Below, one piece after another: positions 1 to 40,747 of a stretch of DNA of 40,747 nt. The stretch is taken from positions 1 through 40,747 of the forward strand of contig CAZFHY010000026.1 in NCBI GenBank assembly GCA_964519305.1. Reading direction: 5' to 3'. Each line of letters begins with the position of its first letter. Position 1 is the stretch's first letter. The position numbers were made by a program, and so were the translations under genes. The notes beneath the pieces were generated by a model. That model saw only the letters and a program-made list of their open reading frames with translations. It did not search any database and was not told where the DNA came from. Origin of the DNA: Candidatus Undinarchaeota archaeon (GTDB lineage: Archaea > SpSt-1190 > JASMDC01).

Positions 1-90
1 CCCCCCGTCCGGCGGGGGGGGGGGGGGGGGCGCCCTGTGGGCCCCGGGGGGGGGGGGGCGCCCGGCCCCCCCCCCCCGGAGGTTAGGTGA

Positions 91-196
91 CTACAGACGG
101 GGGGCACGCAGGTGCCCTCCGGTATCTGATGTCGAGGATTTGGGTCTCACGTTGTTGAAAGGGGGGTGGTCTCGACTCGCTCCTCGACGGGATGAT
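91..196. ncRNA. Structured non-coding element, copy A (hairpins; homologous to 1424-1571)
   Basis: Hairpin CGGGGGGCAC/GTGCCCTCCG (98-121); stem GTCGAGG 131-137 / CCTCGAC 182-188; 16-mer GGGGGGTGGTCTCGAC at 161-176, identical to 1517-1532. Confidence 0.5.
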
Positions 197-735
197 CATA
201 TCTGTTCGTAGGTGACCTCCTTATCAGTGTGATGCACTCCGTCGCGCATCTCGAACGTGGAGACCACGTTCTGCTTGTAGCTCTCGCCCAACCGCTCGAT
301 CGTCGCGGTCGCATGGCGGTGGCCCTTGAACGACTGGACGGGGTGACGCCAGTCAGCGATGAACGCGTTCTTCTCTGGCAGGCCGTAGCCGAAGTCCGCC
401 AGCTCTTCGATGACGCTGTCCATGGCCTCGCGCCTTCCGGTCATGGAGAGGGTGTACCCCTTCTCCTCAGTGTGAACGAACGCCGTGCCGGGGTTCGGGC
501 TCGCACTTGATTCCTTATGGTCGTAGGGCGTGACCTCATAGTCGAGGACGTCGTCCATGTTGCTCCATCCGACTGAGACGACCGCACAGGCCATGTCGGT
601 CTCGAGGTCCTCCCCGCGCTGGGGGTAGGTAGTGCGCTCCTCGAAGGAGTGCCTGAACGCCGTCGTGACCGTCGAAGTCACATCAGTGAGGTAGGTGAGC
701 TTCATGCACACCTGGTCAGTATCCATGTCGTACAT
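196..735 (-). CDS. Hypothetical protein, paralogue 1 of 3
   Basis: 179 aa ORF sharing KLTYLT, EEKGYTLSMTG, GYGLPE.NA and DW.HP with the two upstream ORFs; GGAGTGA RBS. Confidence 0.85.
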   Translation of the reverse strand: MYDMDTDQVCMKLTYLTDVTSTVTTAFRHSFEERTTYPQRGEDLETDMACAVVSVGWSNMDDVLDYEVTPYDHKESSASPNPGTAFVHTEEKGYTLSMTGRREAMDSVIEELADFGYGLPEKNAFIADWRHPVQSFKGHRHATATIERLGESYKQNVVSTFEMRDGVHHTDKEVTYEQI

Positions 736-741
736 AGATGC

Positions 742-1311
742 TCACTCCTGGGCCTTGGATAGCGGGACCCTGTCCTGCGCGAACGTGACCTCACGCCTGA
801 AGGTAACCCATTCAGGGGTGGATTCACGGGTGGACCTCTCCTGAGGCAGGTAGAAGTCGGTCAGCGACTCGATCGTGTTGGCCGCGTGCCTAGTGCCCTT
901 GACCGACCTGATCGGGTGGTTCCAGTCGGCCACCCAGGCGTTGCGCTCTGGCAGACCGTAACCTGAGTCGCCCAGCTCAGTGATCACGTCATCGATCGCC
1001 TCTTTGGTACCCGCCATGGTGAGGGTGTAGCCCTTCTCTTCCTTGGAGGCGAGCATGCTGGTGGGTGCCATGCCCATGGGCAGGCTGGAGGACTCGTAGG
1101 GGGTGACCGTATATGTAAAGCCAGGATCGACTTCCTCGGCTACGAGGTCGCCAGCCCATCGCATGCAGTTCTCGAGCCCATCTACACGTTCGGAGTAGAC
1201 AGTGATGTCCCTTATGTTCTGGGGGGAGGGGAAACCGCTCATGGTGGTCCTGTCGACCTCGGTAAGGTAGGTGAGCTTCACGCACACCTGTTCTGTGTCT
1301 GTTTCGTACAT
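742..1311 (-). CDS. Hypothetical protein, paralogue 2 of 3
   Basis: Same motifs; start placed at ATG 1311 (MYETD) by paralogue alignment and GGTGA RBS; BRE/TATA AAAGGTTTATTA at about 1370-1381 (minus). Confidence 0.85.
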   Translation of the reverse strand: MYETDTEQVCVKLTYLTEVDRTTMSGFPSPQNIRDITVYSERVDGLENCMRWAGDLVAEEVDPGFTYTVTPYESSSLPMGMAPTSMLASKEEKGYTLTMAGTKEAIDDVITELGDSGYGLPERNAWVADWNHPIRSVKGTRHAANTIESLTDFYLPQERSTRESTPEWVTFRREVTFAQDRVPLSKAQE

Positions 1312-1423
1312 GTTCATCACCTTGTGCCGTGCTTTTGTTTCGACACACGGCCTCAGGTTTCGGCGTCCCTAATAAACCTTTCTTTTGGTGCACCTAAATA
1401 TAGCAATTCAGGGATGTTCGTGA

Positions 1424-1571
1424 AGGGTCCCCTGTGTACGGTGTGGGCCTATACAGAATATGATCGCGAGGGGCCCGTAGGCCCCTCGCATGAAGTCGAG
1501 GTGCGCGATCTCGTCCGGGGGGTGGTCTCGACGTGCCCCTCGACCCTATGATGTGTCGTTGAGCGGATCCT
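1424..1571. ncRNA. Structured non-coding element, copy B (multi-hairpin)
   Basis: P1 AGGGTCC 1424-1430 / GGATCCT 1565-1571; P2 CTGTGTA/TATACAG; P3 perfect 10-bp stem 1466-1489; P4 GTCGAGG 1495-1501 / CCTCGAC 1538-1544; TAAATATA at 1395-1402. Confidence 0.55.
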
Positions 1572-2117
1572 CTAGGCCCGCTCGAACGTTATCTCGACGG
1601 TGGTCGTCTCCTTCTCGGGGGTGGAACCCTCGGTCCGGTTGAACGTCCGCTGGTAGCTCTCTTCGAGCGACCCGATCCGTTCCTTGGCCGCGTAGTGGCC
1701 CTTGACGGACTGTATGGGATGGGTCCACTCGGCCAGGAGGGCGTTCCTCTCGGGCGTACCGAAGTCGGCGTCAGCGAGCTCTACGAGCACTAGGTCGATC
1801 TGGTCCTTGGTACCGGTCATGGAGAGGGTGTAGCCCTTCTCCTCAACGTCCATCCAGGCGGGCGCTGGCCAGGGGCCAGCGTAATGGCTCTTCTCCTGGT
1901 GGGGGGTGATCTCGTAGGAGAGATTGCCGCCCATGGCGTTGTTGGCGAACTCGCATGCGGCCTCCATGGTCTCGGGGAAGCCCTCGCCGCGTTGGGGGTA
2001 GCTCGTGAGGATCTCGTTCTCCTTGAGCCATCCGCCGGTGAAGCCGTGCTGCTCCACTCCGGTGAGGTAGGTCAATTCGACGCTTACAAGCTCCTTGTCA
2101 CAGTCGATGTCGTACAT
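1572..2117 (-). CDS. Hypothetical protein, paralogue 3 of 3
   Basis: 181 aa with the same conserved motifs; GGTGA RBS; TTTATAA box at about 2160-2166 (minus). Confidence 0.85.
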   Translation of the reverse strand: MYDIDCDKELVSVELTYLTGVEQHGFTGGWLKENEILTSYPQRGEGFPETMEAACEFANNAMGGNLSYEITPHQEKSHYAGPWPAPAWMDVEEKGYTLSMTGTKDQIDLVLVELADADFGTPERNALLAEWTHPIQSVKGHYAAKERIGSLEESYQRTFNRTEGSTPEKETTTVEITFERA

Positions 2118-2206
2118 GATTGGTCACCAGTTGTGGGTACGGCTGCGCTGGTGACCGCGTTATAAACGTTCCCCGGGGTGTGTGTCGTGGTGGCAGGGGG
2201 CTGGGC

Positions 2207-3118
2207 CTAGCTCAATTCTCCCCGTACCAGCCGCGCTGCGGCCACCAGGTTCCGTAGTTTGGCGTCCGCCGCCTCCCGGGGGAGCTTCTTCAGCCCGCAG
2301 TCCGGGTCAGGCACCACCCGCTCTGGCCCCAGCAGCTCGCACGCCCTGCGGATGAGCGCGGCCACCTCGTCCACCGTCTCCACCCGGACGTCGTCGGACC
2401 TGACGCATCCCAGCCCGATGCGCTGGGACAATCCCGTGTCGGCCACAGCGTCCAAAAGCTGCGGATCTGCGGCGAACTCGAGGTCCAGCACCGCGACGGG
2501 CATCCGGGCCAGCGAGTCGAGAACAGGGACCACCTTCCCGCAAACGTGGAGCGTCACGGGCACCTCGAGCCCACGCACCACTTCGGTAACGAGCTCTTGA
2601 GCGTACGGTGGCAGGTCCACGGAGAAGAATGGTTCGTCCACCTGGACAGCAGGAGCTCCGGCGGCCTCGAGCGCGAGCACCTCGGCGTTGAGCGCACGGG
2701 CCAGAGCGAAGGCCGCATCCTCCTCCCTGTCATAATACGCGTTCACGCACCCGCGGGCCAGAGTGTAGGGGCCGGTGACGATGCCCTTCACGGCCGCACG
2801 TCCTGCGGCCACCTCGTGTGCACGGACCAGGTCGTCGGTGGTGATGGGCCGTCGGAACGACACGTCACCGAAGATCACAGGCCGGCCTTTCATCCGGATG
2901 CCCCCGAGACGGGACGCGAACAGCGGAACGATGCCCGCCCGGGTCTGACCGTCCGAGATGATGTCGACGCCGGCGGCCAACTGGGCCTCCACCGCCCGCT
3001 CCAGCGAGAGCAGGTACGGATCACGTCCCGCACGATTTGCGGACACGCACTCAGCGTTCGTGGGGTGGACCGGGTACGAACCCACTACTGTGGTAGGAAG
3101 GAGCTCGGGCACGGTCAC
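2207..3118 (-). CDS. Core (short, single-barrel) zinc methionine synthase, MetE-C/MesA type
   Basis: TTVVGSYP start, DIISDGQ, VQVDEP, Zn ligands HVCG and PDCG; GTG start overlaps the upstream TGA; about 303 aa. Confidence 0.9.
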   Translation of the reverse strand: MTVPELLPTTVVGSYPVHPTNAECVSANRAGRDPYLLSLERAVEAQLAAGVDIISDGQTRAGIVPLFASRLGGIRMKGRPVIFGDVSFRRPITTDDLVRAHEVAAGRAAVKGIVTGPYTLARGCVNAYYDREEDAAFALARALNAEVLALEAAGAPAVQVDEPFFSVDLPPYAQELVTEVVRGLEVPVTLHVCGKVVPVLDSLARMPVAVLDLEFAADPQLLDAVADTGLSQRIGLGCVRSDDVRVETVDEVAALIRRACELLGPERVVPDPDCGLKKLPREAADAKLRNLVAAARLVRGELS

Positions 3119-4044
3119 GGCAGCCGCCTCGCGGGGTGGTCGTCGGGCACGGCCACGCCGAAGTAGTCCTCTGCGCCCTCGGCCACCATCCGGGCGGCGA
3201 AGGCCACCGGCGGGTACACCCGGGGCACGTTCTCGACCCTCCCGGTGAGCACCAGGTCGGCGCCCCAGGATACCGGTAGTGCAGCGGCGGCCGCGTCGGC
3301 GGCGTCGAAGTCCGCCGGACGTCCTTTGCGCCAGCCGCGCATCCATCCCCAGGCGTGGAGCGTGTTGTGGAGCGCGCAACCGACAGGGAGGCCGAACCGG
3401 CTCTTGAACACCGGGATGGCGCGAAGGCACTCGGCAGCGCCAGTACCGAAGGGCGTGGCGCTCGTGTCGAGCAGCACACGGTCGATGCCCGCGTCCCCGG
3501 CGATGGCCAGTAGTCCCGTGTCCAGGAGCTTGGCCCCGTCCTCGAGGATGGCCAGCCTGCCGTCAGTGGAGGGGTCGGCGGGATTGTAGGCGAGCACGAT
3601 GGCCGCCGCGGGCGTGTTGGACACCAGCGCCTCCCGCTCCTCCTTTGTGATGCCTATGTTCACCGAGTTGTAGATAGTGCGGTCCAGCAGTCCCGCCTTC
3701 CCCAGGTGCTCGAGCACCGCTGGGCGCAGTGCGGGATCAGGGATATCGACACAGAAGGGCGCGTCGGGAGGTAGCACCTCGCTCACCACCTCGATCCGCT
3801 CCGGTAGCGTGGCAAGGTCACGGACCGCCAAGTCGGGCAGGAACGGTACCCCGGTCACCTGGGCCAACGTCAGTGCGCTCTCGAGCGCCTCCAACGCAGC
3901 GGTACGGGCACCGTCATCCATGGTCCAGTACTGCTTGCCTACGAACGCCGTGGCGACCAGTACCGGCGGCCGCTCCCCTGGCTGACCCCCGAGCTCCAGG
4001 TCGCCCACGCGCACCCGCTGCTGCTCGGTGGTGAAGCCGATCAT
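3115..4044 (-). CDS. mtrH: MtrH-family methyl-pterin methyltransferase
   Basis: GGQPGERPPVL, IYNSVN, LLDT, KSRFGLPVGCALHN, GADLVL motifs; ATGA overlap with mtrA. Confidence 0.88.
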   Translation of the reverse strand: MIGFTTEQQRVRVGDLELGGQPGERPPVLVATAFVGKQYWTMDDGARTAALEALESALTLAQVTGVPFLPDLAVRDLATLPERIEVVSEVLPPDAPFCVDIPDPALRPAVLEHLGKAGLLDRTIYNSVNIGITKEEREALVSNTPAAAIVLAYNPADPSTDGRLAILEDGAKLLDTGLLAIAGDAGIDRVLLDTSATPFGTGAAECLRAIPVFKSRFGLPVGCALHNTLHAWGWMRGWRKGRPADFDAADAAAAALPVSWGADLVLTGRVENVPRVYPPVAFAARMVAEGAEDYFGVAVPDDHPARRLP

Positions 4045-4625
4045 CCGTTCACCTCCGCTGGACGTACCTCGCCGTACGGATCGACGGTGACGGTTGCGTG
4101 CACACCCACAGCCCCGGCCATCCCCGAGTGGTCGGTGGCGTGCCGCACACGCTCCACGGTGAACGGAGCGTCCATAGGGCCGGGATCCCTGGTCCTGCAA
4201 TCCTCCAGCGTCCGGCGCAGTACGGCCGGGTCGTTCCCGCCGAGCAGGTCGATGACCTCCACTTGCCGACAGAACCGTTCGATAGCATCGTCGGCGATGT
4301 TCTCGATATAGGGCACGGCTCCCGGTGCACCGATGATCCGGCGCCGCTTGTCAAGACCGTTGCGTACAAGCGCCAGTAGCGATGCGCCCGACAAGTGGCC
4401 GTGCACGTCAGCACCGAAGAGGACCACGAAGCGCAGCCGGGGGTTGGAGAGGACGTTGGCGATCAGCGTCTCGATCCCGATGTTCTCCGTGCGCAGGGGG
4501 CCCCACACCGCAACCAGGTCCGCGGGGACCTCAACATGTCCGCCCATGGTGACGACGACCGCTGGCGACGATGGTTCACCGCGATTGATCTCGCCACCCC
4601 AGGGGTAAAGCCCGTCCTCGGCCAC
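4041..4625 (-). CDS. mtrA: MtrA-family corrinoid protein, soluble (no C-terminal TM anchor)
   Basis: TENIGIE.LIANVLSNPRLRF, corrinoid His in VHGHLSG, IIGAPGAVPYIEN; GTG start at 4625. Confidence 0.9.
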   Translation of the reverse strand: MAEDGLYPWGGEINRGEPSSPAVVVTMGGHVEVPADLVAVWGPLRTENIGIETLIANVLSNPRLRFVVLFGADVHGHLSGASLLALVRNGLDKRRRIIGAPGAVPYIENIADDAIERFCRQVEVIDLLGGNDPAVLRRTLEDCRTRDPGPMDAPFTVERVRHATDHSGMAGAVGVHATVTVDPYGEVRPAEVNG

Positions 4626-4732
4626 GTGAGAGCGATGGCAACACAGCTTTTTAGCTATTGCGCGGACCGCGCCGCCCGACACCCTTATAATATTGAGCGT
4701 ATGTAAGGATGGGGTAGAAAGGAGAGCGTTAA

Positions 4733-5170
4733 ATGGACGTGGACGGGTACGAATATCCAGCAGACCTCCATTACTCACAGGACCATGTATGGGTCCGGAC
4801 GGAGGGGGGGCGCGTAAGGATAGGGTTCACCGGTTTCGCCCAGGACATCGCCGGCGGCCTGCACTACGTGCGGGTGTTCCCCGCGGGGAAGCGGGTCGAG
4901 GCGGGTCGCGCTCTGGGTACCGTCGAGACGGGCAAGTGGGTCGGCCCCGTGGTCGCTCCCGTGTCCGGAACGGTGGTCGAGCCCAACGAGCGCCTGGCCA
5001 GCGAGCCAGGTCTTGTGAACAGCGATCCATTCGGCGATGGGTGGTTCGCCCTCGTGGCCCCTGACGATATCGATAATGGTCTCAGTGGGCTCGTACGGGG
5101 TGACGACCCGTCCTTCGCAGGTTGGATGAAAGAACGTATGAACGCCACCAGGGGGGAGGCACGCACATGA
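4733..5170 (+). CDS. gcvH: Glycine cleavage H / lipoyl-carrier protein
   Basis: HYSQDHVW, IGFT.FAQ, lipoyl Lys in VETGKWVG, APVSG, N.DPFGDGW. Confidence 0.88.
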   Translation: MDVDGYEYPADLHYSQDHVWVRTEGGRVRIGFTGFAQDIAGGLHYVRVFPAGKRVEAGRALGTVETGKWVGPVVAPVSGTVVEPNERLASEPGLVNSDPFGDGWFALVAPDDIDNGLSGLVRGDDPSFAGWMKERMNATRGEART

Positions 5171-5658
5171 AGTCAGACGAACACATAGAGAACGCGCGCC
5201 AATGGGAAAAGGCCGCGCAATGCGCCAAGGAGCAGGGGCTGGAGCTGGTGCTCCCGCACGCCAGCTTCTACGAGGCGGCCAACTACATCGAGGCTGCACT
5301 CGCCGAGCGTAAGATACATTCGGACGACCACCTCCAGCGAGTGCGCAACATGTACGAATCGGGCAAGTTCAGCTTCGACGAGGTCCAGTTCTTCGAGAAG
5401 GTGACCCGTCAGCGTATCATTGTCGAGTTCCAGATGCCATCTCGCCCTCTCAAGGAGGTCGAGGAGTCCGGACGGATCTTCCGACAGCGCTGGGAGCGGG
5501 ACCACCCGCCAGAGCCCGAGGAACCTGCCGAGGCGCCTGCAGAGGAGGCACCCAAGAAGGCAGCGGACACACCGGCCAAGCCACCGGCGAAGAAGACGCC
5601 CAAGAAGGCCACTCCGAAGAAGAAAGCGTCGAAGAAGAAGGGGTCGGAGAAGGCTTGA
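5167..5658 (+). CDS. Hypothetical helical (HEPN-like?) protein with Pro/Ala/Lys-rich tail
   Basis: Translationally coupled to gcvH and thiI; C-terminal PKKA-type repeats. Confidence 0.7.
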   Translation: MKSDEHIENARQWEKAAQCAKEQGLELVLPHASFYEAANYIEAALAERKIHSDDHLQRVRNMYESGKFSFDEVQFFEKVTRQRIIVEFQMPSRPLKEVEESGRIFRQRWERDHPPEPEEPAEAPAEEAPKKAADTPAKPPAKKTPKKATPKKKASKKKGSEKA

Positions 5659-6815
5659 CGGGGACCGGGACCACGCTCCTGGTCCGGTACGGCGAGCTGG
5701 CCCGACGGACCGGGCGGACCCGGCGCACGTTCGAACGTGCCCTGCTCAAGAATATCGACGAATCACTGCTCGACGAAGGGCTCGCGTACGAGGTACGCAG
5801 GGAGCCTGGACGGTTATTTATTATGACCAGCGAGCCCGAGGCCGCCCTCACCCGTCTCCGGGACGTGTTCGGGATCCAGTCCTGCTCACCTGTGATCGAA
5901 GGCCCCACTGACCTCGATGCGCTCGTCAAGGCGGGGGTGCGGTACGCTATGCCCCTGCTCCCGGCCCGAACGACGTTCGCCATACGTGCCCGGCGCACCG
6001 ACGACCATCCCTACACCAGTATGGACCTCGCCCGCGCGCTGGGCGCCGCCATCCAGAAGAAGCGCAAGAGCCTGCGCGTCGACCTGGACCGTCCCGAGGT
6101 CGAACTGTTCGTTGAGGTGCGACAGAAACGCGCCTATCTCTATCACGACCGCGGCCGGGCCGTGGGGGGGCTCCCTCTGGGCACCGAGGGCCGGTGCGTT
6201 TCCGTTCTCAACGACGGTATGGACTCGCTGGTAGCCGCCTGGCTCATGATGCGACGCGGCTGCGTCCCACTCCTGCTCCACATAAGTCACGGATCCCACG
6301 GAGGGTGGGGACCGGACGAGGCCTTCGACGCCTGCCGCCCGCTCAAGCGCTTTGCCGCTGGTCACGACCTGCGGTTCCACTCGGTACCATTCGGGGACGT
6401 GCTGTCCGCCATCGCCGGTACATCGGAGAAACGCCACCTATGCGTGCTATGCCGCCGGGCCGTGCTCATGGCCGCCGACCTTGTGGCCGACAGCGGGAAG
6501 GCGGACCTCATAGTGACCGGGGACACCCTGGGCCACAGCGGTGCACGCACGCTCCACAACCTGTCTGTTACCGGAAACGGGTGCGGCCGGACCGTGGCAC
6601 GTCCCCTCATCGGCATGGGCCGGGGGGAGATTGACCGGTGGGCCGAGGTCGCGCATCTGTCGCCGGCCCGGTCGCTCTCTGCGTGCTGCGCGCTGGACGC
6701 CAGTTGCCAGGACATACATGCTAAGGAGGCCGCGGTGGCCGACGAGGCGATGCTCCTGGAACTGCGTGAACTGGTCGCGGACGCGGTGGCACGACGGGAA
6801 CGACGCGTGCTCTAA
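5655..6815 (+). CDS. thiI: ThiI-family THUMP/tRNA sulfurtransferase
   Basis: LVRYGEL, THUMP (TFAIRARR, VDLDRPE), GGLPLGTEG, CVLCRR, IVTGD; PP-loop degenerate (NDGMDS). Confidence 0.85.
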   Translation: MTGTGTTLLVRYGELARRTGRTRRTFERALLKNIDESLLDEGLAYEVRREPGRLFIMTSEPEAALTRLRDVFGIQSCSPVIEGPTDLDALVKAGVRYAMPLLPARTTFAIRARRTDDHPYTSMDLARALGAAIQKKRKSLRVDLDRPEVELFVEVRQKRAYLYHDRGRAVGGLPLGTEGRCVSVLNDGMDSLVAAWLMMRRGCVPLLLHISHGSHGGWGPDEAFDACRPLKRFAAGHDLRFHSVPFGDVLSAIAGTSEKRHLCVLCRRAVLMAADLVADSGKADLIVTGDTLGHSGARTLHNLSVTGNGCGRTVARPLIGMGRGEIDRWAEVAHLSPARSLSACCALDASCQDIHAKEAAVADEAMLLELRELVADAVARRERRVL

Positions 6816-9064
6816 CGTTTCGGCTTGAGGAACTGTACGACGTCGCTCGCACCTATCTTGTGAGACTCTACGCCGATCTCCTTCACAGGTTCACCGAACC
6901 ATTGGATGACGTTATTGAGGAGCGATAGGTGGTAGCCCTGGAGGTTGGAGTCGTTGAACAGGTCCGAGTCGCCGCACAGGATAACCTTACCCTTCCCCAG
7001 CTCGAGCCCGGCCATGAACACGATGTAGCCCCTCTTCTCGAACTCGTCGGGCGTGAGATTGAAGTTCTGGTCCGCGAAAGACGCTTTGCTACCCCATACG
7101 AGGGGCTGGACCTTCTTGTTCTCGATGGTGATGGAGCAGGCAGCATTGATGCGCACGCCGATGAGCCCCCGTGTGATGGGGTGGTTCGCGAGGCCCTCTA
7201 GGATCGGAGTGTAGCTCACGTTCCCGCCCTTGTCATAGTCACAGATCAGGTCGGGATTGAAGTAAGCACCCAGTTCGCCGACCACCTGGTTCAGGTACTC
7301 GTTGTTCTTCTGGTCGCCACCCCACTCGGCGACGATAAAGAGCCTCAGCCCCTTCTGCTTAACGTACCCGTGGATGAGCGCGATCTCCTCCCGGGAGAAC
7401 GGTTTGCGTGGCACCCCGATGACAAGGATGTCCCCTTCCTTTGGCTGGATGAAGAATGTCTTGAGGAACACCACTTTACCGAACCGCTTGAACACTTCGT
7501 ACATCTTACTGAACTCGGTCACGTTCTCGGCCACGAAGTTGCCGTGCGTACCGTCGACGAAGATTGTCGGTCGCGCGAGGACGGGCGCCCTCGCGTGCTG
7601 CCGTAGGACGATGATGATCATGATTGCCAGTACCGCGGCCCCGGCGAACACGATGGTCGACAGGTGACGGAATGAACCCATGATGGTATTGGCGGCGATG
7701 GCCGAGTCCTCGGACGAAATGACCGCTGTGCAGTTCACCTGGTCGGGTATCGCCCCGACGAGCTGCTGTGTCTCATTGGCCGATGACTCTAGCGCGTCGA
7801 GACGGGTCATGACCTCTGAGAGGTCGACCTCGGGCATGACTACCTCTTCCGTCGGTCGCGGGAGCGAGCGCGCTATCGCGGTCCTGTCCTGGTACTGTGA
7901 CACCACGCTGGGACGGCGGGGGAACCCGAACGCGTACACCGTGGCGTCCATGGAAGTGAACACCAGGTCCATGGTCTCGTCCCCCAGCAGGTCTGCGATC
8001 ACCGGCGAACCCCGGGTCGGGTACGTCATGTGGAACGACCAGATCTCGGCGCCGGCAACGTCGATGACACGTGTGTTGTTCTCCCCGGTGCCGTAGGCGA
8101 TATCGGGTCGTCCGTCACCGTCAAGGTCGCCCACGGCGGGCCGACCAGTGACGGCGTGGCTGCCCGTGTTCCACTTCAGGCCGCCCTTGGCATCGATGAT
8201 GTAGAGCCCGCCCTCGGCCGAACCCACCAGTACATCGAGCGAACGGTCTCCGTCCAGGTCGGTGAGCATCGGTGTCGCGGTAACGGCGCCCTGGGTACGG
8301 AAGGTCCATTGTGTGGTCCCGTCGCTGGCGATGGCCGTGACCACGCCCGCGTCGGATCCCACGAGCACTTCCAGCGAGCCGTCGCCGTCCAGATCGGCAG
8401 CGACCGGCGCGGTGCGGATCCGGCCCTCCCCGGTGAAGGTCCACTCGACCTCCTGGGTCAGACCATCGAGCACGGTGAGAGTGCCGTCGTCGGCGCCCAG
8501 CACGACCTCGTTCCCTCCGTCGCCGTCAACGTCGACGATGAGCGGCGCGGCGAGCACGTCGCCGCCGAGCTCGTGCTTCCATAACAGGATACCCCGGGCC
8601 GCGAACGCGTATGCGTTATTGTCCTCGGAGCCGACCACTATGTCCGGTACACCATCGCCGTCGATGTCGCCCACCGCAGCGGCCGCAGAGATGGAACCTC
8701 CGGTATCGAAGTGCCAGCGGTGGGCCCCTGTATGGTCGAGCACGTACACGGCACCGTCGGCCGAGCCCACGATGACCTCGAGCGTCCCATCGCCGTCAAG
8801 GTCGGCGGTCACGGGCGACGAGGTCACTGCGCCGCCGGTCTTGTACTTCCACTCGAAACCGCCGTCACCCAGGATGCAGTAGACGTTTGTATCGTAGCTG
8901 CCGACCACGACCTCCAGGGTACCGTCACCCTCGAGGTCGGCGACTGCGGGCGAGGTCGCGAAACCCACCTCCCCGCTGTAGGTCCATAGCACACCGGGCT
9001 GGCCGAGGGAAAGTGCCAACAGGAGGATGAAGGCCGTCGCCGGGACATCATGCCACCTACCCAT
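6812..9064 (-). CDS. Membrane protein: signal peptide, FG-GAP/PQQ-like beta-propeller, TM helix, C-terminal GIFT/DUF4350-like domain
   Basis: About 8 ADLDGDG..EV.VGS repeats; hydrophobic helix IVFAGAAVLAIMIIIVL; C-terminal D.THG...P...FS.EEI..I..YV...G...GKGKV...GD. Confidence 0.85.
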   Translation of the reverse strand: MGRWHDVPATAFILLLALSLGQPGVLWTYSGEVGFATSPAVADLEGDGTLEVVVGSYDTNVYCILGDGGFEWKYKTGGAVTSSPVTADLDGDGTLEVIVGSADGAVYVLDHTGAHRWHFDTGGSISAAAAVGDIDGDGVPDIVVGSEDNNAYAFAARGILLWKHELGGDVLAAPLIVDVDGDGGNEVVLGADDGTLTVLDGLTQEVEWTFTGEGRIRTAPVAADLDGDGSLEVLVGSDAGVVTAIASDGTTQWTFRTQGAVTATPMLTDLDGDRSLDVLVGSAEGGLYIIDAKGGLKWNTGSHAVTGRPAVGDLDGDGRPDIAYGTGENNTRVIDVAGAEIWSFHMTYPTRGSPVIADLLGDETMDLVFTSMDATVYAFGFPRRPSVVSQYQDRTAIARSLPRPTEEVVMPEVDLSEVMTRLDALESSANETQQLVGAIPDQVNCTAVISSEDSAIAANTIMGSFRHLSTIVFAGAAVLAIMIIIVLRQHARAPVLARPTIFVDGTHGNFVAENVTEFSKMYEVFKRFGKVVFLKTFFIQPKEGDILVIGVPRKPFSREEIALIHGYVKQKGLRLFIVAEWGGDQKNNEYLNQVVGELGAYFNPDLICDYDKGGNVSYTPILEGLANHPITRGLIGVRINAACSITIENKKVQPLVWGSKASFADQNFNLTPDEFEKRGYIVFMAGLELGKGKVILCGDSDLFNDSNLQGYHLSLLNNVIQWFGEPVKEIGVESHKIGASDVVQFLKPKR

Positions 9065-9121
9065 GGCTTCTGGAGACGTTGTTGTGTCACATATTTAAAG
9101 CATCGCCAGGAATCCAGAAGC

Positions 9122-9409
9122 ATGGGGACGAAGTTCAACCTCTCGATTGTCTACAGCGTCATCATCGCTGCCATTATCGGGATGACCCTGTTCGTCGCTA
9201 CCGGTTTCATGGATGTCGGCGAGGGTGATCAGATCGAGGTCATGATGCAGGTACTGGTGAACGCACTGATCATCGTGTACGTGTTCTTCCTTGCCATCCT
9301 GTCCGCAGTGGCCTTAGGCTTCGCATCGCTGTTCTTCAAGCTGGACGAGTTCGAGGACTACATGATCAAGGGTCTCAACGTCGTCGAGGCACGTGTCAGG
9401 AAGGACTAG
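9122..9409 (+). CDS. Small two-TM membrane protein
   Basis: Two hydrophobic stretches; ATATTTAAA box about 25 nt upstream of ATG 9122. Confidence 0.75.
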   Translation: MGTKFNLSIVYSVIIAAIIGMTLFVATGFMDVGEGDQIEVMMQVLVNALIIVYVFFLAILSAVALGFASLFFKLDEFEDYMIKGLNVVEARVRKD

Positions 9410-9471
9410 GCACGCGCCAGCGGAAAGGTTAAAAAATCGACCTCCCTTTCGGAGGTTCATCAGTTTCGTGC

Positions 9472-9544
9472 AGCCCCGTAGTGTAGCGGTCAATCATCGT
9501 GGACTCTGGATCCATGGACCCTGGTTCGAATCCGGGCGGGGCTA
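9472..9544 (+). tRNA. tRNA-Gln (CTG)
   Basis: Acceptor stem AGCCCCG/CGGGGCT, anticodon loop CTCTGGA, T-arm GGTTCGAATCC; CCA not encoded; BRE/TATA AAAGGTTAAAAA at about 9424-9436. Confidence 0.95.
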
Positions 9545-10156
9545 CTTCTCATCGCTCCCAGCGTCACCCTCGCGCCGGTCAAGCTCATTGTGCAAGAGCA
9601 CCATGGCGTGCGAGGCGAACACCGAGCGCGGTCCCACTGACACGTAGATAGGGTCCCGCCGCTCCAGCTCGGCGAGCCATTCCTTCTCCGGGTCCAGATA
9701 ATCGCCCAGCACGAACACCGTGTCGGCGGGCACTGTCGTACCGCGCAGATCGGGGGCACCCTCGCGCATGAGGCATACACGCCCGCCCAGCTCCTCCAGG
9801 AGCACAGCGAGCCCCCCGCTCCGGACGAAGATACCGGGCGTGGATTCCACCCATTCGCCCTCGGGCGCGATCGCCACGGCGCGCAGCGCCTTCTGCATGA
9901 AGATGCCCAGCACCCGTTCGTTGGGATGCACCTTGCGCAGGAGCGAGCCGTCCAGCTTGACGGTCACGGGCGGTCGCGGCGGTCCGTGCAGCACGGCGTA
10001 CAAGATCGTGTCGGAGCGGATACCGTGGGATAGGAAGAGCGCCGCCTGCACGGCACGGCACACAACGTCCATGCGCTTGGCCGAACCGGCCAGGTCCTTG
10101 AGGGTGAAATCGGGAGTCGTCACCGCGTGGGACAGGATCACGAAATGTCGCGTCAT
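9542..10156 (-). CDS. trmY: tRNA (pseudouridine54-N1)-methyltransferase, SPOUT
   Basis: F.LKDLAGS.KRMDV.CR, ALFLSHGIR.D, P.ER, STPGI, FVLGD, SVGP....ASH. Confidence 0.92.
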   Translation of the reverse strand: MTRHFVILSHAVTTPDFTLKDLAGSAKRMDVVCRAVQAALFLSHGIRSDTILYAVLHGPPRPPVTVKLDGSLLRKVHPNERVLGIFMQKALRAVAIAPEGEWVESTPGIFVRSGGLAVLLEELGGRVCLMREGAPDLRGTTVPADTVFVLGDYLDPEKEWLAELERRDPIYVSVGPRSVFASHAMVLLHNELDRREGDAGSDEK

Positions 10157-11946
10157 CCGAAACCCTGCCTCCTGAGCTTCTCGTCCACGGATCCGGGCTC
10201 GACACCGCGGCCGATTAGGTCGGCACGGAACCGCTTCACCGCCGTACTGAAGGACATCTCGATGTCCACTTGGTCGTACCCGGCCTGGGCCAGGGCGTGC
10301 CCGAGCTCGTTCTGAGTGTACCCGCGATGGAGGAGATGGACCACGTAGTCCTCGGTGGTCTGCTCCAGCACCCGTTCGACGACCTGTACGGGGAACCCGC
10401 GGCCGAGGAGGTCGGCGCGGACGTCATCCCGGGTCTCACCGCGTGACGAGCGACCTTCCTCGTACTCGTTAAGAGAGAACGCCACGGCATCGCGCACGAC
10501 ATCGGACGAGTACCCTGTGCCCTTCAGCGAAGCCATGATGATGTCATGGTCGTAGCCGTCCTCCAGCCTGCGGCATATGTACTCGACCGCTTTGGCGAAC
10601 TCCTCCCGTCGTGCCTCCGGATCGCGGTGGAGGACCTTCCTTTCGTCAACGTCAGGGACCGGGGGGCCGGCGCCTCCCTTCGGTGTCGGAGGACGTGCCT
10701 TCTTGGGCTCGGACCGTTCGCGTGCTTCCTTGGCCCGCTTCTTCCTGATATGTCGCCTTCGGTCCTCCTCCTCCTCATCGTACTCGTCGTCGTCCTCGTC
10801 GTCCATCCACGCACCACGGCTCTGCAGCCACAGCACGATGGCGCCCAGGAGCATCACCACGCCGAAACCTATGAGGACGGCGCCGACCGGCTCAACCGAT
10901 GGGAACGCGGACGGCGGCGGAGTGGGCGTGGGGGGCGCTCTTGTCGGTTCGGGGGTCACCTGGACCAGTCCGAGACCCTCGGCGCGGAATCCCAGGAACG
11001 ACGGGTAGGGTGCCGGCATCAGCACGGCGGCCTCGGCCAGCGCGCCCCATGCCTGGTCCACAGTGTCGTTGCACTCCCCTCCGTCACACCCGGGCACATC
11101 GTCAAGGCGGTCCAGGGCCCGCTCCCGCACCTCCGGCCTGTCCAGCACATGTCCGGCGTGGGCCAGTCCCATGATCAGCACGAACCTGTCCGCGGGTACG
11201 CACTCCTCCCCACAGGCGCTCTCGGCGATCGTGGTGAGGTTGGCCAGGGCAGCGGTGATCGTCAGGTCCTGTGTCGAACCGGCAGCAGATGCCAGGGCGA
11301 TGAGCCACAGCCCCGCGTCCCGTGGCGAACTGCACTCAGACCATGGAGGCACGCACGTGCCCGCTCCAGCCCGGGCCAGGTCGATGGCACGCTCAGTGGG
11401 CTCACCCGTCGTCTCCGACCGGCGGAGCGCGGCGAGCACGGCCCACGCACCGTCCTCGGCGGACACGGGCACGTACACTTCCCACTCGTCAGAGCATAAG
11501 GTCGCATGACGCACCTCCATGGACGTCTGGTGGAGCGCGCGCATAGCGAGCATGCGCAGGGGCAGCCCTGAGGTAGGACATGTGAGGTTCCGGCTCTCCA
11601 GTGCATAGAGGAGCGCCTTTGCAGCGGCGAGATGCTCCGTTCGGCCGGTGGCCTCGTGGAGCCGCGAGTAGGAGAGCAGGAGGATGGACGCGTCCCGCGG
11701 CCGTGCGATGCACCCTGGCGGGAGCTGTGGACCGCACACGATATCCCCCTCGAGATGGACCTCCGCCGAGGATATCGCGTCAGCGAGCTCTGTCCTGCCT
11801 GCCTCCAGCGCGGCCAGTACCGTCAGCGCCTGTGACTCCACACCCCCGGTGTCGGAACCGCCAGGGGGGAGCGCATCAGCGTACGGTCCCGCTGCTGCCA
11901 GTATCAGGACGATGACGATGACGGGGAGAGCGGCGCGGCTGTCCAT
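10153..11946 (-). CDS. Type I membrane protein: Cys-containing helical ectodomain, PT linker, TM, cytoplasmic acidic/basic tract and helical repeats
   Basis: Signal peptide, TM VLIGFGVVMLLGAIVLWL, DDEDDDEYDEEEE tract, repeated L..G[YF] motifs. Confidence 0.8.
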   Translation of the reverse strand: MDSRAALPVIVIVLILAAAGPYADALPPGGSDTGGVESQALTVLAALEAGRTELADAISSAEVHLEGDIVCGPQLPPGCIARPRDASILLLSYSRLHEATGRTEHLAAAKALLYALESRNLTCPTSGLPLRMLAMRALHQTSMEVRHATLCSDEWEVYVPVSAEDGAWAVLAALRRSETTGEPTERAIDLARAGAGTCVPPWSECSSPRDAGLWLIALASAAGSTQDLTITAALANLTTIAESACGEECVPADRFVLIMGLAHAGHVLDRPEVRERALDRLDDVPGCDGGECNDTVDQAWGALAEAAVLMPAPYPSFLGFRAEGLGLVQVTPEPTRAPPTPTPPPSAFPSVEPVGAVLIGFGVVMLLGAIVLWLQSRGAWMDDEDDDEYDEEEEDRRRHIRKKRAKEARERSEPKKARPPTPKGGAGPPVPDVDERKVLHRDPEARREEFAKAVEYICRRLEDGYDHDIIMASLKGTGYSSDVVRDAVAFSLNEYEEGRSSRGETRDDVRADLLGRGFPVQVVERVLEQTTEDYVVHLLHRGYTQNELGHALAQAGYDQVDIEMSFSTAVKRFRADLIGRGVEPGSVDEKLRRQGFG

Positions 11947-11950
11947 GGTT

Positions 11951-13522
11951 TCACAGGAGGGGTCCTATAGCACCCTCTACGGCCTCGACGAGCCGGCCCG
12001 ACACGACCAGTGCCTTGACCGTCCGCACGTCCTGTATGAGGAGGCGGTCGTGGTCGAGATGTGGCACGAGCTCGCGGACAGCCGCGTGACCGGAGAGGAT
12101 GCCCTTCCCGGGGAGGATCTCGGGCACGTAGTAGTCCAGCGCCTGGGCGGCGCAAAGCACCTCGGTGGCCAGGACATGGGTGACGTTCTCCACGACCTGG
12201 ACGGCCTTGCGCGCGGCCGTGGTGCCCATGCTCACATGGTCCTCCTGTGATGCGGACACGGGTATCGAGTCCACGCTGGCCGGGTGAGCGAGTATCTTGT
12301 TCTCCGACACCAGCGACGCAGCGGTGTACTGGGCGATCATCAGCCCGGAGTTGAGCCCGCCCTTGTCGGTGAGGAACGGCGGCAGGTTGGATATGTTATG
12401 GTTGAGCAGGCGCTCGATACGGCGCTCGGAGATGTTCGCGAGCTCCGCGATGGCTATGCACAGGAAGTCCATGGCGATGGCCACGGGCTGGCCGTGGAAG
12501 TTGCCGCCCGAGATCGACTCGCATTCCTTTGTGAACACCAGAGGATTGTCGGTGGCGGCGTTGAGCTCCGTGGTGACGATCTTCGAGACGTAGTCTATGG
12601 CGTCCCGTGTGGCGCCGTGGACCTGGGGCATGCACCGCAGGGTGTAAGCGTCCTGTACCTTGGGACAATCGCGATGGGAAGCGACGATGGCGCTGTCCAC
12701 GGTGAGCATGCGCATGTTCTCGGCCACCGCAAGCTGGCCCGTGTGGGGGCGCGCCATATGGATCCGTTCATCGAAGTGCCGGTCCGTGCCCTTGAGCCCC
12801 TCCAGGCTCATTATCCCGGCGACATCGGCCACCTTGAGGAGCCTTCGTGAGTCGTACAAGGCGAGCGCCGCCATAGCGGTCATCACCTGTGTACCGTTGA
12901 TGAGAGCTAGCCCCTCCTTGGCCTCGAGAGTGAGCGTCTTGATACCTGCCCGCTCCATGGCCGTACCTCCCAGGAGCCGCTCGCCCTTGACGAACGCCTC
13001 ACCCTCGCCCAGCATCACCAGCGCCATGTGCGCCAGGGGGGCCAGGTCGCCCGACGCGCCCAGCGAGCCCTTCTCCGGGATGAGCGGGTGGACCCCCTTG
13101 TTGAGCATCTCCACCAGTGTCTCGATGAGCACCGGACGTACGCCGCTCATACCCTTGGCCAATCCGTTGGCCCGCAGTAGCAGGATGGCCCGCACGGTCT
13201 CCCGGTGATGTGGGTGCCCCGTTGCCGCGGCATGGCTGAGGATGATGTTCTGCTGGAGGTGTGCGACCTCCTCGGGCGAGATTACGACCTTGCACAGGTC
13301 ACCGAAACCGGTGTTGATACCGTAGGAGACCTTGCCCTCCTTGATGATGGCGTCCACTACCTTCCGGTTCGTGCGTACCTTGTCGAGGACCTTCTTCGAC
13401 ACGGTGACCTTCGCCATGTAGCGGGCCACCGCGACGACCTCGGGTATGGTGAGCGTGTCACCGTCGATGGCGACTTCCTTGATATCCTCGGCGCGCACGT
13501 CGGCCGTTCTGTCCCCCGGCAT
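11951..13522 (-). CDS. hutH: Histidine ammonia-lyase
   Basis: YGINTGFG, MIO motif GASGDLAPL, QDAYTLRC, SGGNFHGQP, QEDHVSMG. Confidence 0.97.
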   Translation of the reverse strand: MPGDRTADVRAEDIKEVAIDGDTLTIPEVVAVARYMAKVTVSKKVLDKVRTNRKVVDAIIKEGKVSYGINTGFGDLCKVVISPEEVAHLQQNIILSHAAATGHPHHRETVRAILLLRANGLAKGMSGVRPVLIETLVEMLNKGVHPLIPEKGSLGASGDLAPLAHMALVMLGEGEAFVKGERLLGGTAMERAGIKTLTLEAKEGLALINGTQVMTAMAALALYDSRRLLKVADVAGIMSLEGLKGTDRHFDERIHMARPHTGQLAVAENMRMLTVDSAIVASHRDCPKVQDAYTLRCMPQVHGATRDAIDYVSKIVTTELNAATDNPLVFTKECESISGGNFHGQPVAIAMDFLCIAIAELANISERRIERLLNHNISNLPPFLTDKGGLNSGLMIAQYTAASLVSENKILAHPASVDSIPVSASQEDHVSMGTTAARKAVQVVENVTHVLATEVLCAAQALDYYVPEILPGKGILSGHAAVRELVPHLDHDRLLIQDVRTVKALVVSGRLVEAVEGAIGPLL

Positions 13523-13580
13523 CCGGCCCCGCTCAGCGAGCGAACGCATATAAATCTAGTGCCGCGGCCGTGGCGGATCC

Positions 13581-15545
13581 CTACTCGAGCTCGGCGATGA
13601 CGTCGTCCAGATCGAGATCATCCCCGCCGGCGGACGAGGTGGCGGGCGCATGTGTAGCGACCTCGTCAAGACCGGAGTGGATGTCCAGTGACGGGGCCGC
13701 TGCCACTGCGGCGGACGGCGCGCGAGGTGCGGCCGCCTGAACTGGCTCCTCTGGCACCTCACCACCACGGGACGGGACGAGCGAGCGTACCTTGTCCTTG
13801 ATGCGCTGGACATCGGCCGCGACCACGGCCTTGGGGTCCTCCGCCCCACGGAGCTGTTTGGCCCAGTAACCGACCCCAGCTAGCACCACCGATCCCAGCA
13901 CGGCGACGAGCACCATGGGGACACTACTGGTCTCTTCCTTGGAGAGCAGGTCCAGCCTATATTCATCTCCCTCTCCGGACACGTTGACCGTATCGTTGAC
14001 CGGCGCCGGCGTGGGAGTGGGCGTGTTGAAGTGTACGATGATACCTGGGTCGGGCGTGGCGTTGGCCGGGGGCGCCGTTACGTTGGTATCGGTGACATTG
14101 AGCGCTCCGGGCATCGCGGTCGCATTGGGAACAGTAGATGTCGCCGTACCGTTCGGCACGTTCGTGGGCACCGGCGTCGGTTCGGGCGTCGGTTCGGGCG
14201 TGGGCTCGGGCGTCGGTTCCGGAGTGGGCTGCTCGAGCCGGGGCACGCACATGCCGCCCAGGTAGAAGTACCCCGGCTTGCATCCGCAGTCAGGGAAACA
14301 GCTGGTCTTGTTCTCGCCCGGGTCACAATTCCCGTCGCCGCAGGTGACGTTGTAGCACCCCAGCCCACGGGACCGTGTCCGCACCGGGATGCACGTCTCG
14401 CTGGGGAGGCATCCGCACTCGTCGGGCAATGTGGCGCAGTTCTCGCCCACCTCGGTGTCGCACCGCTGGTTCCCGGAGCAATCCTCTAACCGGCAGTCCT
14501 CCGGACAGACCCCGCACTCCCCCTGGCCCTGCCCGCAATACCCGTCACCGCACATCAGCGAGCCCCGGTAACCGAACTGCGATGGCGTCCGGACCGGCTT
14601 CTCCCACACGAGCAGCGACCGGTTCACCAGACCCGCGTACACACGTCCGTCGTCCGCGAACAGCGACTGTACCCCGGCACCGTTGTTCAGCACGGCCACC
14701 TGGGCGAAGCTCTCGTTCTTCTTCCACACACGCACCTTCCCGTCGTGTGACGAGGAGTAGAGGTACCGCTCGTCGGCGAACACTCGCGTGATGCGCGCCC
14801 CGTGGCCCGACAGGGTGGTGACGGGCTGGTAATTGACCTTCTTGTTGTACACCCTGATGTCCCGCGGATCGCCGTCTGAGCGCGGTACCGCGTAGAAGTA
14901 GTCATCGTCCGCGAACATGTAGATGGGACAATCGGTCTGGTTGAGGACCTTCACCTGCTCGAACTCATCGTCAGGGTCCATCACATGGATCTTGGACGAG
15001 TTACCATCGCAGGCGTAGAGGTGTTCGCCGTCGGCGAATATGTCGCCCGCATGCGCCAGTATGATACGCTCCGCCAGCACGAAACCCGTGGTCAGGTTGA
15101 ACCCGTAGATGATCTCGTCCCGCGCGGTGATGACATAGAGGAAATGTTCGTCCACCGTGATACCGGTGACCTCGGACTGGAATATCGACGGCGCGGATAT
15201 CATGATCAGGTCGTACCTCTTATCCCGGATCCTCACCGTCCTGTCAGGGGACCCCGAGTACAGGTACCGCTCGTCGGCGACCATGGCGACCACGTGGGAT
15301 GTGTGCTCGTACTTCCCGGTCAGATTACCGGCGAGCTGGGTCCCATTGGTCTTGTCCAGCAGCTTGATCACGCCGCCGTTCTGTCCGAGGTAGACGTAGG
15401 TGTCATCACCATGGATGACATTGGTCCAGCCCACCTCGATGTCGAGGATGGGCCGCTCTGCCCATTCCTCTTGCGCCGCGGAGGCCAGGACGAGTGTGAT
15501 GGCGAGCGCGACGAGAACGAGGCTGCGTATCCCCTGCTCGGTCAT
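13581..15545 (-). CDS. Surface protein: WD40 beta-propeller, CGDG.C Cys-rich repeats, PT linker, C-terminal TM
   Basis: LSGH...LYSSSHDGKVRVW repeats; CGDGYC/CGDGNC; PTPE repeats; many N-x-S/T sequons. Confidence 0.85.
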   Translation of the reverse strand: MTEQGIRSLVLVALAITLVLASAAQEEWAERPILDIEVGWTNVIHGDDTYVYLGQNGGVIKLLDKTNGTQLAGNLTGKYEHTSHVVAMVADERYLYSGSPDRTVRIRDKRYDLIMISAPSIFQSEVTGITVDEHFLYVITARDEIIYGFNLTTGFVLAERIILAHAGDIFADGEHLYACDGNSSKIHVMDPDDEFEQVKVLNQTDCPIYMFADDDYFYAVPRSDGDPRDIRVYNKKVNYQPVTTLSGHGARITRVFADERYLYSSSHDGKVRVWKKNESFAQVAVLNNGAGVQSLFADDGRVYAGLVNRSLLVWEKPVRTPSQFGYRGSLMCGDGYCGQGQGECGVCPEDCRLEDCSGNQRCDTEVGENCATLPDECGCLPSETCIPVRTRSRGLGCYNVTCGDGNCDPGENKTSCFPDCGCKPGYFYLGGMCVPRLEQPTPEPTPEPTPEPTPEPTPVPTNVPNGTATSTVPNATAMPGALNVTDTNVTAPPANATPDPGIIVHFNTPTPTPAPVNDTVNVSGEGDEYRLDLLSKEETSSVPMVLVAVLGSVVLAGVGYWAKQLRGAEDPKAVVAADVQRIKDKVRSLVPSRGGEVPEEPVQAAAPRAPSAAVAAAPSLDIHSGLDEVATHAPATSSAGGDDLDLDDVIAELE

Positions 15546-15595
15546 CAACGGGTACCAACGGCCCCATGATTAAAAAAGCTGCCGATGCCCGGTGT

Positions 15596-16333
15596 TCACT
15601 TCCCGGGCCTGAGCGACTGGTAGAGCTCCTCGATGAGCGAGTCGATGCCCGCCCGCTTCTCTGCACCATCATCCTTGTCCACGGTGGTGGAGCGGTCCAG
15701 GGGCTCGCCCTTGACGCCCCAGTCCCAGATGGTGGCCTCGGAGGCCGCTTCGTTCTCCTTGTACGAGACGAGCGGGCTGGTGTCGCCTAGCTCGACCTTC
15801 TCGAGCTGGTAGTGGAACTCGTGACTGCAGCAGTCGTCGAGGTCCCGGCCAGCCTCTGCCGTGGTGGTGGCGACCAGGCCGTACCCGCCAGTGGTGAGGA
15901 ACAGTGTCTTGATATACCGGTCCTCGCCCGTGTCGCACCCGGCGTTCGACCAGGTGGTGATGGCAGCGTAGGGCACGTCCTTTTCCACGGGCCTGTACCC
16001 GGCCAGCTCCTTTTCCAGCTCGCTGTCGGAGAAGCTGCCCTTGAGCGAGTACTCGGGGACCTCGAGCCGGTCGATGCTGCCCCCGGAGCCGCTGAGATTA
16101 CCCTTTCCGGTGGACCGGGTCATCATCCGGCCGGTGAGGTCGCTAGCCTGGCCGATCTTACCGTAGGGCTGGTCGGCCAACGGCGCGTCCTGTGTCAGGG
16201 ATGCGAGGAAGGGCCGGAACCCGTAGAAGTTCATACCGTACTCACGTGAGCCCTCGAGGGAGTAGACGCTGTTCTGCTCGCCGTCCTTGACGACCAGTAG
16301 CGTATCCACGTCGTTGGTGAGGAGGTAAGCCAT
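15596..16333 (-). CDS. Hypothetical acidic protein
   Basis: 245 aa ORF with typical codon usage and an upstream TTAAATA box. Confidence 0.75.
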   Translation of the reverse strand: MAYLLTNDVDTLLVVKDGEQNSVYSLEGSREYGMNFYGFRPFLASLTQDAPLADQPYGKIGQASDLTGRMMTRSTGKGNLSGSGGSIDRLEVPEYSLKGSFSDSELEKELAGYRPVEKDVPYAAITTWSNAGCDTGEDRYIKTLFLTTGGYGLVATTTAEAGRDLDDCCSHEFHYQLEKVELGDTSPLVSYKENEAASEATIWDWGVKGEPLDRSTTVDKDDGAEKRAGIDSLIEELYQSLRPGK

Positions 16334-16484
16334 GGGGACCGGTCACCTTTCGATAGCGAAGGAACCTCCGCTGCTATTTAAGGATTGCCTTGGTGTTACT
16401 ACTCTTGAATGAATATACTTTGGGGGGCCGTCTTTACCACGGGCGTCCGATTAATATATCTTCCATCCCCTGATGGACCCTGGT

Positions 16485-16679
16485 ATGGCCAAGATCGACA
16501 TCAGCTGGATCTTCGTGCTCATAGGGGGCTTCACCGTCGTGAGCGCCGCGCTCGACCTGCCGTTCTTCATGCAGCACCCCAAGGCCCGCGGCCTCTCGAG
16601 GATAATCGGGTACTCGGGGGCACGTGCGTTCTACATATTCTTCGGCCTGGTCTTGATAGTCGTTGGGCTCAATAATTAG
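16485..16679 (+). CDS. Small two-TM membrane protein, Imm17-like
   Basis: A..D..FFM...KAR.....IG...AR.FY..FG pattern recalled from the Imm17 family; TTAATATA upstream. Confidence 0.65.
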   Translation: MAKIDISWIFVLIGGFTVVSAALDLPFFMQHPKARGLSRIIGYSGARAFYIFFGLVLIVVGLNN

Positions 16680-16691
16680 TGATCGCGTCCC

Positions 16692-17063
16692 TCACCGGTA
16701 CGGCGCGCAGTCCTTGATGATCCGCTTGTCGTCCTCGAGGTACGCCCGGTACTCCTGATAGTTGCCGAAGGCCCGCAGGAGGATGAGCCGGGACCCGGCG
16801 ATGGCGTACACGTAGTGGACGCGGTCCCTCTTTGCCCTGAACACCGTGAACCCGCCCACGTGCCGCTCGTACTTGTGCATCTCGTGGTAGTGCATGCGGG
16901 TGCAGTCGAGGATGTCGGCCAGAACGTCCTCGTGATCGGGGACGCCCTTGCGGAACGCCGGGGTGACCACGGCCTCCTCGAGCGACGGCCGGACCGTGTA
17001 GAAGTGGCTGCTGCAGTTGAGGCAGCGGTCCGCCTTGTGCTCGCACGGGTTCGGCAGGGGCAT
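16692..17063 (-). CDS. Hypothetical protein: N-terminal Cys cluster plus RelE/ParE-like fold
   Basis: CEH..RCLNC, then T..FRK...VFRAK...YVYAI....LILL; start ATG 17063 about 25 nt after AATAAAAA. Confidence 0.6.
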   Translation of the reverse strand: MPLPNPCEHKADRCLNCSSHFYTVRPSLEEAVVTPAFRKGVPDHEDVLADILDCTRMHYHEMHKYERHVGGFTVFRAKRDRVHYVYAIAGSRLILLRAFGNYQEYRAYLEDDKRIIKDCAPYR

Positions 17064-17158
17064 GCAGGCGGTATCTGGCCACTTCTTTTTATTGGTAGCC
17101 CCTGACGGAGGCATCGCACGGCTCACCCTTTTATCGTTTGGGGGCGCAGGGACACAGC

Positions 17159-17341
17159 ATGCCCGAACGATGCACCTACTGCCATGGATCCGGCAAGTGC
17201 CCCAACGACGTTGTGTGGAAGCACACCGGGAGGAAGTCGGAGCGACGGTGTGACGAGAGGCATTGCGAGTTCCGGGTGAACGCCCGCTGCGGCAACCGCG
17301 GTAAGTGTCCGAAGTGCATGGGCAAGTGCTGGGTGGGCTGA
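17159..17341 (+). CDS. Small Cys-rich zinc-finger protein (CxxCxGxG)
   Basis: CTYCHGSGKC ... GKCPKCMGK; CTTTTATC box about 25 nt upstream. Confidence 0.7.
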   Translation: MPERCTYCHGSGKCPNDVVWKHTGRKSERRCDERHCEFRVNARCGNRGKCPKCMGKCWVG

Positions 17342-17348
17342 GGCGAGC

Positions 17349-18575
17349 TCACGACACGTCCTTCAGCGTCCGTGCGATGCTCTTTGCGGCCAGCACGCCC
17401 GACGAGAAGGCGAACTGCAGATTGTACCCTCCAGTATCACCGTCCACGTCCACCACTTCGCCGACGAGGTACAGGCCGGGGACCTTCCTCGAGCCCATAG
17501 TGGTCGGAACGATCTCGCGAACGGATACCCCGCCCCGGGTGACCATGGCCTCGTCGTACCCGCCGGTCCGCTCCACTTCGAAGGACAGCCCTGTGAGCTG
17601 CTCCGCCAGCTGCCGCCGGGTCCGCTTGTCGAGCTGGGACGCCTTGAGCTCCCGGGGGATGCTCAGCACCTCCAGCACACTTGAGAGCAGTCGTTCCGGC
17701 ACCTCGTACCGGGACAGCACGTTGTGTAACGACCGCTTCCCCTGGGCCGCAAGCTCGTCGACCAGCTCACGCTCGAACGCCTGTACGTCCCGGTCCACCA
17801 GCGCCACCCGGACCATGTCGCCGGTCCGCACGTACCTGCTCAGGTCCAGGATGCCCGGTCCCGACAGTCCCTTGTGGGTGAGAAGGACGTCGCCGCGTGA
17901 GCCGTGGACCTTCTTCCCCTCACGGAACACGGTGATCCCTACATCGCCCAGCGAGATACCCGCGCAGCCGCTGAACCGGTACCCTCTGACGATGACCGGG
18001 GCGAGTGCGGGGGCCGGTCCCACGATGGTGTGACCGAGTGTCTTGACAAGCGCGTACCCATCACCAGTGGAACCGGTGCCGGGGTACGACCTACCGCCGG
18101 TGGCGATGACGACCGTTCTCGCACGATAGGTGTCCTTCCCCGTCCGCACGTCCAGTCCGGGACCGACCTCCTTCACAGGCTCACCGTACCGCACCGAAAC
18201 ACCCTTCGTCCGGCACGCGTCGAGCAGGGCACGCAGGACGTCACGTGCGTCCCCTTTGGCAGGGAACACCTTATCACCGGCCTCGACTACCATCCACAGG
18301 CCCATCCCCTCGATGAAGGTGACCATGTCGTCGTTGGTGAAGGCCAGGAGCGCCGGTTTGACGAACCGGGCCTTGTCCCCGTACCGGTCCAGGAGGTCCT
18401 CGATAGGTCCGTCGTGGGTGAGGTTGCACCTGCCTGCTCCGGTCAACAGAAGTTTCCGCCCGGCCTTGGCGTTCTTCTCTAGGACGAGAGTGCGCAGACT
18501 CTCCCTGCCGCAGTGCGCCGCGCAGATGAGGCCGGCGGGCCCCGCGCCGATGATGATGACGTCGTACGGTCCCAT
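17349..18575 (-). CDS. HI0933/BaiN-family flavoprotein
   Basis: [52 protein letters not shown]. Confidence 0.95.
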
Positions 18576-18680
18576 GTAAGCTCCGGGATGGTCTTTACCT
18601 ATCGCTATGGTTTCTTATCCTTTACCGGCGCGCCCCCGACATAACGTTTTTATCTTATCCTTGACTGGAGGTCGTCCAGG

Positions 18681-19157
18681 ATGTACCAGAAACTACAGAT
18701 CGTGGCACTGGCCATCGCCTTCCTGCTGCTGCTCATCTTCCCGTTCGGTGGGGCCTACTACCGTAGTTCGACCACCAACCGCTCGCACTCTACCTACAGC
18801 ATCGACACCGAGCGGTACACACCGGTCTACAGGAGGTCGACCTCCCACGAGTACGAGTTCGTGCGCCTGGGGGGCAGCGACCTGATCGGCAACATAATGG
18901 TCCTCATGGGCCTTGGCGCCCTCGGGTACGCGCTCAAGGCGTCCTACGCCGGCCTCAGCGGTGACGTGGAGGAGAACACCATGGTGGCTAACAGCGGTGC
19001 TACGTTCGCCGTCATCCTGTCGGTCGTGGGCGCGATCATGTTCAGCTTCAGCTACGGCGACGCCAACGCGTCATGGTTCGATGCCGGGTTCTACGGGACG
19101 TTCTTCGGCGGGCTCACCGCTATCTTTGCGGGGAAGCAGGTGCTCGCCGGAGCGTAG
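18681..19157 (+). CDS. Four-TM membrane protein
   Basis: Four hydrophobic segments; TTTTTAT box upstream. Confidence 0.75.
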   Translation: MYQKLQIVALAIAFLLLLIFPFGGAYYRSSTTNRSHSTYSIDTERYTPVYRRSTSHEYEFVRLGGSDLIGNIMVLMGLGALGYALKASYAGLSGDVEENTMVANSGATFAVILSVVGAIMFSFSYGDANASWFDAGFYGTFFGGLTAIFAGKQVLAGA

Positions 19158-19165
19158 CGACGGTC

Positions 19166-19633
19166 ATGGACGAGCCCTTCACCGACCCCGCGCTCATCGC
19201 CCCCTGCGGCATGGACTGCGGCGTGTGCTCGGGCTACCTCGCAAGCTCACGCGACGTGAAGGCCAAGGGCGTGCGCATGCCCTATTGCGCTGGCTGCCGG
19301 CCGCGGGGCAAGATGTGCGCGTTCCTAAAGAAGCGGTGCGAGCAGCTAGCAAAGGGCGAGGTGCAGTACTGCTTCGAGTGCGACACCTTCCCGTGCGAGC
19401 ACCTCAAGCGCCTGGACCACCGCTACCGGAAGCACTACCATATGAGCTTCGTGCGGAACCTCGAGCGCATCAGGGACGAGGGTATCGACGCGTTCCTTGC
19501 CAGGGAGCGGGATAAGTGGAAGTGCCCCGACTGCGGCGGCGTCATCTGCTGCCACAACGGCATCTGCTTCGACTGCGGGCTCGACAAGCTGAAGGACCGC
19601 AAGAAGCTGTACCGGTGGGACGGGGACGAGTAG
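19166..19633 (+). CDS. DUF3795-like Cys-rich protein
   Basis: IAPCGMDCGVC, C.GCR, YCFEC..FPC, WKCP.CGG.ICCH.G.CF.C. Confidence 0.85.
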   Translation: MDEPFTDPALIAPCGMDCGVCSGYLASSRDVKAKGVRMPYCAGCRPRGKMCAFLKKRCEQLAKGEVQYCFECDTFPCEHLKRLDHRYRKHYHMSFVRNLERIRDEGIDAFLARERDKWKCPDCGGVICCHNGICFDCGLDKLKDRKKLYRWDGDE

Positions 19634-19697
19634 AGGTACTCCTCCCGGTCGTCATGAAAGTTTTTCACCCCCAGGGACCATCTGGTATGATGGGCCC

Positions 19698-19769
19698 CCG
19701 GGGATGATGAATGGATTCTGGCGGTAGGGGAGATAACTCCCCGATGACCGAAACAAACTACTGACCTGG
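19698..19769 (+). ncRNA. Putative box C/D sRNA
   Basis: Box C ATGATGA 19704-19710, C'-like CGATGA 19742-19747, box D CTGA 19761-19764, terminal stem CCGGG/CCTGG. Confidence 0.6.
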
Positions 19770-19823
19770 TGGGGCCACCAACCCTTTTATTCCTTGACCT
19801 CCTCGCCAAGGTCGGGGACGACC

Positions 19824-21284
19824 ATGGGAACAACACGAATCGTCATCGTCGGTGGCGGTATAGTCGGCTGCGCGATCGCTCGCGAGCTCTCCCGCTACCA
19901 GGACCTGGACATCACGGTCCTCGAGCGCGAGGCCGAGATAGGAATGGGTGTGAGCAAGGCAAACACCGCCATCATCCATGCGGGATTCGACGACGATCCC
20001 GACAAGGCGCCGGTGAAGGCAGCATTGTGCGCCCGCGGCAACGAGCTCTGGCACACCCTTGTCGATGAGCTGGAGATACCCTGCATCTGGCCCGGTTCGC
20101 TCGTGGTCGCCACGGACGACGACCAGGTCCCCACTGTCGAGACGCTGATGGCCCGCGCCGAGCGCAACAACGTCCCCGGGTGCGAGCTGTGGGACGCCGA
20201 TGTGCTGCGCACAAAGGAACCGTCGCTGGGGGAAGGCGCCCGTTTGGCGTTGTTCGCCCCTACAGCGGGAGTGATATCGCCCTTCGACGCCGTGTTCGCC
20301 CTCATGGAGAACGCCCAGGCCAACGGCGCCCGTCTGGTCACCGGCGCCGAGGTTACCGCCGTCCGGTTCGGTAATGAGAAGGAGGTAGAGACCCCAGCCG
20401 GGACGTTCGACTTCGACATCCTCATCAACGCAGCAGGCCTCTATGCCGACACGGTATCGCACCTGGCCGGGATCACCGACTTCAACATAGGCGCCCGCAA
20501 GGGCGAGTACCTCCTGTTCGACAAGGCCCTGGGCCCGCTCACAAACCACATAGTGTTTCCCGCACCCTCCAAGATGGGTAAGGGCATCCTCGTCACGTTC
20601 ACAGCGGAAGGCCACACCATGATCGGCCCCAACGCACAGGACATCCCCGACAAGGACGACTTCGCCACCACGGCCCCGGGCATCGACGAGGTGTACAACG
20701 GTGCCAGGAAGCTGGTGCCCAAGCTCTATCCGCGTGGCCAGTGCATCCGCACGTTCGCCGGGGTCCGGCCCGAACCGTCGACCGGTGACTTCATCATCAG
20801 ATCTTACGACGGGCTTCCCAGCTTCATCAATGCCGCGGGTATCCGCTCGCCTGGCCTTGCGTCCGCACCCGCCATCGCAGAACGCGTGGCATCGCTCCTC
20901 ATCGACCAAGGTGTCGAGCTGAATCCGTCGGCGGACTTCATCCCGGAAAGGAAGGCCATCCCACGCTTTTCAGAGATGGACGCCGTCGAACGCGATGCCA
21001 TCATCAGGGAAAGTCCGGCCTACGGCCGCGTGGTGTGTCGGTGCGAGACCGTGACCGAGGCCGAGGTAGTGCAAGCGATCCGACGCGGTGCCACCACCCT
21101 GGACGGCGTGAAGCTCCGCACACGCGCTGGGATGGGCCGGTGCCAGTCTGGCTTCTGCTCGTTCAGGGTGCTGGACATCCTGGCCCGCGAGCTGGGTGTC
21201 CCCCGTGATTCGATTACCAAGCGAGGTGGTGCTTCGCTCATGACCATCGGCGGCACCAAGGACCTTAGGAGGGATGACCGATGA
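19824..21284 (+). CDS. FAD-dependent oxidoreductase (glycerol-3-phosphate dehydrogenase-like) with C-terminal BFD-like [2Fe-2S] domain
   Basis: GGGIVG, SKANTAIIHAG, GIRSPGLASAPAIA, VCRCE...TRAGMGRCQ.GFC. Confidence 0.92.
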   Translation: MGTTRIVIVGGGIVGCAIARELSRYQDLDITVLEREAEIGMGVSKANTAIIHAGFDDDPDKAPVKAALCARGNELWHTLVDELEIPCIWPGSLVVATDDDQVPTVETLMARAERNNVPGCELWDADVLRTKEPSLGEGARLALFAPTAGVISPFDAVFALMENAQANGARLVTGAEVTAVRFGNEKEVETPAGTFDFDILINAAGLYADTVSHLAGITDFNIGARKGEYLLFDKALGPLTNHIVFPAPSKMGKGILVTFTAEGHTMIGPNAQDIPDKDDFATTAPGIDEVYNGARKLVPKLYPRGQCIRTFAGVRPEPSTGDFIIRSYDGLPSFINAAGIRSPGLASAPAIAERVASLLIDQGVELNPSADFIPERKAIPRFSEMDAVERDAIIRESPAYGRVVCRCETVTEAEVVQAIRRGATTLDGVKLRTRAGMGRCQSGFCSFRVLDILARELGVPRDSITKRGGASLMTIGGTKDLRRDDR

Positions 21285-22537
21285 TAGAGCGCGAGGTGGA
21301 CGCGGTGGTAATCGGGGCCGGACCCGCCGGGCTCGCCGCGGCCTGCGCCATGAAGGAGCAGGGTGTCGACCCGGTCCTTTTGGAGCGCGACCACATCCTG
21401 GGCGGGATCCTGCCCCAGTGCATACACCCGGGTTTCGGTCTCATCCACTTCAAAGAGGAGCTGACCGGTCCCGAGTTCGTACAAAGGTTCATCGACCGTG
21501 CCAACGAGCTCGACGTGGAACGCATGCTCGACACCATGGTGATGGACATCGCCCGCGAGGACGATGGTCGCATCCGTGTCACCGCCGTGAACCCAAAGAT
21601 GGGCGAGGTGGCGCTGGTGGCCAAGGCCGTGGTGCTCGGTATGGGCTGTCGTGAGCGGACCCGGCACAACATCACTATCCCCGGGACCCGGCCCGCCGGC
21701 GTGTACACCGCGGGCACCGCCCAGCGGCTAATCAACGTGGAGGGGCTGATGCCCGGTAAGGAGGTCGTGGTGCTCGGCTCGGGCGACATCGGCCTCATCA
21801 TGGCCCGCCGGTTCACACTAGAGGGCGCGAAGGTCAAGATGGTGTGCGAGATCCAGCCCTACCTGTGCGGTCTCACGAGGAACCGGGTCCAGTGCCTGGT
21901 TGACTACGACATCCCGCTGCACCTGGGGACGACGATCATCGACGTACATGGTAAGGACCGGGTGGAAGGGGTGACCATCGCCGAGGTTGGCCCCGGATGG
22001 AAGCCCGTCCCCGGCACCGAGGAGTACGTGCCCTGCGACTGCGTGGTGGTATCGGTGGGCCTCATCCCGGAGAACGAGCTCTCGAACAAGCTCGGTATCG
22101 AGACGGACCCCATGACCACGGGACCGCGAGTGACCGAGGACATGGCCACCAGCGTACCGGGCGTGTACGCCGCGGGCAACGTGCTGCTGGTGAACGACCT
22201 GGTGGACTACGTGTCACAGCAGGCCATCACCGCCGGCGAGGCAGCGGCAAGGTACGTGAAGGAGGGCGCTCCTGCGGGGAAGGTCACCGAGGTGACGTGC
22301 GGTGCAGGCTGCCGTCTCATCGTACCCCAGCGGGTGACGAGGGATAAGGACGTTTCGTTCCTTCTTCGTGTTACCGAGCCCATGGAGAACGCCGTGCTAC
22401 ACGTCCCGGAGCTGGGCAAGAAGAAGAAGCTGGGGCGAGCGGTCCCCGGTGAGATGGAGAAGCTGCGGCTGAAGCAGGCCGACCTGGCAAAGGCCGGCGG
22501 TACCATCACCATCGTGGTGGAGGAGGGGGGTGAGTAG
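21281..22537 (+). CDS. FAD/NAD(P) oxidoreductase (pyridine nucleotide-disulfide type)
   Basis: GAGPAG, GGILPQCIH.GFG, GSGDIGLIMARR, QCL.D. Confidence 0.92.
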   Translation: MIEREVDAVVIGAGPAGLAAACAMKEQGVDPVLLERDHILGGILPQCIHPGFGLIHFKEELTGPEFVQRFIDRANELDVERMLDTMVMDIAREDDGRIRVTAVNPKMGEVALVAKAVVLGMGCRERTRHNITIPGTRPAGVYTAGTAQRLINVEGLMPGKEVVVLGSGDIGLIMARRFTLEGAKVKMVCEIQPYLCGLTRNRVQCLVDYDIPLHLGTTIIDVHGKDRVEGVTIAEVGPGWKPVPGTEEYVPCDCVVVSVGLIPENELSNKLGIETDPMTTGPRVTEDMATSVPGVYAAGNVLLVNDLVDYVSQQAITAGEAAARYVKEGAPAGKVTEVTCGAGCRLIVPQRVTRDKDVSFLLRVTEPMENAVLHVPELGKKKKLGRAVPGEMEKLRLKQADLAKAGGTITIVVEEGGE

Positions 22538-22538
22538 A

Positions 22539-22907
22539 ATGGAAGAGAAGGAGTTCATCTGCATCGTGTGCCCCAAAGGCTGCAACATCACCGTGGCCAT
22601 GGAGGGCGAGCATGTCACCGAGGTCAAGGACTCGAGCTGCCCGCGGGGTGAGAAGTACGCCACCGACGAGGCGACGGACCCGAAACGACTTGTGTTCTCT
22701 ACCGTTCGGCTCGAGGGCGGACCGACGCGGATGCTTCCGGTGCGGACCCGCGAATCGGTGCCCCGGGGCAAGGTGACGGCGGTCATGAAGGAGCTGGCGA
22801 CAGTAGTTGTGGACGCACCGGTCACCATGGGCGACATCATCGTGGACGACGTGTGCGGGACGGGCACTGACGTGGTGGCCAGCTGGAGCGTGGAGAAGCG
22901 GTCGTAG
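22539..22907 (+). CDS. DUF1667 small Cys protein (third gene of the G3PDH-like operon)
   Basis: CIVCPKGC...CPRG..YA..E...PKR. Confidence 0.9.
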   Translation: MEEKEFICIVCPKGCNITVAMEGEHVTEVKDSSCPRGEKYATDEATDPKRLVFSTVRLEGGPTRMLPVRTRESVPRGKVTAVMKELATVVVDAPVTMGDIIVDDVCGTGTDVVASWSVEKRS

Positions 22908-22973
22908 CGCCCTCGTCCGCCCGTGCGATGCCTATTTAATGGTTCGTTGTCGGCACGCTGATAGGTCGTGTCC

Positions 22974-23531
22974 ATGGATGATCGAACACTTCTTCGTATC
23001 GTACTGATTATCAGCATCGCGTCGCTCGCAGCGACGTCTGCCGTGCTGGTCGAGATGCGTGGTGGGAGTGGCACCGCCGCGCCCGGGGGAGAGGGCGCGA
23101 GTCCGCCGGCTAACTATGGGAATCCCTGTCCCTGTTCCCTACCTACCGACTGCGACCGGAACCCATCCCGCTGCGAAGACTGCACGAGTGAGTGCGGGGA
23201 CGATGAGAGCTGCTTCTCATCATGCAAGCGCTGCGTGGAGGGATGCTATGATGGCGATACAATCTGCTATGAGATGTGCATAGAATGCGTCAGGCCGTGC
23301 AATGGCGACGAAGAGTGTTACAGTATATGCGAAGGCTACCGTCCCCGCTTTAACCCCCACTCCGGCGTGGGATCCTATTACATAGGCACCTTCAAGGAGA
23401 TCGCACGGGCCTGCGACCACGATAATGTCTGTATCGAGCGTTGCATTGACGAACTCGGGAATCTGGCCCGTTATTACGGCCGGGATGGTGCGCCGCTCAC
23501 CTGCCTCTCGCGGCCCGAGAGCACGGGATGA
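22974..23531 (+). CDS. MDDRTLL-leader protein with Cys-rich repeats
   Basis: Leader plus PPANYG, then repeated C..C...C..D..C...C. Confidence 0.75.
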   Translation: MDDRTLLRIVLIISIASLAATSAVLVEMRGGSGTAAPGGEGASPPANYGNPCPCSLPTDCDRNPSRCEDCTSECGDDESCFSSCKRCVEGCYDGDTICYEMCIECVRPCNGDEECYSICEGYRPRFNPHSGVGSYYIGTFKEIARACDHDNVCIERCIDELGNLARYYGRDGAPLTCLSRPESTG

Positions 23532-23640
23532 GCGAAGGGTCCTGACACAACGGTCACCTGCCTGCGTCCGGCCTACACGAGCGGCCACCGCGCCCCCCGG
23601 GAAAAGGATATAAACCGGCCCCCGGGCAGACCGTCGCAGT

Positions 23641-24327
23641 ATGTACGACGCCGAGTGCGCGTTCTGCGAGGCCCGTGGCATCGAGGACTGGCGTTTTGTC
23701 GCCGAGACGGAGCACAACTACGTATTCCCCACCTACGGCATGCTCGACCTCGAGGGCTATATGATCATCACTCCCAAGGACCACACGCCCAGCTACGGCG
23801 CGTGGGGGTCCGCAGAAGGTCGCGCCGAGTACCACGACCTGATCGACCGCGCCCGGGATGCCATCAGCGAGCAGTACGGTACGCAGGCGCTTGTGTTCGA
23901 GCACGGCATGACCGGCCAGACCATCAAGCACGCCCACACCCACGTGGTGCCGGGTCTCAGGTTCAACGATGTCATGAACGAACTCGTGGCGACGCTCCCC
24001 TCCGACACATCCTACATGCTCATGGACGAGGTCACTCGCGAGGAGCGCGACGAGCTCAGGCAGCTGGGACACCAGCAGGGCGGGTATCTCTATGTAGAGA
24101 GCGAGGACGCGGCCGCCGTGTTCCTTCTCAAGCCGGCCGACGAGCACAAGCAGATACTGCGCAAGGTCGCAGCGCGCGTGATGGGCAACGAGGACCTGGC
24201 CGACTGGAAGAAGGTGCAGGCCGATCCCGTGCTCAAGGCACGTGACTTGGCTCTCATCAGGTCCACCACGGCCGACATGCGCCCTTACTTCGAGGACATC
24301 AACCAGCGGACGTTCGAGGACGAGTAG
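23641..24327 (+). CDS. HIT-superfamily (CwfJ-like) nucleotide hydrolase
   Basis: CAFC, GY.II.PK.H, VFEHG, HAHTHVVP. Confidence 0.85.
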   Translation: MYDAECAFCEARGIEDWRFVAETEHNYVFPTYGMLDLEGYMIITPKDHTPSYGAWGSAEGRAEYHDLIDRARDAISEQYGTQALVFEHGMTGQTIKHAHTHVVPGLRFNDVMNELVATLPSDTSYMLMDEVTREERDELRQLGHQQGGYLYVESEDAAAVFLLKPADEHKQILRKVAARVMGNEDLADWKKVQADPVLKARDLALIRSTTADMRPYFEDINQRTFEDE

Positions 24328-24436
24328 GTCCCCGTTCGGCGTAGATTATACCATTAATCGTTGTAAGGGAGTTATCCCCCAAAACTGACAGAATTAGCAA
24401 AAACAATAAATAAAGTGGGATAACTAATACTATACA

Positions 24437-25576
24437 GTGGTGACCATCAAGGAACGGACCATAAAGGGCCGGACCTATGTCTACGTTGCAGCTTCTACAT
24501 CGTACAAGGGTGAGAAGAAGAGGTTCGAGAAGCTTGTTGGTCCGAAAGGATTGGATCCCAAGGAGGAGGAGCACAGGAAAGAGTACCTTTCGAGGATCGT
24601 CGATCTTAAAGCTAACTATTATCGCACCTATCTGAGCATCATCCGCGATCCTCTGCGTTACCTCACATCTAAGCACCATTTCTATCTGGGAACCATCGCC
24701 TGGCAGTACCAGCAGTTCTTATCGGACCTGTACCCTCGAGCGCGTGAAAAATACGAGCAGGAGCACGAGGTGCGGTACGTCCACAACACGACCGCCATCG
24801 AGGGAAACACCCTAACCCTCCGTGACACACAACTCGTGCTCGAGCACGATCTTGCGCCGAACGGGAAGGACCTAAGAGAGGTCCATGAGGTTGAGAACTA
24901 CAAGCAGGTCCTCAAGTACGTCCGCTCCTACGAGGGGGATTTCTCCATGGACCTCGTCCTCACGCTCCACGGGCTCATCCAGCGCAACATCGACGATGAC
25001 ACAGCGGGTCACTTTCGACGGATCAACGTTGCCATCAGTGGGAGCACCTGGGAGCCGACACCCTTTCCCCTCGTGGAGCAGGAGCTTGAGAATCTAATCG
25101 CGTGGTATCATGCCCACAAGAAGGACCATCACCCGTTCGAGCTGGCCGGTATGGTCCACCACCGGTTCCTGCAGATCCATCCCTTTGTCGACGGGAACGG
25201 TAGGGTCGCCCGCGAACTGATGAACGTGATACTGCGACGGAACGGATATCCGACCATCATCATCCCGGTCAAGGAGCGTGCGGAGTACATGACGACGCTT
25301 GAGAAGGCGGACAGTGGGGATCTAACTCCTCTCATGCAGTACTTCTTCAAGGTCTTTCTGGACGACTATCGCGATGTGATCGTTGAGTTCTTCCGAGAGT
25401 GGTCCAAGGAGGCAGAATCGAAGGATGGGTCCATGGATGCCCGCGAGGTGGAAGCGTTCCAAGAATTAGTTGCTTGGTTCAACAACCTGTTCACAGACAT
25501 TCTATCCATCGAGGTCGAGTTCAAGCTTGGGATTGCAGAAGCACTAGAGAGCGCCTCTAATGCCCCCAGTTCGTAG
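24437..25576 (+). CDS. Fic family protein (AMPylase)
   Basis: Intact HPFVDGNGRVAR, TTAIEGNTL; visibly more AT-rich than neighbours. Confidence 0.95.
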   Translation: MVTIKERTIKGRTYVYVAASTSYKGEKKRFEKLVGPKGLDPKEEEHRKEYLSRIVDLKANYYRTYLSIIRDPLRYLTSKHHFYLGTIAWQYQQFLSDLYPRAREKYEQEHEVRYVHNTTAIEGNTLTLRDTQLVLEHDLAPNGKDLREVHEVENYKQVLKYVRSYEGDFSMDLVLTLHGLIQRNIDDDTAGHFRRINVAISGSTWEPTPFPLVEQELENLIAWYHAHKKDHHPFELAGMVHHRFLQIHPFVDGNGRVARELMNVILRRNGYPTIIIPVKERAEYMTTLEKADSGDLTPLMQYFFKVFLDDYRDVIVEFFREWSKEAESKDGSMDAREVEAFQELVAWFNNLFTDILSIEVEFKLGIAEALESASNAPSS

Positions 25577-25663
25577 AGCAAGGGCCGTATACGGGCACAA
25601 AAAATGACAAAATCCTCAATTTATGTCTAGAAATGTGCCCGTACACATCCCTTGGATGCGCCC

Positions 25664-26416
25664 CTACGCGTCCAGCTCGTAGATCATGAGGTCCCCGTCC
25701 ACCCGTTCCACCGGCTTGATCTTTGCGTACCCGTCGAACCAGTGCCTGCGCTCGTGCTTCTGCTCCACGAGAGCGTACGGCTTGTACCCGTCACAGATGA
25801 CCACGTGACCGTCGTCGTGCACGGCGGTGGCCGAGTGATGTGTGCGGCTGATCCCGCAGGCTACCACCAGCTGCAGGTCCAGGTCGTCGATACCGGCCCG
25901 ATCCTTGAGAGCGCTGTCCGCGTAATCCATGCACAGCTCCACACCGATGCGGCGACCCTTGTGCTCGACCACGCCATCGTACGGTTCGGCGTTCTTGTTG
26001 TAGTCCCATCCGTACGGCAGCCCGTAGTAGTCGTAGCACCACTCCAGCTCGCCACCGTCGGTCTTTTTAGAGTACTCGCCCACGACATCGCCGTCGGCGA
26101 CCATGGGCATAAGGTTGTAGAGGTAGCCCTCTTCCTGCATGATGTACGAGCCGGGGAGGATGAGCGTGTCGTGACCCTCGGAGAGCTCGCGGAGCCGTTC
26201 CGTGATACCGTCGGCCTCGTCTCTGGTGATGGCCCGGTCCGACGTGAGGGCGAACTCGGGCACCATCAGCACGTCCAGGTCGTGGTCGAGGCAGCCTGCG
26301 ATCCGGTCGATGACCGCGTCAACGTCGGCGTCGGTGCGCATCCCGAAGTATTTCGTGGAGTAGCGCAGCACGCCCACACGGAGCGGTTCTTTCCCGGAGG
26401 AAGGCTCGTCGTGCAT
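25664..26416 (-). CDS. Carbon-nitrogen hydrolase (nitrilase superfamily)
   Basis: Triad motifs VPEF, YSKK, ELCMDY. Confidence 0.85.
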   Translation of the reverse strand: MHDEPSSGKEPLRVGVLRYSTKYFGMRTDADVDAVIDRIAGCLDHDLDVLMVPEFALTSDRAITRDEADGITERLRELSEGHDTLILPGSYIMQEEGYLYNLMPMVADGDVVGEYSKKTDGGELEWCYDYYGLPYGWDYNKNAEPYDGVVEHKGRRIGVELCMDYADSALKDRAGIDDLDLQLVVACGISRTHHSATAVHDDGHVVICDGYKPYALVEQKHERRHWFDGYAKIKPVERVDGDLMIYELDA

Positions 26417-26593
26417 GGTAACAGTGTGCGGTCGCGCGGGGATCGGTTCAAAAAGGTTGGCTTGGGGTGCGGAGGGGTACTACCGCCGGTCGTGGGAGTT
26501 CTATTTGACCAAGAAAGGTGATAGAATGACCGTTAATGTCCGCAGGTGGTGATGCTGAAGTGTATCTGGGAAATCGGAATATTAATATAACCC

Positions 26594-26611
26594 GTAGTAC
26601 ACATGTACTAC
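26594..26611. promoter_or_regulatory. Palindromic operator of the RHH-RelE TA operon
   Basis: GTAGTACA-CA-TGTACTAC between TATA (TTAATATAA 26582-26590) and ATG 26623. Confidence 0.7.
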
Positions 26612-26622
26612 AAGGTGCTGGG

Positions 26623-26850
26623 ATGCCGACCGTACAAGTACGCCTCGGAGACGAGCTGGTAAGGACCGTCGACGCAGCGGTGGAGAAGGGTATCTATCCG
26701 AACAGGTCTGAAGCGGTCAGAGATGCCCTGAGGAGGCTCTTCGCACCGGAACTGAGGGAAGAGGTGCTGGTCGAGGTCCTGAAGAGGTCACAGGGCGCGT
26801 CCTCGGAATTCACGTCCCAGAGCGAGATCGAGGCCGAGTTCGGGATATGA
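26623..26850 (+). CDS. Ribbon-helix-helix (CopG/Arc) antitoxin
   Basis: TVQVRL..ELV..VD..VEKG.YPNRSEAVRDALRRL; acidic tail. Confidence 0.9.
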   Translation: MPTVQVRLGDELVRTVDAAVEKGIYPNRSEAVRDALRRLFAPELREEVLVEVLKRSQGASSEFTSQSEIEAEFGI

Positions 26851-27116
26851 TGGCGTACCGGATAATCTGGCACCGGAAGGCCCTGAAGGAGCTGAGGAAG
26901 CTACCCAAGGATATCGCTCTTCGGTTCATCAGGCGGGCACGTGATCTCAACGAGTACCCCGCAAAGGGCTCACGTCCACTGACAGGATCCCGGTTCCGGA
27001 GCATCCGGGCAGGGGAGTACAGGGCCGTCCTCGATATTGACCACGACAGCCGGACCGTCAGGGTCCTTCTCATCGGCCACCGGAAGAACGTCTACAAGGG
27101 CCTACTCGAGCTGTGA
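26847..27116 (+). CDS. relE: RelE/ParE-family toxin
   Basis: A.KELRKL, RSIRAGEYRAV, IGHRKNVY; overlaps the antitoxin stop. Confidence 0.92.
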   Translation: MMAYRIIWHRKALKELRKLPKDIALRFIRRARDLNEYPAKGSRPLTGSRFRSIRAGEYRAVLDIDHDSRTVRVLLIGHRKNVYKGLLEL

Positions 27117-27172
27117 CCTGGGACGGAGCGCCCCCGTCGGGTTTATATCCGTTAACTCCCCCGGGGAGCACC

Positions 27173-27790
27173 ATGGACGACCGGACGCTCCTCCAGCTCG
27201 TACTGGTCATCTCGGTGCTGACACTGGTCGGCAACGCCCTTGTGCTGAACGAGGTACGCTCGGCGGACGTACCGGCCGGTGGCCCCCCCGCCAACGTCCT
27301 TGACCTGAAGGCGTTCACCATGGCCGACTTCCCGGTCAAGACCAGGGACGACGGGCGAGGGACGTTCTGCGTCAGGAACACCTACTCGAAGTCGTTCAAC
27401 GTGTACTCCCAGTGGTACACCAAGGTGGGCACCCTGGAGCCGGGCCAGACGCGGTGCGCGTACGGACTCCTTCGCCGGGACGTCTCTATCCAGGTGTACG
27501 ACCGGTCGTGCAACAACCACCACGCGTCGCTGGATTCGGTCACCTACCCCACCGGCAAGTGCATCCTGGTGAACGGGTGTCCGAGCTCGTGGGTGTACAG
27601 CTGGCAGGGTGGGCGCGTCAAAACGATGAAGCCCTGCTTCCCATACGTTGCGCCCACGCCTGTGCCCACGCCCACGCCTGTGCCCACACCCACGCCCCGC
27701 CCAACACCGTACCCCACGCCTGAGGGCTCCCCGATCCCCACGTACGATCCCTGGTCGAACCCCGGTGGCCTGAACACCCGCGACAGGTGA
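27173..27790 (+). CDS. MDDRTLL-leader protein (beta-rich Cys domain, PT tail), paralogue 1
   Basis: Leader plus GPPAN; TTTATATCC box about 25 nt upstream; near-identical to 27843-28454. Confidence 0.85.
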   Translation: MDDRTLLQLVLVISVLTLVGNALVLNEVRSADVPAGGPPANVLDLKAFTMADFPVKTRDDGRGTFCVRNTYSKSFNVYSQWYTKVGTLEPGQTRCAYGLLRRDVSIQVYDRSCNNHHASLDSVTYPTGKCILVNGCPSSWVYSWQGGRVKTMKPCFPYVAPTPVPTPTPVPTPTPRPTPYPTPEGSPIPTYDPWSNPGGLNTRDR

Positions 27791-27842
27791 GCGCCAGGGC
27801 CGCGTCGTCGGTTTTAAATCCCTTCCCCCTGTCGGCGAGACC

Positions 27843-28454
27843 ATGGACCACCGCACGTCCCTCCGCCTCGTACTGGTCATCTCGGTGCTGGCACTGGCCG
27901 GCAACGCCCTGGTGCTGAACGAGTTGCGCTCGGCGGACGCAACGGCCGGTAAGTTACCCGCCAACGCCGCGACAACGAAGGCGTTCACCATGGCCGACTT
28001 CCCGGTGAGGACCGCGGACGACGGGAGAGCGACGTTCTGTGCCAGGAACGCCTACTCGAAGCCGTTCAACGTGTACTCCCAGAGAAATAACAAGGTGGGC
28101 ACCCTGGAGCCGGGCCAGACGCGGTGCGCGTACGGCCTCGACCGTCGGGACGTCTCTATCCAGGTGTTCGACCGCTCGTGCAACAACAATCTGAAATCGC
28201 TGTGGGATACCACCCCCAGGGCCAAGTGCATCCTGGTGAACGGGTGCCCGATGTCGTGGGTGTACAGCTGGCAGGGGGCGCGCGCCACGTACATGAAACC
28301 CTGCTTCCCGTACGTTGCGCCCACGCCGGTACCGACCCCCACGCCGGTACCGATCCCCACGCCGGTCCCAACGTCGTACCCCCTGCTGCCGGGTCCTCCG
28401 CTCCCCACGGACGAGCCCTGGAAGCCTGGCGACCTGGGATCCCGGGAACGATGA
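27843..28454 (+). CDS. MDDRTLL-leader protein, tandem paralogue 2
   Basis: MDHRTSL leader plus LPAN; TTTTAAAT box upstream; shared KAFTMADFPV...KCILVNGCP.SWVYSWQG. Confidence 0.85.
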   Translation: MDHRTSLRLVLVISVLALAGNALVLNELRSADATAGKLPANAATTKAFTMADFPVRTADDGRATFCARNAYSKPFNVYSQRNNKVGTLEPGQTRCAYGLDRRDVSIQVFDRSCNNNLKSLWDTTPRAKCILVNGCPMSWVYSWQGARATYMKPCFPYVAPTPVPTPTPVPIPTPVPTSYPLLPGPPLPTDEPWKPGDLGSRER

Positions 28455-28463
28455 GCGGACGGA

Positions 28464-28575
28464 ATCAGGTCCTAGAAAGAAAATAGGGCATAGTATAGCG
28501 GGGGGAAGGAAGTAAATTCCAGGTGCCACACCATGCCCTTGTGATAAAAATTACCCGTCCGGAGTTGATAAACCT
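28464..28575 (-). ncRNA. Promoter plus hairpin small RNA, copy 1
   Basis: Minus strand: GGTTTATCAA box, then stem AGGGCATGGTGTGGC/GCTATACTATGCCCT around a pyrimidine-rich loop, then a U-rich tail; homologous to 31682-31785. Confidence 0.6.
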
Positions 28576-28663
28576 GTCCTTTCGGGTGCCGTCACGTCCC
28601 TCTAGGCCCGGTCCGGGACCTCCCCGACGAAACGTTTAATACTTGGAACGCGATTGCCCTGCC

Positions 28664-30802
28664 ATGGCCCGACGCGACCACCTACCGCTCCTCACGACGG
28701 TGCTCATCATAACAGCGCTCCTGTCCATGGTATCCGTGGCCGGGTGCGACACAGGTGCCGGCATGAACTGCCGGACCCATCCTGCCGATTGCCCCTGCGA
28801 CATGCCCGATGCGCCCATCTGCGACCCGCTCAACCCGGGCGCCGACGAACGCGGGTGCTTCAGCGAGGGCTTCGACCATAGAACCGAGGGCGGCGTACTG
28901 AACTGCTGCCAGCCGAACGACGGGACCGGGAAGGAGGCATGCATGGTAGGGGAGCACGATCCGTGCCCGGGGGACTACAGGAAGATCCCGGGCGAATGGG
29001 TCGACCCGGGCAACCCCTCCAACTGCGCCATGGTCGAACACAGGGCCGACCCCCGGATGTGCGGCGATCCCCACGCTGGCCAGCCCATGGGCGGGGATGG
29101 TGCCCAGATCAGGATCGAACCGAGGCTCTTCAGGGAGCGCGAGCCGGTGGAGGTATGCGGCACCCTCATCACGCTCACCGGGCTGCCGGACAGACCGCCT
29201 GAGGCCCACTTCGAGATCGTCCACCGGGACGGTGCCCGCGAGAGCTTCATGGTGCCGCTGGACCCGGGTTTAGAGCACGCGTACTTCCATTTCTACGACT
29301 TCGCCCTCGTAAAGGACCGCGGGGAGATCAGGGTCGAGGGGAACGCGGTCGAGCTCAGCGTGCACAAGCGTGACGACTGCGGTCCCTTCCCCCCTGCTGA
29401 TGCCGGTGCGGGTGGCGACCGCCCTCCAGATGATCCGTGCGCGCGGTGCAACTGGGAGTGCGAGCAGCCGTGCGAGATCTGCAAGCGGGAGGGCCGTGGC
29501 GCCGAGTGCGACGGGCCCTGCAGCCACGACTTTTTGAAGGAGTGCAGGGGCCGCGAGTGCGTCCAGGTGTGCGGGGGCGTACCGGTCGACCGGCCGCCCG
29601 AGGACCCGTGCGCTCGGTGCAACTGGGACTGCGGGCAGCCGTGCGAGATCTGCAAGCGGGAGGGCCGTGGCGCCGAGTGTGACGGGCCCTGCGGCCACGA
29701 CACTTTGAAGGAGTGCATGGACCGCGAGTGCGTCAAGGTATGCGTCGGCGAACCAGGCGATATGAACCGCGATGACATATCCATCGGCGACCGTGGCGAC
29801 ATGGAGAAGCGGGAGGGGGTCCCCCCTGCCAGTGACACCGGCCTGTCCAACGGCGCGGCCTGTGCCGAGGACGACCAGTGCGCCAGCGAGAACTGCATCT
29901 CGGGCGTGTGCTGCATCGACGGGAAACAGTGCTGCCGCGCGGACAAGGACTGCGAGCAGGGCAAGACCTGCGACACGGAACGTGCGTACTGCACCGGAGC
30001 TTCGGACGCCATCGAGTTCTTCAAGGAGTACTGGGAGATCGTGGCCGCCGCCCTCGGTTCGCTGGGAGCTGCTGCCTACTACCTCAACATGGTCAAGCGC
30101 AAGACCATCGGCGAGGAGAAGGTGGTGATCCGCCGTGGTAAGACCATGGAGGGCAACGCCGTGAAGCTGGGCATCAAGGTGAAGAACGACTCCACGTTCA
30201 AGATCACCGAGGTGAAGGTCACCATCGACTATCCCAAGGCCTTCAAGGTGGAGGGCGGCTCGCCCACCGTGGAGCTGGGCAACATCCGGCCCGACGAGTT
30301 CCAGAGCGCCATCTTCAAGCTCGTCCCCATGCGGTGCGTGAAGGGCACAGTGACCGGGTACACCACCTACGAGAACAACAAGGGCGAGACCAAGGTAGTC
30401 CAGATCGATCCCGTGGACGTGGGCAGTGTCTGCCCGTTCCTCGAGCGGGTCCGGCTCTCTCCGGACGAGTTCGCCCAGCGGAAGCCCACCCTGCAGAGCG
30501 GGAACAAGAGCATGACCGTCCGGACCGATGCCAACAGGATCTTCGAGCTGATCAAGGGCAGGTTCAACAACATCCACACCGTGCACGAGGAGGTGAGCCC
30601 CGACCAGACGAGCATGCTCGGCGAGTACTCGGGCCAGGGTGCGTACAGCAAGGCCTTCATCGGCGCCAGTATCAAGGTGGTCTACGGCGACCAGCCGCAG
30701 GTCGAGCTGTCGGTGTACGGCGAGGACGAGGCCATGGTCACCGGGCTGCTGAGCGAGCTGGTGGACCTCATCGAGAAGGAAGAGGGCATCGGCGAGGTGT
30801 AG
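28664..30802 (+). CDS. Type I membrane protein: Cys-rich ectodomain, TM, cytoplasmic beta-sandwich plus platform (adaptin-appendage-like) domain
   Basis: Signal peptide; two 57-aa repeats with 10 Cys each; TM IVAAALGSLGAAAYYL; C-terminal PFLERVRLSPDEFAQR...EEVSPDQ...VELSV...LLSEL. Confidence 0.85.
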   Translation: MARRDHLPLLTTVLIITALLSMVSVAGCDTGAGMNCRTHPADCPCDMPDAPICDPLNPGADERGCFSEGFDHRTEGGVLNCCQPNDGTGKEACMVGEHDPCPGDYRKIPGEWVDPGNPSNCAMVEHRADPRMCGDPHAGQPMGGDGAQIRIEPRLFREREPVEVCGTLITLTGLPDRPPEAHFEIVHRDGARESFMVPLDPGLEHAYFHFYDFALVKDRGEIRVEGNAVELSVHKRDDCGPFPPADAGAGGDRPPDDPCARCNWECEQPCEICKREGRGAECDGPCSHDFLKECRGRECVQVCGGVPVDRPPEDPCARCNWDCGQPCEICKREGRGAECDGPCGHDTLKECMDRECVKVCVGEPGDMNRDDISIGDRGDMEKREGVPPASDTGLSNGAACAEDDQCASENCISGVCCIDGKQCCRADKDCEQGKTCDTERAYCTGASDAIEFFKEYWEIVAAALGSLGAAAYYLNMVKRKTIGEEKVVIRRGKTMEGNAVKLGIKVKNDSTFKITEVKVTIDYPKAFKVEGGSPTVELGNIRPDEFQSAIFKLVPMRCVKGTVTGYTTYENNKGETKVVQIDPVDVGSVCPFLERVRLSPDEFAQRKPTLQSGNKSMTVRTDANRIFELIKGRFNNIHTVHEEVSPDQTSMLGEYSGQGAYSKAFIGASIKVVYGDQPQVELSVYGEDEAMVTGLLSELVDLIEKEEGIGEV
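29417..29750 (+). repeat. Intragenic tandem repeat, 171-nt period, two copies
   Basis: DRPP.DPCARCNW.C.QPCEICKREGRGAECDGPC.HD.LKEC starting at 29417 and 29588. Confidence 0.95.
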
Positions 30803-30809
30803 GTGCACC

Positions 30810-31565
30810 GTGGACGACCGCACGCTGCTGCAGCTGCTGCTCGCGGTAACGGTGCTCGCCCTAGCGCTCAACCTGTACACCCTGACCGCTGTGCGGACAC
30901 AGGCCGCGGCAGGTGCACCGCTCAACGCTCCCTGCTTGTCACCTTTCGGGTGCCCTTCAATAGATGGCCCTCCGGCGAACTACGGGCGTGTCGATCACTT
31001 CCTGGACCAGAAGCAGGGCTTATCCTTCGACAGGCGCTCGACGAGCCCCTACGGGTACGTAGGGCCCCTTTCCTTGAACGGTGAAGAGCTGGCGTCCGAC
31101 ATTATCGTTACCGGTCCCGACGGCGGGGAGAGGAAGGTGTTCTGCGTGCTCGGGTTATTCTCCTGGAGCACACATCCATACAAGCCGATGATGTTCGACT
31201 GCATGGTCTCTGCTCACAACGCCCGGATTATCGGTGACATGCTCCTCCAGTACCAGTCCGGCCCGGAGCGGCAGATGGAGCTGGAGCTGGCGTTCGACAT
31301 CTATCAACCCGATACCCGTCGCTATGGGGATGGGTACTACGAGGCTGCCAGTGGGGAGCTCAAGTGCCCGGTCCTCAAGGAGGGGAACGGGGACCTGGCC
31401 ATCAACATCGAGGATGAGTCGTTCCGCGTGGGCGGATCCCAGGAGCTCAACCGCATGTTCTTCATGGCAGCGCCGCCGTTGGAACATTCGAACGAGATCC
31501 AGCTCACGGACGCGAGTGATCCGGCGGCAAAATACGTGAAGGTCTTCGGTGGACCTGCCGTATAG
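30810..31565 (+). CDS. MDDRTLL-leader protein with beta-rich payload
   Basis: GTG start; leader plus GPPANYG; payload unrelated to other family members. Confidence 0.8.
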   Translation: MDDRTLLQLLLAVTVLALALNLYTLTAVRTQAAAGAPLNAPCLSPFGCPSIDGPPANYGRVDHFLDQKQGLSFDRRSTSPYGYVGPLSLNGEELASDIIVTGPDGGERKVFCVLGLFSWSTHPYKPMMFDCMVSAHNARIIGDMLLQYQSGPERQMELELAFDIYQPDTRRYGDGYYEAASGELKCPVLKEGNGDLAINIEDESFRVGGSQELNRMFFMAAPPLEHSNEIQLTDASDPAAKYVKVFGGPAV

Positions 31566-31582
31566 CGCGGGGAGACCGGCCA

Positions 31583-31637
31583 TAGGCTTTTATCCCTGCA
31601 CTCCCTAGAGGGCCGATATGGACGACCGCACGCTGCT
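31583..31637 (+). repeat. 55-bp direct repeat (promoter plus start of MDDRTLL leader), copy 1
   Basis: TAGGCTTTTATCCCTGCACTCCCTAGAGGGCCGATATGGACGACCGCACGCTGCT; 54/55 identical to 35295-35349. Confidence 0.95.
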
Positions 31638-31707
31638 CGAGCTCGTTCTAGCGGTTGCGGTGCACACTGTCAGGGGAGTGTATCAGGAGCAAGAAGGTCG
31701 GACATGA
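31618..31707 (+). pseudogene. Truncated MDDRTLL-leader ORF (29 aa)
   Basis: MDDRTLLELVLAVAV, then similarity is lost and the ORF stops within the hairpin element. Confidence 0.7.
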
Positions 31708-31785
31708 TGCAGCGGGGGGAAGGAAGCAAATCCAGGTGCCACACCATGCCCTGTACATACTGACCCGTCCGGAACTTAATATTCT
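31682..31785 (-). ncRNA. Promoter plus hairpin small RNA, copy 2
   Basis: Minus strand: AATATTAAG box, then stem GGGCATGGTGTGGC/GCTGCATCATGTCC with the same loop as copy 1. Confidence 0.6.
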
Positions 31786-31923
31786 GTGTATAGGATGTCG
31801 TTACGGTATTGGGGATCCGCCCGGACGTCGGTGGCCTCTGTAGCGTACGGGGAAGGTGATGCCGCCTGTCGGGATCAGATCGAATTGAATAGTGGCCGTG
31901 ATGACCGCGCGGTGCGACGCTCG

Positions 31924-33972
31924 CTACCCGTCCTCGATGGTGAGTGTGAACTCCTCCACCCCGTACCACTCGTAGCAGCGGTCCCGGTGGGTGACGTTGC
32001 ACTCGGCGTCGGGCACGTACGCGCACAGTTCGCGCTCGCATGCGTTGCATCCCTCGGCCGGTTCCAGGCACTCGATGCCGTCGTCGCTCCAGACGTCGCA
32101 TAGGGGGAGGTACTCGCACACGTCCACGTGGAAGATCCACTCCCCCGCCGGCGCGGTCGCCGGGTCATCCGGGAGTTGGAGGGTGGTGGGGATGGTGTTC
32201 GCCTGCTCCCCGAACACCTTCACGCCGCCCGGGTCGGTGAACCATGTGTTGGGGCTGCACTCGGCGGGTCCGTCCAGGCACGCAGCGGGAACGGCCGCCC
32301 GCAGCTGCGAGAGCAGGTCGTCGAGCCCCATCTCCTCCAGCTCGTCGATGAAGGTGGCGTCGAGCTGGAGCTCGAGGGAGCCCTGGCCGTCCAGGGCGGC
32401 GAGGTGCGGGTAGACGCAGAAGCACCGCTCCTCCTCCACTATGTTGTTGATCGCGACGTAGATGTCCCTCGTGCCCCATTCACGCTCCATCCTGATGGTC
32501 GAGGGGATGCTGAGCATGACCTTCTCGTTCTTGGTCTGTATGTCCATCAGTATGCGCGCCCTCATGCTGTCGGAGATGTCATCGGCCATGTCGTTGATGC
32601 CCTCGCTGGCCGGGATGAGGCTCGCGTCGTACTCGCAGTGCGAGGCGGCCGCCCAGTCGCCCGTGGGCTCGCAATCCCCGAAGCTGCTGTCGAACGGGCA
32701 GCCCGGGTCGCCGGTCTCCGCGTGGTCGGGGAGCTTCTCCAGGAGACCGACCATGCCGTCCAGTGTATCGAACTCGCACCCCACGATCAGCTCCTTGTAG
32801 ATGATCGCAAAGCCGCAGGTCCCATCCTCCATCATGCTAACGACGAACGTCTCGACCGGCTCCACCCCCTCCTCCGTCACGTTGACCGCCGCCCCGCTGC
32901 AGTCGGCGGCCAGGTCCAGGAAGCACGCGTAGTCGTGCCCGCAGTCGGCGGGCTCCCCCGGCGGCGTCTCGGATGGCCACGGCGCTGCCGTGGGGGACGG
33001 CGATGGCTCCGGGGTGGGCTCAGGCGTCGAGGTGGGCGTCGGTAACGGGGCCTTGGTGGGCGACGGCGACGGTGAGGGGACCTTAGTGGGCGTTGGTGAC
33101 GGGGCCTTCGTCGGCGACGGTGATGGTGCCTTGGTGGGTGACGGCGAGGGCGCCTTCGTGGGCGACGGCGACGGATCATCCCGTGGTGTCGGTGACGGGG
33201 TGGCCGATGGCACCGGCCGCCCCTTGATGGTGAACGTCACGGTCCGGGTGGCGGTGTTGCCCGCCTCGTCCTCGGCGGTGATCTCCAGCTCATGCTTCCC
33301 CGGCTCGGTGACCCACGTGCCGCTCTCGAAGGGCTCGCCGTTGAGCAGGACCTCCTTGACGCGGAGGTTGTAGTCGTCCACGGTGACGAAGGGCATGGCC
33401 TCTTGGTCGAAGGTCCCGCCCTCCTTTATCCCGCTGACCTTGATCTTGGGCCCGGTCCGGTCGATGGTGAACGAGAACGCCTTCGTCCCCTCGTTCCCGG
33501 CCGAGTCCGTGGCGACGACCGTGAGGGTGTGATCGCCCTCGTCGCTCACCTCGGTCCCGCTCTCGTACGGCTCACCGTTGAGTGTGACGGTACGCACCGA
33601 CAGGTGCGCGTCCTCGATGGTCACCTTCGGCGTGACCGCCGTGGCGTAGACCGCTCCCGCCTCCACGCCCTCGATGGTGATGGTCGGCGGCGTCCCCTCC
33701 ATGTAGACCGAGGCGATGACGCCAACCAGCCCGAGGACGAGGACGCCGACGAGGACGGCCCACATGAGCGCCGTCCTGTCCCGGGCGGGCGCACCGGACG
33801 TGTGGGAGGGATGGGCCGGCCGGTAGACGGCGGGCCGCCCGTCCATGGGGAGCGCGGCGTCGACCTCGGCCGGAGGCCACCCTGCGTTCACGAGCAGTCG
33901 GCGTATCATCCACGGCGGTGTGCCGCGGTTGACGTAGTACTGGATGGCGTACACGAGCTGCTGGCTGACCAC
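31924..33972 (-). CDS. Type II membrane surface protein: cytoplasmic helical motif, TM, two Ig-like repeats, PSPTKA linker, Cys-rich C-terminus
   Basis: Two TxTD.AGN Ig repeats; (A)PSPSPTK repeats at about 33000-33200. Confidence 0.85.
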   Translation of the reverse strand: MVSQQLVYAIQYYVNRGTPPWMIRRLLVNAGWPPAEVDAALPMDGRPAVYRPAHPSHTSGAPARDRTALMWAVLVGVLVLGLVGVIASVYMEGTPPTITIEGVEAGAVYATAVTPKVTIEDAHLSVRTVTLNGEPYESGTEVSDEGDHTLTVVATDSAGNEGTKAFSFTIDRTGPKIKVSGIKEGGTFDQEAMPFVTVDDYNLRVKEVLLNGEPFESGTWVTEPGKHELEITAEDEAGNTATRTVTFTIKGRPVPSATPSPTPRDDPSPSPTKAPSPSPTKAPSPSPTKAPSPTPTKVPSPSPSPTKAPLPTPTSTPEPTPEPSPSPTAAPWPSETPPGEPADCGHDYACFLDLAADCSGAAVNVTEEGVEPVETFVVSMMEDGTCGFAIIYKELIVGCEFDTLDGMVGLLEKLPDHAETGDPGCPFDSSFGDCEPTGDWAAASHCEYDASLIPASEGINDMADDISDSMRARILMDIQTKNEKVMLSIPSTIRMEREWGTRDIYVAINNIVEEERCFCVYPHLAALDGQGSLELQLDATFIDELEEMGLDDLLSQLRAAVPAACLDGPAECSPNTWFTDPGGVKVFGEQANTIPTTLQLPDDPATAPAGEWIFHVDVCEYLPLCDVWSDDGIECLEPAEGCNACERELCAYVPDAECNVTHRDRCYEWYGVEEFTLTIEDG

Positions 33973-34141
33973 GGTCCTTCCCCTTGCGGAGCCCTCGTTC
34001 CCGTAAGGACGTCTAGCTTCAAATAGGTTCCTGCGCGAGGCCGATGAAAGGGCGGTCCGCTACCCGTCACGCAGGCAGCATGTCCTCGGGCCGCAGCGGC
34101 GGGTGTGCGAGAATGTCCTCCACGCTCCTTCCGTTAGCGAC

Positions 34142-34948
34142 CTAGTCGGTGATGTACCCGAACCCGATCCGGTACTGGTTCACCTTGGTATCGGTGCGCG
34201 GTCCCAGCTCTTCTTTTGGGACGCCGTTACCGACGGCGGTCCGGTACGCGATGATGTCGTCGACCATCCCCGGGAACCTCTCGGCCATTTCGTGGTACTC
34301 CGCGCACTTCTGCTCGGCGAACGCGAGCCCGGCGGCCTCCATCGGTCCCTCGTCGCCGATGGCCGTGAACAGGGTGAGGGCCGCGTACTCGCCGAACCCC
34401 TCCATGACGGCCATCTCGGTGAACATCTCGCACTCGGTGGCGTAGTCCATCTCCCCTGCCTCGCGGAACCCCGGCATCCTCCACTCGGTGCCGTGCCGTT
34501 GGAGGACGTTGGCCTGGAGCGCGTGTGCTACCTCGTGGGCCATGGTGTACTCCAGCTGTCCCGGCCCGTACAGCTCCGGCTCCTCGAGCACGAAGTCGCT
34601 GATGAGGACGGTATGAGTGGTATCGTCGTAGATGCCCGCGCCCAGCATCCGGAACATGTTGGCGGCCATCTCCAGCTCCTTGGGCGAGGCGTCCTCGCGG
34701 TAGTGCGGGCTGGTGCGCTGGAGGAACTCGGTGTACGCGGCCTTGTCGCCGACGCGCACGGCGGGCCGCTCTCCGAACTCGATGCCCAGGACGCGCTCGT
34801 ACCCGTCGATGATGGTGTCTACGAGATGCTCGCATTCGTCCAGACCCGCGTAGTGCACGGGCGAGGCGCCGGCGCAGGGGGTAGATAAAGGTTGTGTTTG
34901 GGTGGCGGTGACAGGTACGTCGTTGGGGGCTGTTGGGGCCTCTACCAC
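34142..34948 (-). CDS. Zincin-like metallopeptidase
   Basis: TMAHEVAHALQ (HExxH) plus downstream MEGFGEY; start uncertain. Confidence 0.8.
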   Translation of the reverse strand: MVEAPTAPNDVPVTATQTQPLSTPCAGASPVHYAGLDECEHLVDTIIDGYERVLGIEFGERPAVRVGDKAAYTEFLQRTSPHYREDASPKELEMAANMFRMLGAGIYDDTTHTVLISDFVLEEPELYGPGQLEYTMAHEVAHALQANVLQRHGTEWRMPGFREAGEMDYATECEMFTEMAVMEGFGEYAALTLFTAIGDEGPMEAAGLAFAEQKCAEYHEMAERFPGMVDDIIAYRTAVGNGVPKEELGPRTDTKVNQYRIGFGYITD

Positions 34949-35048
34949 GGGACGGACGCCCCTTGAGCGCTTTGGAAGGTTTTATAATCCGCTACGGTGC
35001 ACCATCCATCAGAGGGAAGGGAAAGGGAGACGACAGCGGGCCACCCCC

Positions 35049-35297
35049 ATGGTACACGACGACCTATTAGCGGCAGCTCTCACCCGGGGCCTGATGATCA
35101 CCTGGGAGTGCTGGGACACGACCCGGGACCTTACCGCGCTCGAGGCCCCAGCCCTCGCCGGCACACCGGGCGTGCAGACGCTCGTCGTCCTCACGATGAT
35201 GGTGCCCCTTGCCGCCTGCATCGTGCTCACGTGCCTGTGCCTCCCCGACCTCCTGCGGACGACGGGACAGGGACCGGGCGCTGACGCCCGTCCGTAG
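35049..35297 (+). CDS. Possible small membrane protein
   Basis: 82 aa with one hydrophobic stretch; divergent TATA at about 34980. Confidence 0.35.
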   Translation: MVHDDLLAAALTRGLMITWECWDTTRDLTALEAPALAGTPGVQTLVVLTMMVPLAACIVLTCLCLPDLLRTTGQGPGADARP

Positions 35298-35349
35298 GCT
35301 TATATCCCTGCACTCCCTAGAGGGCCGATATGGACGACCGCACGCTGCT
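35295..35349 (+). repeat. 55-bp direct repeat (promoter plus start of MDDRTLL leader), copy 2
   Basis: 54/55 identical to 31583-31637. Confidence 0.95.
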
Positions 35350-35497
35350 GCAACTGGTGCTGGTCGTGGTCGTGCTCACCCTCGTGCTCAACCTGTACAC
35401 CCTGACCGAGCTCAGGAAGCATGAGCCCAAGGTGCCGGCCACACTTCCTTCGAACTGTGGGCATTCCGGCATTGTCTGCCAGCCGCAACGGCCGTGA
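35330..35497 (+). CDS. Minimal MDDRTLL-leader protein (55 aa)
   Basis: Hand translation: MDDRTLLQLVLVVVVLTLVLNLYTLTELRKHEPKVPATLPSNCGHSGIVCQPQRP; below the ORF-track size cut-off. Confidence 0.7.
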   Translation: MDDRTLLQLVLVVVVLTLVLNLYTLTELRKHEPKVPATLPSNCGHSGIVCQPQRP

Positions 35498-35588
35498 CCT
35501 CACGGTGACCTGGTATCCGGTCCCTGCGGGCGCGTGACCGGCCCGGAAGGGTAGGGTTGAAAAAGCTGTCCGCCCACTGAAAGCAGGG

Positions 35589-37916
35589 ATGGGCGCAGCC
35601 GGAGACGTCACGGACCCCCCGGCAACGGAGGACCGTCTCCGCCTTGCCGTCCTGACCATGGGCCTCAGCGGCCTGGTCGCCCAGATGATGCTCCTGCGCG
35701 AGCTTTTAGTCGTCTTTTCCGGCAACGAGCTCTCCATCGGCATCGTGCTCGCCAACTGGCTCGTCCTCGAGGCGGCCGGCTGCTTCATCCTGGGGAAGCG
35801 GGCCGAGCGGACCAAAGACACTGCCGGTACGTTCGCTGCCGTCACCATCGTGTTCACCGTATCCCTGTTCGCAGCGCTCTATGCGACCCGCGTCCTGAAA
35901 CCCGTCCTCGGCGTGTCCATCGGCGAGACCATCGGTTTCCTGTCGATGCTCTGGTCGTCGTTCCTCGTCCTCCTGCCCGTGAGCGTGTCCCACGGTGCAC
36001 TGTTCCCCCTCGGCTGCAGGCTGTTCTCCACGTCCGCCACCACTGACGCGTCCTCTGTCGGCAGGGTCTACGTCTACGAGACGGTGGGCACGATCGCAGG
36101 CGGCATCGTGTGGACGTACCTCCTGATCCCCTACCTCCACGCGTTCCAGATGGCCGCAGGTCTCGCGGTGCTGAACCTCCTGGTCTGCCTCGTCCTGGTC
36201 GCCCCCCGACGGACGCTCACCGCCGTCACCTGCACCCTGCTGCTGGTAGCGGGGTACCTGGCCTTCGCCGGCGGCGCAGACGCGCTCCACGACCGTTCGG
36301 TACGCGCCCAGTGGAGGGACCTGGACATAGTCCACTACCAGAACTCGGTCCACGGCAACATCTGCGTCGCCGAGAACGAGGGACAGTACATATTCTTCCT
36401 GGACGGCATCCCTCAGCTCTTGACCCCCGTCCCCGACATCGTGTTCGTCGAGGAGTTCGTCCACCTCCCGCTCCTGGCGCATCCGGGGCCCGAAAGACTG
36501 CTGGTCCTGAGCGGCGGTGCCGGTGGCGTCATCAACGAGGTGCTCAAGCACCCGTCGGTGGCATCGGTGGACTACGTGGAGCTGGACCCGCTGCTGCTCG
36601 AGCTGGTGCGACGGTTCCCGACACCGCTCACCGAGTCCGAGCTGACCGACCCGAAGGTCAGGGTGGAGCACACCGACGGCCGTCTCTTCCTCAGGACGGT
36701 GCAGGATACGTACGACCTGGTCCTTGTAGGCCTGTCCGACCCGTCCGACCTGCAGACGAACCGGTTCTTCACGCACGAGTTCTTCTCCCTGGTGAGGGAG
36801 CGGCTGGACGACGACGGCATCCTGGTCATCGGCCTGCCCGGCTCGCTATCCTACATGACCGACGAGCTGAAAGACCTCAACGGCTGCATCTTCGCAACGC
36901 TCGCGGACGTGTTCCCGAACGTACGGGTGTTCCCGGGCGACGACGTGAACCTCTTCCTCGCATCACGCTCCGAGGAGGTCCTCCTGCTCGACAGGCAGCG
37001 TCTTGTGGACCGGTCGGGAGAACGGGGCATCAGGACGACCGTGCCCGTCGCACGGCACATCGAGAAGAAGCTGCACCCGCGCTGGCAGGATTGGTTCTCG
37101 GGGTTCATCGAGGGGGGCAGCCGGGAGATCAACCGCGACCTGAGACCCCTGGGGACGTTCTACAGCGTCTCCCACTGGAACGCGCTCTACTCGCCCTACC
37201 TCCGCGGACCGTTCAGGTGGGCCGGGGGGCTGCGTCTGTGGATGTTCGTCGCCCTGTTCCTGGCCGTTATCGGTCTTGTCTTCGTGGTACGGTCCCGGGG
37301 TGTCGACCTTGTCGGCCCGGCCATCCCCCTTTGCATCGCGACGACGGGTTTTGCCGGTATGATGTTCGACCTTGCTCTCATCTTCACGTTCCAATCGGTC
37401 TACGGTCACGTGTTCTCCTGGATCGGGCTCCTGGTCACGTCCTTCATGGCGGGCGCGGCCGCGGGTGCGACGGTGATGACACGGCGCCTGTCGCTGACTG
37501 AGGACCATATGCGGTCCTTCATCACGACCGAGGTGGCGATCATCTGTCTCTCTCTGGTGCTGGGGCTGCTGTTCCACGTGCTCCTCCCCTACCTGGGCGG
37601 ACCCGGCGCGACCGTTCCCGTGAAGATGGTGTTCCTCGTCGTCTCGTTCGTGTGCGGAATCCTGATAGGCGCCCAGTTCCCGCTGGCGAACGAGCTGTAC
37701 CTGAAGGACAAAGAGGACCTGGGTGGGACCGCAGGCACCCTGTACGCAGCGGACCTCGCCGGCGGCTGGCTGGGAGGGATCGTGGGCGGCGTGGTGCTGC
37801 TGCCCGTCCTGGGGCTCGCTGGGAGCTGTGTCGTGGTCGCCCTGCTCAAGACGAGCAGCCTCGTCATCCTGGCCGCCCGGTCCCGTGGACCTCTTGGAGC
37901 GCCATCGGTAACGTGA
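35589..37916 (+). CDS. Fused MFS-like membrane / spermidine synthase-like protein
   Basis: Q..LLRE....F.GNEL TM block, LVLSGGAGG, YVELDP, DGR.FL, C-terminal TM block with LYAADL.GG. Confidence 0.9.
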   Translation: MGAAGDVTDPPATEDRLRLAVLTMGLSGLVAQMMLLRELLVVFSGNELSIGIVLANWLVLEAAGCFILGKRAERTKDTAGTFAAVTIVFTVSLFAALYATRVLKPVLGVSIGETIGFLSMLWSSFLVLLPVSVSHGALFPLGCRLFSTSATTDASSVGRVYVYETVGTIAGGIVWTYLLIPYLHAFQMAAGLAVLNLLVCLVLVAPRRTLTAVTCTLLLVAGYLAFAGGADALHDRSVRAQWRDLDIVHYQNSVHGNICVAENEGQYIFFLDGIPQLLTPVPDIVFVEEFVHLPLLAHPGPERLLVLSGGAGGVINEVLKHPSVASVDYVELDPLLLELVRRFPTPLTESELTDPKVRVEHTDGRLFLRTVQDTYDLVLVGLSDPSDLQTNRFFTHEFFSLVRERLDDDGILVIGLPGSLSYMTDELKDLNGCIFATLADVFPNVRVFPGDDVNLFLASRSEEVLLLDRQRLVDRSGERGIRTTVPVARHIEKKLHPRWQDWFSGFIEGGSREINRDLRPLGTFYSVSHWNALYSPYLRGPFRWAGGLRLWMFVALFLAVIGLVFVVRSRGVDLVGPAIPLCIATTGFAGMMFDLALIFTFQSVYGHVFSWIGLLVTSFMAGAAAGATVMTRRLSLTEDHMRSFITTEVAIICLSLVLGLLFHVLLPYLGGPGATVPVKMVFLVVSFVCGILIGAQFPLANELYLKDKEDLGGTAGTLYAADLAGGWLGGIVGGVVLLPVLGLAGSCVVVALLKTSSLVILAARSRGPLGAPSVT

Positions 37917-37952
37917 TAAGGATGGACGGACATACTATTCAGAGGAGGAAGA

Positions 37953-39089
37953 ATGGACGATCCCGTTCCTGAAGAGGTCACCCGAAGGGAGATGCTCAGG
38001 AAGCTTGGAATCCTGGGCCTTGGCGTCCTGGGGTGGGGAGTGTATGCGGACCTGTACGGCCCAAAGGGGGGCGATGTCGCCGGTGCGGGAAGGGCAGTCG
38101 TTGCAAGGAACGCCACCATAGGGGAGGCCGAGATAGAGGGCCCTGTCAGAGAACCTGGTTTCCCGGCGTACCTAGAACTCCACGAGTCGGGCGAGCTGGG
38201 AGAACGGGCGGACGACCTCTGGCAGGTCATGGAGGCATGCGAGCTCTGTCCGAGAAGGTGCGGTGTCGACCGTCTGGGAGGGAAGAAGGGGACCTGTCAG
38301 GCCCCCGGCGCGGAGCTCATGATCTCGTCGGCCGGTCCGCACTTCGGCGAGGAACGACCGCTGGTCGGCAGCGGCGGGTCCGGGACGATCTTTATTACCC
38401 ACTGCAACCTGCGATGCGTGTTCTGCCAGAACTCGGAGCTGAGCCATCTGGGCAGGGGCATGGTACGCACCATCGACGAGTTCGCGGGGATGATGCTCAA
38501 TCTCCAGGGGATCGGGTGCCACAACATCAACATCGTCACCCCGACACACTATTCCCCGCACGTCCTCAAGGCCCTCGACGTGGCCGCGGGGGAAGGGCTC
38601 CGCCTGCCGCTCCTGTGGAACACAAGCGGCTGGGAACGGCTCGAGGTCCTGAGGGTCCTCGACGGGGTGGTGGACATCTACCTGCCCGACATCAAGTACT
38701 GGGACAGCGCGATGGCGGCCAAGTACTCGGCAGGGGCGGACACCTATCCCGAGGTCACGAGGAAGGCTCTGCTGGAGATGCACCGCCAGGTCGGCGTGGC
38801 GCACCCTGCAGCGGACGGCGTCATGCAGCGGGGCTTGATGATCCGCCATCTTGTGATGCCGAACGGTGTCAGCGGGTCGGAGAAGGTCATGGAGTGGATC
38901 GCTGAGAACCTCCCGAAGGACACCTATGTCAACATCATGGCCCAGTACCGCCCGGCCTACAAGGCGTACGACTATCCGGAGATATCCAGGGCGGTGACCG
39001 GCGAGGAGTACGTGGACGTCGTCAGCACGGCGAAGGAGGCGGGTCTAACGAACCTCGACGCCCAGGGGTTCTGGTGGATGCAAAGGTAA
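37953..39089 (+). CDS. PflX-like radical SAM protein with N-terminal twin-arginine-like peptide
   Basis: CELCPRRC, HFGEE, CNLRCVFCQN, HNIN.VTP, DIYLPD.KY, IRHLVMP; N-terminal TRREMLR plus hydrophobic stretch. Confidence 0.9.
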   Translation: MDDPVPEEVTRREMLRKLGILGLGVLGWGVYADLYGPKGGDVAGAGRAVVARNATIGEAEIEGPVREPGFPAYLELHESGELGERADDLWQVMEACELCPRRCGVDRLGGKKGTCQAPGAELMISSAGPHFGEERPLVGSGGSGTIFITHCNLRCVFCQNSELSHLGRGMVRTIDEFAGMMLNLQGIGCHNINIVTPTHYSPHVLKALDVAAGEGLRLPLLWNTSGWERLEVLRVLDGVVDIYLPDIKYWDSAMAAKYSAGADTYPEVTRKALLEMHRQVGVAHPAADGVMQRGLMIRHLVMPNGVSGSEKVMEWIAENLPKDTYVNIMAQYRPAYKAYDYPEISRAVTGEEYVDVVSTAKEAGLTNLDAQGFWWMQR

Positions 39090-39145
39090 GTGCTGCAGCG
39101 AGGTGGTCTGACCAGATCTTATCCGGAGGCCCGAGAACAGTGATT

Positions 39146-39904
39146 TCAGGTCTTGTACTTGAATTCCTTCTTCAGAGCCTTCACAACGGTGTGGTAATCA
39201 ACGAACTCGTTCGTGAGATGTCCGATGTCCTGTTCCCACATCGAATAGATCTTCCTTGCATTCCTGAAGATACGTTCGATACTGAACTCTTCCTGAGCCT
39301 CTTTGACCTTGCTCCTGACGAGGTCCATATCGATCTTCTTGTTCCTCGAGATTATCATGTAGACGTCGAAGTAGTCTCTTGGCTGGTTCCTTGTTATCAT
39401 TGCACGTACTTTCTCTGCAACAAGCTCGTCCTGGCAGAGTGTCGTGATCGTGAACTCCGGTATCAGTTCATAGAAGTGTGGGACCTTCATTTCTGACGGT
39501 TCGAGGATGACCGAAGCCTTTCTGTTCAGGTCCAGGATCAATGAACTATCCCTCTGGAAATACCCTTTGTAGCGGATTATCATCCGTGTGGAGTCTTCCG
39601 TCATGTTGTCGAAAGAGATGGCAGGAAAGAAGGCCCTGTGGTCCTTCAACATGATTTCTATCTCGTTCTTGATGCTCTGGATATCCCTCGTACATGAGAA
39701 GTCCAGATCCTCGCTCAATCTCTTATGGCAAAGGAATATCTTGTTGAGAGCGGTTCCGCCTTTGAACACGATCCCTTTGATATCCTTGAGATAGAAGAGC
39801 AGCATCGTAAGGAAATAATCCTTCTCCAGATAGATGAGATTGAATCCCTTCTCCCCAGCAAGGTAACGCAACTGGGCTTCGGTCATCCTCTTGAGTTCAG
39901 CCAT
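39146..39904 (-). CDS. AbiEii-family nucleotidyltransferase toxin (type IV TA)
   Basis: EKDY, FKGGTAL, RLSEDLDF, AEK, RD.FD; AT-rich. Confidence 0.92.
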   Translation of the reverse strand: MAELKRMTEAQLRYLAGEKGFNLIYLEKDYFLTMLLFYLKDIKGIVFKGGTALNKIFLCHKRLSEDLDFSCTRDIQSIKNEIEIMLKDHRAFFPAISFDNMTEDSTRMIIRYKGYFQRDSSLILDLNRKASVILEPSEMKVPHFYELIPEFTITTLCQDELVAEKVRAMITRNQPRDYFDVYMIISRNKKIDMDLVRSKVKEAQEEFSIERIFRNARKIYSMWEQDIGHLTNEFVDYHTVVKALKKEFKYKT

Positions 39905-40383
39905 TCTATAACATCCTCCCTCGGCGCGATACGGAACGAATGTCCCTTGACCTTTCTTATCACTGCTCTTTGAAGACCGTTCTTCCTGGTCCGCTTGAAG
40001 ATGATCGTGAAATCAAAGATCGTTCTTTTCCCCTGCCGGTTCATGCACTGGACCTCGATCATCGTCGGTATCTGTTCGATAAGGCCCCAGTAATGGGCAG
40101 CAGCCATTCCGCGGATCACATAATCGTTCCCATCGAACATCTCATCAATGATTATGAAGGGATGCTCGGACCAGTGCCCCCGGAAAGCTCTCACGGGTAT
40201 GAGGTAGTATTTCTCCTTGGTCAGTTTCAGTATCCTTCCCTTCTTCTTCAATCGATGAAGGTAGACGCCAAGATCGTTCTCGTTCTTGAAGAACCGTAGG
40301 ATCTCTTTCCTGGTGAAGAAGGATCTCTCATTGAGCTCAAGATACGAGACTATCTCGATCTCTTTACTTGAGAGTCCTTCCAT
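39883..40383 (-). CDS. AbiEi-family antitoxin / winged-helix regulator
   Basis: LHRL.KKG.I.KL..EKY, AA.YWGL.EQIP; overlaps the toxin gene. Confidence 0.88.
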   Translation of the reverse strand: MEGLSSKEIEIVSYLELNERSFFTRKEILRFFKNENDLGVYLHRLKKKGRILKLTKEKYYLIPVRAFRGHWSEHPFIIIDEMFDGNDYVIRGMAAAHYWGLIEQIPTMIEVQCMNRQGKRTIFDFTIIFKRTRKNGLQRAVIRKVKGHSFRIAPREDVIEWLNSRG

Positions 40384-40599
40384 ATCGCCACACCTAATTT
40401 AATAAAACGTTAATATTAGTGTAGCAAGTTCTATATATTCCTTACGATAATGTGACGTATGGGCTTTCGGATAACGACGGGGGACTTCAGACCGCGATTC
40501 ATGCTCCTGTCGGGCATCTTCTCATCGATAGCGCGCACTGTCTGCTCATCCTCACCGACCTTTATATTCAGGTCGCCGCGTTCCTCGTGCCGACAGCCC

Positions 40600-40746
40600 T
40601 CACTTCTTCTTCCCGAAGAACGCGATGGCGTCCTTGAGCTCGGGGTGGTCCTTGCTGTAGGCCTCGATGGACACGCCCTTCGAGTAGGCCTCGCACGCCT
40701 GGACGAGCGCGGTCGCTCCGGCCTGGGTGCCCTTGGGATGTGCGTG
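40600..40746 (-). CDS. RuBisCO large-subunit family (form III or RLP), C-terminal 48 aa (partial)
   Basis: Hand translation HAHPKGTQAGATALVQACEAYSKGVSIEAYSKDHPELKDAIAFFGKKK matches the H.HP.G..AGA....QA...PEL..A C-terminus. Confidence 0.8.
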   Translation of the reverse strand, partial: HAHPKGTQAGATALVQACEAYSKGVSIEAYSKDHPELKDAIAFFGKKK

Positions 40747-40747
40747 G

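Follow-up and report, generated by a model that had tools for sequence, protein, structure and literature searches.

A conserved two-stem element behind paralogous genes of a Candidatus Undinarchaeota genome, most likely a local mRNA 3'-end signal

Archaeal SECIS elements are regulatory stem-loops located in 3'-UTRs. Transcription termination in archaea is usually described as dependent on oligo-T tracts and on aCPSF1. In the GC-rich archaeon Haloferax volcanii, a hairpin upstream of the 3' end was reported to terminate 59% of reporter transcripts (PMC7237163). Conserved structured archaeal 3'-UTR elements with an invariant sequence are poorly catalogued, and almost nothing is known of the termination and 3'-end signals used by uncultured archaea with GC-rich genomes. 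The window analyzed here is the whole of a 40,747-nucleotide stretch from a Candidatus Undinarchaeota genome, and two copies of a candidate element of this kind (A and B) are found near its start. The element resembles the H. volcanii hairpin ends in placing a GC-rich stem-loop soon after the gene and before the next unit, and differs from them in its invariant 16-mer and second invariant stem, in its two genomic copies, and in being known from sequence alone. As in a bacterial-type intrinsic terminator, a 10-bp GC-rich hairpin (P2) closes the unit and is followed by a U-enriched tail; unlike such a terminator, P2 lacks five U in the 8 nt after the stem and no terminator was called by the scan. 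Like the archaeal SECIS, the element is structured, conserved and associated with the 3'-UTR of a specific gene set; unlike the SECIS, it accompanies three ORFs without an in-frame UGA, and Rfam returned no match beyond a chance-level sRNA.

The three ORFs lie on the minus strand, encode 179, 189 and 181 aa (g1, g2 and g3, respectively), and their products share mutual identities of 40–44%, with 43–44% in the comparisons with the first of them. The g3 gene (1572..2117) forms its own transcription unit and, as judged from the ORF and an AlphaFold2 model, belongs to an orphan acidic ferredoxin-like family; its orthologue in loci L011, L035 and L036 is 93% identical. The minus-strand sequence TTTATAA at 2160..2166, approximately 45 nt upstream of the g3 ATG and kept in L011, is predicted to act as the g3 promoter, and a GGTGA Shine-Dalgarno sequence sits between this box and the ATG. 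The g2 gene (742..1311; identical to P0004) is the first of a g2-g1 pair, and g1 (196..735; identical to P0003) follows downstream; because only 6 nt separate them, g2 and g1 are assigned to one transcription unit. Two TATA-like boxes were read from the minus-strand sequence upstream of g2 at 1370..1402 (TTTATTA at 1370–1376 and TATATTTA at 1395–1402) and may serve as the g2 promoter. The first-pass annotation had described three paralogues in two transcription units, and the ORFs, the g2-g1 gap, and the TATA-like box and Shine-Dalgarno sequence of g3 agree with that description. The segment containing g2, g1 and copy A is an indel between genomes that is missing from a sister genome of the same genus, and its left junction lies near window position 1410/1411, approximately 55 nt beyond P2 of copy B and outside the element core. 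The contig starts with G/C homopolymer runs (1..80) that are absent from the end of contig C15 where the two overlap; these runs are probably an artifact of assembly outside the element.

Copy A (88..198, minus strand) starts at the g1 stop codon, and copy B (1457..1554, minus strand) starts 18 nt past the g3 stop codon. These copies match the covariance model with 80.8 and 111.7 bits, respectively. The orthologous copy in the sister genome (L011 and L036) is designated B'. In the gene sense, the core consists of AUCAU, a 7-bp stem (P1) that encloses GUCGAGACCACCCCCC, and then P2. On the plus strand, the 16-base core GGGGGGTGGTCTCGAC appears exactly at 161–176 in A and 1517–1532 in B, CCTCGAC at 182–188 and 1538–1544, GTCGAGG at 131–137 and 1495–1501, and ATGAT at 192–196 and 1548–1552, respectively. 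Stem P1 of B (1495..1544, minus strand) is formed by GUCGAGG (1538–1544) and CCUCGAC (1495–1501), and that of A (131..188, minus strand) by 182–188 and 131–137. Hairpin P2 of B (1466..1489, minus strand) contains 10 Watson-Crick pairs and a gene-sense UACG loop, and B' also has 10 pairs; P2 of A (98..121, minus strand) contains nine Watson-Crick pairs, one A·C mismatch that is a G·U pair on the plus strand, and a CUGC loop. P2 is kept by compensatory changes: in four of its pairs both partners differ between A and B. Neither the P1 arms nor the 16-mer vary in sequence or show covariation, and the spacers between the conserved blocks differ in length and sequence between A and B (15 vs 23 nt). 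Two direct GTCGAG repeats, 12 bp apart, and an inverted CTCGAC are present within the element.

A, B and B' each sit between the stop codon of a family gene and the next same-strand promoter, which is that of g2-g1 after B and that of glnA after A and B'. With all motifs placed in both copies, the earlier report of a homologous element past the last stop of each unit, in a fixed order of parts, is confirmed. Three further features of that report were not sustained. The 5' arm of the CTGTG/TACAG stem of A falls in the unreproduced G/C run at 1–80, and only 4 bp of this stem are possible in L011 and L036. The helix said to close copy B involves a 21-nt stop-to-element linker for which no alignment to the orthologue's 31-nt linker is possible. 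The plus-strand TATA-like box at 1395–1402 lies inside the indel segment, 9 nt from the junction, has no counterpart at A or B', and corresponds to TATATTTA in the minus-strand direction, upstream of g2.

The similarity of A and B exceeds chance. Their local alignment scores 42, and 0 of 2000 shuffles reach this value (mean 16.4, sd 2.6, maximum 33); the pair also appears as a 36-nt repeat family (D7) with 83% identity. The full element pattern occurs twice in the forward direction and never in reverse in the 3.63-Mb genome, and the reversed-pattern control gives 0. Between the paralogues, four-fold synonymous sites match at chance level (15/40, 21/39 and 19/39 identical vs 0.386 expected). 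The aligned positions of A and B are identical at 60 of 98, which is the same level as in the coding DNA of g1 and g3 (311/519) and exceeds the 15 of 40 four-fold sites (Fisher p = 0.014). Between species, B and B' are identical at 90 of 98 positions compared with 58 of 80 for the g3 four-fold sites (p = 0.001), and the core running from UCAU through AUCAU, counted by hand, contains four substitutions and one indel in 91 nt (p = 2.7e-5), directly beside the unalignable linker. These alignment, synonymous-site and cross-species comparisons support the co-duplication of gene and 3' element that was originally proposed, and show that the element has been kept by selection since that event. Only two independent lineages are available (A, and B with B'), and the covariation therefore carries no statistical weight. 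The locus offers a small testable example, in which selection has retained two copies since a duplication that is ancient enough for synonymous sites to be saturated.

The first-pass annotation had held that wobble pairs do not settle the strand of the element, and this statement is correct. The sole stem substitution in the orthologue converts CCUCGAC to CCUCGGC, which gives a U·G pair in the gene sense and a C·A mismatch on the plus strand, and the two additional G·U pairs by which P1 of B and B' is lengthened form on the gene-sense strand only. The gene-sense strand is favored by these two observations, and is weakened by the A·C mismatch in P2 of A and by one extension pair of its P1 that forms only on the plus strand. 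The z-scores of the folds against shuffled sequences are −2.62 and −2.80 for the gene-sense strand and −2.45 and −2.00 for the plus strand. On balance, the gene-sense (minus) strand appears to be the functional one. The invariant P1 stems would fit DNA-level or sequence-specific recognition equally well.

Several features of the element were compared with those of terminators. A GC-rich stem-loop (P2) is present at the end of the transcription unit in both copies. The terminator scan, applied to both strands of 88–198 and 1457–1554, found no run of at least five T within 8 nt located 0–2 nt past a stem. The tails that follow P2 in the copies are UCUGUAGUCA, GAUCAUAUU and CAUCAUCUU; they are moderately U-rich, above the expectation for a 60% GC genome, and contain no run of at least five T directly after P2, the nearest T5 being approximately 50–70 nt further on (C15 end and L036). 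Perfect 9-bp GC-rich hairpins number 154 in the genome on a strand-specific basis, and 45 of them follow a long ORF at a distance of up to 150 nt compared with approximately 14% expected, in what is a crude count with uncurated ORFs. A plain terminator is made less probable by the invariant 16-mer, which would be superfluous for that purpose. A C/D box sRNA would carry a 5' C box (RUGAUGA) and a 3' D box (CUGA) around its guide sequences, joined in a k-turn. On the plus strand, UGA-containing motifs flank P1; by our reading there is no conserved 3' CUGA, the spacing of GA dinucleotides misfits a 3-nt k-turn bulge, and no C/D family of Rfam was matched.

The covariance model identified two copies in this genome and one in the sister genome; in the remaining 19 genomes covered it gave no match below E = 0.1. 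No element was found by the model beside the other 14 family hits of this genome, and it is absent from the 3' flanks read for the five paralogues that are not followed directly by another family gene. The expectation that the element flanks all homologues of the protein was thus contradicted, as it is present at 2 of 17 family sites here and at 1 of 12 in the sister genome. A 21-base pattern scan of genome contigs returned 16 loci, of which only L023, from a Candidatus Undinarchaeales archaeon MAG, is a genuine copy (113.3 bits; the other 15 score at most 19.1 bits), and a scan of viral contigs with the 16-mer returned eight loci, all at or below 14.5 bits. The Rfam search that had been suggested (Rfam 15, window positions 1–2300, both strands, up to E = 1) matched no family at its gathering score; the sole match was RF01783 (b55), with 23 bits vs a gathering score of 70 and E = 0.59. 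The k-mers of the 16-mer occur at 17 other sites in the genome compared with 21.7 expected in all, which is the chance rate, and no trans partner complementary to the element was found above chance in the genome. A family profile compared with six-frame translations of four flanks detected nothing (best E = 2.2). The alternatives of a simple terminator or a MITE, named at the outset as fatal to the proposal, found no support: neither copy was called as a terminator by the scan, and a pattern that occurs just twice in the genome does not fit a MITE or dispersed repeat. An integron attC cassette site was rejected since the indel boundary lies outside the core, and a coding role was rejected since small ORFs and stop-readthrough frames differ between the copies.

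Profile hits of the family number 17 here and 12 in the sister genome, and among approximately 1.8 billion representative proteins searched the family is confined to this one genus. No Pfam, NCBIfam or PDB sequence match was obtained at threshold. The AlphaFold2 model of g3 (pLDDT 84, pTM 0.78) contains a beta-alpha-beta-beta-alpha-beta core composed of E33–39, H47–61, E67–79, E88–103, H104–119 and E124–126, together with an additional N-terminal strand and a C-terminal alpha-beta-beta unit. This core has the ACT topology. The best structural neighbors are generic ferredoxin-like domains with Z of only 5–5.8, and Z < 8 may reflect merely a common arrangement; they include the ACT-type C-terminal domain of homoserine dehydrogenase (6dzs_A, Z 5.8, rmsd 3.6, 86 aligned), that of NikR (2ca9_A, Z 5.1) and acylphosphatases. 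No Pfam ACT-clan family was found at threshold, the match to ALS_ss_C (E = 0.1, 13.1 bits vs a cutoff of 23.2) being limited to 1 of 16 members. All 16 aligned members are acidic, with pI values of 4.42–4.77 and net charges of −13 to −24, which disfavors RNA binding, and no RRM or other RNA-binding family profile in Pfam or NCBIfam was matched. The ferredoxin/RRM-like fold envisaged in the first-pass annotation is thus recovered as a ferredoxin-like core, and the RNA-binding role attached to it is unsupported. A possible relationship to Cas6/RAMP was considered and set aside as a lead: PADLOC Cas6 matched 1 of 16 members (E = 0.0066, 13.7 bits over 59 residues), and the top Foldseek matches were Cascade chains with TM of 0.2–0.3 and rmsd of 14–24, none of which is among the 50 best VIA matches.

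The most probable role of the element is as a local signal at the 3' ends of these mRNAs; it is confined to one locus and is unlikely to be part of a general RNA-protein system. The fuller reading, in which it is a cis-acting 3'-UTR part of the g3 and g2-g1 mRNAs, acts on the gene-sense strand, and was inherited by duplication of a gene with its flank, is given roughly an even chance. This reading is favored by the shuffle score, the selection seen between paralogues and between species, the compensatory changes in P2, the position at the unit ends, the lack of a plus-strand TATA-like box at A and B', and the hairpin termination reported for H. volcanii (59%; PMC7237163). An ancestral unit of gene and 3' flank would have been duplicated and would have carried the element along. 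RNA polymerase would pass the stop codon and transcribe into the element, as no T-run lies between the stop codon and the element in the gene sense. The nascent RNA would fold P1 and present the invariant 16-mer to a putative trans factor; P2 would also fold, followed by its tail. Together, P1 and P2 may define or protect the mRNA 3' end, with a presumed effect on termination or stability, and may curb read-through into the next same-strand promoter, which would shield g2-g1 after B and glnA after A and after the copy of the sister genome. An extension of this mechanism, which we regard as a long shot, is a 3'-UTR RNA switch in which the two GUCGAG repeats compete for the one CCUCGAC under the control of a trans factor bound to the 16-mer; this factor could be the acidic ACT-like proteins of the upstream genes in a metabolite-bound state. 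The choice of repeat would decide whether transcription or mRNA decay halts before the next unit, including glutamine synthetase, and, if true, the element would represent a type of switch undescribed in archaea, one in which a protein controls the 3' end or read-through.

A DNA-level operator or upstream activating site, in which the GTCGAG repeats and CTCGAC bind a transcription factor that controls the next same-strand promoter and the adjoining GC hairpin is a separate 3'-end hairpin, would account for the fixed, non-covarying sequence of the P1 arms and the 16-mer. Each copy is upstream of a same-strand TATA-like box, and in both genomes one copy is upstream of the conserved glnA promoter region. 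The distance, roughly 65–140 nt by our own count, is large for known archaeal operators. GTCGAG-N6-GTCGAG is not enriched, and since its 12 occurrences in the genome equal the 12 of the reversed control, there is no regulon of such sites. With the arm change of the orthologue preserving RNA pairing and the compensatory changes in P2 pointing to a folded strand, this explanation is considered unlikely. An independent plus-strand small RNA, which would converge on the g3 and g1 3' ends in antisense orientation and act on those mRNAs or on ribosomes, is a still weaker candidate. Its GGGGGGUGGUC is Shine-Dalgarno-like, with no conserved start codon behind it, and by our reading the complement of the 16-mer could pair with the 16S 3' end of this genome (GGAUCACCUCCU). 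The absolute stability of the plus-strand folds is greater (−48.6 and −65.7 kcal/mol vs −34.4 and −59.0 kcal/mol), and their z-scores are no better than those of the opposite strand. The G·U pair in P2 of A and one extension of its P1 exist on this strand only; the stem change of the orthologue breaks P1 on it. There is no conserved promoter, the box at 1395–1402 belonging to the indel unit, and no Rfam family beyond the subthreshold b55 match.

The proteins of the family may instead bind the element in their own 3'-UTR as autoregulators, which would make gene and element one co-duplicated protein-RNA unit. Both gene and element have persisted since their joint duplication, the ferredoxin-like core is a fold common to many RNA binders, and by our reading the two GUCGAG repeats facing one CCUCGAC could form a switch. 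Against these points stand the restriction of the element to one locus despite 17 and 12 family hits, the acidity of all aligned members, the lack of an RNA-binding family match, and a RAMP/Cas6 lead that was not upheld on a second structural look. Autoregulation of this type is accordingly rated improbable, the protein-ncRNA system postulated in the first-pass annotation is not borne out, and on present evidence the locus discloses no new RNA-protein system. It is least probable, to the point of being nearly dismissed, that the element has no function and that its similarity is a remnant of duplication or was renewed through gene conversion over a short tract. Two copies in direct orientation and 1.3 kb apart favor conversion, but the synonymous sites of the flanking genes are saturated, conserved blocks separated by unlike spacers are not conversion-like, and conservation of the orthologous copy exceeds that of synonymous sites.

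Relatives of the family proteins were also sought in other collections. No relative was found in viral contigs and no match in PHROGs, the best ESM Atlas score (0.77) is below the level counted as a lead, and a metagenome scan with the protein alignment returned two loci, both of the sister-genome form. The protein clusters of P0001/P0014–P0017, P0003 and P0021 are carried by up to 18 contigs. An orphan family of this size within a single genus is hereby brought to notice alongside its unusually large host genome, which at 3.6 Mb (3.63 Mb searched) compares with 0.6–1.2 Mb for the other genomes examined in the phylum. The neighborhoods of 13 other paralogue loci (40 ORFs scanned) show no recurrent context; the neighbors include a prenyltransferase, glycosyltransferases, an amidohydrolase, RNase PH, a radical SAM protein and one RHS-repeat ORF.

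Three paralogous ORFs on the minus strand, g1 (196-735), g2 (742-1311) and g3 (1572-2117), are located on contig C26 of an archaeal genome (G000; 3.63 Mb, 59.6% GC). Their products of 179-189 aa are 40-44% identical. Gene g3 is preceded by its own TATA-like box (TTTATAA, 2160-2166, minus strand) and by the Shine-Dalgarno sequence GGTGA, TATA-like boxes for g2 are found at 1370-1376 and 1395-1402 (minus strand), and g1 follows g2 after a gap of 6 nt. The two transcription units (g3 and g2-g1) described in the first-pass annotation are therefore upheld. A methyltransferase cluster with Meth_synt_2 (MetE-like), MtrH-like and MtrA-like genes lies just upstream of g3 (2207-4778, minus strand), and the same arrangement is kept at the corresponding locus of a same-genus sister genome (G001).

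A homologous stretch is found downstream of each unit, as copy A (88-198) after g1 and copy B (1457-1554) after g3. In the gene sense the order is AUCAU, 3 nt, GUCGAGG, 5 nt, the invariant 16-mer GUCGAGACCACCCCCC (161-176 in A, 1517-1532 in B), a spacer (15 nt in B, 23 nt in A), CCUCGAC, a short linker and a 10-bp GC hairpin, P2. GUCGAGG and CCUCGAC form stem P1, which encloses the 16-mer. The A/B similarity includes repeat family D7 (36 nt, 83%) and is far above chance: the local alignment score is 42, and dinucleotide shuffles give 16.4 +/- 2.6 (maximum 33), with 0/2000 reaching 42. Scores of 12-21 are obtained with unrelated sequence downstream of other paralogues. The full element pattern occurs twice in G000, and the reversed control not at all.

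A g3 orthologue with 93% protein identity, and the element after it, were detected in G001, in two metagenome contigs (L035 and L036) and in a public MAG contig (L023); these copies all score 113.3 bits with the covariance model, which was built from A, B and the G001 copy (B'). Copy B and its orthologous copy are identical at 90/98 positions and the four-fold synonymous sites of g3 at 58/80 (p = 0.001), and the linker between stop codon and element could not be aligned. Four-fold sites of the paralogue pairs are identical at 15/40, 21/39 and 19/39, where base composition alone predicts 0.386, so neutral similarity between the paralogues has been erased. Copies A and B nevertheless agree at 60 of 98 model-aligned positions (Fisher p = 0.014 versus four-fold sites), the same level as the coding DNA of g1 versus g3 (311/519). 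This conservation beyond four-fold sites, next to a linker that cannot be aligned, marks the element as a real feature under constraint.

The ten pairs of P2 are retained in A and B, with four pairs differing on both sides. P1 is invariant except for a change to CCUCGGC in the orthologue, which leaves P1 paired in the gene sense (U.G) and puts a C.A mismatch on the + strand; two extra G.U pairs lengthen P1 in B and B' on the gene-sense strand only. Copy A points the other way: one P2 pair is G.U when read on the + strand and A.C in the gene sense, and one P1 extension pair likewise forms on the + strand only. Fold energies and z-scores did not discriminate between the strands. The independent lineages number two, too few for a meaningful statistical covariation test, and RNAalifold on the raw alignment was skewed by a one-column offset in the hairpin of A that the covariance-model alignment corrected. 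Two further helices of the first-pass annotation were not retained. One arm of the CTGTG/TACAG stem in A lies in homopolymer sequence unmatched by the overlapping contig end, and the orthologue keeps 4 bp only; both arms of the closing helix in B fall within the non-conserved linker.

In G001 the gene next after the element is glnA (glutamine synthetase), and its 97%-identical orthologue in G000 is found at C15:105729-106955, with 199 nt between its start codon and the contig end. Over the 3' half of element A this contig end (L074 2727-2926) overlaps C26, with about 12 mismatches, before it leads into the region upstream of glnA known from L036, so that an assembly break is placed just after element A. 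The long G and C homopolymer runs beyond element A at the start of C26 (1-80) are probably an assembly artefact. From the overlap and its continuation, the order in G000 is read as g3 - B - [promoter, g2, g1, A] - glnA promoter - glnA, and in the sister genome as g3 - B' - glnA promoter - glnA. Absent from the same place in G001, L035 and L036, the bracketed unit is an indel between the two genomes. Its left junction is near 1410/1411, about 55 nt past P2 of B, so the indel was not produced by recombination inside the element, and the short C-runs at its junctions hint at a simple deletion or insertion. The box at 1395-1402, once taken as a + strand TATA box, is part of this unit; the simplest reading makes it a minus-strand promoter element of g2. 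Every copy accordingly lies between the stop codon of a family gene and the next predicted same-strand promoter. Of the three glutamine-synthetase-like genes of G000 (C15, C28 and C14), the neighbour of element A shares 97% identity with the sister genome's copy, and the remaining two share 35% with it.

No Rfam family matches the element. The covariance model recovered only its three source sequences from G000, G001 and 19 further relatives (next best E = 0.1), and only L023 from 24 pattern-fetched loci of genome and viral collections. The protein family has 17 profile matches in G000 and 12 in G001, the profile matched nothing in the remaining 15 phylum genomes, and a g3 search of 39 other relatives gave no member. 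Among 1.84 billion representative proteins ten pass E = 0.001, one of them a repetitive 1145-aa chance match. Downstream of the other paralogues the element is absent; two of these flanks carry an ordinary hairpin and then a T-rich run. The element is thus no regular partner of the family as a whole.

Searches of Pfam, NCBIfam, PHROGs and PDB sequences returned nothing at threshold for the family proteins. A confident AlphaFold2 model (pLDDT 84.4, pTM 0.78) has the order beta-beta-alpha-beta-beta-alpha-beta-alpha-beta-beta with a ferredoxin-like core, so the earlier fold guess was broadly right, and the RNA binding attached to it found no support. The best of 48,161 chains was 6dzs_A (Z 5.8, rmsd 3.6, 86 aligned), followed by ACT-type, acylphosphatase, NikR, ribosomal S6-type and designed ferredoxin folds; such matches are within the range of common arrangements. 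The best Foldseek rows were Cascade RAMP chains (TM 0.2-0.3), and PADLOC matched Cas6 for one paralogue only (E = 0.0066). This lead was dropped when a repeat structure comparison placed no Cascade chain in the top 50. The 16 aligned members all have a strongly acidic pI of 4.42-4.77, where the crude proteome median is 5.5.

The element is best described as a real, locally duplicated and selected stretch of about 100 nt that ends two transcription units. In the favoured reading, given roughly an even chance, it is part of the 3' UTRs of the mRNAs, where it would help to form the 3' end, affect mRNA stability or insulate the unit from the next promoter, and a putative trans factor would read the invariant 16-mer. 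In Haloferax volcanii, a hairpin located ahead of a 3' end caused termination of 59% of the reporter transcripts (PMC7237163), which makes a role of P2 at the 3' end plausible by analogy. The position ahead of a promoter would also suit a DNA-level site controlling that promoter, a reading we consider unlikely beside the paired stems.

A small RNA from the + strand, favoured by the G.U pair in P2 of A and by one P1 extension pair, is less probable still; the P1 change in the orthologue and the extra G.U pairs of B and B' fit the gene-sense strand. Autoregulatory binding by the family proteins would fit the joint duplication of gene and element, and we rate it slightly lower again; most paralogues lack the element, and the proteins are acidic. 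A stretch without function is very improbable in view of the constraint. A relic of a family gene was ruled out by a test of the flanks, neither a small ORF nor a read-through frame is conserved at the element copies, no complementary partner of the element was found elsewhere in G000, and the hexamer arrangement occurs there no more often than its reversed control. With C in place of U, the gene-sense 16-mer is similar to the 16S rRNA 3' end of G000 (found at C14), and on the + strand its complement has the look of a strong Shine-Dalgarno sequence. The similarity could be tied to no conserved start codon or target, nor does the complement precede a conserved start codon.

Elsewhere, three more family paralogues form a tandem array at G000:C2:114419-115969, flanked by undecaprenyl-diphosphate-synthase-like and PMT_2 glycosyltransferase-like genes, an arrangement conserved in G001:C30. 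The neighbour genes of 13 other paralogue loci have no common theme. In a single case, one paralogue has as its divergent neighbour an ORF that matches an RHS repeat (L049:81-1385 in G000:C16; E = 5.8e-07). G000 and G001 are 3.6-3.8 Mb and the other 15 genomes compared in the phylum 0.6-1.2 Mb; either the pair is a striking size outlier or its placement is doubtful.

Follow-up and report, generated by a model that had tools for sequence, protein, structure and literature searches.

Six plus-strand open reading frames (ORFs) in a 40,747-nucleotide stretch of DNA from an uncultured marine archaeon (the window) begin with a shared N-terminal segment and continue into dissimilar C-terminal regions, raising the question of what this segment does and how it might be processed. 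An earlier, sequence-only reading of the window took it for a reusable N-terminal anchoring or processing leader placed before unrelated cargo. The data presented here support that interpretation, as the C-terminal regions (payloads) of the family fall into 37 clusters with differing folds. They also suggest a legumain-type C13 peptidase encoded on another contig as a likelier processing enzyme than the zincin-like protein of the cluster itself.

Leader genes within the window

All six ORFs are present, at 22974, 27173, 27843, 30810, 31618 (truncated), and 35330 (Table 1). Common to the window's copies is a leader composed of M-D-[DH]-R-T-x-L, a membrane helix, E-x-R, a linker, and P-x-N; in the five intact copies, the last of these occurs, in order, as SPPAN, GPPAN, KLPAN, GPPAN, and TLPSN. 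GC3 values of 0.78–0.88 support the leader ORFs as coding. The 22974 payload contains 20 Cys residues with the repeated spacing C-x2-C-x3-C-x6-C-x3, and belongs to BLAST cluster 1 together with C8:1685, P0036, P0039, P0041, and P0061. An AF2 model of the 27173 product (pLDDT 53) was too weak for use.

Table 1. Leader genes and associated features of the window (positions are those of the whole stretch)
Feature	Position	Strand	Remarks
TATA-like box TATTTAAT	22933..22940	+	33 nt before 22974 ATG; read from upstream sequence
Leader + Cys payload	22974..23531	+	Asn at residue 47 (nt 23112-23114); payload 138 aa
RHH antitoxin + ParE toxin pair	26536..27116	+	Directly 5' of 27173; variable accessory region
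TATA-like box TTTATATCC	27142..27150	+	22 nt before 27173 ATG
Leader + beta/Cys payload	27173..27790	+	Asn41; payload 164 aa, Pro/Thr-rich tail; BLAST cluster 3
Tandem paralogue of 27173	27843..28454	+	M-D-H-R-T-S-L, KLPAN; 74% aa identity, full length
3'-flank element, ~110 nt	28470..28590	+	Downstream of 27843 gene; repeated after 31618 stub
Leader + predicted IglC/Hcp-like beta-sandwich	30810..31565	+	GTG start, Asn57; payload 194 aa
TATA-like box TTTTATCC	31588..31595	+	Belongs to truncated copy 31618
Leader stub	31618..31707	+	29 aa, without P-x-N
3'-flank element, second copy	31680..31790	+	
HExxH protein, 268 aa	34142..34948	-	The "zincin" candidate
TATA-like box TTATATCC	35300..35307	+	22 nt before 35330 ATG
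Leader + 13-residue tail, two Cys	35330..35497	+	Asn42, TLPSN

The expectation that most copies have their own TATA box holds for 22974, 27173, 31618, and 35330, the spacing at 27173 implying a nearly leaderless mRNA, but 30810 has none of its own. The GTG start of this gene lies 8 nt past the stop of a 719-aa gene (28643–30802), with which it is probably co-transcribed. In the truncated copy, the promoter and 5' end are 84% identical to positions 35288–35379; roughly the first 14 leader codons are kept, after which unrelated sequence continues into the 3'-flank element, and the stub is probably the deletion scar of an earlier cassette. The read-level shuffling anticipated at the leader–payload junction was not seen; contigs simply end at the repeated leader.

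A distinct leader family in the host genome

The host genome contains 29–30 copies of the leader gene. A profile of the first 48 residues matches 30 of its 78,972 six-frame ORFs at E <= 1e-4, with a clean gap to the next-best ORF (E = 0.23); generic signal peptides, named in the sequence-only reading as matches that would undo it, are not hit. Searched across genomes, the leader yields 29 matches in the host and none in 40 others, and among 1.84 billion representative proteins it matches just 62. In the sister species (G001), the profile finds no match (best E = 0.56). The host's leader genes are spread over 10 contigs, most of them far from the C13 gene described below, and lie partly in tandem arrays with variable, Cys-rich products.

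The only invariant columns of a 28-sequence leader alignment are M1 and the Pro and Asn of P-x-N. The motif occurs 36–56 residues from Met1 in 71 of 73 family members, the exceptions being the 31618 stub and P0055. Around it, 50 members have Pro at P4 and 15 have Ala there, 49 have Ala at P2, and 18 different residues are seen at P1', immediately after the Asn; these include Pro at 3 of the 71 sites, a residue that probably makes a poor site for legumain at this position. Similarity among family members breaks off at the Asn. This abrupt end, already described for the window's copies, holds in general but not between the paralogues 27173 and 27843. Many members have tails of only 1–13 residues, and some end 1–6 residues past the Asn. 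Because synonymous codons differ at conserved leader residues (for Arg, CGC 13, CGG 6, CGA 3, CGT 1, and AGG 3), conservation acts on the protein.

Several known signals were considered for the leader. As previously described, its n-region is acidic (M-D-D-R) and not Sec-like, and there is no conserved A-x-A after the helix, inconsistent with a Sec signal cut by signal peptidase I, which would call for a positive n-region and a small-x-small site 3–7 residues beyond the h-region. The [KR]-[GA] preceding the hydrophobic stretch of archaeal class III (type IV pilin-like) signals is absent from the leader alignment. An N-glycosylation sequon is likewise rejected, with N-x-S/T at only 4 of the 71 sites. 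The charges on either side of the leader helix do not dictate its topology. True class III signals were recognized by eye in neighboring NHL proteins.

Payload diversity

The 63 payloads of at least 25 residues form 37 BLAST clusters and thus do not constitute a single paralogue family; the window's payloads are unrelated as originally proposed, except that 27173 and 27843 are full-length paralogues with 74% amino acid identity. Payload kinds include Cys-rich helical, beta/Cys, IglC/Hcp-like, Hcp, saposin, and coiled coil, with Pfam or fold assignments to Hcp, CarboxypepD_reg, saposin B, and an IglC-like sandwich; the largest reach 477 aa. This diversity is directly observed, as are the family with its invariant P-x-N and the break at the Asn.

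An AF2 model of the 30810 product (mean pLDDT 70.6, from an alignment of only 6 sequences) predicts a helix at residues 3–33, low confidence (pLDDT < 50) for residues 26–58, which include PPAN at 54–57, and a folded domain from residue 60. The payload matches IglC (2qwu_A) with a Foldseek E of 3e-4 and a VIA-align Z of 12.4 (rmsd 3.5, 169 of 207 residues aligned), and Hcp chains with a Z of about 7. The model therefore assigns it a predicted Hcp/IglC tube-protein fold, a likeness that alone shows no function. It is also homologous (E = 5e-33 and 2e-10) to lipoproteins in two bacterial MAGs, both with a lipobox and APAN or PPDN ahead of the 30810-type domain, and both encoded 17–25 nt from a C13 gene; these lipoprotein homologs argue that the domain is extracytoplasmic. 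Both Hcp-domain genes of the host genome carry the leader signal; that genome yielded no VipB sheath gene.

A candidate processing enzyme

The host genome contains one strong C13 gene (175 bits), located on another contig (G000 C6:17727-19817, minus strand) and encoding a 697-aa fusion of a solute-binding domain with a legumain-type peptidase (PBP-C13). The protein matches PF01650 with E = 1.8e-50 and 172.4 bits (curated cut-off 22.8), and human legumain (4aw9) with E = 1.8e-35; other PDB relatives include GPI-anchor transamidase and peptide asparaginyl ligases (E = 1e-27 to 1e-33). The motifs N-Y-R-H-Q (Asn42, Arg44, His45), D-H-G (His148), and E-V-C (Cys189) are retained, in legumain numbering with a chain-to-protein offset of 25 inferred from residue identities. 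D-H-G and E-V-C, the catalytic dyad, line up with His148-Gly and Cys189 in human legumain, and the corresponding H558, G559, and C600 are invariant across 16 members of the enzyme family. Asn specificity in the S1 pocket of human legumain involves Arg44, His45, Ser216, and Asp231 (PMC4357240). Equivalents of Ser216 and Asp231 are also retained, making the archaeal enzyme identical at all four aligned positions.

The enzyme's N-terminus is Arg-rich and followed by a helix, an arrangement suggesting that the protease domain should face outward. Its gene lies in an apparent operon of dCache, PBP-C13, and a 117-aa TM-APAN protein starting 58 nt downstream. Three tiny leader ORFs, divergent from the C13 gene and 1.35–1.8 kb from it, end 1–6 residues after P-x-N.

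Distribution of the enzyme and precursors

In the sister species, flanks 88% DNA-identical to those of the host (a single pair compared) enclose other DNA in place of the C13/Cache/leader block, and C13 matches are only weak (30.7 and 21.5 bits). Analogous TM-PxN-tail ORFs adjoin PBP-C13 enzymes in other archaea, mainly Methanomicrobiales. Across 79 PBP-C13 loci of other genomes, small ORFs with an N-terminal helix ahead of [PA]-P-x-N occur 24 times within 2.5 kb and twice farther away (binomial p = 2e-8); replacing the Asn of the search pattern with each of the other 19 residues leaves only 0–4 near the enzyme. A 20-sequence alignment of these ORFs has three invariant columns, including the Pro and Asn of P-x-N, and here too likeness ends at the Asn. 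Among 151 genomes in the order of G041, the enzyme is present in 11 of 13 precursor-bearing genomes and in 6 of the 138 without precursors (Fisher p = 5.5e-11, which ignores kinship). In an ANME-1 MAG, the single A1-type match and the PBP-C13 gene are separated by 1.4 kb. Directly observed, then, are the enzyme's intact active site and S1 pocket, its adjacency to minimal members, and the recurrence of the arrangement in other archaea.

Adjacency of precursor and PBP-C13 is not general: a strict TM-PxN ORF lies within 2.5 kb at 12 of 35 archaeal-labeled and 1 of 44 bacterial-labeled loci. None of the six enzyme-only genomes shows an adjacent precursor (windows of 2.4–13 kb); the C13 enzyme therefore has other roles or substrates. 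Comparison of the host's leader with the Methanomicrobiales type gives an hhalign probability of 12%, and homology of the two is not demonstrable. Additionally, a Bmp/PnrA-like gene adjoins PBP-C13 at 32 of 80 loci.

Discussion

These data make it reasonably probable that the segment is a pro-leader that tethers its protein to the membrane until the membrane-anchored solute-binding/C13 fusion cuts after the Asn and frees the payload. In this scheme, for which we infer the topology, the cut itself, and the identity of the cutting enzyme, the leader helix would insert N-in/C-out, so that the payload would face outward, held on a disordered linker of about 10–25 residues ending in [P/A]-P-x-N. 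The PBP-C13 fusion would then cut behind the invariant Asn, releasing the payload and leaving the leader helix in the membrane. The freed products would be disulfide-rich peptides or domains, Hcp/IglC-like sandwiches, coiled coils, or almost nothing.

Alternatively, the family may comprise uncleaved signal-anchor (type II) membrane proteins, with P-P-A-N as a rigid stalk or hinge and the C13 gene an unrelated neighbor. In its favor, stalks rich in Pro are common, the majority of leader genes lie at a distance from the C13 gene, and six C13-bearing genomes lack an adjacent precursor; however, a hinge does not require an invariant Asn, Asn alone of the 20 residues is enriched beside C13 genes, members ending 1–6 residues past it carry no ectodomain, and precursor and enzyme co-occur among genomes, making this explanation unlikely. 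The kinship of the enzyme with GPI-anchor transamidase and peptide asparaginyl ligases, together with the many tails of just 1–13 residues that resemble the short recognition tails of ligase substrates, could also indicate a transpeptidase: the tail would leave, and the new C-terminal Asn of the leader would be joined to an amine acceptor (a lipid head group, envelope polymer, or protein). We consider this quite improbable, since, given the topology, the acyl-enzyme would hold the membrane helix and not the cargo, with no obvious use for folded payloads of 100–480 residues.

There is also little likelihood that the leader is removed by a different protease (signal peptidase I, for example, or the window's HExxH protein), with P-x-N serving as a pro-region feature read by a non-C13 factor. 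The HExxH gene does lie within the cluster, where its product had been described as a "zincin" peptidase, and an M23 peptidase gene adjoins the member at C1:399131. Yet neither recurs near further members (10 loci examined), no conserved A-x-A lies behind the helix, and the SprT-like match of the former protein, although it contains HExxH, scores 20.1 bits against a Pfam cut-off of 25.6. Most improbable of all is a strictly defined polymorphic-toxin or RiPP system, whose payloads would be toxins with immunity partners or cores modified before leader removal. The conserved N-terminus, hypervariable and often Cys-rich C-termini, tandem arrays, and loci among toxin–antitoxin genes in variable regions recall such systems, but the resemblance drawn in the sequence-only reading stands as analogy only. 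Pfam and NCBIfam detect no toxin domain in the window's payloads, no immunity gene was found (these are not recognizable from sequence alone), and a recurring small gene downstream of members was not seen. No radical-SAM, YcaO, LanM-type, or other modifying enzyme occurs among 79 neighboring proteins at 10 loci (Pfam), NCBIfam precursor families gave no match, and payloads as long as 477 aa that have Hcp, saposin, and carboxypeptidase-regulatory folds are unlike RiPP cores.

The proposed cleavage by a C13 enzyme has parallels in several known systems. In the organelles of plants and animals, legumains (asparaginyl endopeptidases or vacuolar processing enzymes; MEROPS C13) mature proteins and Cys-rich peptides, among them seed proteins, cyclotides, and PawS-derived peptides. 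The archaeal enzyme belongs to the same family, with catalytic His/Cys and S1 residues conserved, and the Asn likewise marks where a carrier or pro-part gives way to a disulfide-rich product. Unlike its plant and animal counterparts, however, it is a prokaryotic enzyme, anchored in the membrane and joined to a solute-binding domain; its putative precursors carry an N-terminal helix of their own as the tether, the Asn stands before the product and not at its end, and no cyclization is implied. Conotoxin-type superfamilies and double-glycine-leader bacteriocins combine a conserved signal or pro region with a hypervariable Cys-rich mature part; in these, too, similarity drops off abruptly where processing occurs, and tandem arrays encode variable Cys-rich products, but protease class and motif differ, and the archaeal leader consists of a membrane helix preceded by an acidic n-region. 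Nor was an ABC-C39 exporter found beside the archaeal leader genes. Sortase, archaeosortase, and GPI8 signals (GPI8 being a C13 relative of the archaeal enzyme) also pair a short invariant motif with a membrane helix and are recognized by a cysteine peptidase associated with the membrane; those signals are C-terminal, with cargo moved to an anchor, whereas the archaeal signal is N-terminal and its cleavage would free the cargo.

Literature searches identified no paper describing such a leader/legumain maturation system in prokaryotes, and full-text searches found no function or substrate assigned to the many prokaryotic members of the legumain family. For these enzymes, the leader family supplies candidate substrates, a recognizable motif, and a testable cut site. 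Plant asparaginyl ligases already serve as protein-engineering tools; if the archaeal enzyme acts on P-x-N tethers at neutral pH, it may offer another. More tentatively, PBP-C13 and helix-linker-P-x-N (or lipobox-...-N) may represent a general, hitherto unrecognized archaeal and bacterial sorting and maturation route, similar in scope to sortase and archaeosortase, with one outward-facing asparaginyl endopeptidase (or transpeptidase) serving dozens of unrelated cargoes per genome; we regard this as plausible but short of probable. If so, the cargoes would include disulfide-rich peptides that may act as signals or archaeocins, together with Hcp/IglC-like proteins that leave the cell without a type VI apparatus. 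The finding also points to a large reservoir of disulfide-rich peptides secreted by archaea, and of Hcp-like proteins lacking a type VI apparatus, that can readily be mined.

Leader genes in the window

All six plus-strand ORFs picked out in the sequence-only reading were recovered at their reported positions. Each begins with M-D-[DH]-R-T-[LS]-L followed by approximately 20 hydrophobic residues; in the five intact ORFs, this helix is succeeded by E/A-x-R, a linker, and a P-x-N motif. GC3 values of 0.78–0.88, in a genome of 65% GC, indicate that the ORFs are coding. At the DNA level, positions 31576–31667 and 35288–35379 are 84% identical, as are 30811–30888 and 35331–35408 at 85%; beyond these repeats, the 3′ sequence is unrelated. 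The repeats show that the promoter, 5′ end, and leader were copied as one unit. The proposal that most of the genes have their own TATA box holds: TATA-like boxes are present at five of the six, 22–33 nt before the start codon, and absent at 30810; this short distance implies nearly leaderless mRNAs. Conserved leader residues are encoded by several synonymous codons, so that selection on the leader acts at the peptide level.

Rfam and tRNA scans of window positions 22–36 kb returned no match. An element of approximately 110 nt, itself without an Rfam match, follows both the 27843 gene and the 31618 stub, and given its presence behind 31618, this stub looks like a deletion scar.

Coordinates of leader genes, the candidate enzyme, and associated features (C, contigs of the genome under study; L, compared loci)
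Feature	Location	Strand	Remarks
Three tandem paralogues	window 196–2117	-	about 180–190 aa; start M-Y-D-[MI]-D; conserved L-T-Y-L-T
Leader ORFs	window, starts 22974, 27173, 27843, 35330	+	
719-aa protein	window 28643–30802	+	N-terminal helix ending V-A-G-C; P-L-N about 30 residues past it; Cys-rich region with 171-nt tandem duplication (29416–29757, 88%); second helix, then C-terminal domain without family
Leader gene 30810	window, start 30810	+	GTG start, 8 nt past the stop of the 719-aa gene
Leader ORF 31618	window, start 31618	+	stub, 29 aa
About 110-nt element	window 28470–28590 and 31680–31790		48-nt piece also at C15:101329–101376
Toxin–antitoxin genes near leader genes	window 26536–27116; L007:1024–1287 and 4330–4891; L004:7751–9494 and 15743–16704		
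PIN toxin–antitoxin pair	L032 (sister species, G001:C52) 776–1587		
dCache	C6:19824–20990	-	first in gene order
PBP-C13	C6:17727–19817	-	second in gene order
117-aa helix-APAN protein	C6:17319–17669	-	third in gene order; weak thrombospondin-type-3 match
Minimal leader trio	C6:21168–21625		ends 1–6 residues past Asn
Hcp gene of leader family	C16:74985–76028 (payload listed at C16:76028)	-	membrane helix and P-x-N precede Hcp domain; PF05638 by Pfam
Full Hcp with membrane helix and P-x-N	C16:90622–91284	-	PF05638, 98.5 bits
Second IglC-like protein with helix-PxN	C16:65670		downstream of coiled-coil trio
Three Cys-free coiled-coil payload proteins	C16		
Carboxypeptidase-regulatory domain payload	C40:1050		Pfam
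Saposin B payload	metagenomic relative P0043		PF05184, E = 2.8e-11

Specificity and extent of the leader family

From the 78,972 six-frame ORFs in the genome, a leader HMM built from 12 seeds recovered 30 at E ≤ 1e-4. The following match fell at E = 0.23, marking a specific family rather than generic signal peptides; a second profile search recovered 29 leader matches over 10 contigs. The profile found no match in 40 further genomes, of which 1 represents the same genus, 15 the same class, and 24 the same domain, and scans of GTDB species genomes and JGI metagenomes with the pattern M-D-D-R-T-L-L-[QRH]-[LI] identified no relative. Among 1.84 billion representative proteins, 62 matched the profile at E ≤ 1e-3, 19 of them identical to ORFs of the genome and 43 from other assemblies; additionally, a word-index search at "longer" lengths gave at least 6 matches among 8000 candidates. 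The leader cassette is real, and wider than the window in which it was noticed.

Within an alignment of 28 leaders, the only invariant columns are M1 and the Pro and Asn of P-x-N, a motif found in 71 of 73 family sequences. Taking this Asn as P1, position P4 holds Pro in 50 sequences and Ala in 15, 49 sequences have Ala at P2, and 18 residue types occur at P1′; only four sites contain an N-x-S/T sequon.

A search of the genome for mcrA was negative, so this is neither a methanogen nor an ANME archaeon. Its "same class" relatives are DPANN-type (Undinarchaeales) genomes of 0.6–1.2 Mb, as compared with 3.6 Mb and 65% GC here, and either the placement in that class or the index link seems questionable.

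Payloads and other helix-PxN proteins

The 63 payloads of at least 25 aa fall into 37 BLAST clusters (E < 1e-4), 25 of them singletons, and so do not form one homologous family, though 27173 and 27843 are mutual paralogues. Pfam and NCBIfam contain no family for the leader or for most payloads, many of which are Cys-rich helical repeats. To our knowledge, saposin-like domains, represented by one metagenomic payload, are unusual in archaea.

The AF2 model of 30810 (mean pLDDT 70.6, from an input of only six sequences) comprises a helix at residues 3–33, a low-confidence linker at 26–58 containing PPAN, and a beta-sandwich from residue 60; the 27173 model reached a pLDDT of 53. Francisella IglC (2qwu_A) is the best structural match to the 30810 payload, at Foldseek E = 3e-4 and VIA-align Z = 12.4 (169 residues aligned at rmsd 3.5), with Hcp proteins ranking after it at Z of about 7. 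The genome also encodes helix-PxN proteins with leaders of another type. Both of its Hcp-domain (PF05638) genes carry a membrane helix and P-x-N before the Hcp domain, and a search for a VipB sheath gene was negative in this genome, rated 99.8% complete. These Hcp-like proteins seem to leave the cell along a path that has nothing to do with type VI secretion.

A candidate processing enzyme

A Pfam scan of 79 neighboring proteins at 10 leader loci revealed no recurrent partner gene, with the exception of a 697-aa protein beside the minimal leader trio of contig C6. This protein combines an Arg-rich N-terminus, a helix, a Leu/Ile/Val-type solute-binding domain (PF13458), and Peptidase_C13 (172 bits); we refer to the fusion as PBP-C13. 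The dCache, PBP-C13, and 117-aa genes are divergently oriented relative to the three tiny leader ORFs. PBP-C13 matches human legumain at E = 1.8e-35 and retains equivalents of Asn42, Arg44, His45, His148-Gly, Cys189, Ser216, and Asp231. A review lists Arg44, His45, Ser216, and Asp231 as Asn-specificity residues (PMC4357240), and a study using proteome-wide assays describes a strong P1 Asn preference in plant legumains (PMC7489914).

The fusion is widespread: 114 proteins at E ≤ 1e-10 were recovered among 1776 candidates, nearly all two-domain, and 339 loci occur in species-representative genomes, spanning Methanomicrobiales, ANME-1, Thermoplasmata, Myxococcota, Chloroflexota, and Bacteroidales. 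Across 79 loci kept for neighbor analysis, 24 small ORFs with an N-terminal helix and [PA]-P-x-N lie within 2.5 kb of the enzyme gene (313 kb), versus 2 beyond it (489 kb; p = 2e-8); replacing Asn with any of the 19 other residues gave 0–4 near the enzyme each. These ORFs are arranged in tandem and share a conserved leader, followed by short variable tails that are often Cys-rich. Of the three invariant columns in an alignment of 20 such Methanomicrobiales-type precursors, two correspond to the Pro and Asn of P-x-N. Homology of this family to the leaders described here is not demonstrable (hhalign probability 12%).

In 151 genomes of one order (that of genome G041), precursors of this type occur in 13 and the enzyme in 17: both in 11, precursors only in 2, enzyme only in 6, and neither in 132 (odds ratio 121, Fisher p = 5.5e-11, uncorrected for relatedness). 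This asymmetry fits precursors that would depend on the enzyme, not the reverse. None of the six enzyme-only genomes has an adjacent TM-PxN ORF, in windows of 2.4–13 kb.

A strict TM-PxN neighbor within 2.5 kb accompanies the enzyme gene at only 12 of 35 loci labelled archaeal and 1 of 44 labelled bacterial. The sole bacterial-labelled locus with the archaeal-type layout, on a Patescibacteria-labelled contig, has a 48-aa ORF (L039:7617–7763) 238 nt upstream of PBP-C13, in which a helix and APGN are followed by a tail of 14 residues, four of them Cys. An ANME-1 MAG contains one match of the leader type studied here, 1.4 kb from its PBP-C13 gene. Additionally, two bacterial MAGs encode the 30810 payload domain 17–25 nt from their enzyme genes, in lipoproteins where a lipobox and then APAN or PPDN precede it. 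These lipoproteins tie P-x-N to the enzyme a third time; they also argue that the 30810 payload domain is extracellular. Other genes recur beside PBP-C13 (L037–L115): 32 of 80 loci, from both archaea and bacteria, encode a Bmp/PnrA-like solute-binding protein (PF02608), and 11 encode a dCache protein.

Leader genes in variable regions

Up to position 22905, the left flank of the window is 88% identical in DNA to the sister species. This species contains no leader HMM match (best E = 0.56) and only weak C13 matches; between its DUF1667 and HIT-like genes, a PIN toxin–antitoxin pair stands where the window has the 22974 gene, and other DNA replaces the C6 C13/Cache/leader block. Toxin–antitoxin pairs among leader genes include RHH-ParE, MazE, Phd-ParE, PIN/UPF0175, and nucleotidyltransferase types. 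The leader genes behave as accessory cargo within variable regions.

Shuffling of cargo onto the leader had been proposed. Eight DNA runs from two marine/seawater studies are all possible sources of the window DNA; contigs of four of them, aligned to the window, gave no evidence of rearrangement, and simply end where the leader 5′ ends are repeated (27436–27450, 31608–31620, and 35320–35332). One weak joint, 27205>31576, with 26 nt on its side, is best explained by the repeat. Separately, three of four runs (X1, X3, and X4) contain another contig, 555 nt long, that carries 70 differences from window 30221–30775 at a depth about equal to the reference form. This suggests that the 719-aa protein has a co-existing allele or a paralogue of its C-terminal domain.

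Interpretation

Analogies to polymorphic toxins and RiPP leaders had also been suggested. Pfam and NCBIfam identified no toxin domain in the window payloads, and membership tests placed the leader in none of the RiPP, Sec/SPase I, or class III signal groups. A 2019 survey in mBio reportedly covers archaeal antimicrobial and polymorphic-toxin systems, and may bear on novelty.

No paper addressing the substrates of prokaryotic legumains emerged from full-text literature searches. One study does no more than list C13 genes of MBG-D archaea (PMC6461988), and a 2023 review of RiPP leader peptidases has asparaginyl endopeptidase in its reference list only (PMC10885120).

We consider it reasonably probable, judging from comparative genomics, that the leader is a membrane tether processed by the legumain-type enzyme. 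Several results count against this reading: strict adjacency of precursor and enzyme is confined to a minority of loci, the six enzyme-only genomes have no neighboring precursor, and homology between the two leader families is not demonstrable. The predicted topology is read from the nature of the payloads and their bacterial lipoprotein homologues, not from charge rules. Such a leader system would work like legumain-dependent maturation in plants, and would also resemble the leader–protease systems of bacteriocins and conotoxin-type gene families.

Follow-up and report, generated by a model that had tools for sequence, protein, structure and literature searches.

A candidate lineage-specific small RNA family with a promoter-like box and a conserved hairpin in a genus of uncultured marine archaea

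Two homologous units on the minus strand

The window analysed here, a stretch of 40,747 nucleotides (positions 1 to 40,747 of contig CAZFHY010000026.1 in the Candidatus Undinarchaeota archaeon assembly GCA_964519305.1), carries two homologous units of ~140-160 nt on its minus strand, unit A (28454..28596) and unit B (31670..31828), whose full extents were delimited by blastn among the seven oriented segments that hold the copies described below. Unit A faces the end of a plus-strand gene for an MDHRTSL-type small membrane or secreted protein (27843..28454) and unit B that of a plus-strand gene for an MDDRTLL-type protein (30810..31565); the former protein belongs to no Pfam family, and neither gene is part of a unit. 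The original prediction had described both window copies as facing an MDDRTLL gene, and both do face an MD(D/H)RT(L/S)L gene end; it had also claimed two homologous minus-strand stretches, which the alignment, a common box (TCCGGACGGGT) and an identical 5' arm (GGGCATGGTGTGGC) confirmed.

The same parts recur in both units, all on the minus strand. When scored with a promoter profile derived from the sequences upstream of 22 tRNA genes in the same genome, the BRE/TATA-like box of unit A, CAGGTTTATCAA (28565..28576, score 8.3), ranked in the top 0.05% of genome positions and that of unit B, CAGAATATTAAG (31775..31786, score 6.3), in the top 0.1%, with the 12-mers starting at -38 and -35 relative to the stem, respectively. 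Between the TATA-like box and the stem lies TCCGGACGGGT (28553..28563 in A and 31763..31773 in B), which is exact in both units and of which the sister-genome copies retain GGAC alone. Hairpin A (28486..28538; 5' arm 28525-28538, loop 28500-28524, 3' arm 28486-28499) and hairpin B (31700..31751; 5' arm 31738-31751, loop 31714-31737, 3' arm 31700-31713) each consist of a 14-bp stem and a conserved loop of 24-25 nt that is near-identical between them. Their 3' arms differ at five positions and, as had been predicted, every change keeps pairing, with all 14 standard pairs retained in A and B through exchanges of the G-C/G·U or U-A/U·G type. A pyrimidine-rich tail follows, which in A (28457..28485, beginning UAUUUUCUUUCU) contains CUGAU (28463-28467) and CCGUCC (28457-28462) and ends 3 nt away from the convergent gene's stop codon, and which in B (31670..31699) contains CUGAU (31682-31686) and T runs of at most two. 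Loop, TATA-like box and tail are present in each copy, as the original prediction had stated.

The units are discrete: homology stops ~70 nt before and ~30 nt after the hairpin, and the neighbours are unrelated. In the blastn comparison unit A matched the sister-genome copies G1_12129 (82% over 140 nt) and G1_15055 (78% over 145 nt), and unit B matched G1_9347 (86% over 133 nt) and G1_15055 (76% over 167 nt); the flanks of unit A were unrelated.

Copies, pairing and strand

A covariance model of the unit found three copies in the 3.63-Mb genome (E-values from 2e-22 to 9e-21, the next match at E = 0.6), the genome-wide count that the original prediction had proposed, and four in the genome of the sole congener. 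Beyond the genus the model gave no match at E up to 0.01 in the 15 others of the phylum's 17 genomes and no copy in 44 further archaeal genomes, the best value among these 59 other archaeal genomes being E = 0.17. A pattern scan of genome contigs returned only the four sister-genome sites, and a metagenome scan returned seven loci, four of which score exactly as the sister-genome copies. The other three were discarded as spurious, two having no model match and one an E-value of 0.39. The family thus comprises seven copies in two species of one genus of uncultured marine archaea, with A-type and B-type units common to both species and one syntenic C-type locus in addition. In the syntenic pair the hairpin is identical at 52/55 positions, as against 34/52 and 41/64 (~65%) in the adjoining non-coding DNA and 411/451 in the upstream coding sequence, and we conclude from this sequence comparison that the hairpin of the pair is under purifying selection. 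Among the sequencing runs listed for window positions 27000-32500 none is an RNA run; Logan contigs from four DNA runs (two studies) cover both window copies without differences. The sister genome's contig that is syntenic with the window ends at window position ~26510, before the units, and hardly any DNA of its array contig finds a match in the genome studied here.

On the minus strand the hairpin is the core of the minimum free energy fold in both A and B. The folding z-score is -2.93 for a 112-nt stretch of A and only -0.67 for a 104-nt stretch of B, where 48/200 shuffles fold equally well; relative to mononucleotide shuffles, the isolated hairpins reach z-scores of -6.0 in A and -3.9 in B. 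Across the seven copies 117/119 stem cells are paired (98.3%), compared to 35-54% when the partner is slid, and the observed paired fraction and covariation score were equalled by 2/500 and 1/500 shuffles, respectively. Two further measures were unremarkable, namely double-change pairs (41/500 shuffles) and further pair types (429/500). Three stem pairs have changed on both sides, all of them in the C-type lineage, and they may therefore represent a single set of events.

The nine variable columns of the 3' arm contain transitions only, and the non-Watson-Crick cells of the stem in the seven copies are 16 G·U/U·G versus one C·A and one U·U. Predicted energies are -25.6 kcal/mol on the minus strand versus -16.8 on the plus strand for hairpin A and -23.4 versus -12.3 kcal/mol for hairpin B. 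In five of the seven copies the hairpin of the minus-strand RNA exceeds its complement in stability; for the C-type pair the plus-strand fold matches or surpasses it. In the loop, the invariant blocks ACCUGGA and UUCCUUCCCCCCG flank a variable A/U-rich centre. The copies beyond A and B, which might have broken the pairing, retain it, and together with the wobble bias across the small set of seven copies in two species they support the earlier claim of selection on RNA structure and on the minus strand: the hairpin is under structural selection on the minus strand, with strand-biased use of wobble pairs.

A proposed small-RNA gene and competing explanations

The best profile match within a 145-nt scan starts at -35 to -38 from the stem in all seven copies and falls in the top 0.016-0.1% of genome positions, and in the C-type pair it is kept in both copies even though their TATA-like box sequences differ. 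The unit thus has a candidate promoter of its own, in the sense of a sequence match at a fixed distance and not of a mapped start, which lends support to its earlier description as promoter-bearing.

On balance we lean towards an undescribed, lineage-specific small non-coding RNA gene; its function would reside in the invariant 5' arm and the C/U-rich loop. A BRE/TATA-type promoter ~35 nt upstream would start transcription 1-4 nt before the 14-bp stem, as judged by the promoter geometry of the genome's own tRNA genes, and the transcript would consist of the 52-55-nt hairpin and the pyrimidine-rich tail, perhaps 60-100 nt in total. The 3' arm would be free to vary only as long as pairing with the almost invariant G/U-rich 5' arm persists, and the stem would display the C/U-rich loop for recognition by a partner that may be either a purine-rich, Shine-Dalgarno-like mRNA stretch (in trans, as with anti-RBS or C-rich-loop sRNAs) or a protein. 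Transcription, the RNA ends and action in trans are what we infer for this gene. A run of four Ts directly after the stem occurs in two of the seven copies only (A and G1_12129), and hence no common terminator is seen.

Rfam 15, run over the whole window at gathering thresholds, reported only a tRNA-Gln at 9472, and for both units at E up to 10 the best match reached 13.6 bits with eukaryotic lncRNA models, whose gathering scores are 36-80; the units are thus undescribed there, as had been claimed. Archaeal C/D box sRNAs have a C box (RUGAUGA) near the 5' end, a D box (CUGA) near the 3' end and a k-turn. RUGAUGA is absent from all seven copies; CUGAU follows the stem by 20-25 nt in four of the five array-type copies, with CUGUU in the fifth, and is absent from the C-type copies. 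In archaeal H/ACA sRNAs a pseudouridylation pocket opens inside the hairpin, a k-turn or k-loop is present, and an ACA box follows the stem on its 3' side. The stem of the units is 14 continuous pairs free of internal loops and no conserved ACA follows it. Target prediction, which the original prediction had proposed, was run as loop duplex energies and gave no enrichment, the mean being -11.7 kcal/mol for 2938 mechanically called 5' regions versus -11.4 kcal/mol for CDS-internal controls. At up to one mismatch, the complement of the 5' arm occurs nowhere else.

Since a co-oriented gene lies 49-267 nt upstream of six of the seven copies and four copies lie between convergent genes, the unit might instead be a 3'-UTR or terminator-proximal element of that upstream gene, with read-through transcripts folding the hairpin and perhaps an outer helix that stabilises or ends the mRNA, and with the TATA-like box merely an A/T-rich part. 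Such a helix can be drawn between GGACG of the TCCGGACGGGT box (28553-28563) and CGUCC at 28457-28461. RNAalifold on five copies adds this possible 5-bp GGACG/CGUCC helix, and 22/24 of its cells pair, with one compensatory change; the helix would need a transcript start upstream of the predicted one. In addition, GGAUU(U)CCUUCCCCC recurs at two other intergenic sites (contig C18), both downstream of large genes, where it precedes a GC hairpin and a U-rich tail. However, the outer helix is lost in the sister-genome copy G1_C52 and weak in B, copy A has a divergent neighbour in place of a co-oriented upstream gene, and the upstream genes of the copies are mutually unrelated. As the profile match moreover keeps its fixed distance in 7/7 copies despite the sequence change in the C-type pair, we regard a 3'-UTR origin as unlikely.

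The layout of the copies also invites an explanation at the level of DNA, in which the hairpin would fold in single-stranded DNA as a recombination site or cassette boundary (integron-attC-like or att-like) or would belong to a low-copy mobile unit, the alternative that the original prediction had named. The copies form same-orientation arrays at 2.8-3.2 kb spacing, two in the window 3.2 kb apart and three on the sister-genome contig G001:C64 at 2.8 and 2.9 kb, all on the minus strand, and the positions of these arrays are not syntenic between the species. Unrelated accessory genes (Fic, DUF1016/YhcG, ATPase_2/DUF234, TPR, surface proteins) lie between copies, with ParDE and another Fic nearby. 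A-type and B-type units retain 82-86% similarity across species amid unrelated flanks, synteny breaks ~45 nt downstream of the C-type copy in the sister genome, and conserved boxes upstream of the TATA-like box add to the array-like layout. Against this, no tyrosine recombinase was found on the window contig (C26) or on the contig of the third copy (C15), the genome's four PF00589 matches lying on contigs C14, C29, C6 and C17, and none was found among 46 ORFs scanned with Pfam (window; G001:C64, 6.1-17.5 kb). On reading the copies we found no attC-type core sites or extrahelical bases, and no terminal inverted repeats or target duplications were recognised at the unit ends, while three copies here and four in the sister genome compare with the tens to hundreds of MITE or REP elements. 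Viral contigs gave no matches. In the four DNA runs no contig joint ends at the hairpins except for graph branching at a shared 22-mer, the listed joints having short sides (26-45 letters) or branching at that 22-mer. The inter-copy segments hold two ORFs each in mixed orientation, and the contigs of these runs showed no gain or loss variants. We consider such a DNA element quite improbable. Separately, a template/variable repeat pair of a diversity-generating retroelement was rejected, with no reverse transcriptase among the scanned ORFs and A-B differences that are not adenine-specific.

More doubtfully still, the units might at the same time be the junctions of a cassette system in this large-genome Undinarchaeota relative, that is, strand-specific hairpin sites with an outward promoter between ~3-kb accessory blocks (toxin-antitoxin-type, Fic, nuclease, ATPase and surface-protein genes) that are exchanged by a recombinase encoded elsewhere. 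This would explain the persistence of A-type and B-type units across species while the intervening DNA differs.

The original prediction had also suggested that the RNA may regulate the MDDRTLL family, citing as weak evidence the complementarity of the CAUGGUG arm to CACCAUG at the 27173 start codon; regulation of the family by such pairing at start codons is, we consider, very improbable. The complementarity exists but is unspecific and at chance level, with 1178 occurrences of the 7-mer on the two strands of the genome and a match at 20/2955 mechanically called starts. A family gene is faced by two of the three own-genome copies, CACCATG is found at the starts of five of the 12 family genes and CACCGTG at one, and with the family's TATA boxes placed ~33 nt ahead of the ATG the mRNAs would be nearly leaderless and carry the site at their 5' terminus. 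Yet the claimed linkage did not hold up, in that only two of the seven copies face such a gene, both inside one 9-kb cluster, and ten of the 12 family genes have no copy. No sister-genome copy lies beside a called family gene: three adjoin ATPase_2/DUF234, Fic, DUF1016/YhcG or TPR genes and the fourth is 161 nt from a contig end. The third own-genome copy lies between a surface-protein gene and an HD-type ORF. Furthermore, the arm is sequestered in a stem whose energy is -23 to -27 kcal/mol, and its complement has a longest family match, by reading, of 9 nt.

As a side observation, the loop resembles the TATA-plus-CCCTTCCCCC promoters of two MDDRTLL-type genes (27843 and C16:76028). Derivation of the unit from a family promoter was dropped because the other ten family promoters lack the CCCTTCCCCC box.

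Finally, it is scarcely tenable that the unit encodes a tiny protein beginning with MVWHL, for although the ATG, 5 nt inside the stem, would be suitably spaced from the TATA-like box for a short-leader mRNA and four copies have a common ...LPSPR... frame, the frame differs between A-type and B-type copies through loop indels of 1-3 nt, the ATG is replaced in three copies (ATA in the two C-type copies, ATT in G1_12129), a stop interrupts G1_9347 at codon 7, and predicted lengths and C-termini are unrelated among copies. We conclude from the sequences, as the original prediction did from the frameshift between A and B, that the unit is non-coding, with neither start codon nor frame kept.

Known systems and significance

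Among archaeal intergenic sRNAs, loop 2 of Methanosarcina mazei sRNA154 and sRNA41 are described as masking a ribosome-binding site with a loop (PMC5867862). The candidate RNA resembles them as a small intergenic RNA with a candidate promoter of its own and a stable stem-loop, and its pyrimidine-rich loop could likewise pair with purine-rich RBS sequences. It has no sequence or Rfam relation to them and its loop shows no 5'-region enrichment. Multi-copy arrays in variable DNA are not known as a feature of sRNAs of this type.

In staphylococcal Rsa-type sRNAs, C-rich (UCCC) loop motifs are thought to bind G-rich Shine-Dalgarno regions. As in these RNAs (PMC2790875), the conserved part of the candidate structured small RNA is an unpaired C-rich block. 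The Rsa RNAs differ in being bacterial, unrelated in sequence and equipped with Rho-independent terminators, whereas the C-rich run of the units is CCCCCC within a 24-27-nt loop.

Integron attC sites have inverse core sites R'' (RYYYAAC) and R' (GTTRRRY) at the stem base, extrahelical bases and an unpaired central spacer. The units are like attC sites, including those of archaeal integrons, in being same-orientation, strand-specific, imperfect hairpins of ~50-150 nt between unrelated accessory genes, toxin-antitoxin-type genes included. They are unlike them in that no copy has R''/R' at the stem base or bulges, no integrase is encoded on the contig, the segments are ~3 kb with two mixed-orientation genes, and each unit has a promoter-like box. 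With REP/BIME palindromes and MITEs the units have in common that they are short structured intergenic repeats, frequently located between convergent genes and strand-biased in their G·T/G·U pairs, but they differ in their three to four copies per genome, their long conserved loop, their conserved promoter-like and upstream boxes and the absence of recognised terminal repeats or target duplications.

Hardly any regulatory RNAs are known from DPANN-related and other uncultured archaea. Our literature search for small RNAs of Undinarchaeota returned no dedicated paper, and in the portions of text it covered both terms co-occur in passing only. The unit is confined to an unusual lineage in which genomes are three to six times as large as in its relatives. 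The result is modest, a candidate new lineage-specific RNA family, but as a compact promoter-like box and hairpin, with a C/U-rich loop that is sharply conserved and a structure selected in a strand-specific way, the unit is a clean, testable candidate. Should cassette junctions be what it marks, a new mode of building archaeal variable regions would be indicated; if it is transcribed, it would offer a first handle on RNA-based regulation in this archaeal group.

Anatomy and distribution of the hairpin unit

The two homologous repeats on the minus strand, unit A (28454-28596) and unit B (31670-31828), share one order of parts: upstream boxes, an A/T-rich box (CAGGTTTATCAA at 28565-28576 in A, CAGAATATTAAG at 31775-31786 in B, both minus strand), a box TCCGGACGGGT, a hairpin and a pyrimidine-rich tail in which CUGAU lies 20-25 nt past the stem. 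Each hairpin (28486-28538 and 31700-31751, minus strand) has a 14-bp stem and a loop of 24-25 nt, and the 3' arms of A and B differ at five positions with standard pairing kept in every pair; the original prediction had described the homology, box, hairpin, tail and arm changes accurately. Conserved boxes lie ~70-40 nt before the stem and read CCGTRACGRC... in the array-type copies (A, B and three copies of a sister genome). A short inverted pair, GGACG/CGUCC, surrounds the unit, with 22 of 24 cells paired and one compensatory change, and is lost in the sister-genome copy G1_C52. A T-run terminator common to the copies was not seen, T4 following the stem only in A and G1_12129.

The genome-wide count suggested with the original prediction came to three copies in the own genome (G000) and four in the sister genome (G001), its sole congener in the analysis. 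A covariance model of the hairpin (R1), built from three copies, matched the 3.63-Mb own genome at A, B and a third copy, C, at G000:C15:101320-101382 (minus strand), with E = 2e-22 to 9e-21, the next-best match (E = 0.6) being the opposite strand of A. One sister-genome copy is syntenic with copy C, forming the C-type pair, and the other three lie on a single contig, all on the minus strand, at spacings of 2.8 and 2.9 kb. Only these two of the 17 genomes of the phylum, which are also the 17 of the class, gave R1 matches, and the best match among 59 other archaeal genomes had E = 0.17. When 185,579 species genomes were scanned with an exact pattern, the four G001 sites alone came back; a metagenome pattern scan gave these four again, with the same model scores, and three loci that proved spurious, and the viral contigs scanned held no copy. 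The units matched no Rfam family, in agreement with the earlier suggestion of an undescribed element, and the portions of the literature retrieved on small RNAs of Undinarchaeota held only passing mentions. We conclude that the hairpin unit is real and apparently undescribed.

The own genome has 38 tRNA upstream regions, of which 22 supplied a BRE/TATA profile of 12 columns. Over a 145-nt scan of each copy, the best match to this profile starts at -35 to -38 relative to the beginning of the stem in all seven copies, which, being homologous, do not amount to seven independent trials. By score these matches rank among the top 0.016-0.1% of the genome positions sampled, and their fixed placement bears out the TATA-like box first proposed by eye. 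The C-type pair has diverged here (34/52 identical), yet both members retain a high-scoring box at the same place. The archaeal TATA centre usually lies about 26-27 nt before the start, and with such spacing transcription from the box would begin 1-4 nt before the stem.

Several other sites recall parts of the unit. A fourth copy, now decayed, may survive at G000:C8:81116-81138 (minus strand), where CUUCCUUCCCCCC from the loop and a portion of the 3' arm can be read; the fold there is no better than shuffles (z = 0.24), the R1 match has E = 2.8 and no obvious TATA-like box was seen. Two intergenic sites downstream of large genes, G000:C18:85790-85990 and C18:72070-72270 (both minus strand), carry GGAUU(U)CCUUCCCCC, like the unit loop; behind it come a GC-rich hairpin, with compensating differences in its arms, and a U-rich tail. 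These sites may be related small RNAs or elements resembling terminators. At G000:C6:4270-4480 (plus strand) a TATA-like box precedes AAUUUACUAACUUUCCUUCCCCCCGG, which resembles the unit loop, and a perfect GC hairpin; a tyrosine recombinase (C6:6092-6580) lies ~1.7 kb away, and a tRNA-Glu at 7127 is also close by. The own genome (3.63 Mb, 59.6% GC, 99.8% complete, 4.3% contamination) and the sister genome (about 3.8 Mb, contigs labelled Undinarchaeales) exceed the remaining 15 genomes of the phylum and class (0.6-1.2 Mb) three- to sixfold in size.

Pairing, strand and constraint

Standard pairs fill 98.3% of the 119 stem cells in the alignment of seven sequences, and the further copies keep the pairing; sliding the 3' partner by 1-3 columns as a control lowered the paired cells to 35-54%. 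Both sides change at three pairs (G-C to A-U), all within the C-type lineage, and one-side variation at five pairs always runs through G·U or U·G. Shuffles reached the paired fraction in 2/500 cases and the covariation score in 1/500, and the counts of double-change pairs (41/500) and extra pair types (429/500) were unexceptional. Because relatedness between only two species inflates these figures, the stem structure is well supported but shallowly sampled.

Wobble cells (G·U or U·G) number 16, and C·A and U·U occur only once each; the variable columns of the 3' arm, nine in all, show transitions only, and the 5' arm, rich in G and U, hardly varies. Among the array-type copies, all five have a minus-strand hairpin RNA that is more stable than the complementary one (A: -25.6 vs -16.8 kcal/mol); no such advantage is seen in the two C-type copies, with their almost entirely Watson-Crick stems. 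Hairpin z-scores range from -3.9 to -7.6 (mononucleotide shuffles), and wider contexts of 104-112 nt gave -2.93 for A and only -0.67 for B.

The hairpin is under purifying selection. In the syntenic C-type pair its identity is 52/55 (94.5%), compared with 34/52 in the non-coding sequence before it, 41/64 after it and 411/451 in the upstream coding sequence, and the three differences are a loop C/U, a U·G to U-A and a C·A to C-G.

Genomic setting and alternative readings

Six of the seven copies have a co-oriented ORF 49-267 nt upstream, and a convergent gene end follows four of the seven after 27-134 nt. That the unit is a 3'-UTR or terminator-proximal element would fit the position of those six and a possible outer helix, but neither copy A nor the conserved promoter match fits it, and we consider it unlikely.

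Copy C follows a surface-protein gene and precedes, by 67 nt, an HD-domain-like ORF (HD assigned by reading). Three of the four sister-genome copies adjoin ATPase_2/DUF234, Fic, DUF1016/YhcG and TPR genes, and the fourth is 161 nt from a contig end. All array copies sit in variable accessory DNA that is non-syntenic between the two species, and units of the A and B types keep 82-86% similarity across the species, with unrelated flanks. Same-orientation arrays, accessory cargo and turnover of flanks are what a DNA-level cassette junction or recombination site might leave; however, no recombinase was found on the window contig, on the contig of copy C or among the ORFs scanned around the G001 array, no attC-type motifs or bulges were read in the copies and no structural variants were found in four DNA runs, making this decidedly unlikely and, as the boldest option, a slim prospect.

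Some 45 nt past the C-type copy of the sister genome, where the HD-type gene has its TATA box, synteny is lost. There, extra DNA (G001:C52:1-161 and the end of G001:C117) separates the copy from that gene's promoter; the two contigs break at this point, and their inner ends both bear similar GGGAAG(Y)CCC...GAGGGG hairpin-like sequences. Within the window, the Fic gene (24437-25576; segment 24321-25552) is missing at the syntenic G001 place, with ~1 kb of other DNA further on; the syntenic contig ends near 26510, just before a ParD/ParE pair (26536-27116). At 39146-40383 (minus strand) an AbiEii-type nucleotidyltransferase toxin gene adjoins a weak AbiEi-like antitoxin ORF.

A and B face MD(D/H)RT(L/S)L genes, and the original prediction had tied the hairpin to this MDDRTLL family. 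The family has 12 genes in four clusters, and only two of the genes, both in the window, have a unit. Because the other copies lie elsewhere, most family genes lack a unit, and the proposed CAUGGUG:CACCAUG start-codon match involves a common 7-mer in an arm inside a closed stem, the linkage comes down to a local coincidence in a single cluster of the family; an RNA regulating these genes is largely contradicted and very improbable. Still less credible is a small-protein gene, largely contradicted in that loops differing in length by 1-3 nt put the MVWHL ORF of A-type and B-type copies in different frames, three copies lack its ATG (ATA, ATA, ATT) and one meets a stop at codon 7; the unit has no coding potential, as originally supposed.

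The MDDRTLL paralogues (in the window 22974-23531, 27173-27790, 27843-28454 and 30810-31565; others on G000 C8, C16 and C17) begin M(D/N)(D/H)R(T/S)LL and continue with a hydrophobic helix and a (P)PAN motif. Most members have a TATA box ~33 nt before the ATG, and their mRNAs would therefore be nearly leaderless; the three members scanned matched no Pfam family. The 719-aa protein beside unit A (28643-30802, plus strand) and the product of the gene immediately preceding copy C (L003 1601-2977, minus strand) have a module in common (Cys-rich stretch, membrane helix, ~260-aa C-terminal domain). Since the sister genome joins an 87%-identical C-terminal part to a different N-terminus (G001:C31:38613-39388), these proteins look, from sequence, like a modular surface-protein family, for which Pfam gave no family.

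A candidate small RNA

The unit is a discrete repeat whose fold is maintained by wobble pairs specific to one strand and by some compensatory changes, with a promoter-like box at a fixed distance, and we lean towards reading it as a small non-coding RNA gene. The upstream boxes, the GGACG/CGUCC pair and the missing shared terminator are unexplained under this reading. The RNA would be transcribed from the promoter-like box, would measure roughly 60-100 nt and would expose as its putative working surface the invariant 5' arm and the loop blocks ACCUGGA and UUCCUUCCCCCCG. Its C/U-rich loop on a long stem looks like the anti-RBS loops of M. mazei sRNA154 and sRNA41 (PMC5867862), and staphylococcal Rsa RNAs carry comparable C-rich motifs (PMC2790875).

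The loop of copy C reads ACCUCCUU, like the 16S 3' end. The target prediction envisaged originally gave no enrichment in scans with the hairpin loop and 5' arm, and the partner of the hairpin RNA may therefore equally be a protein. The unit is a candidate lineage-specific small structured RNA of narrow distribution.
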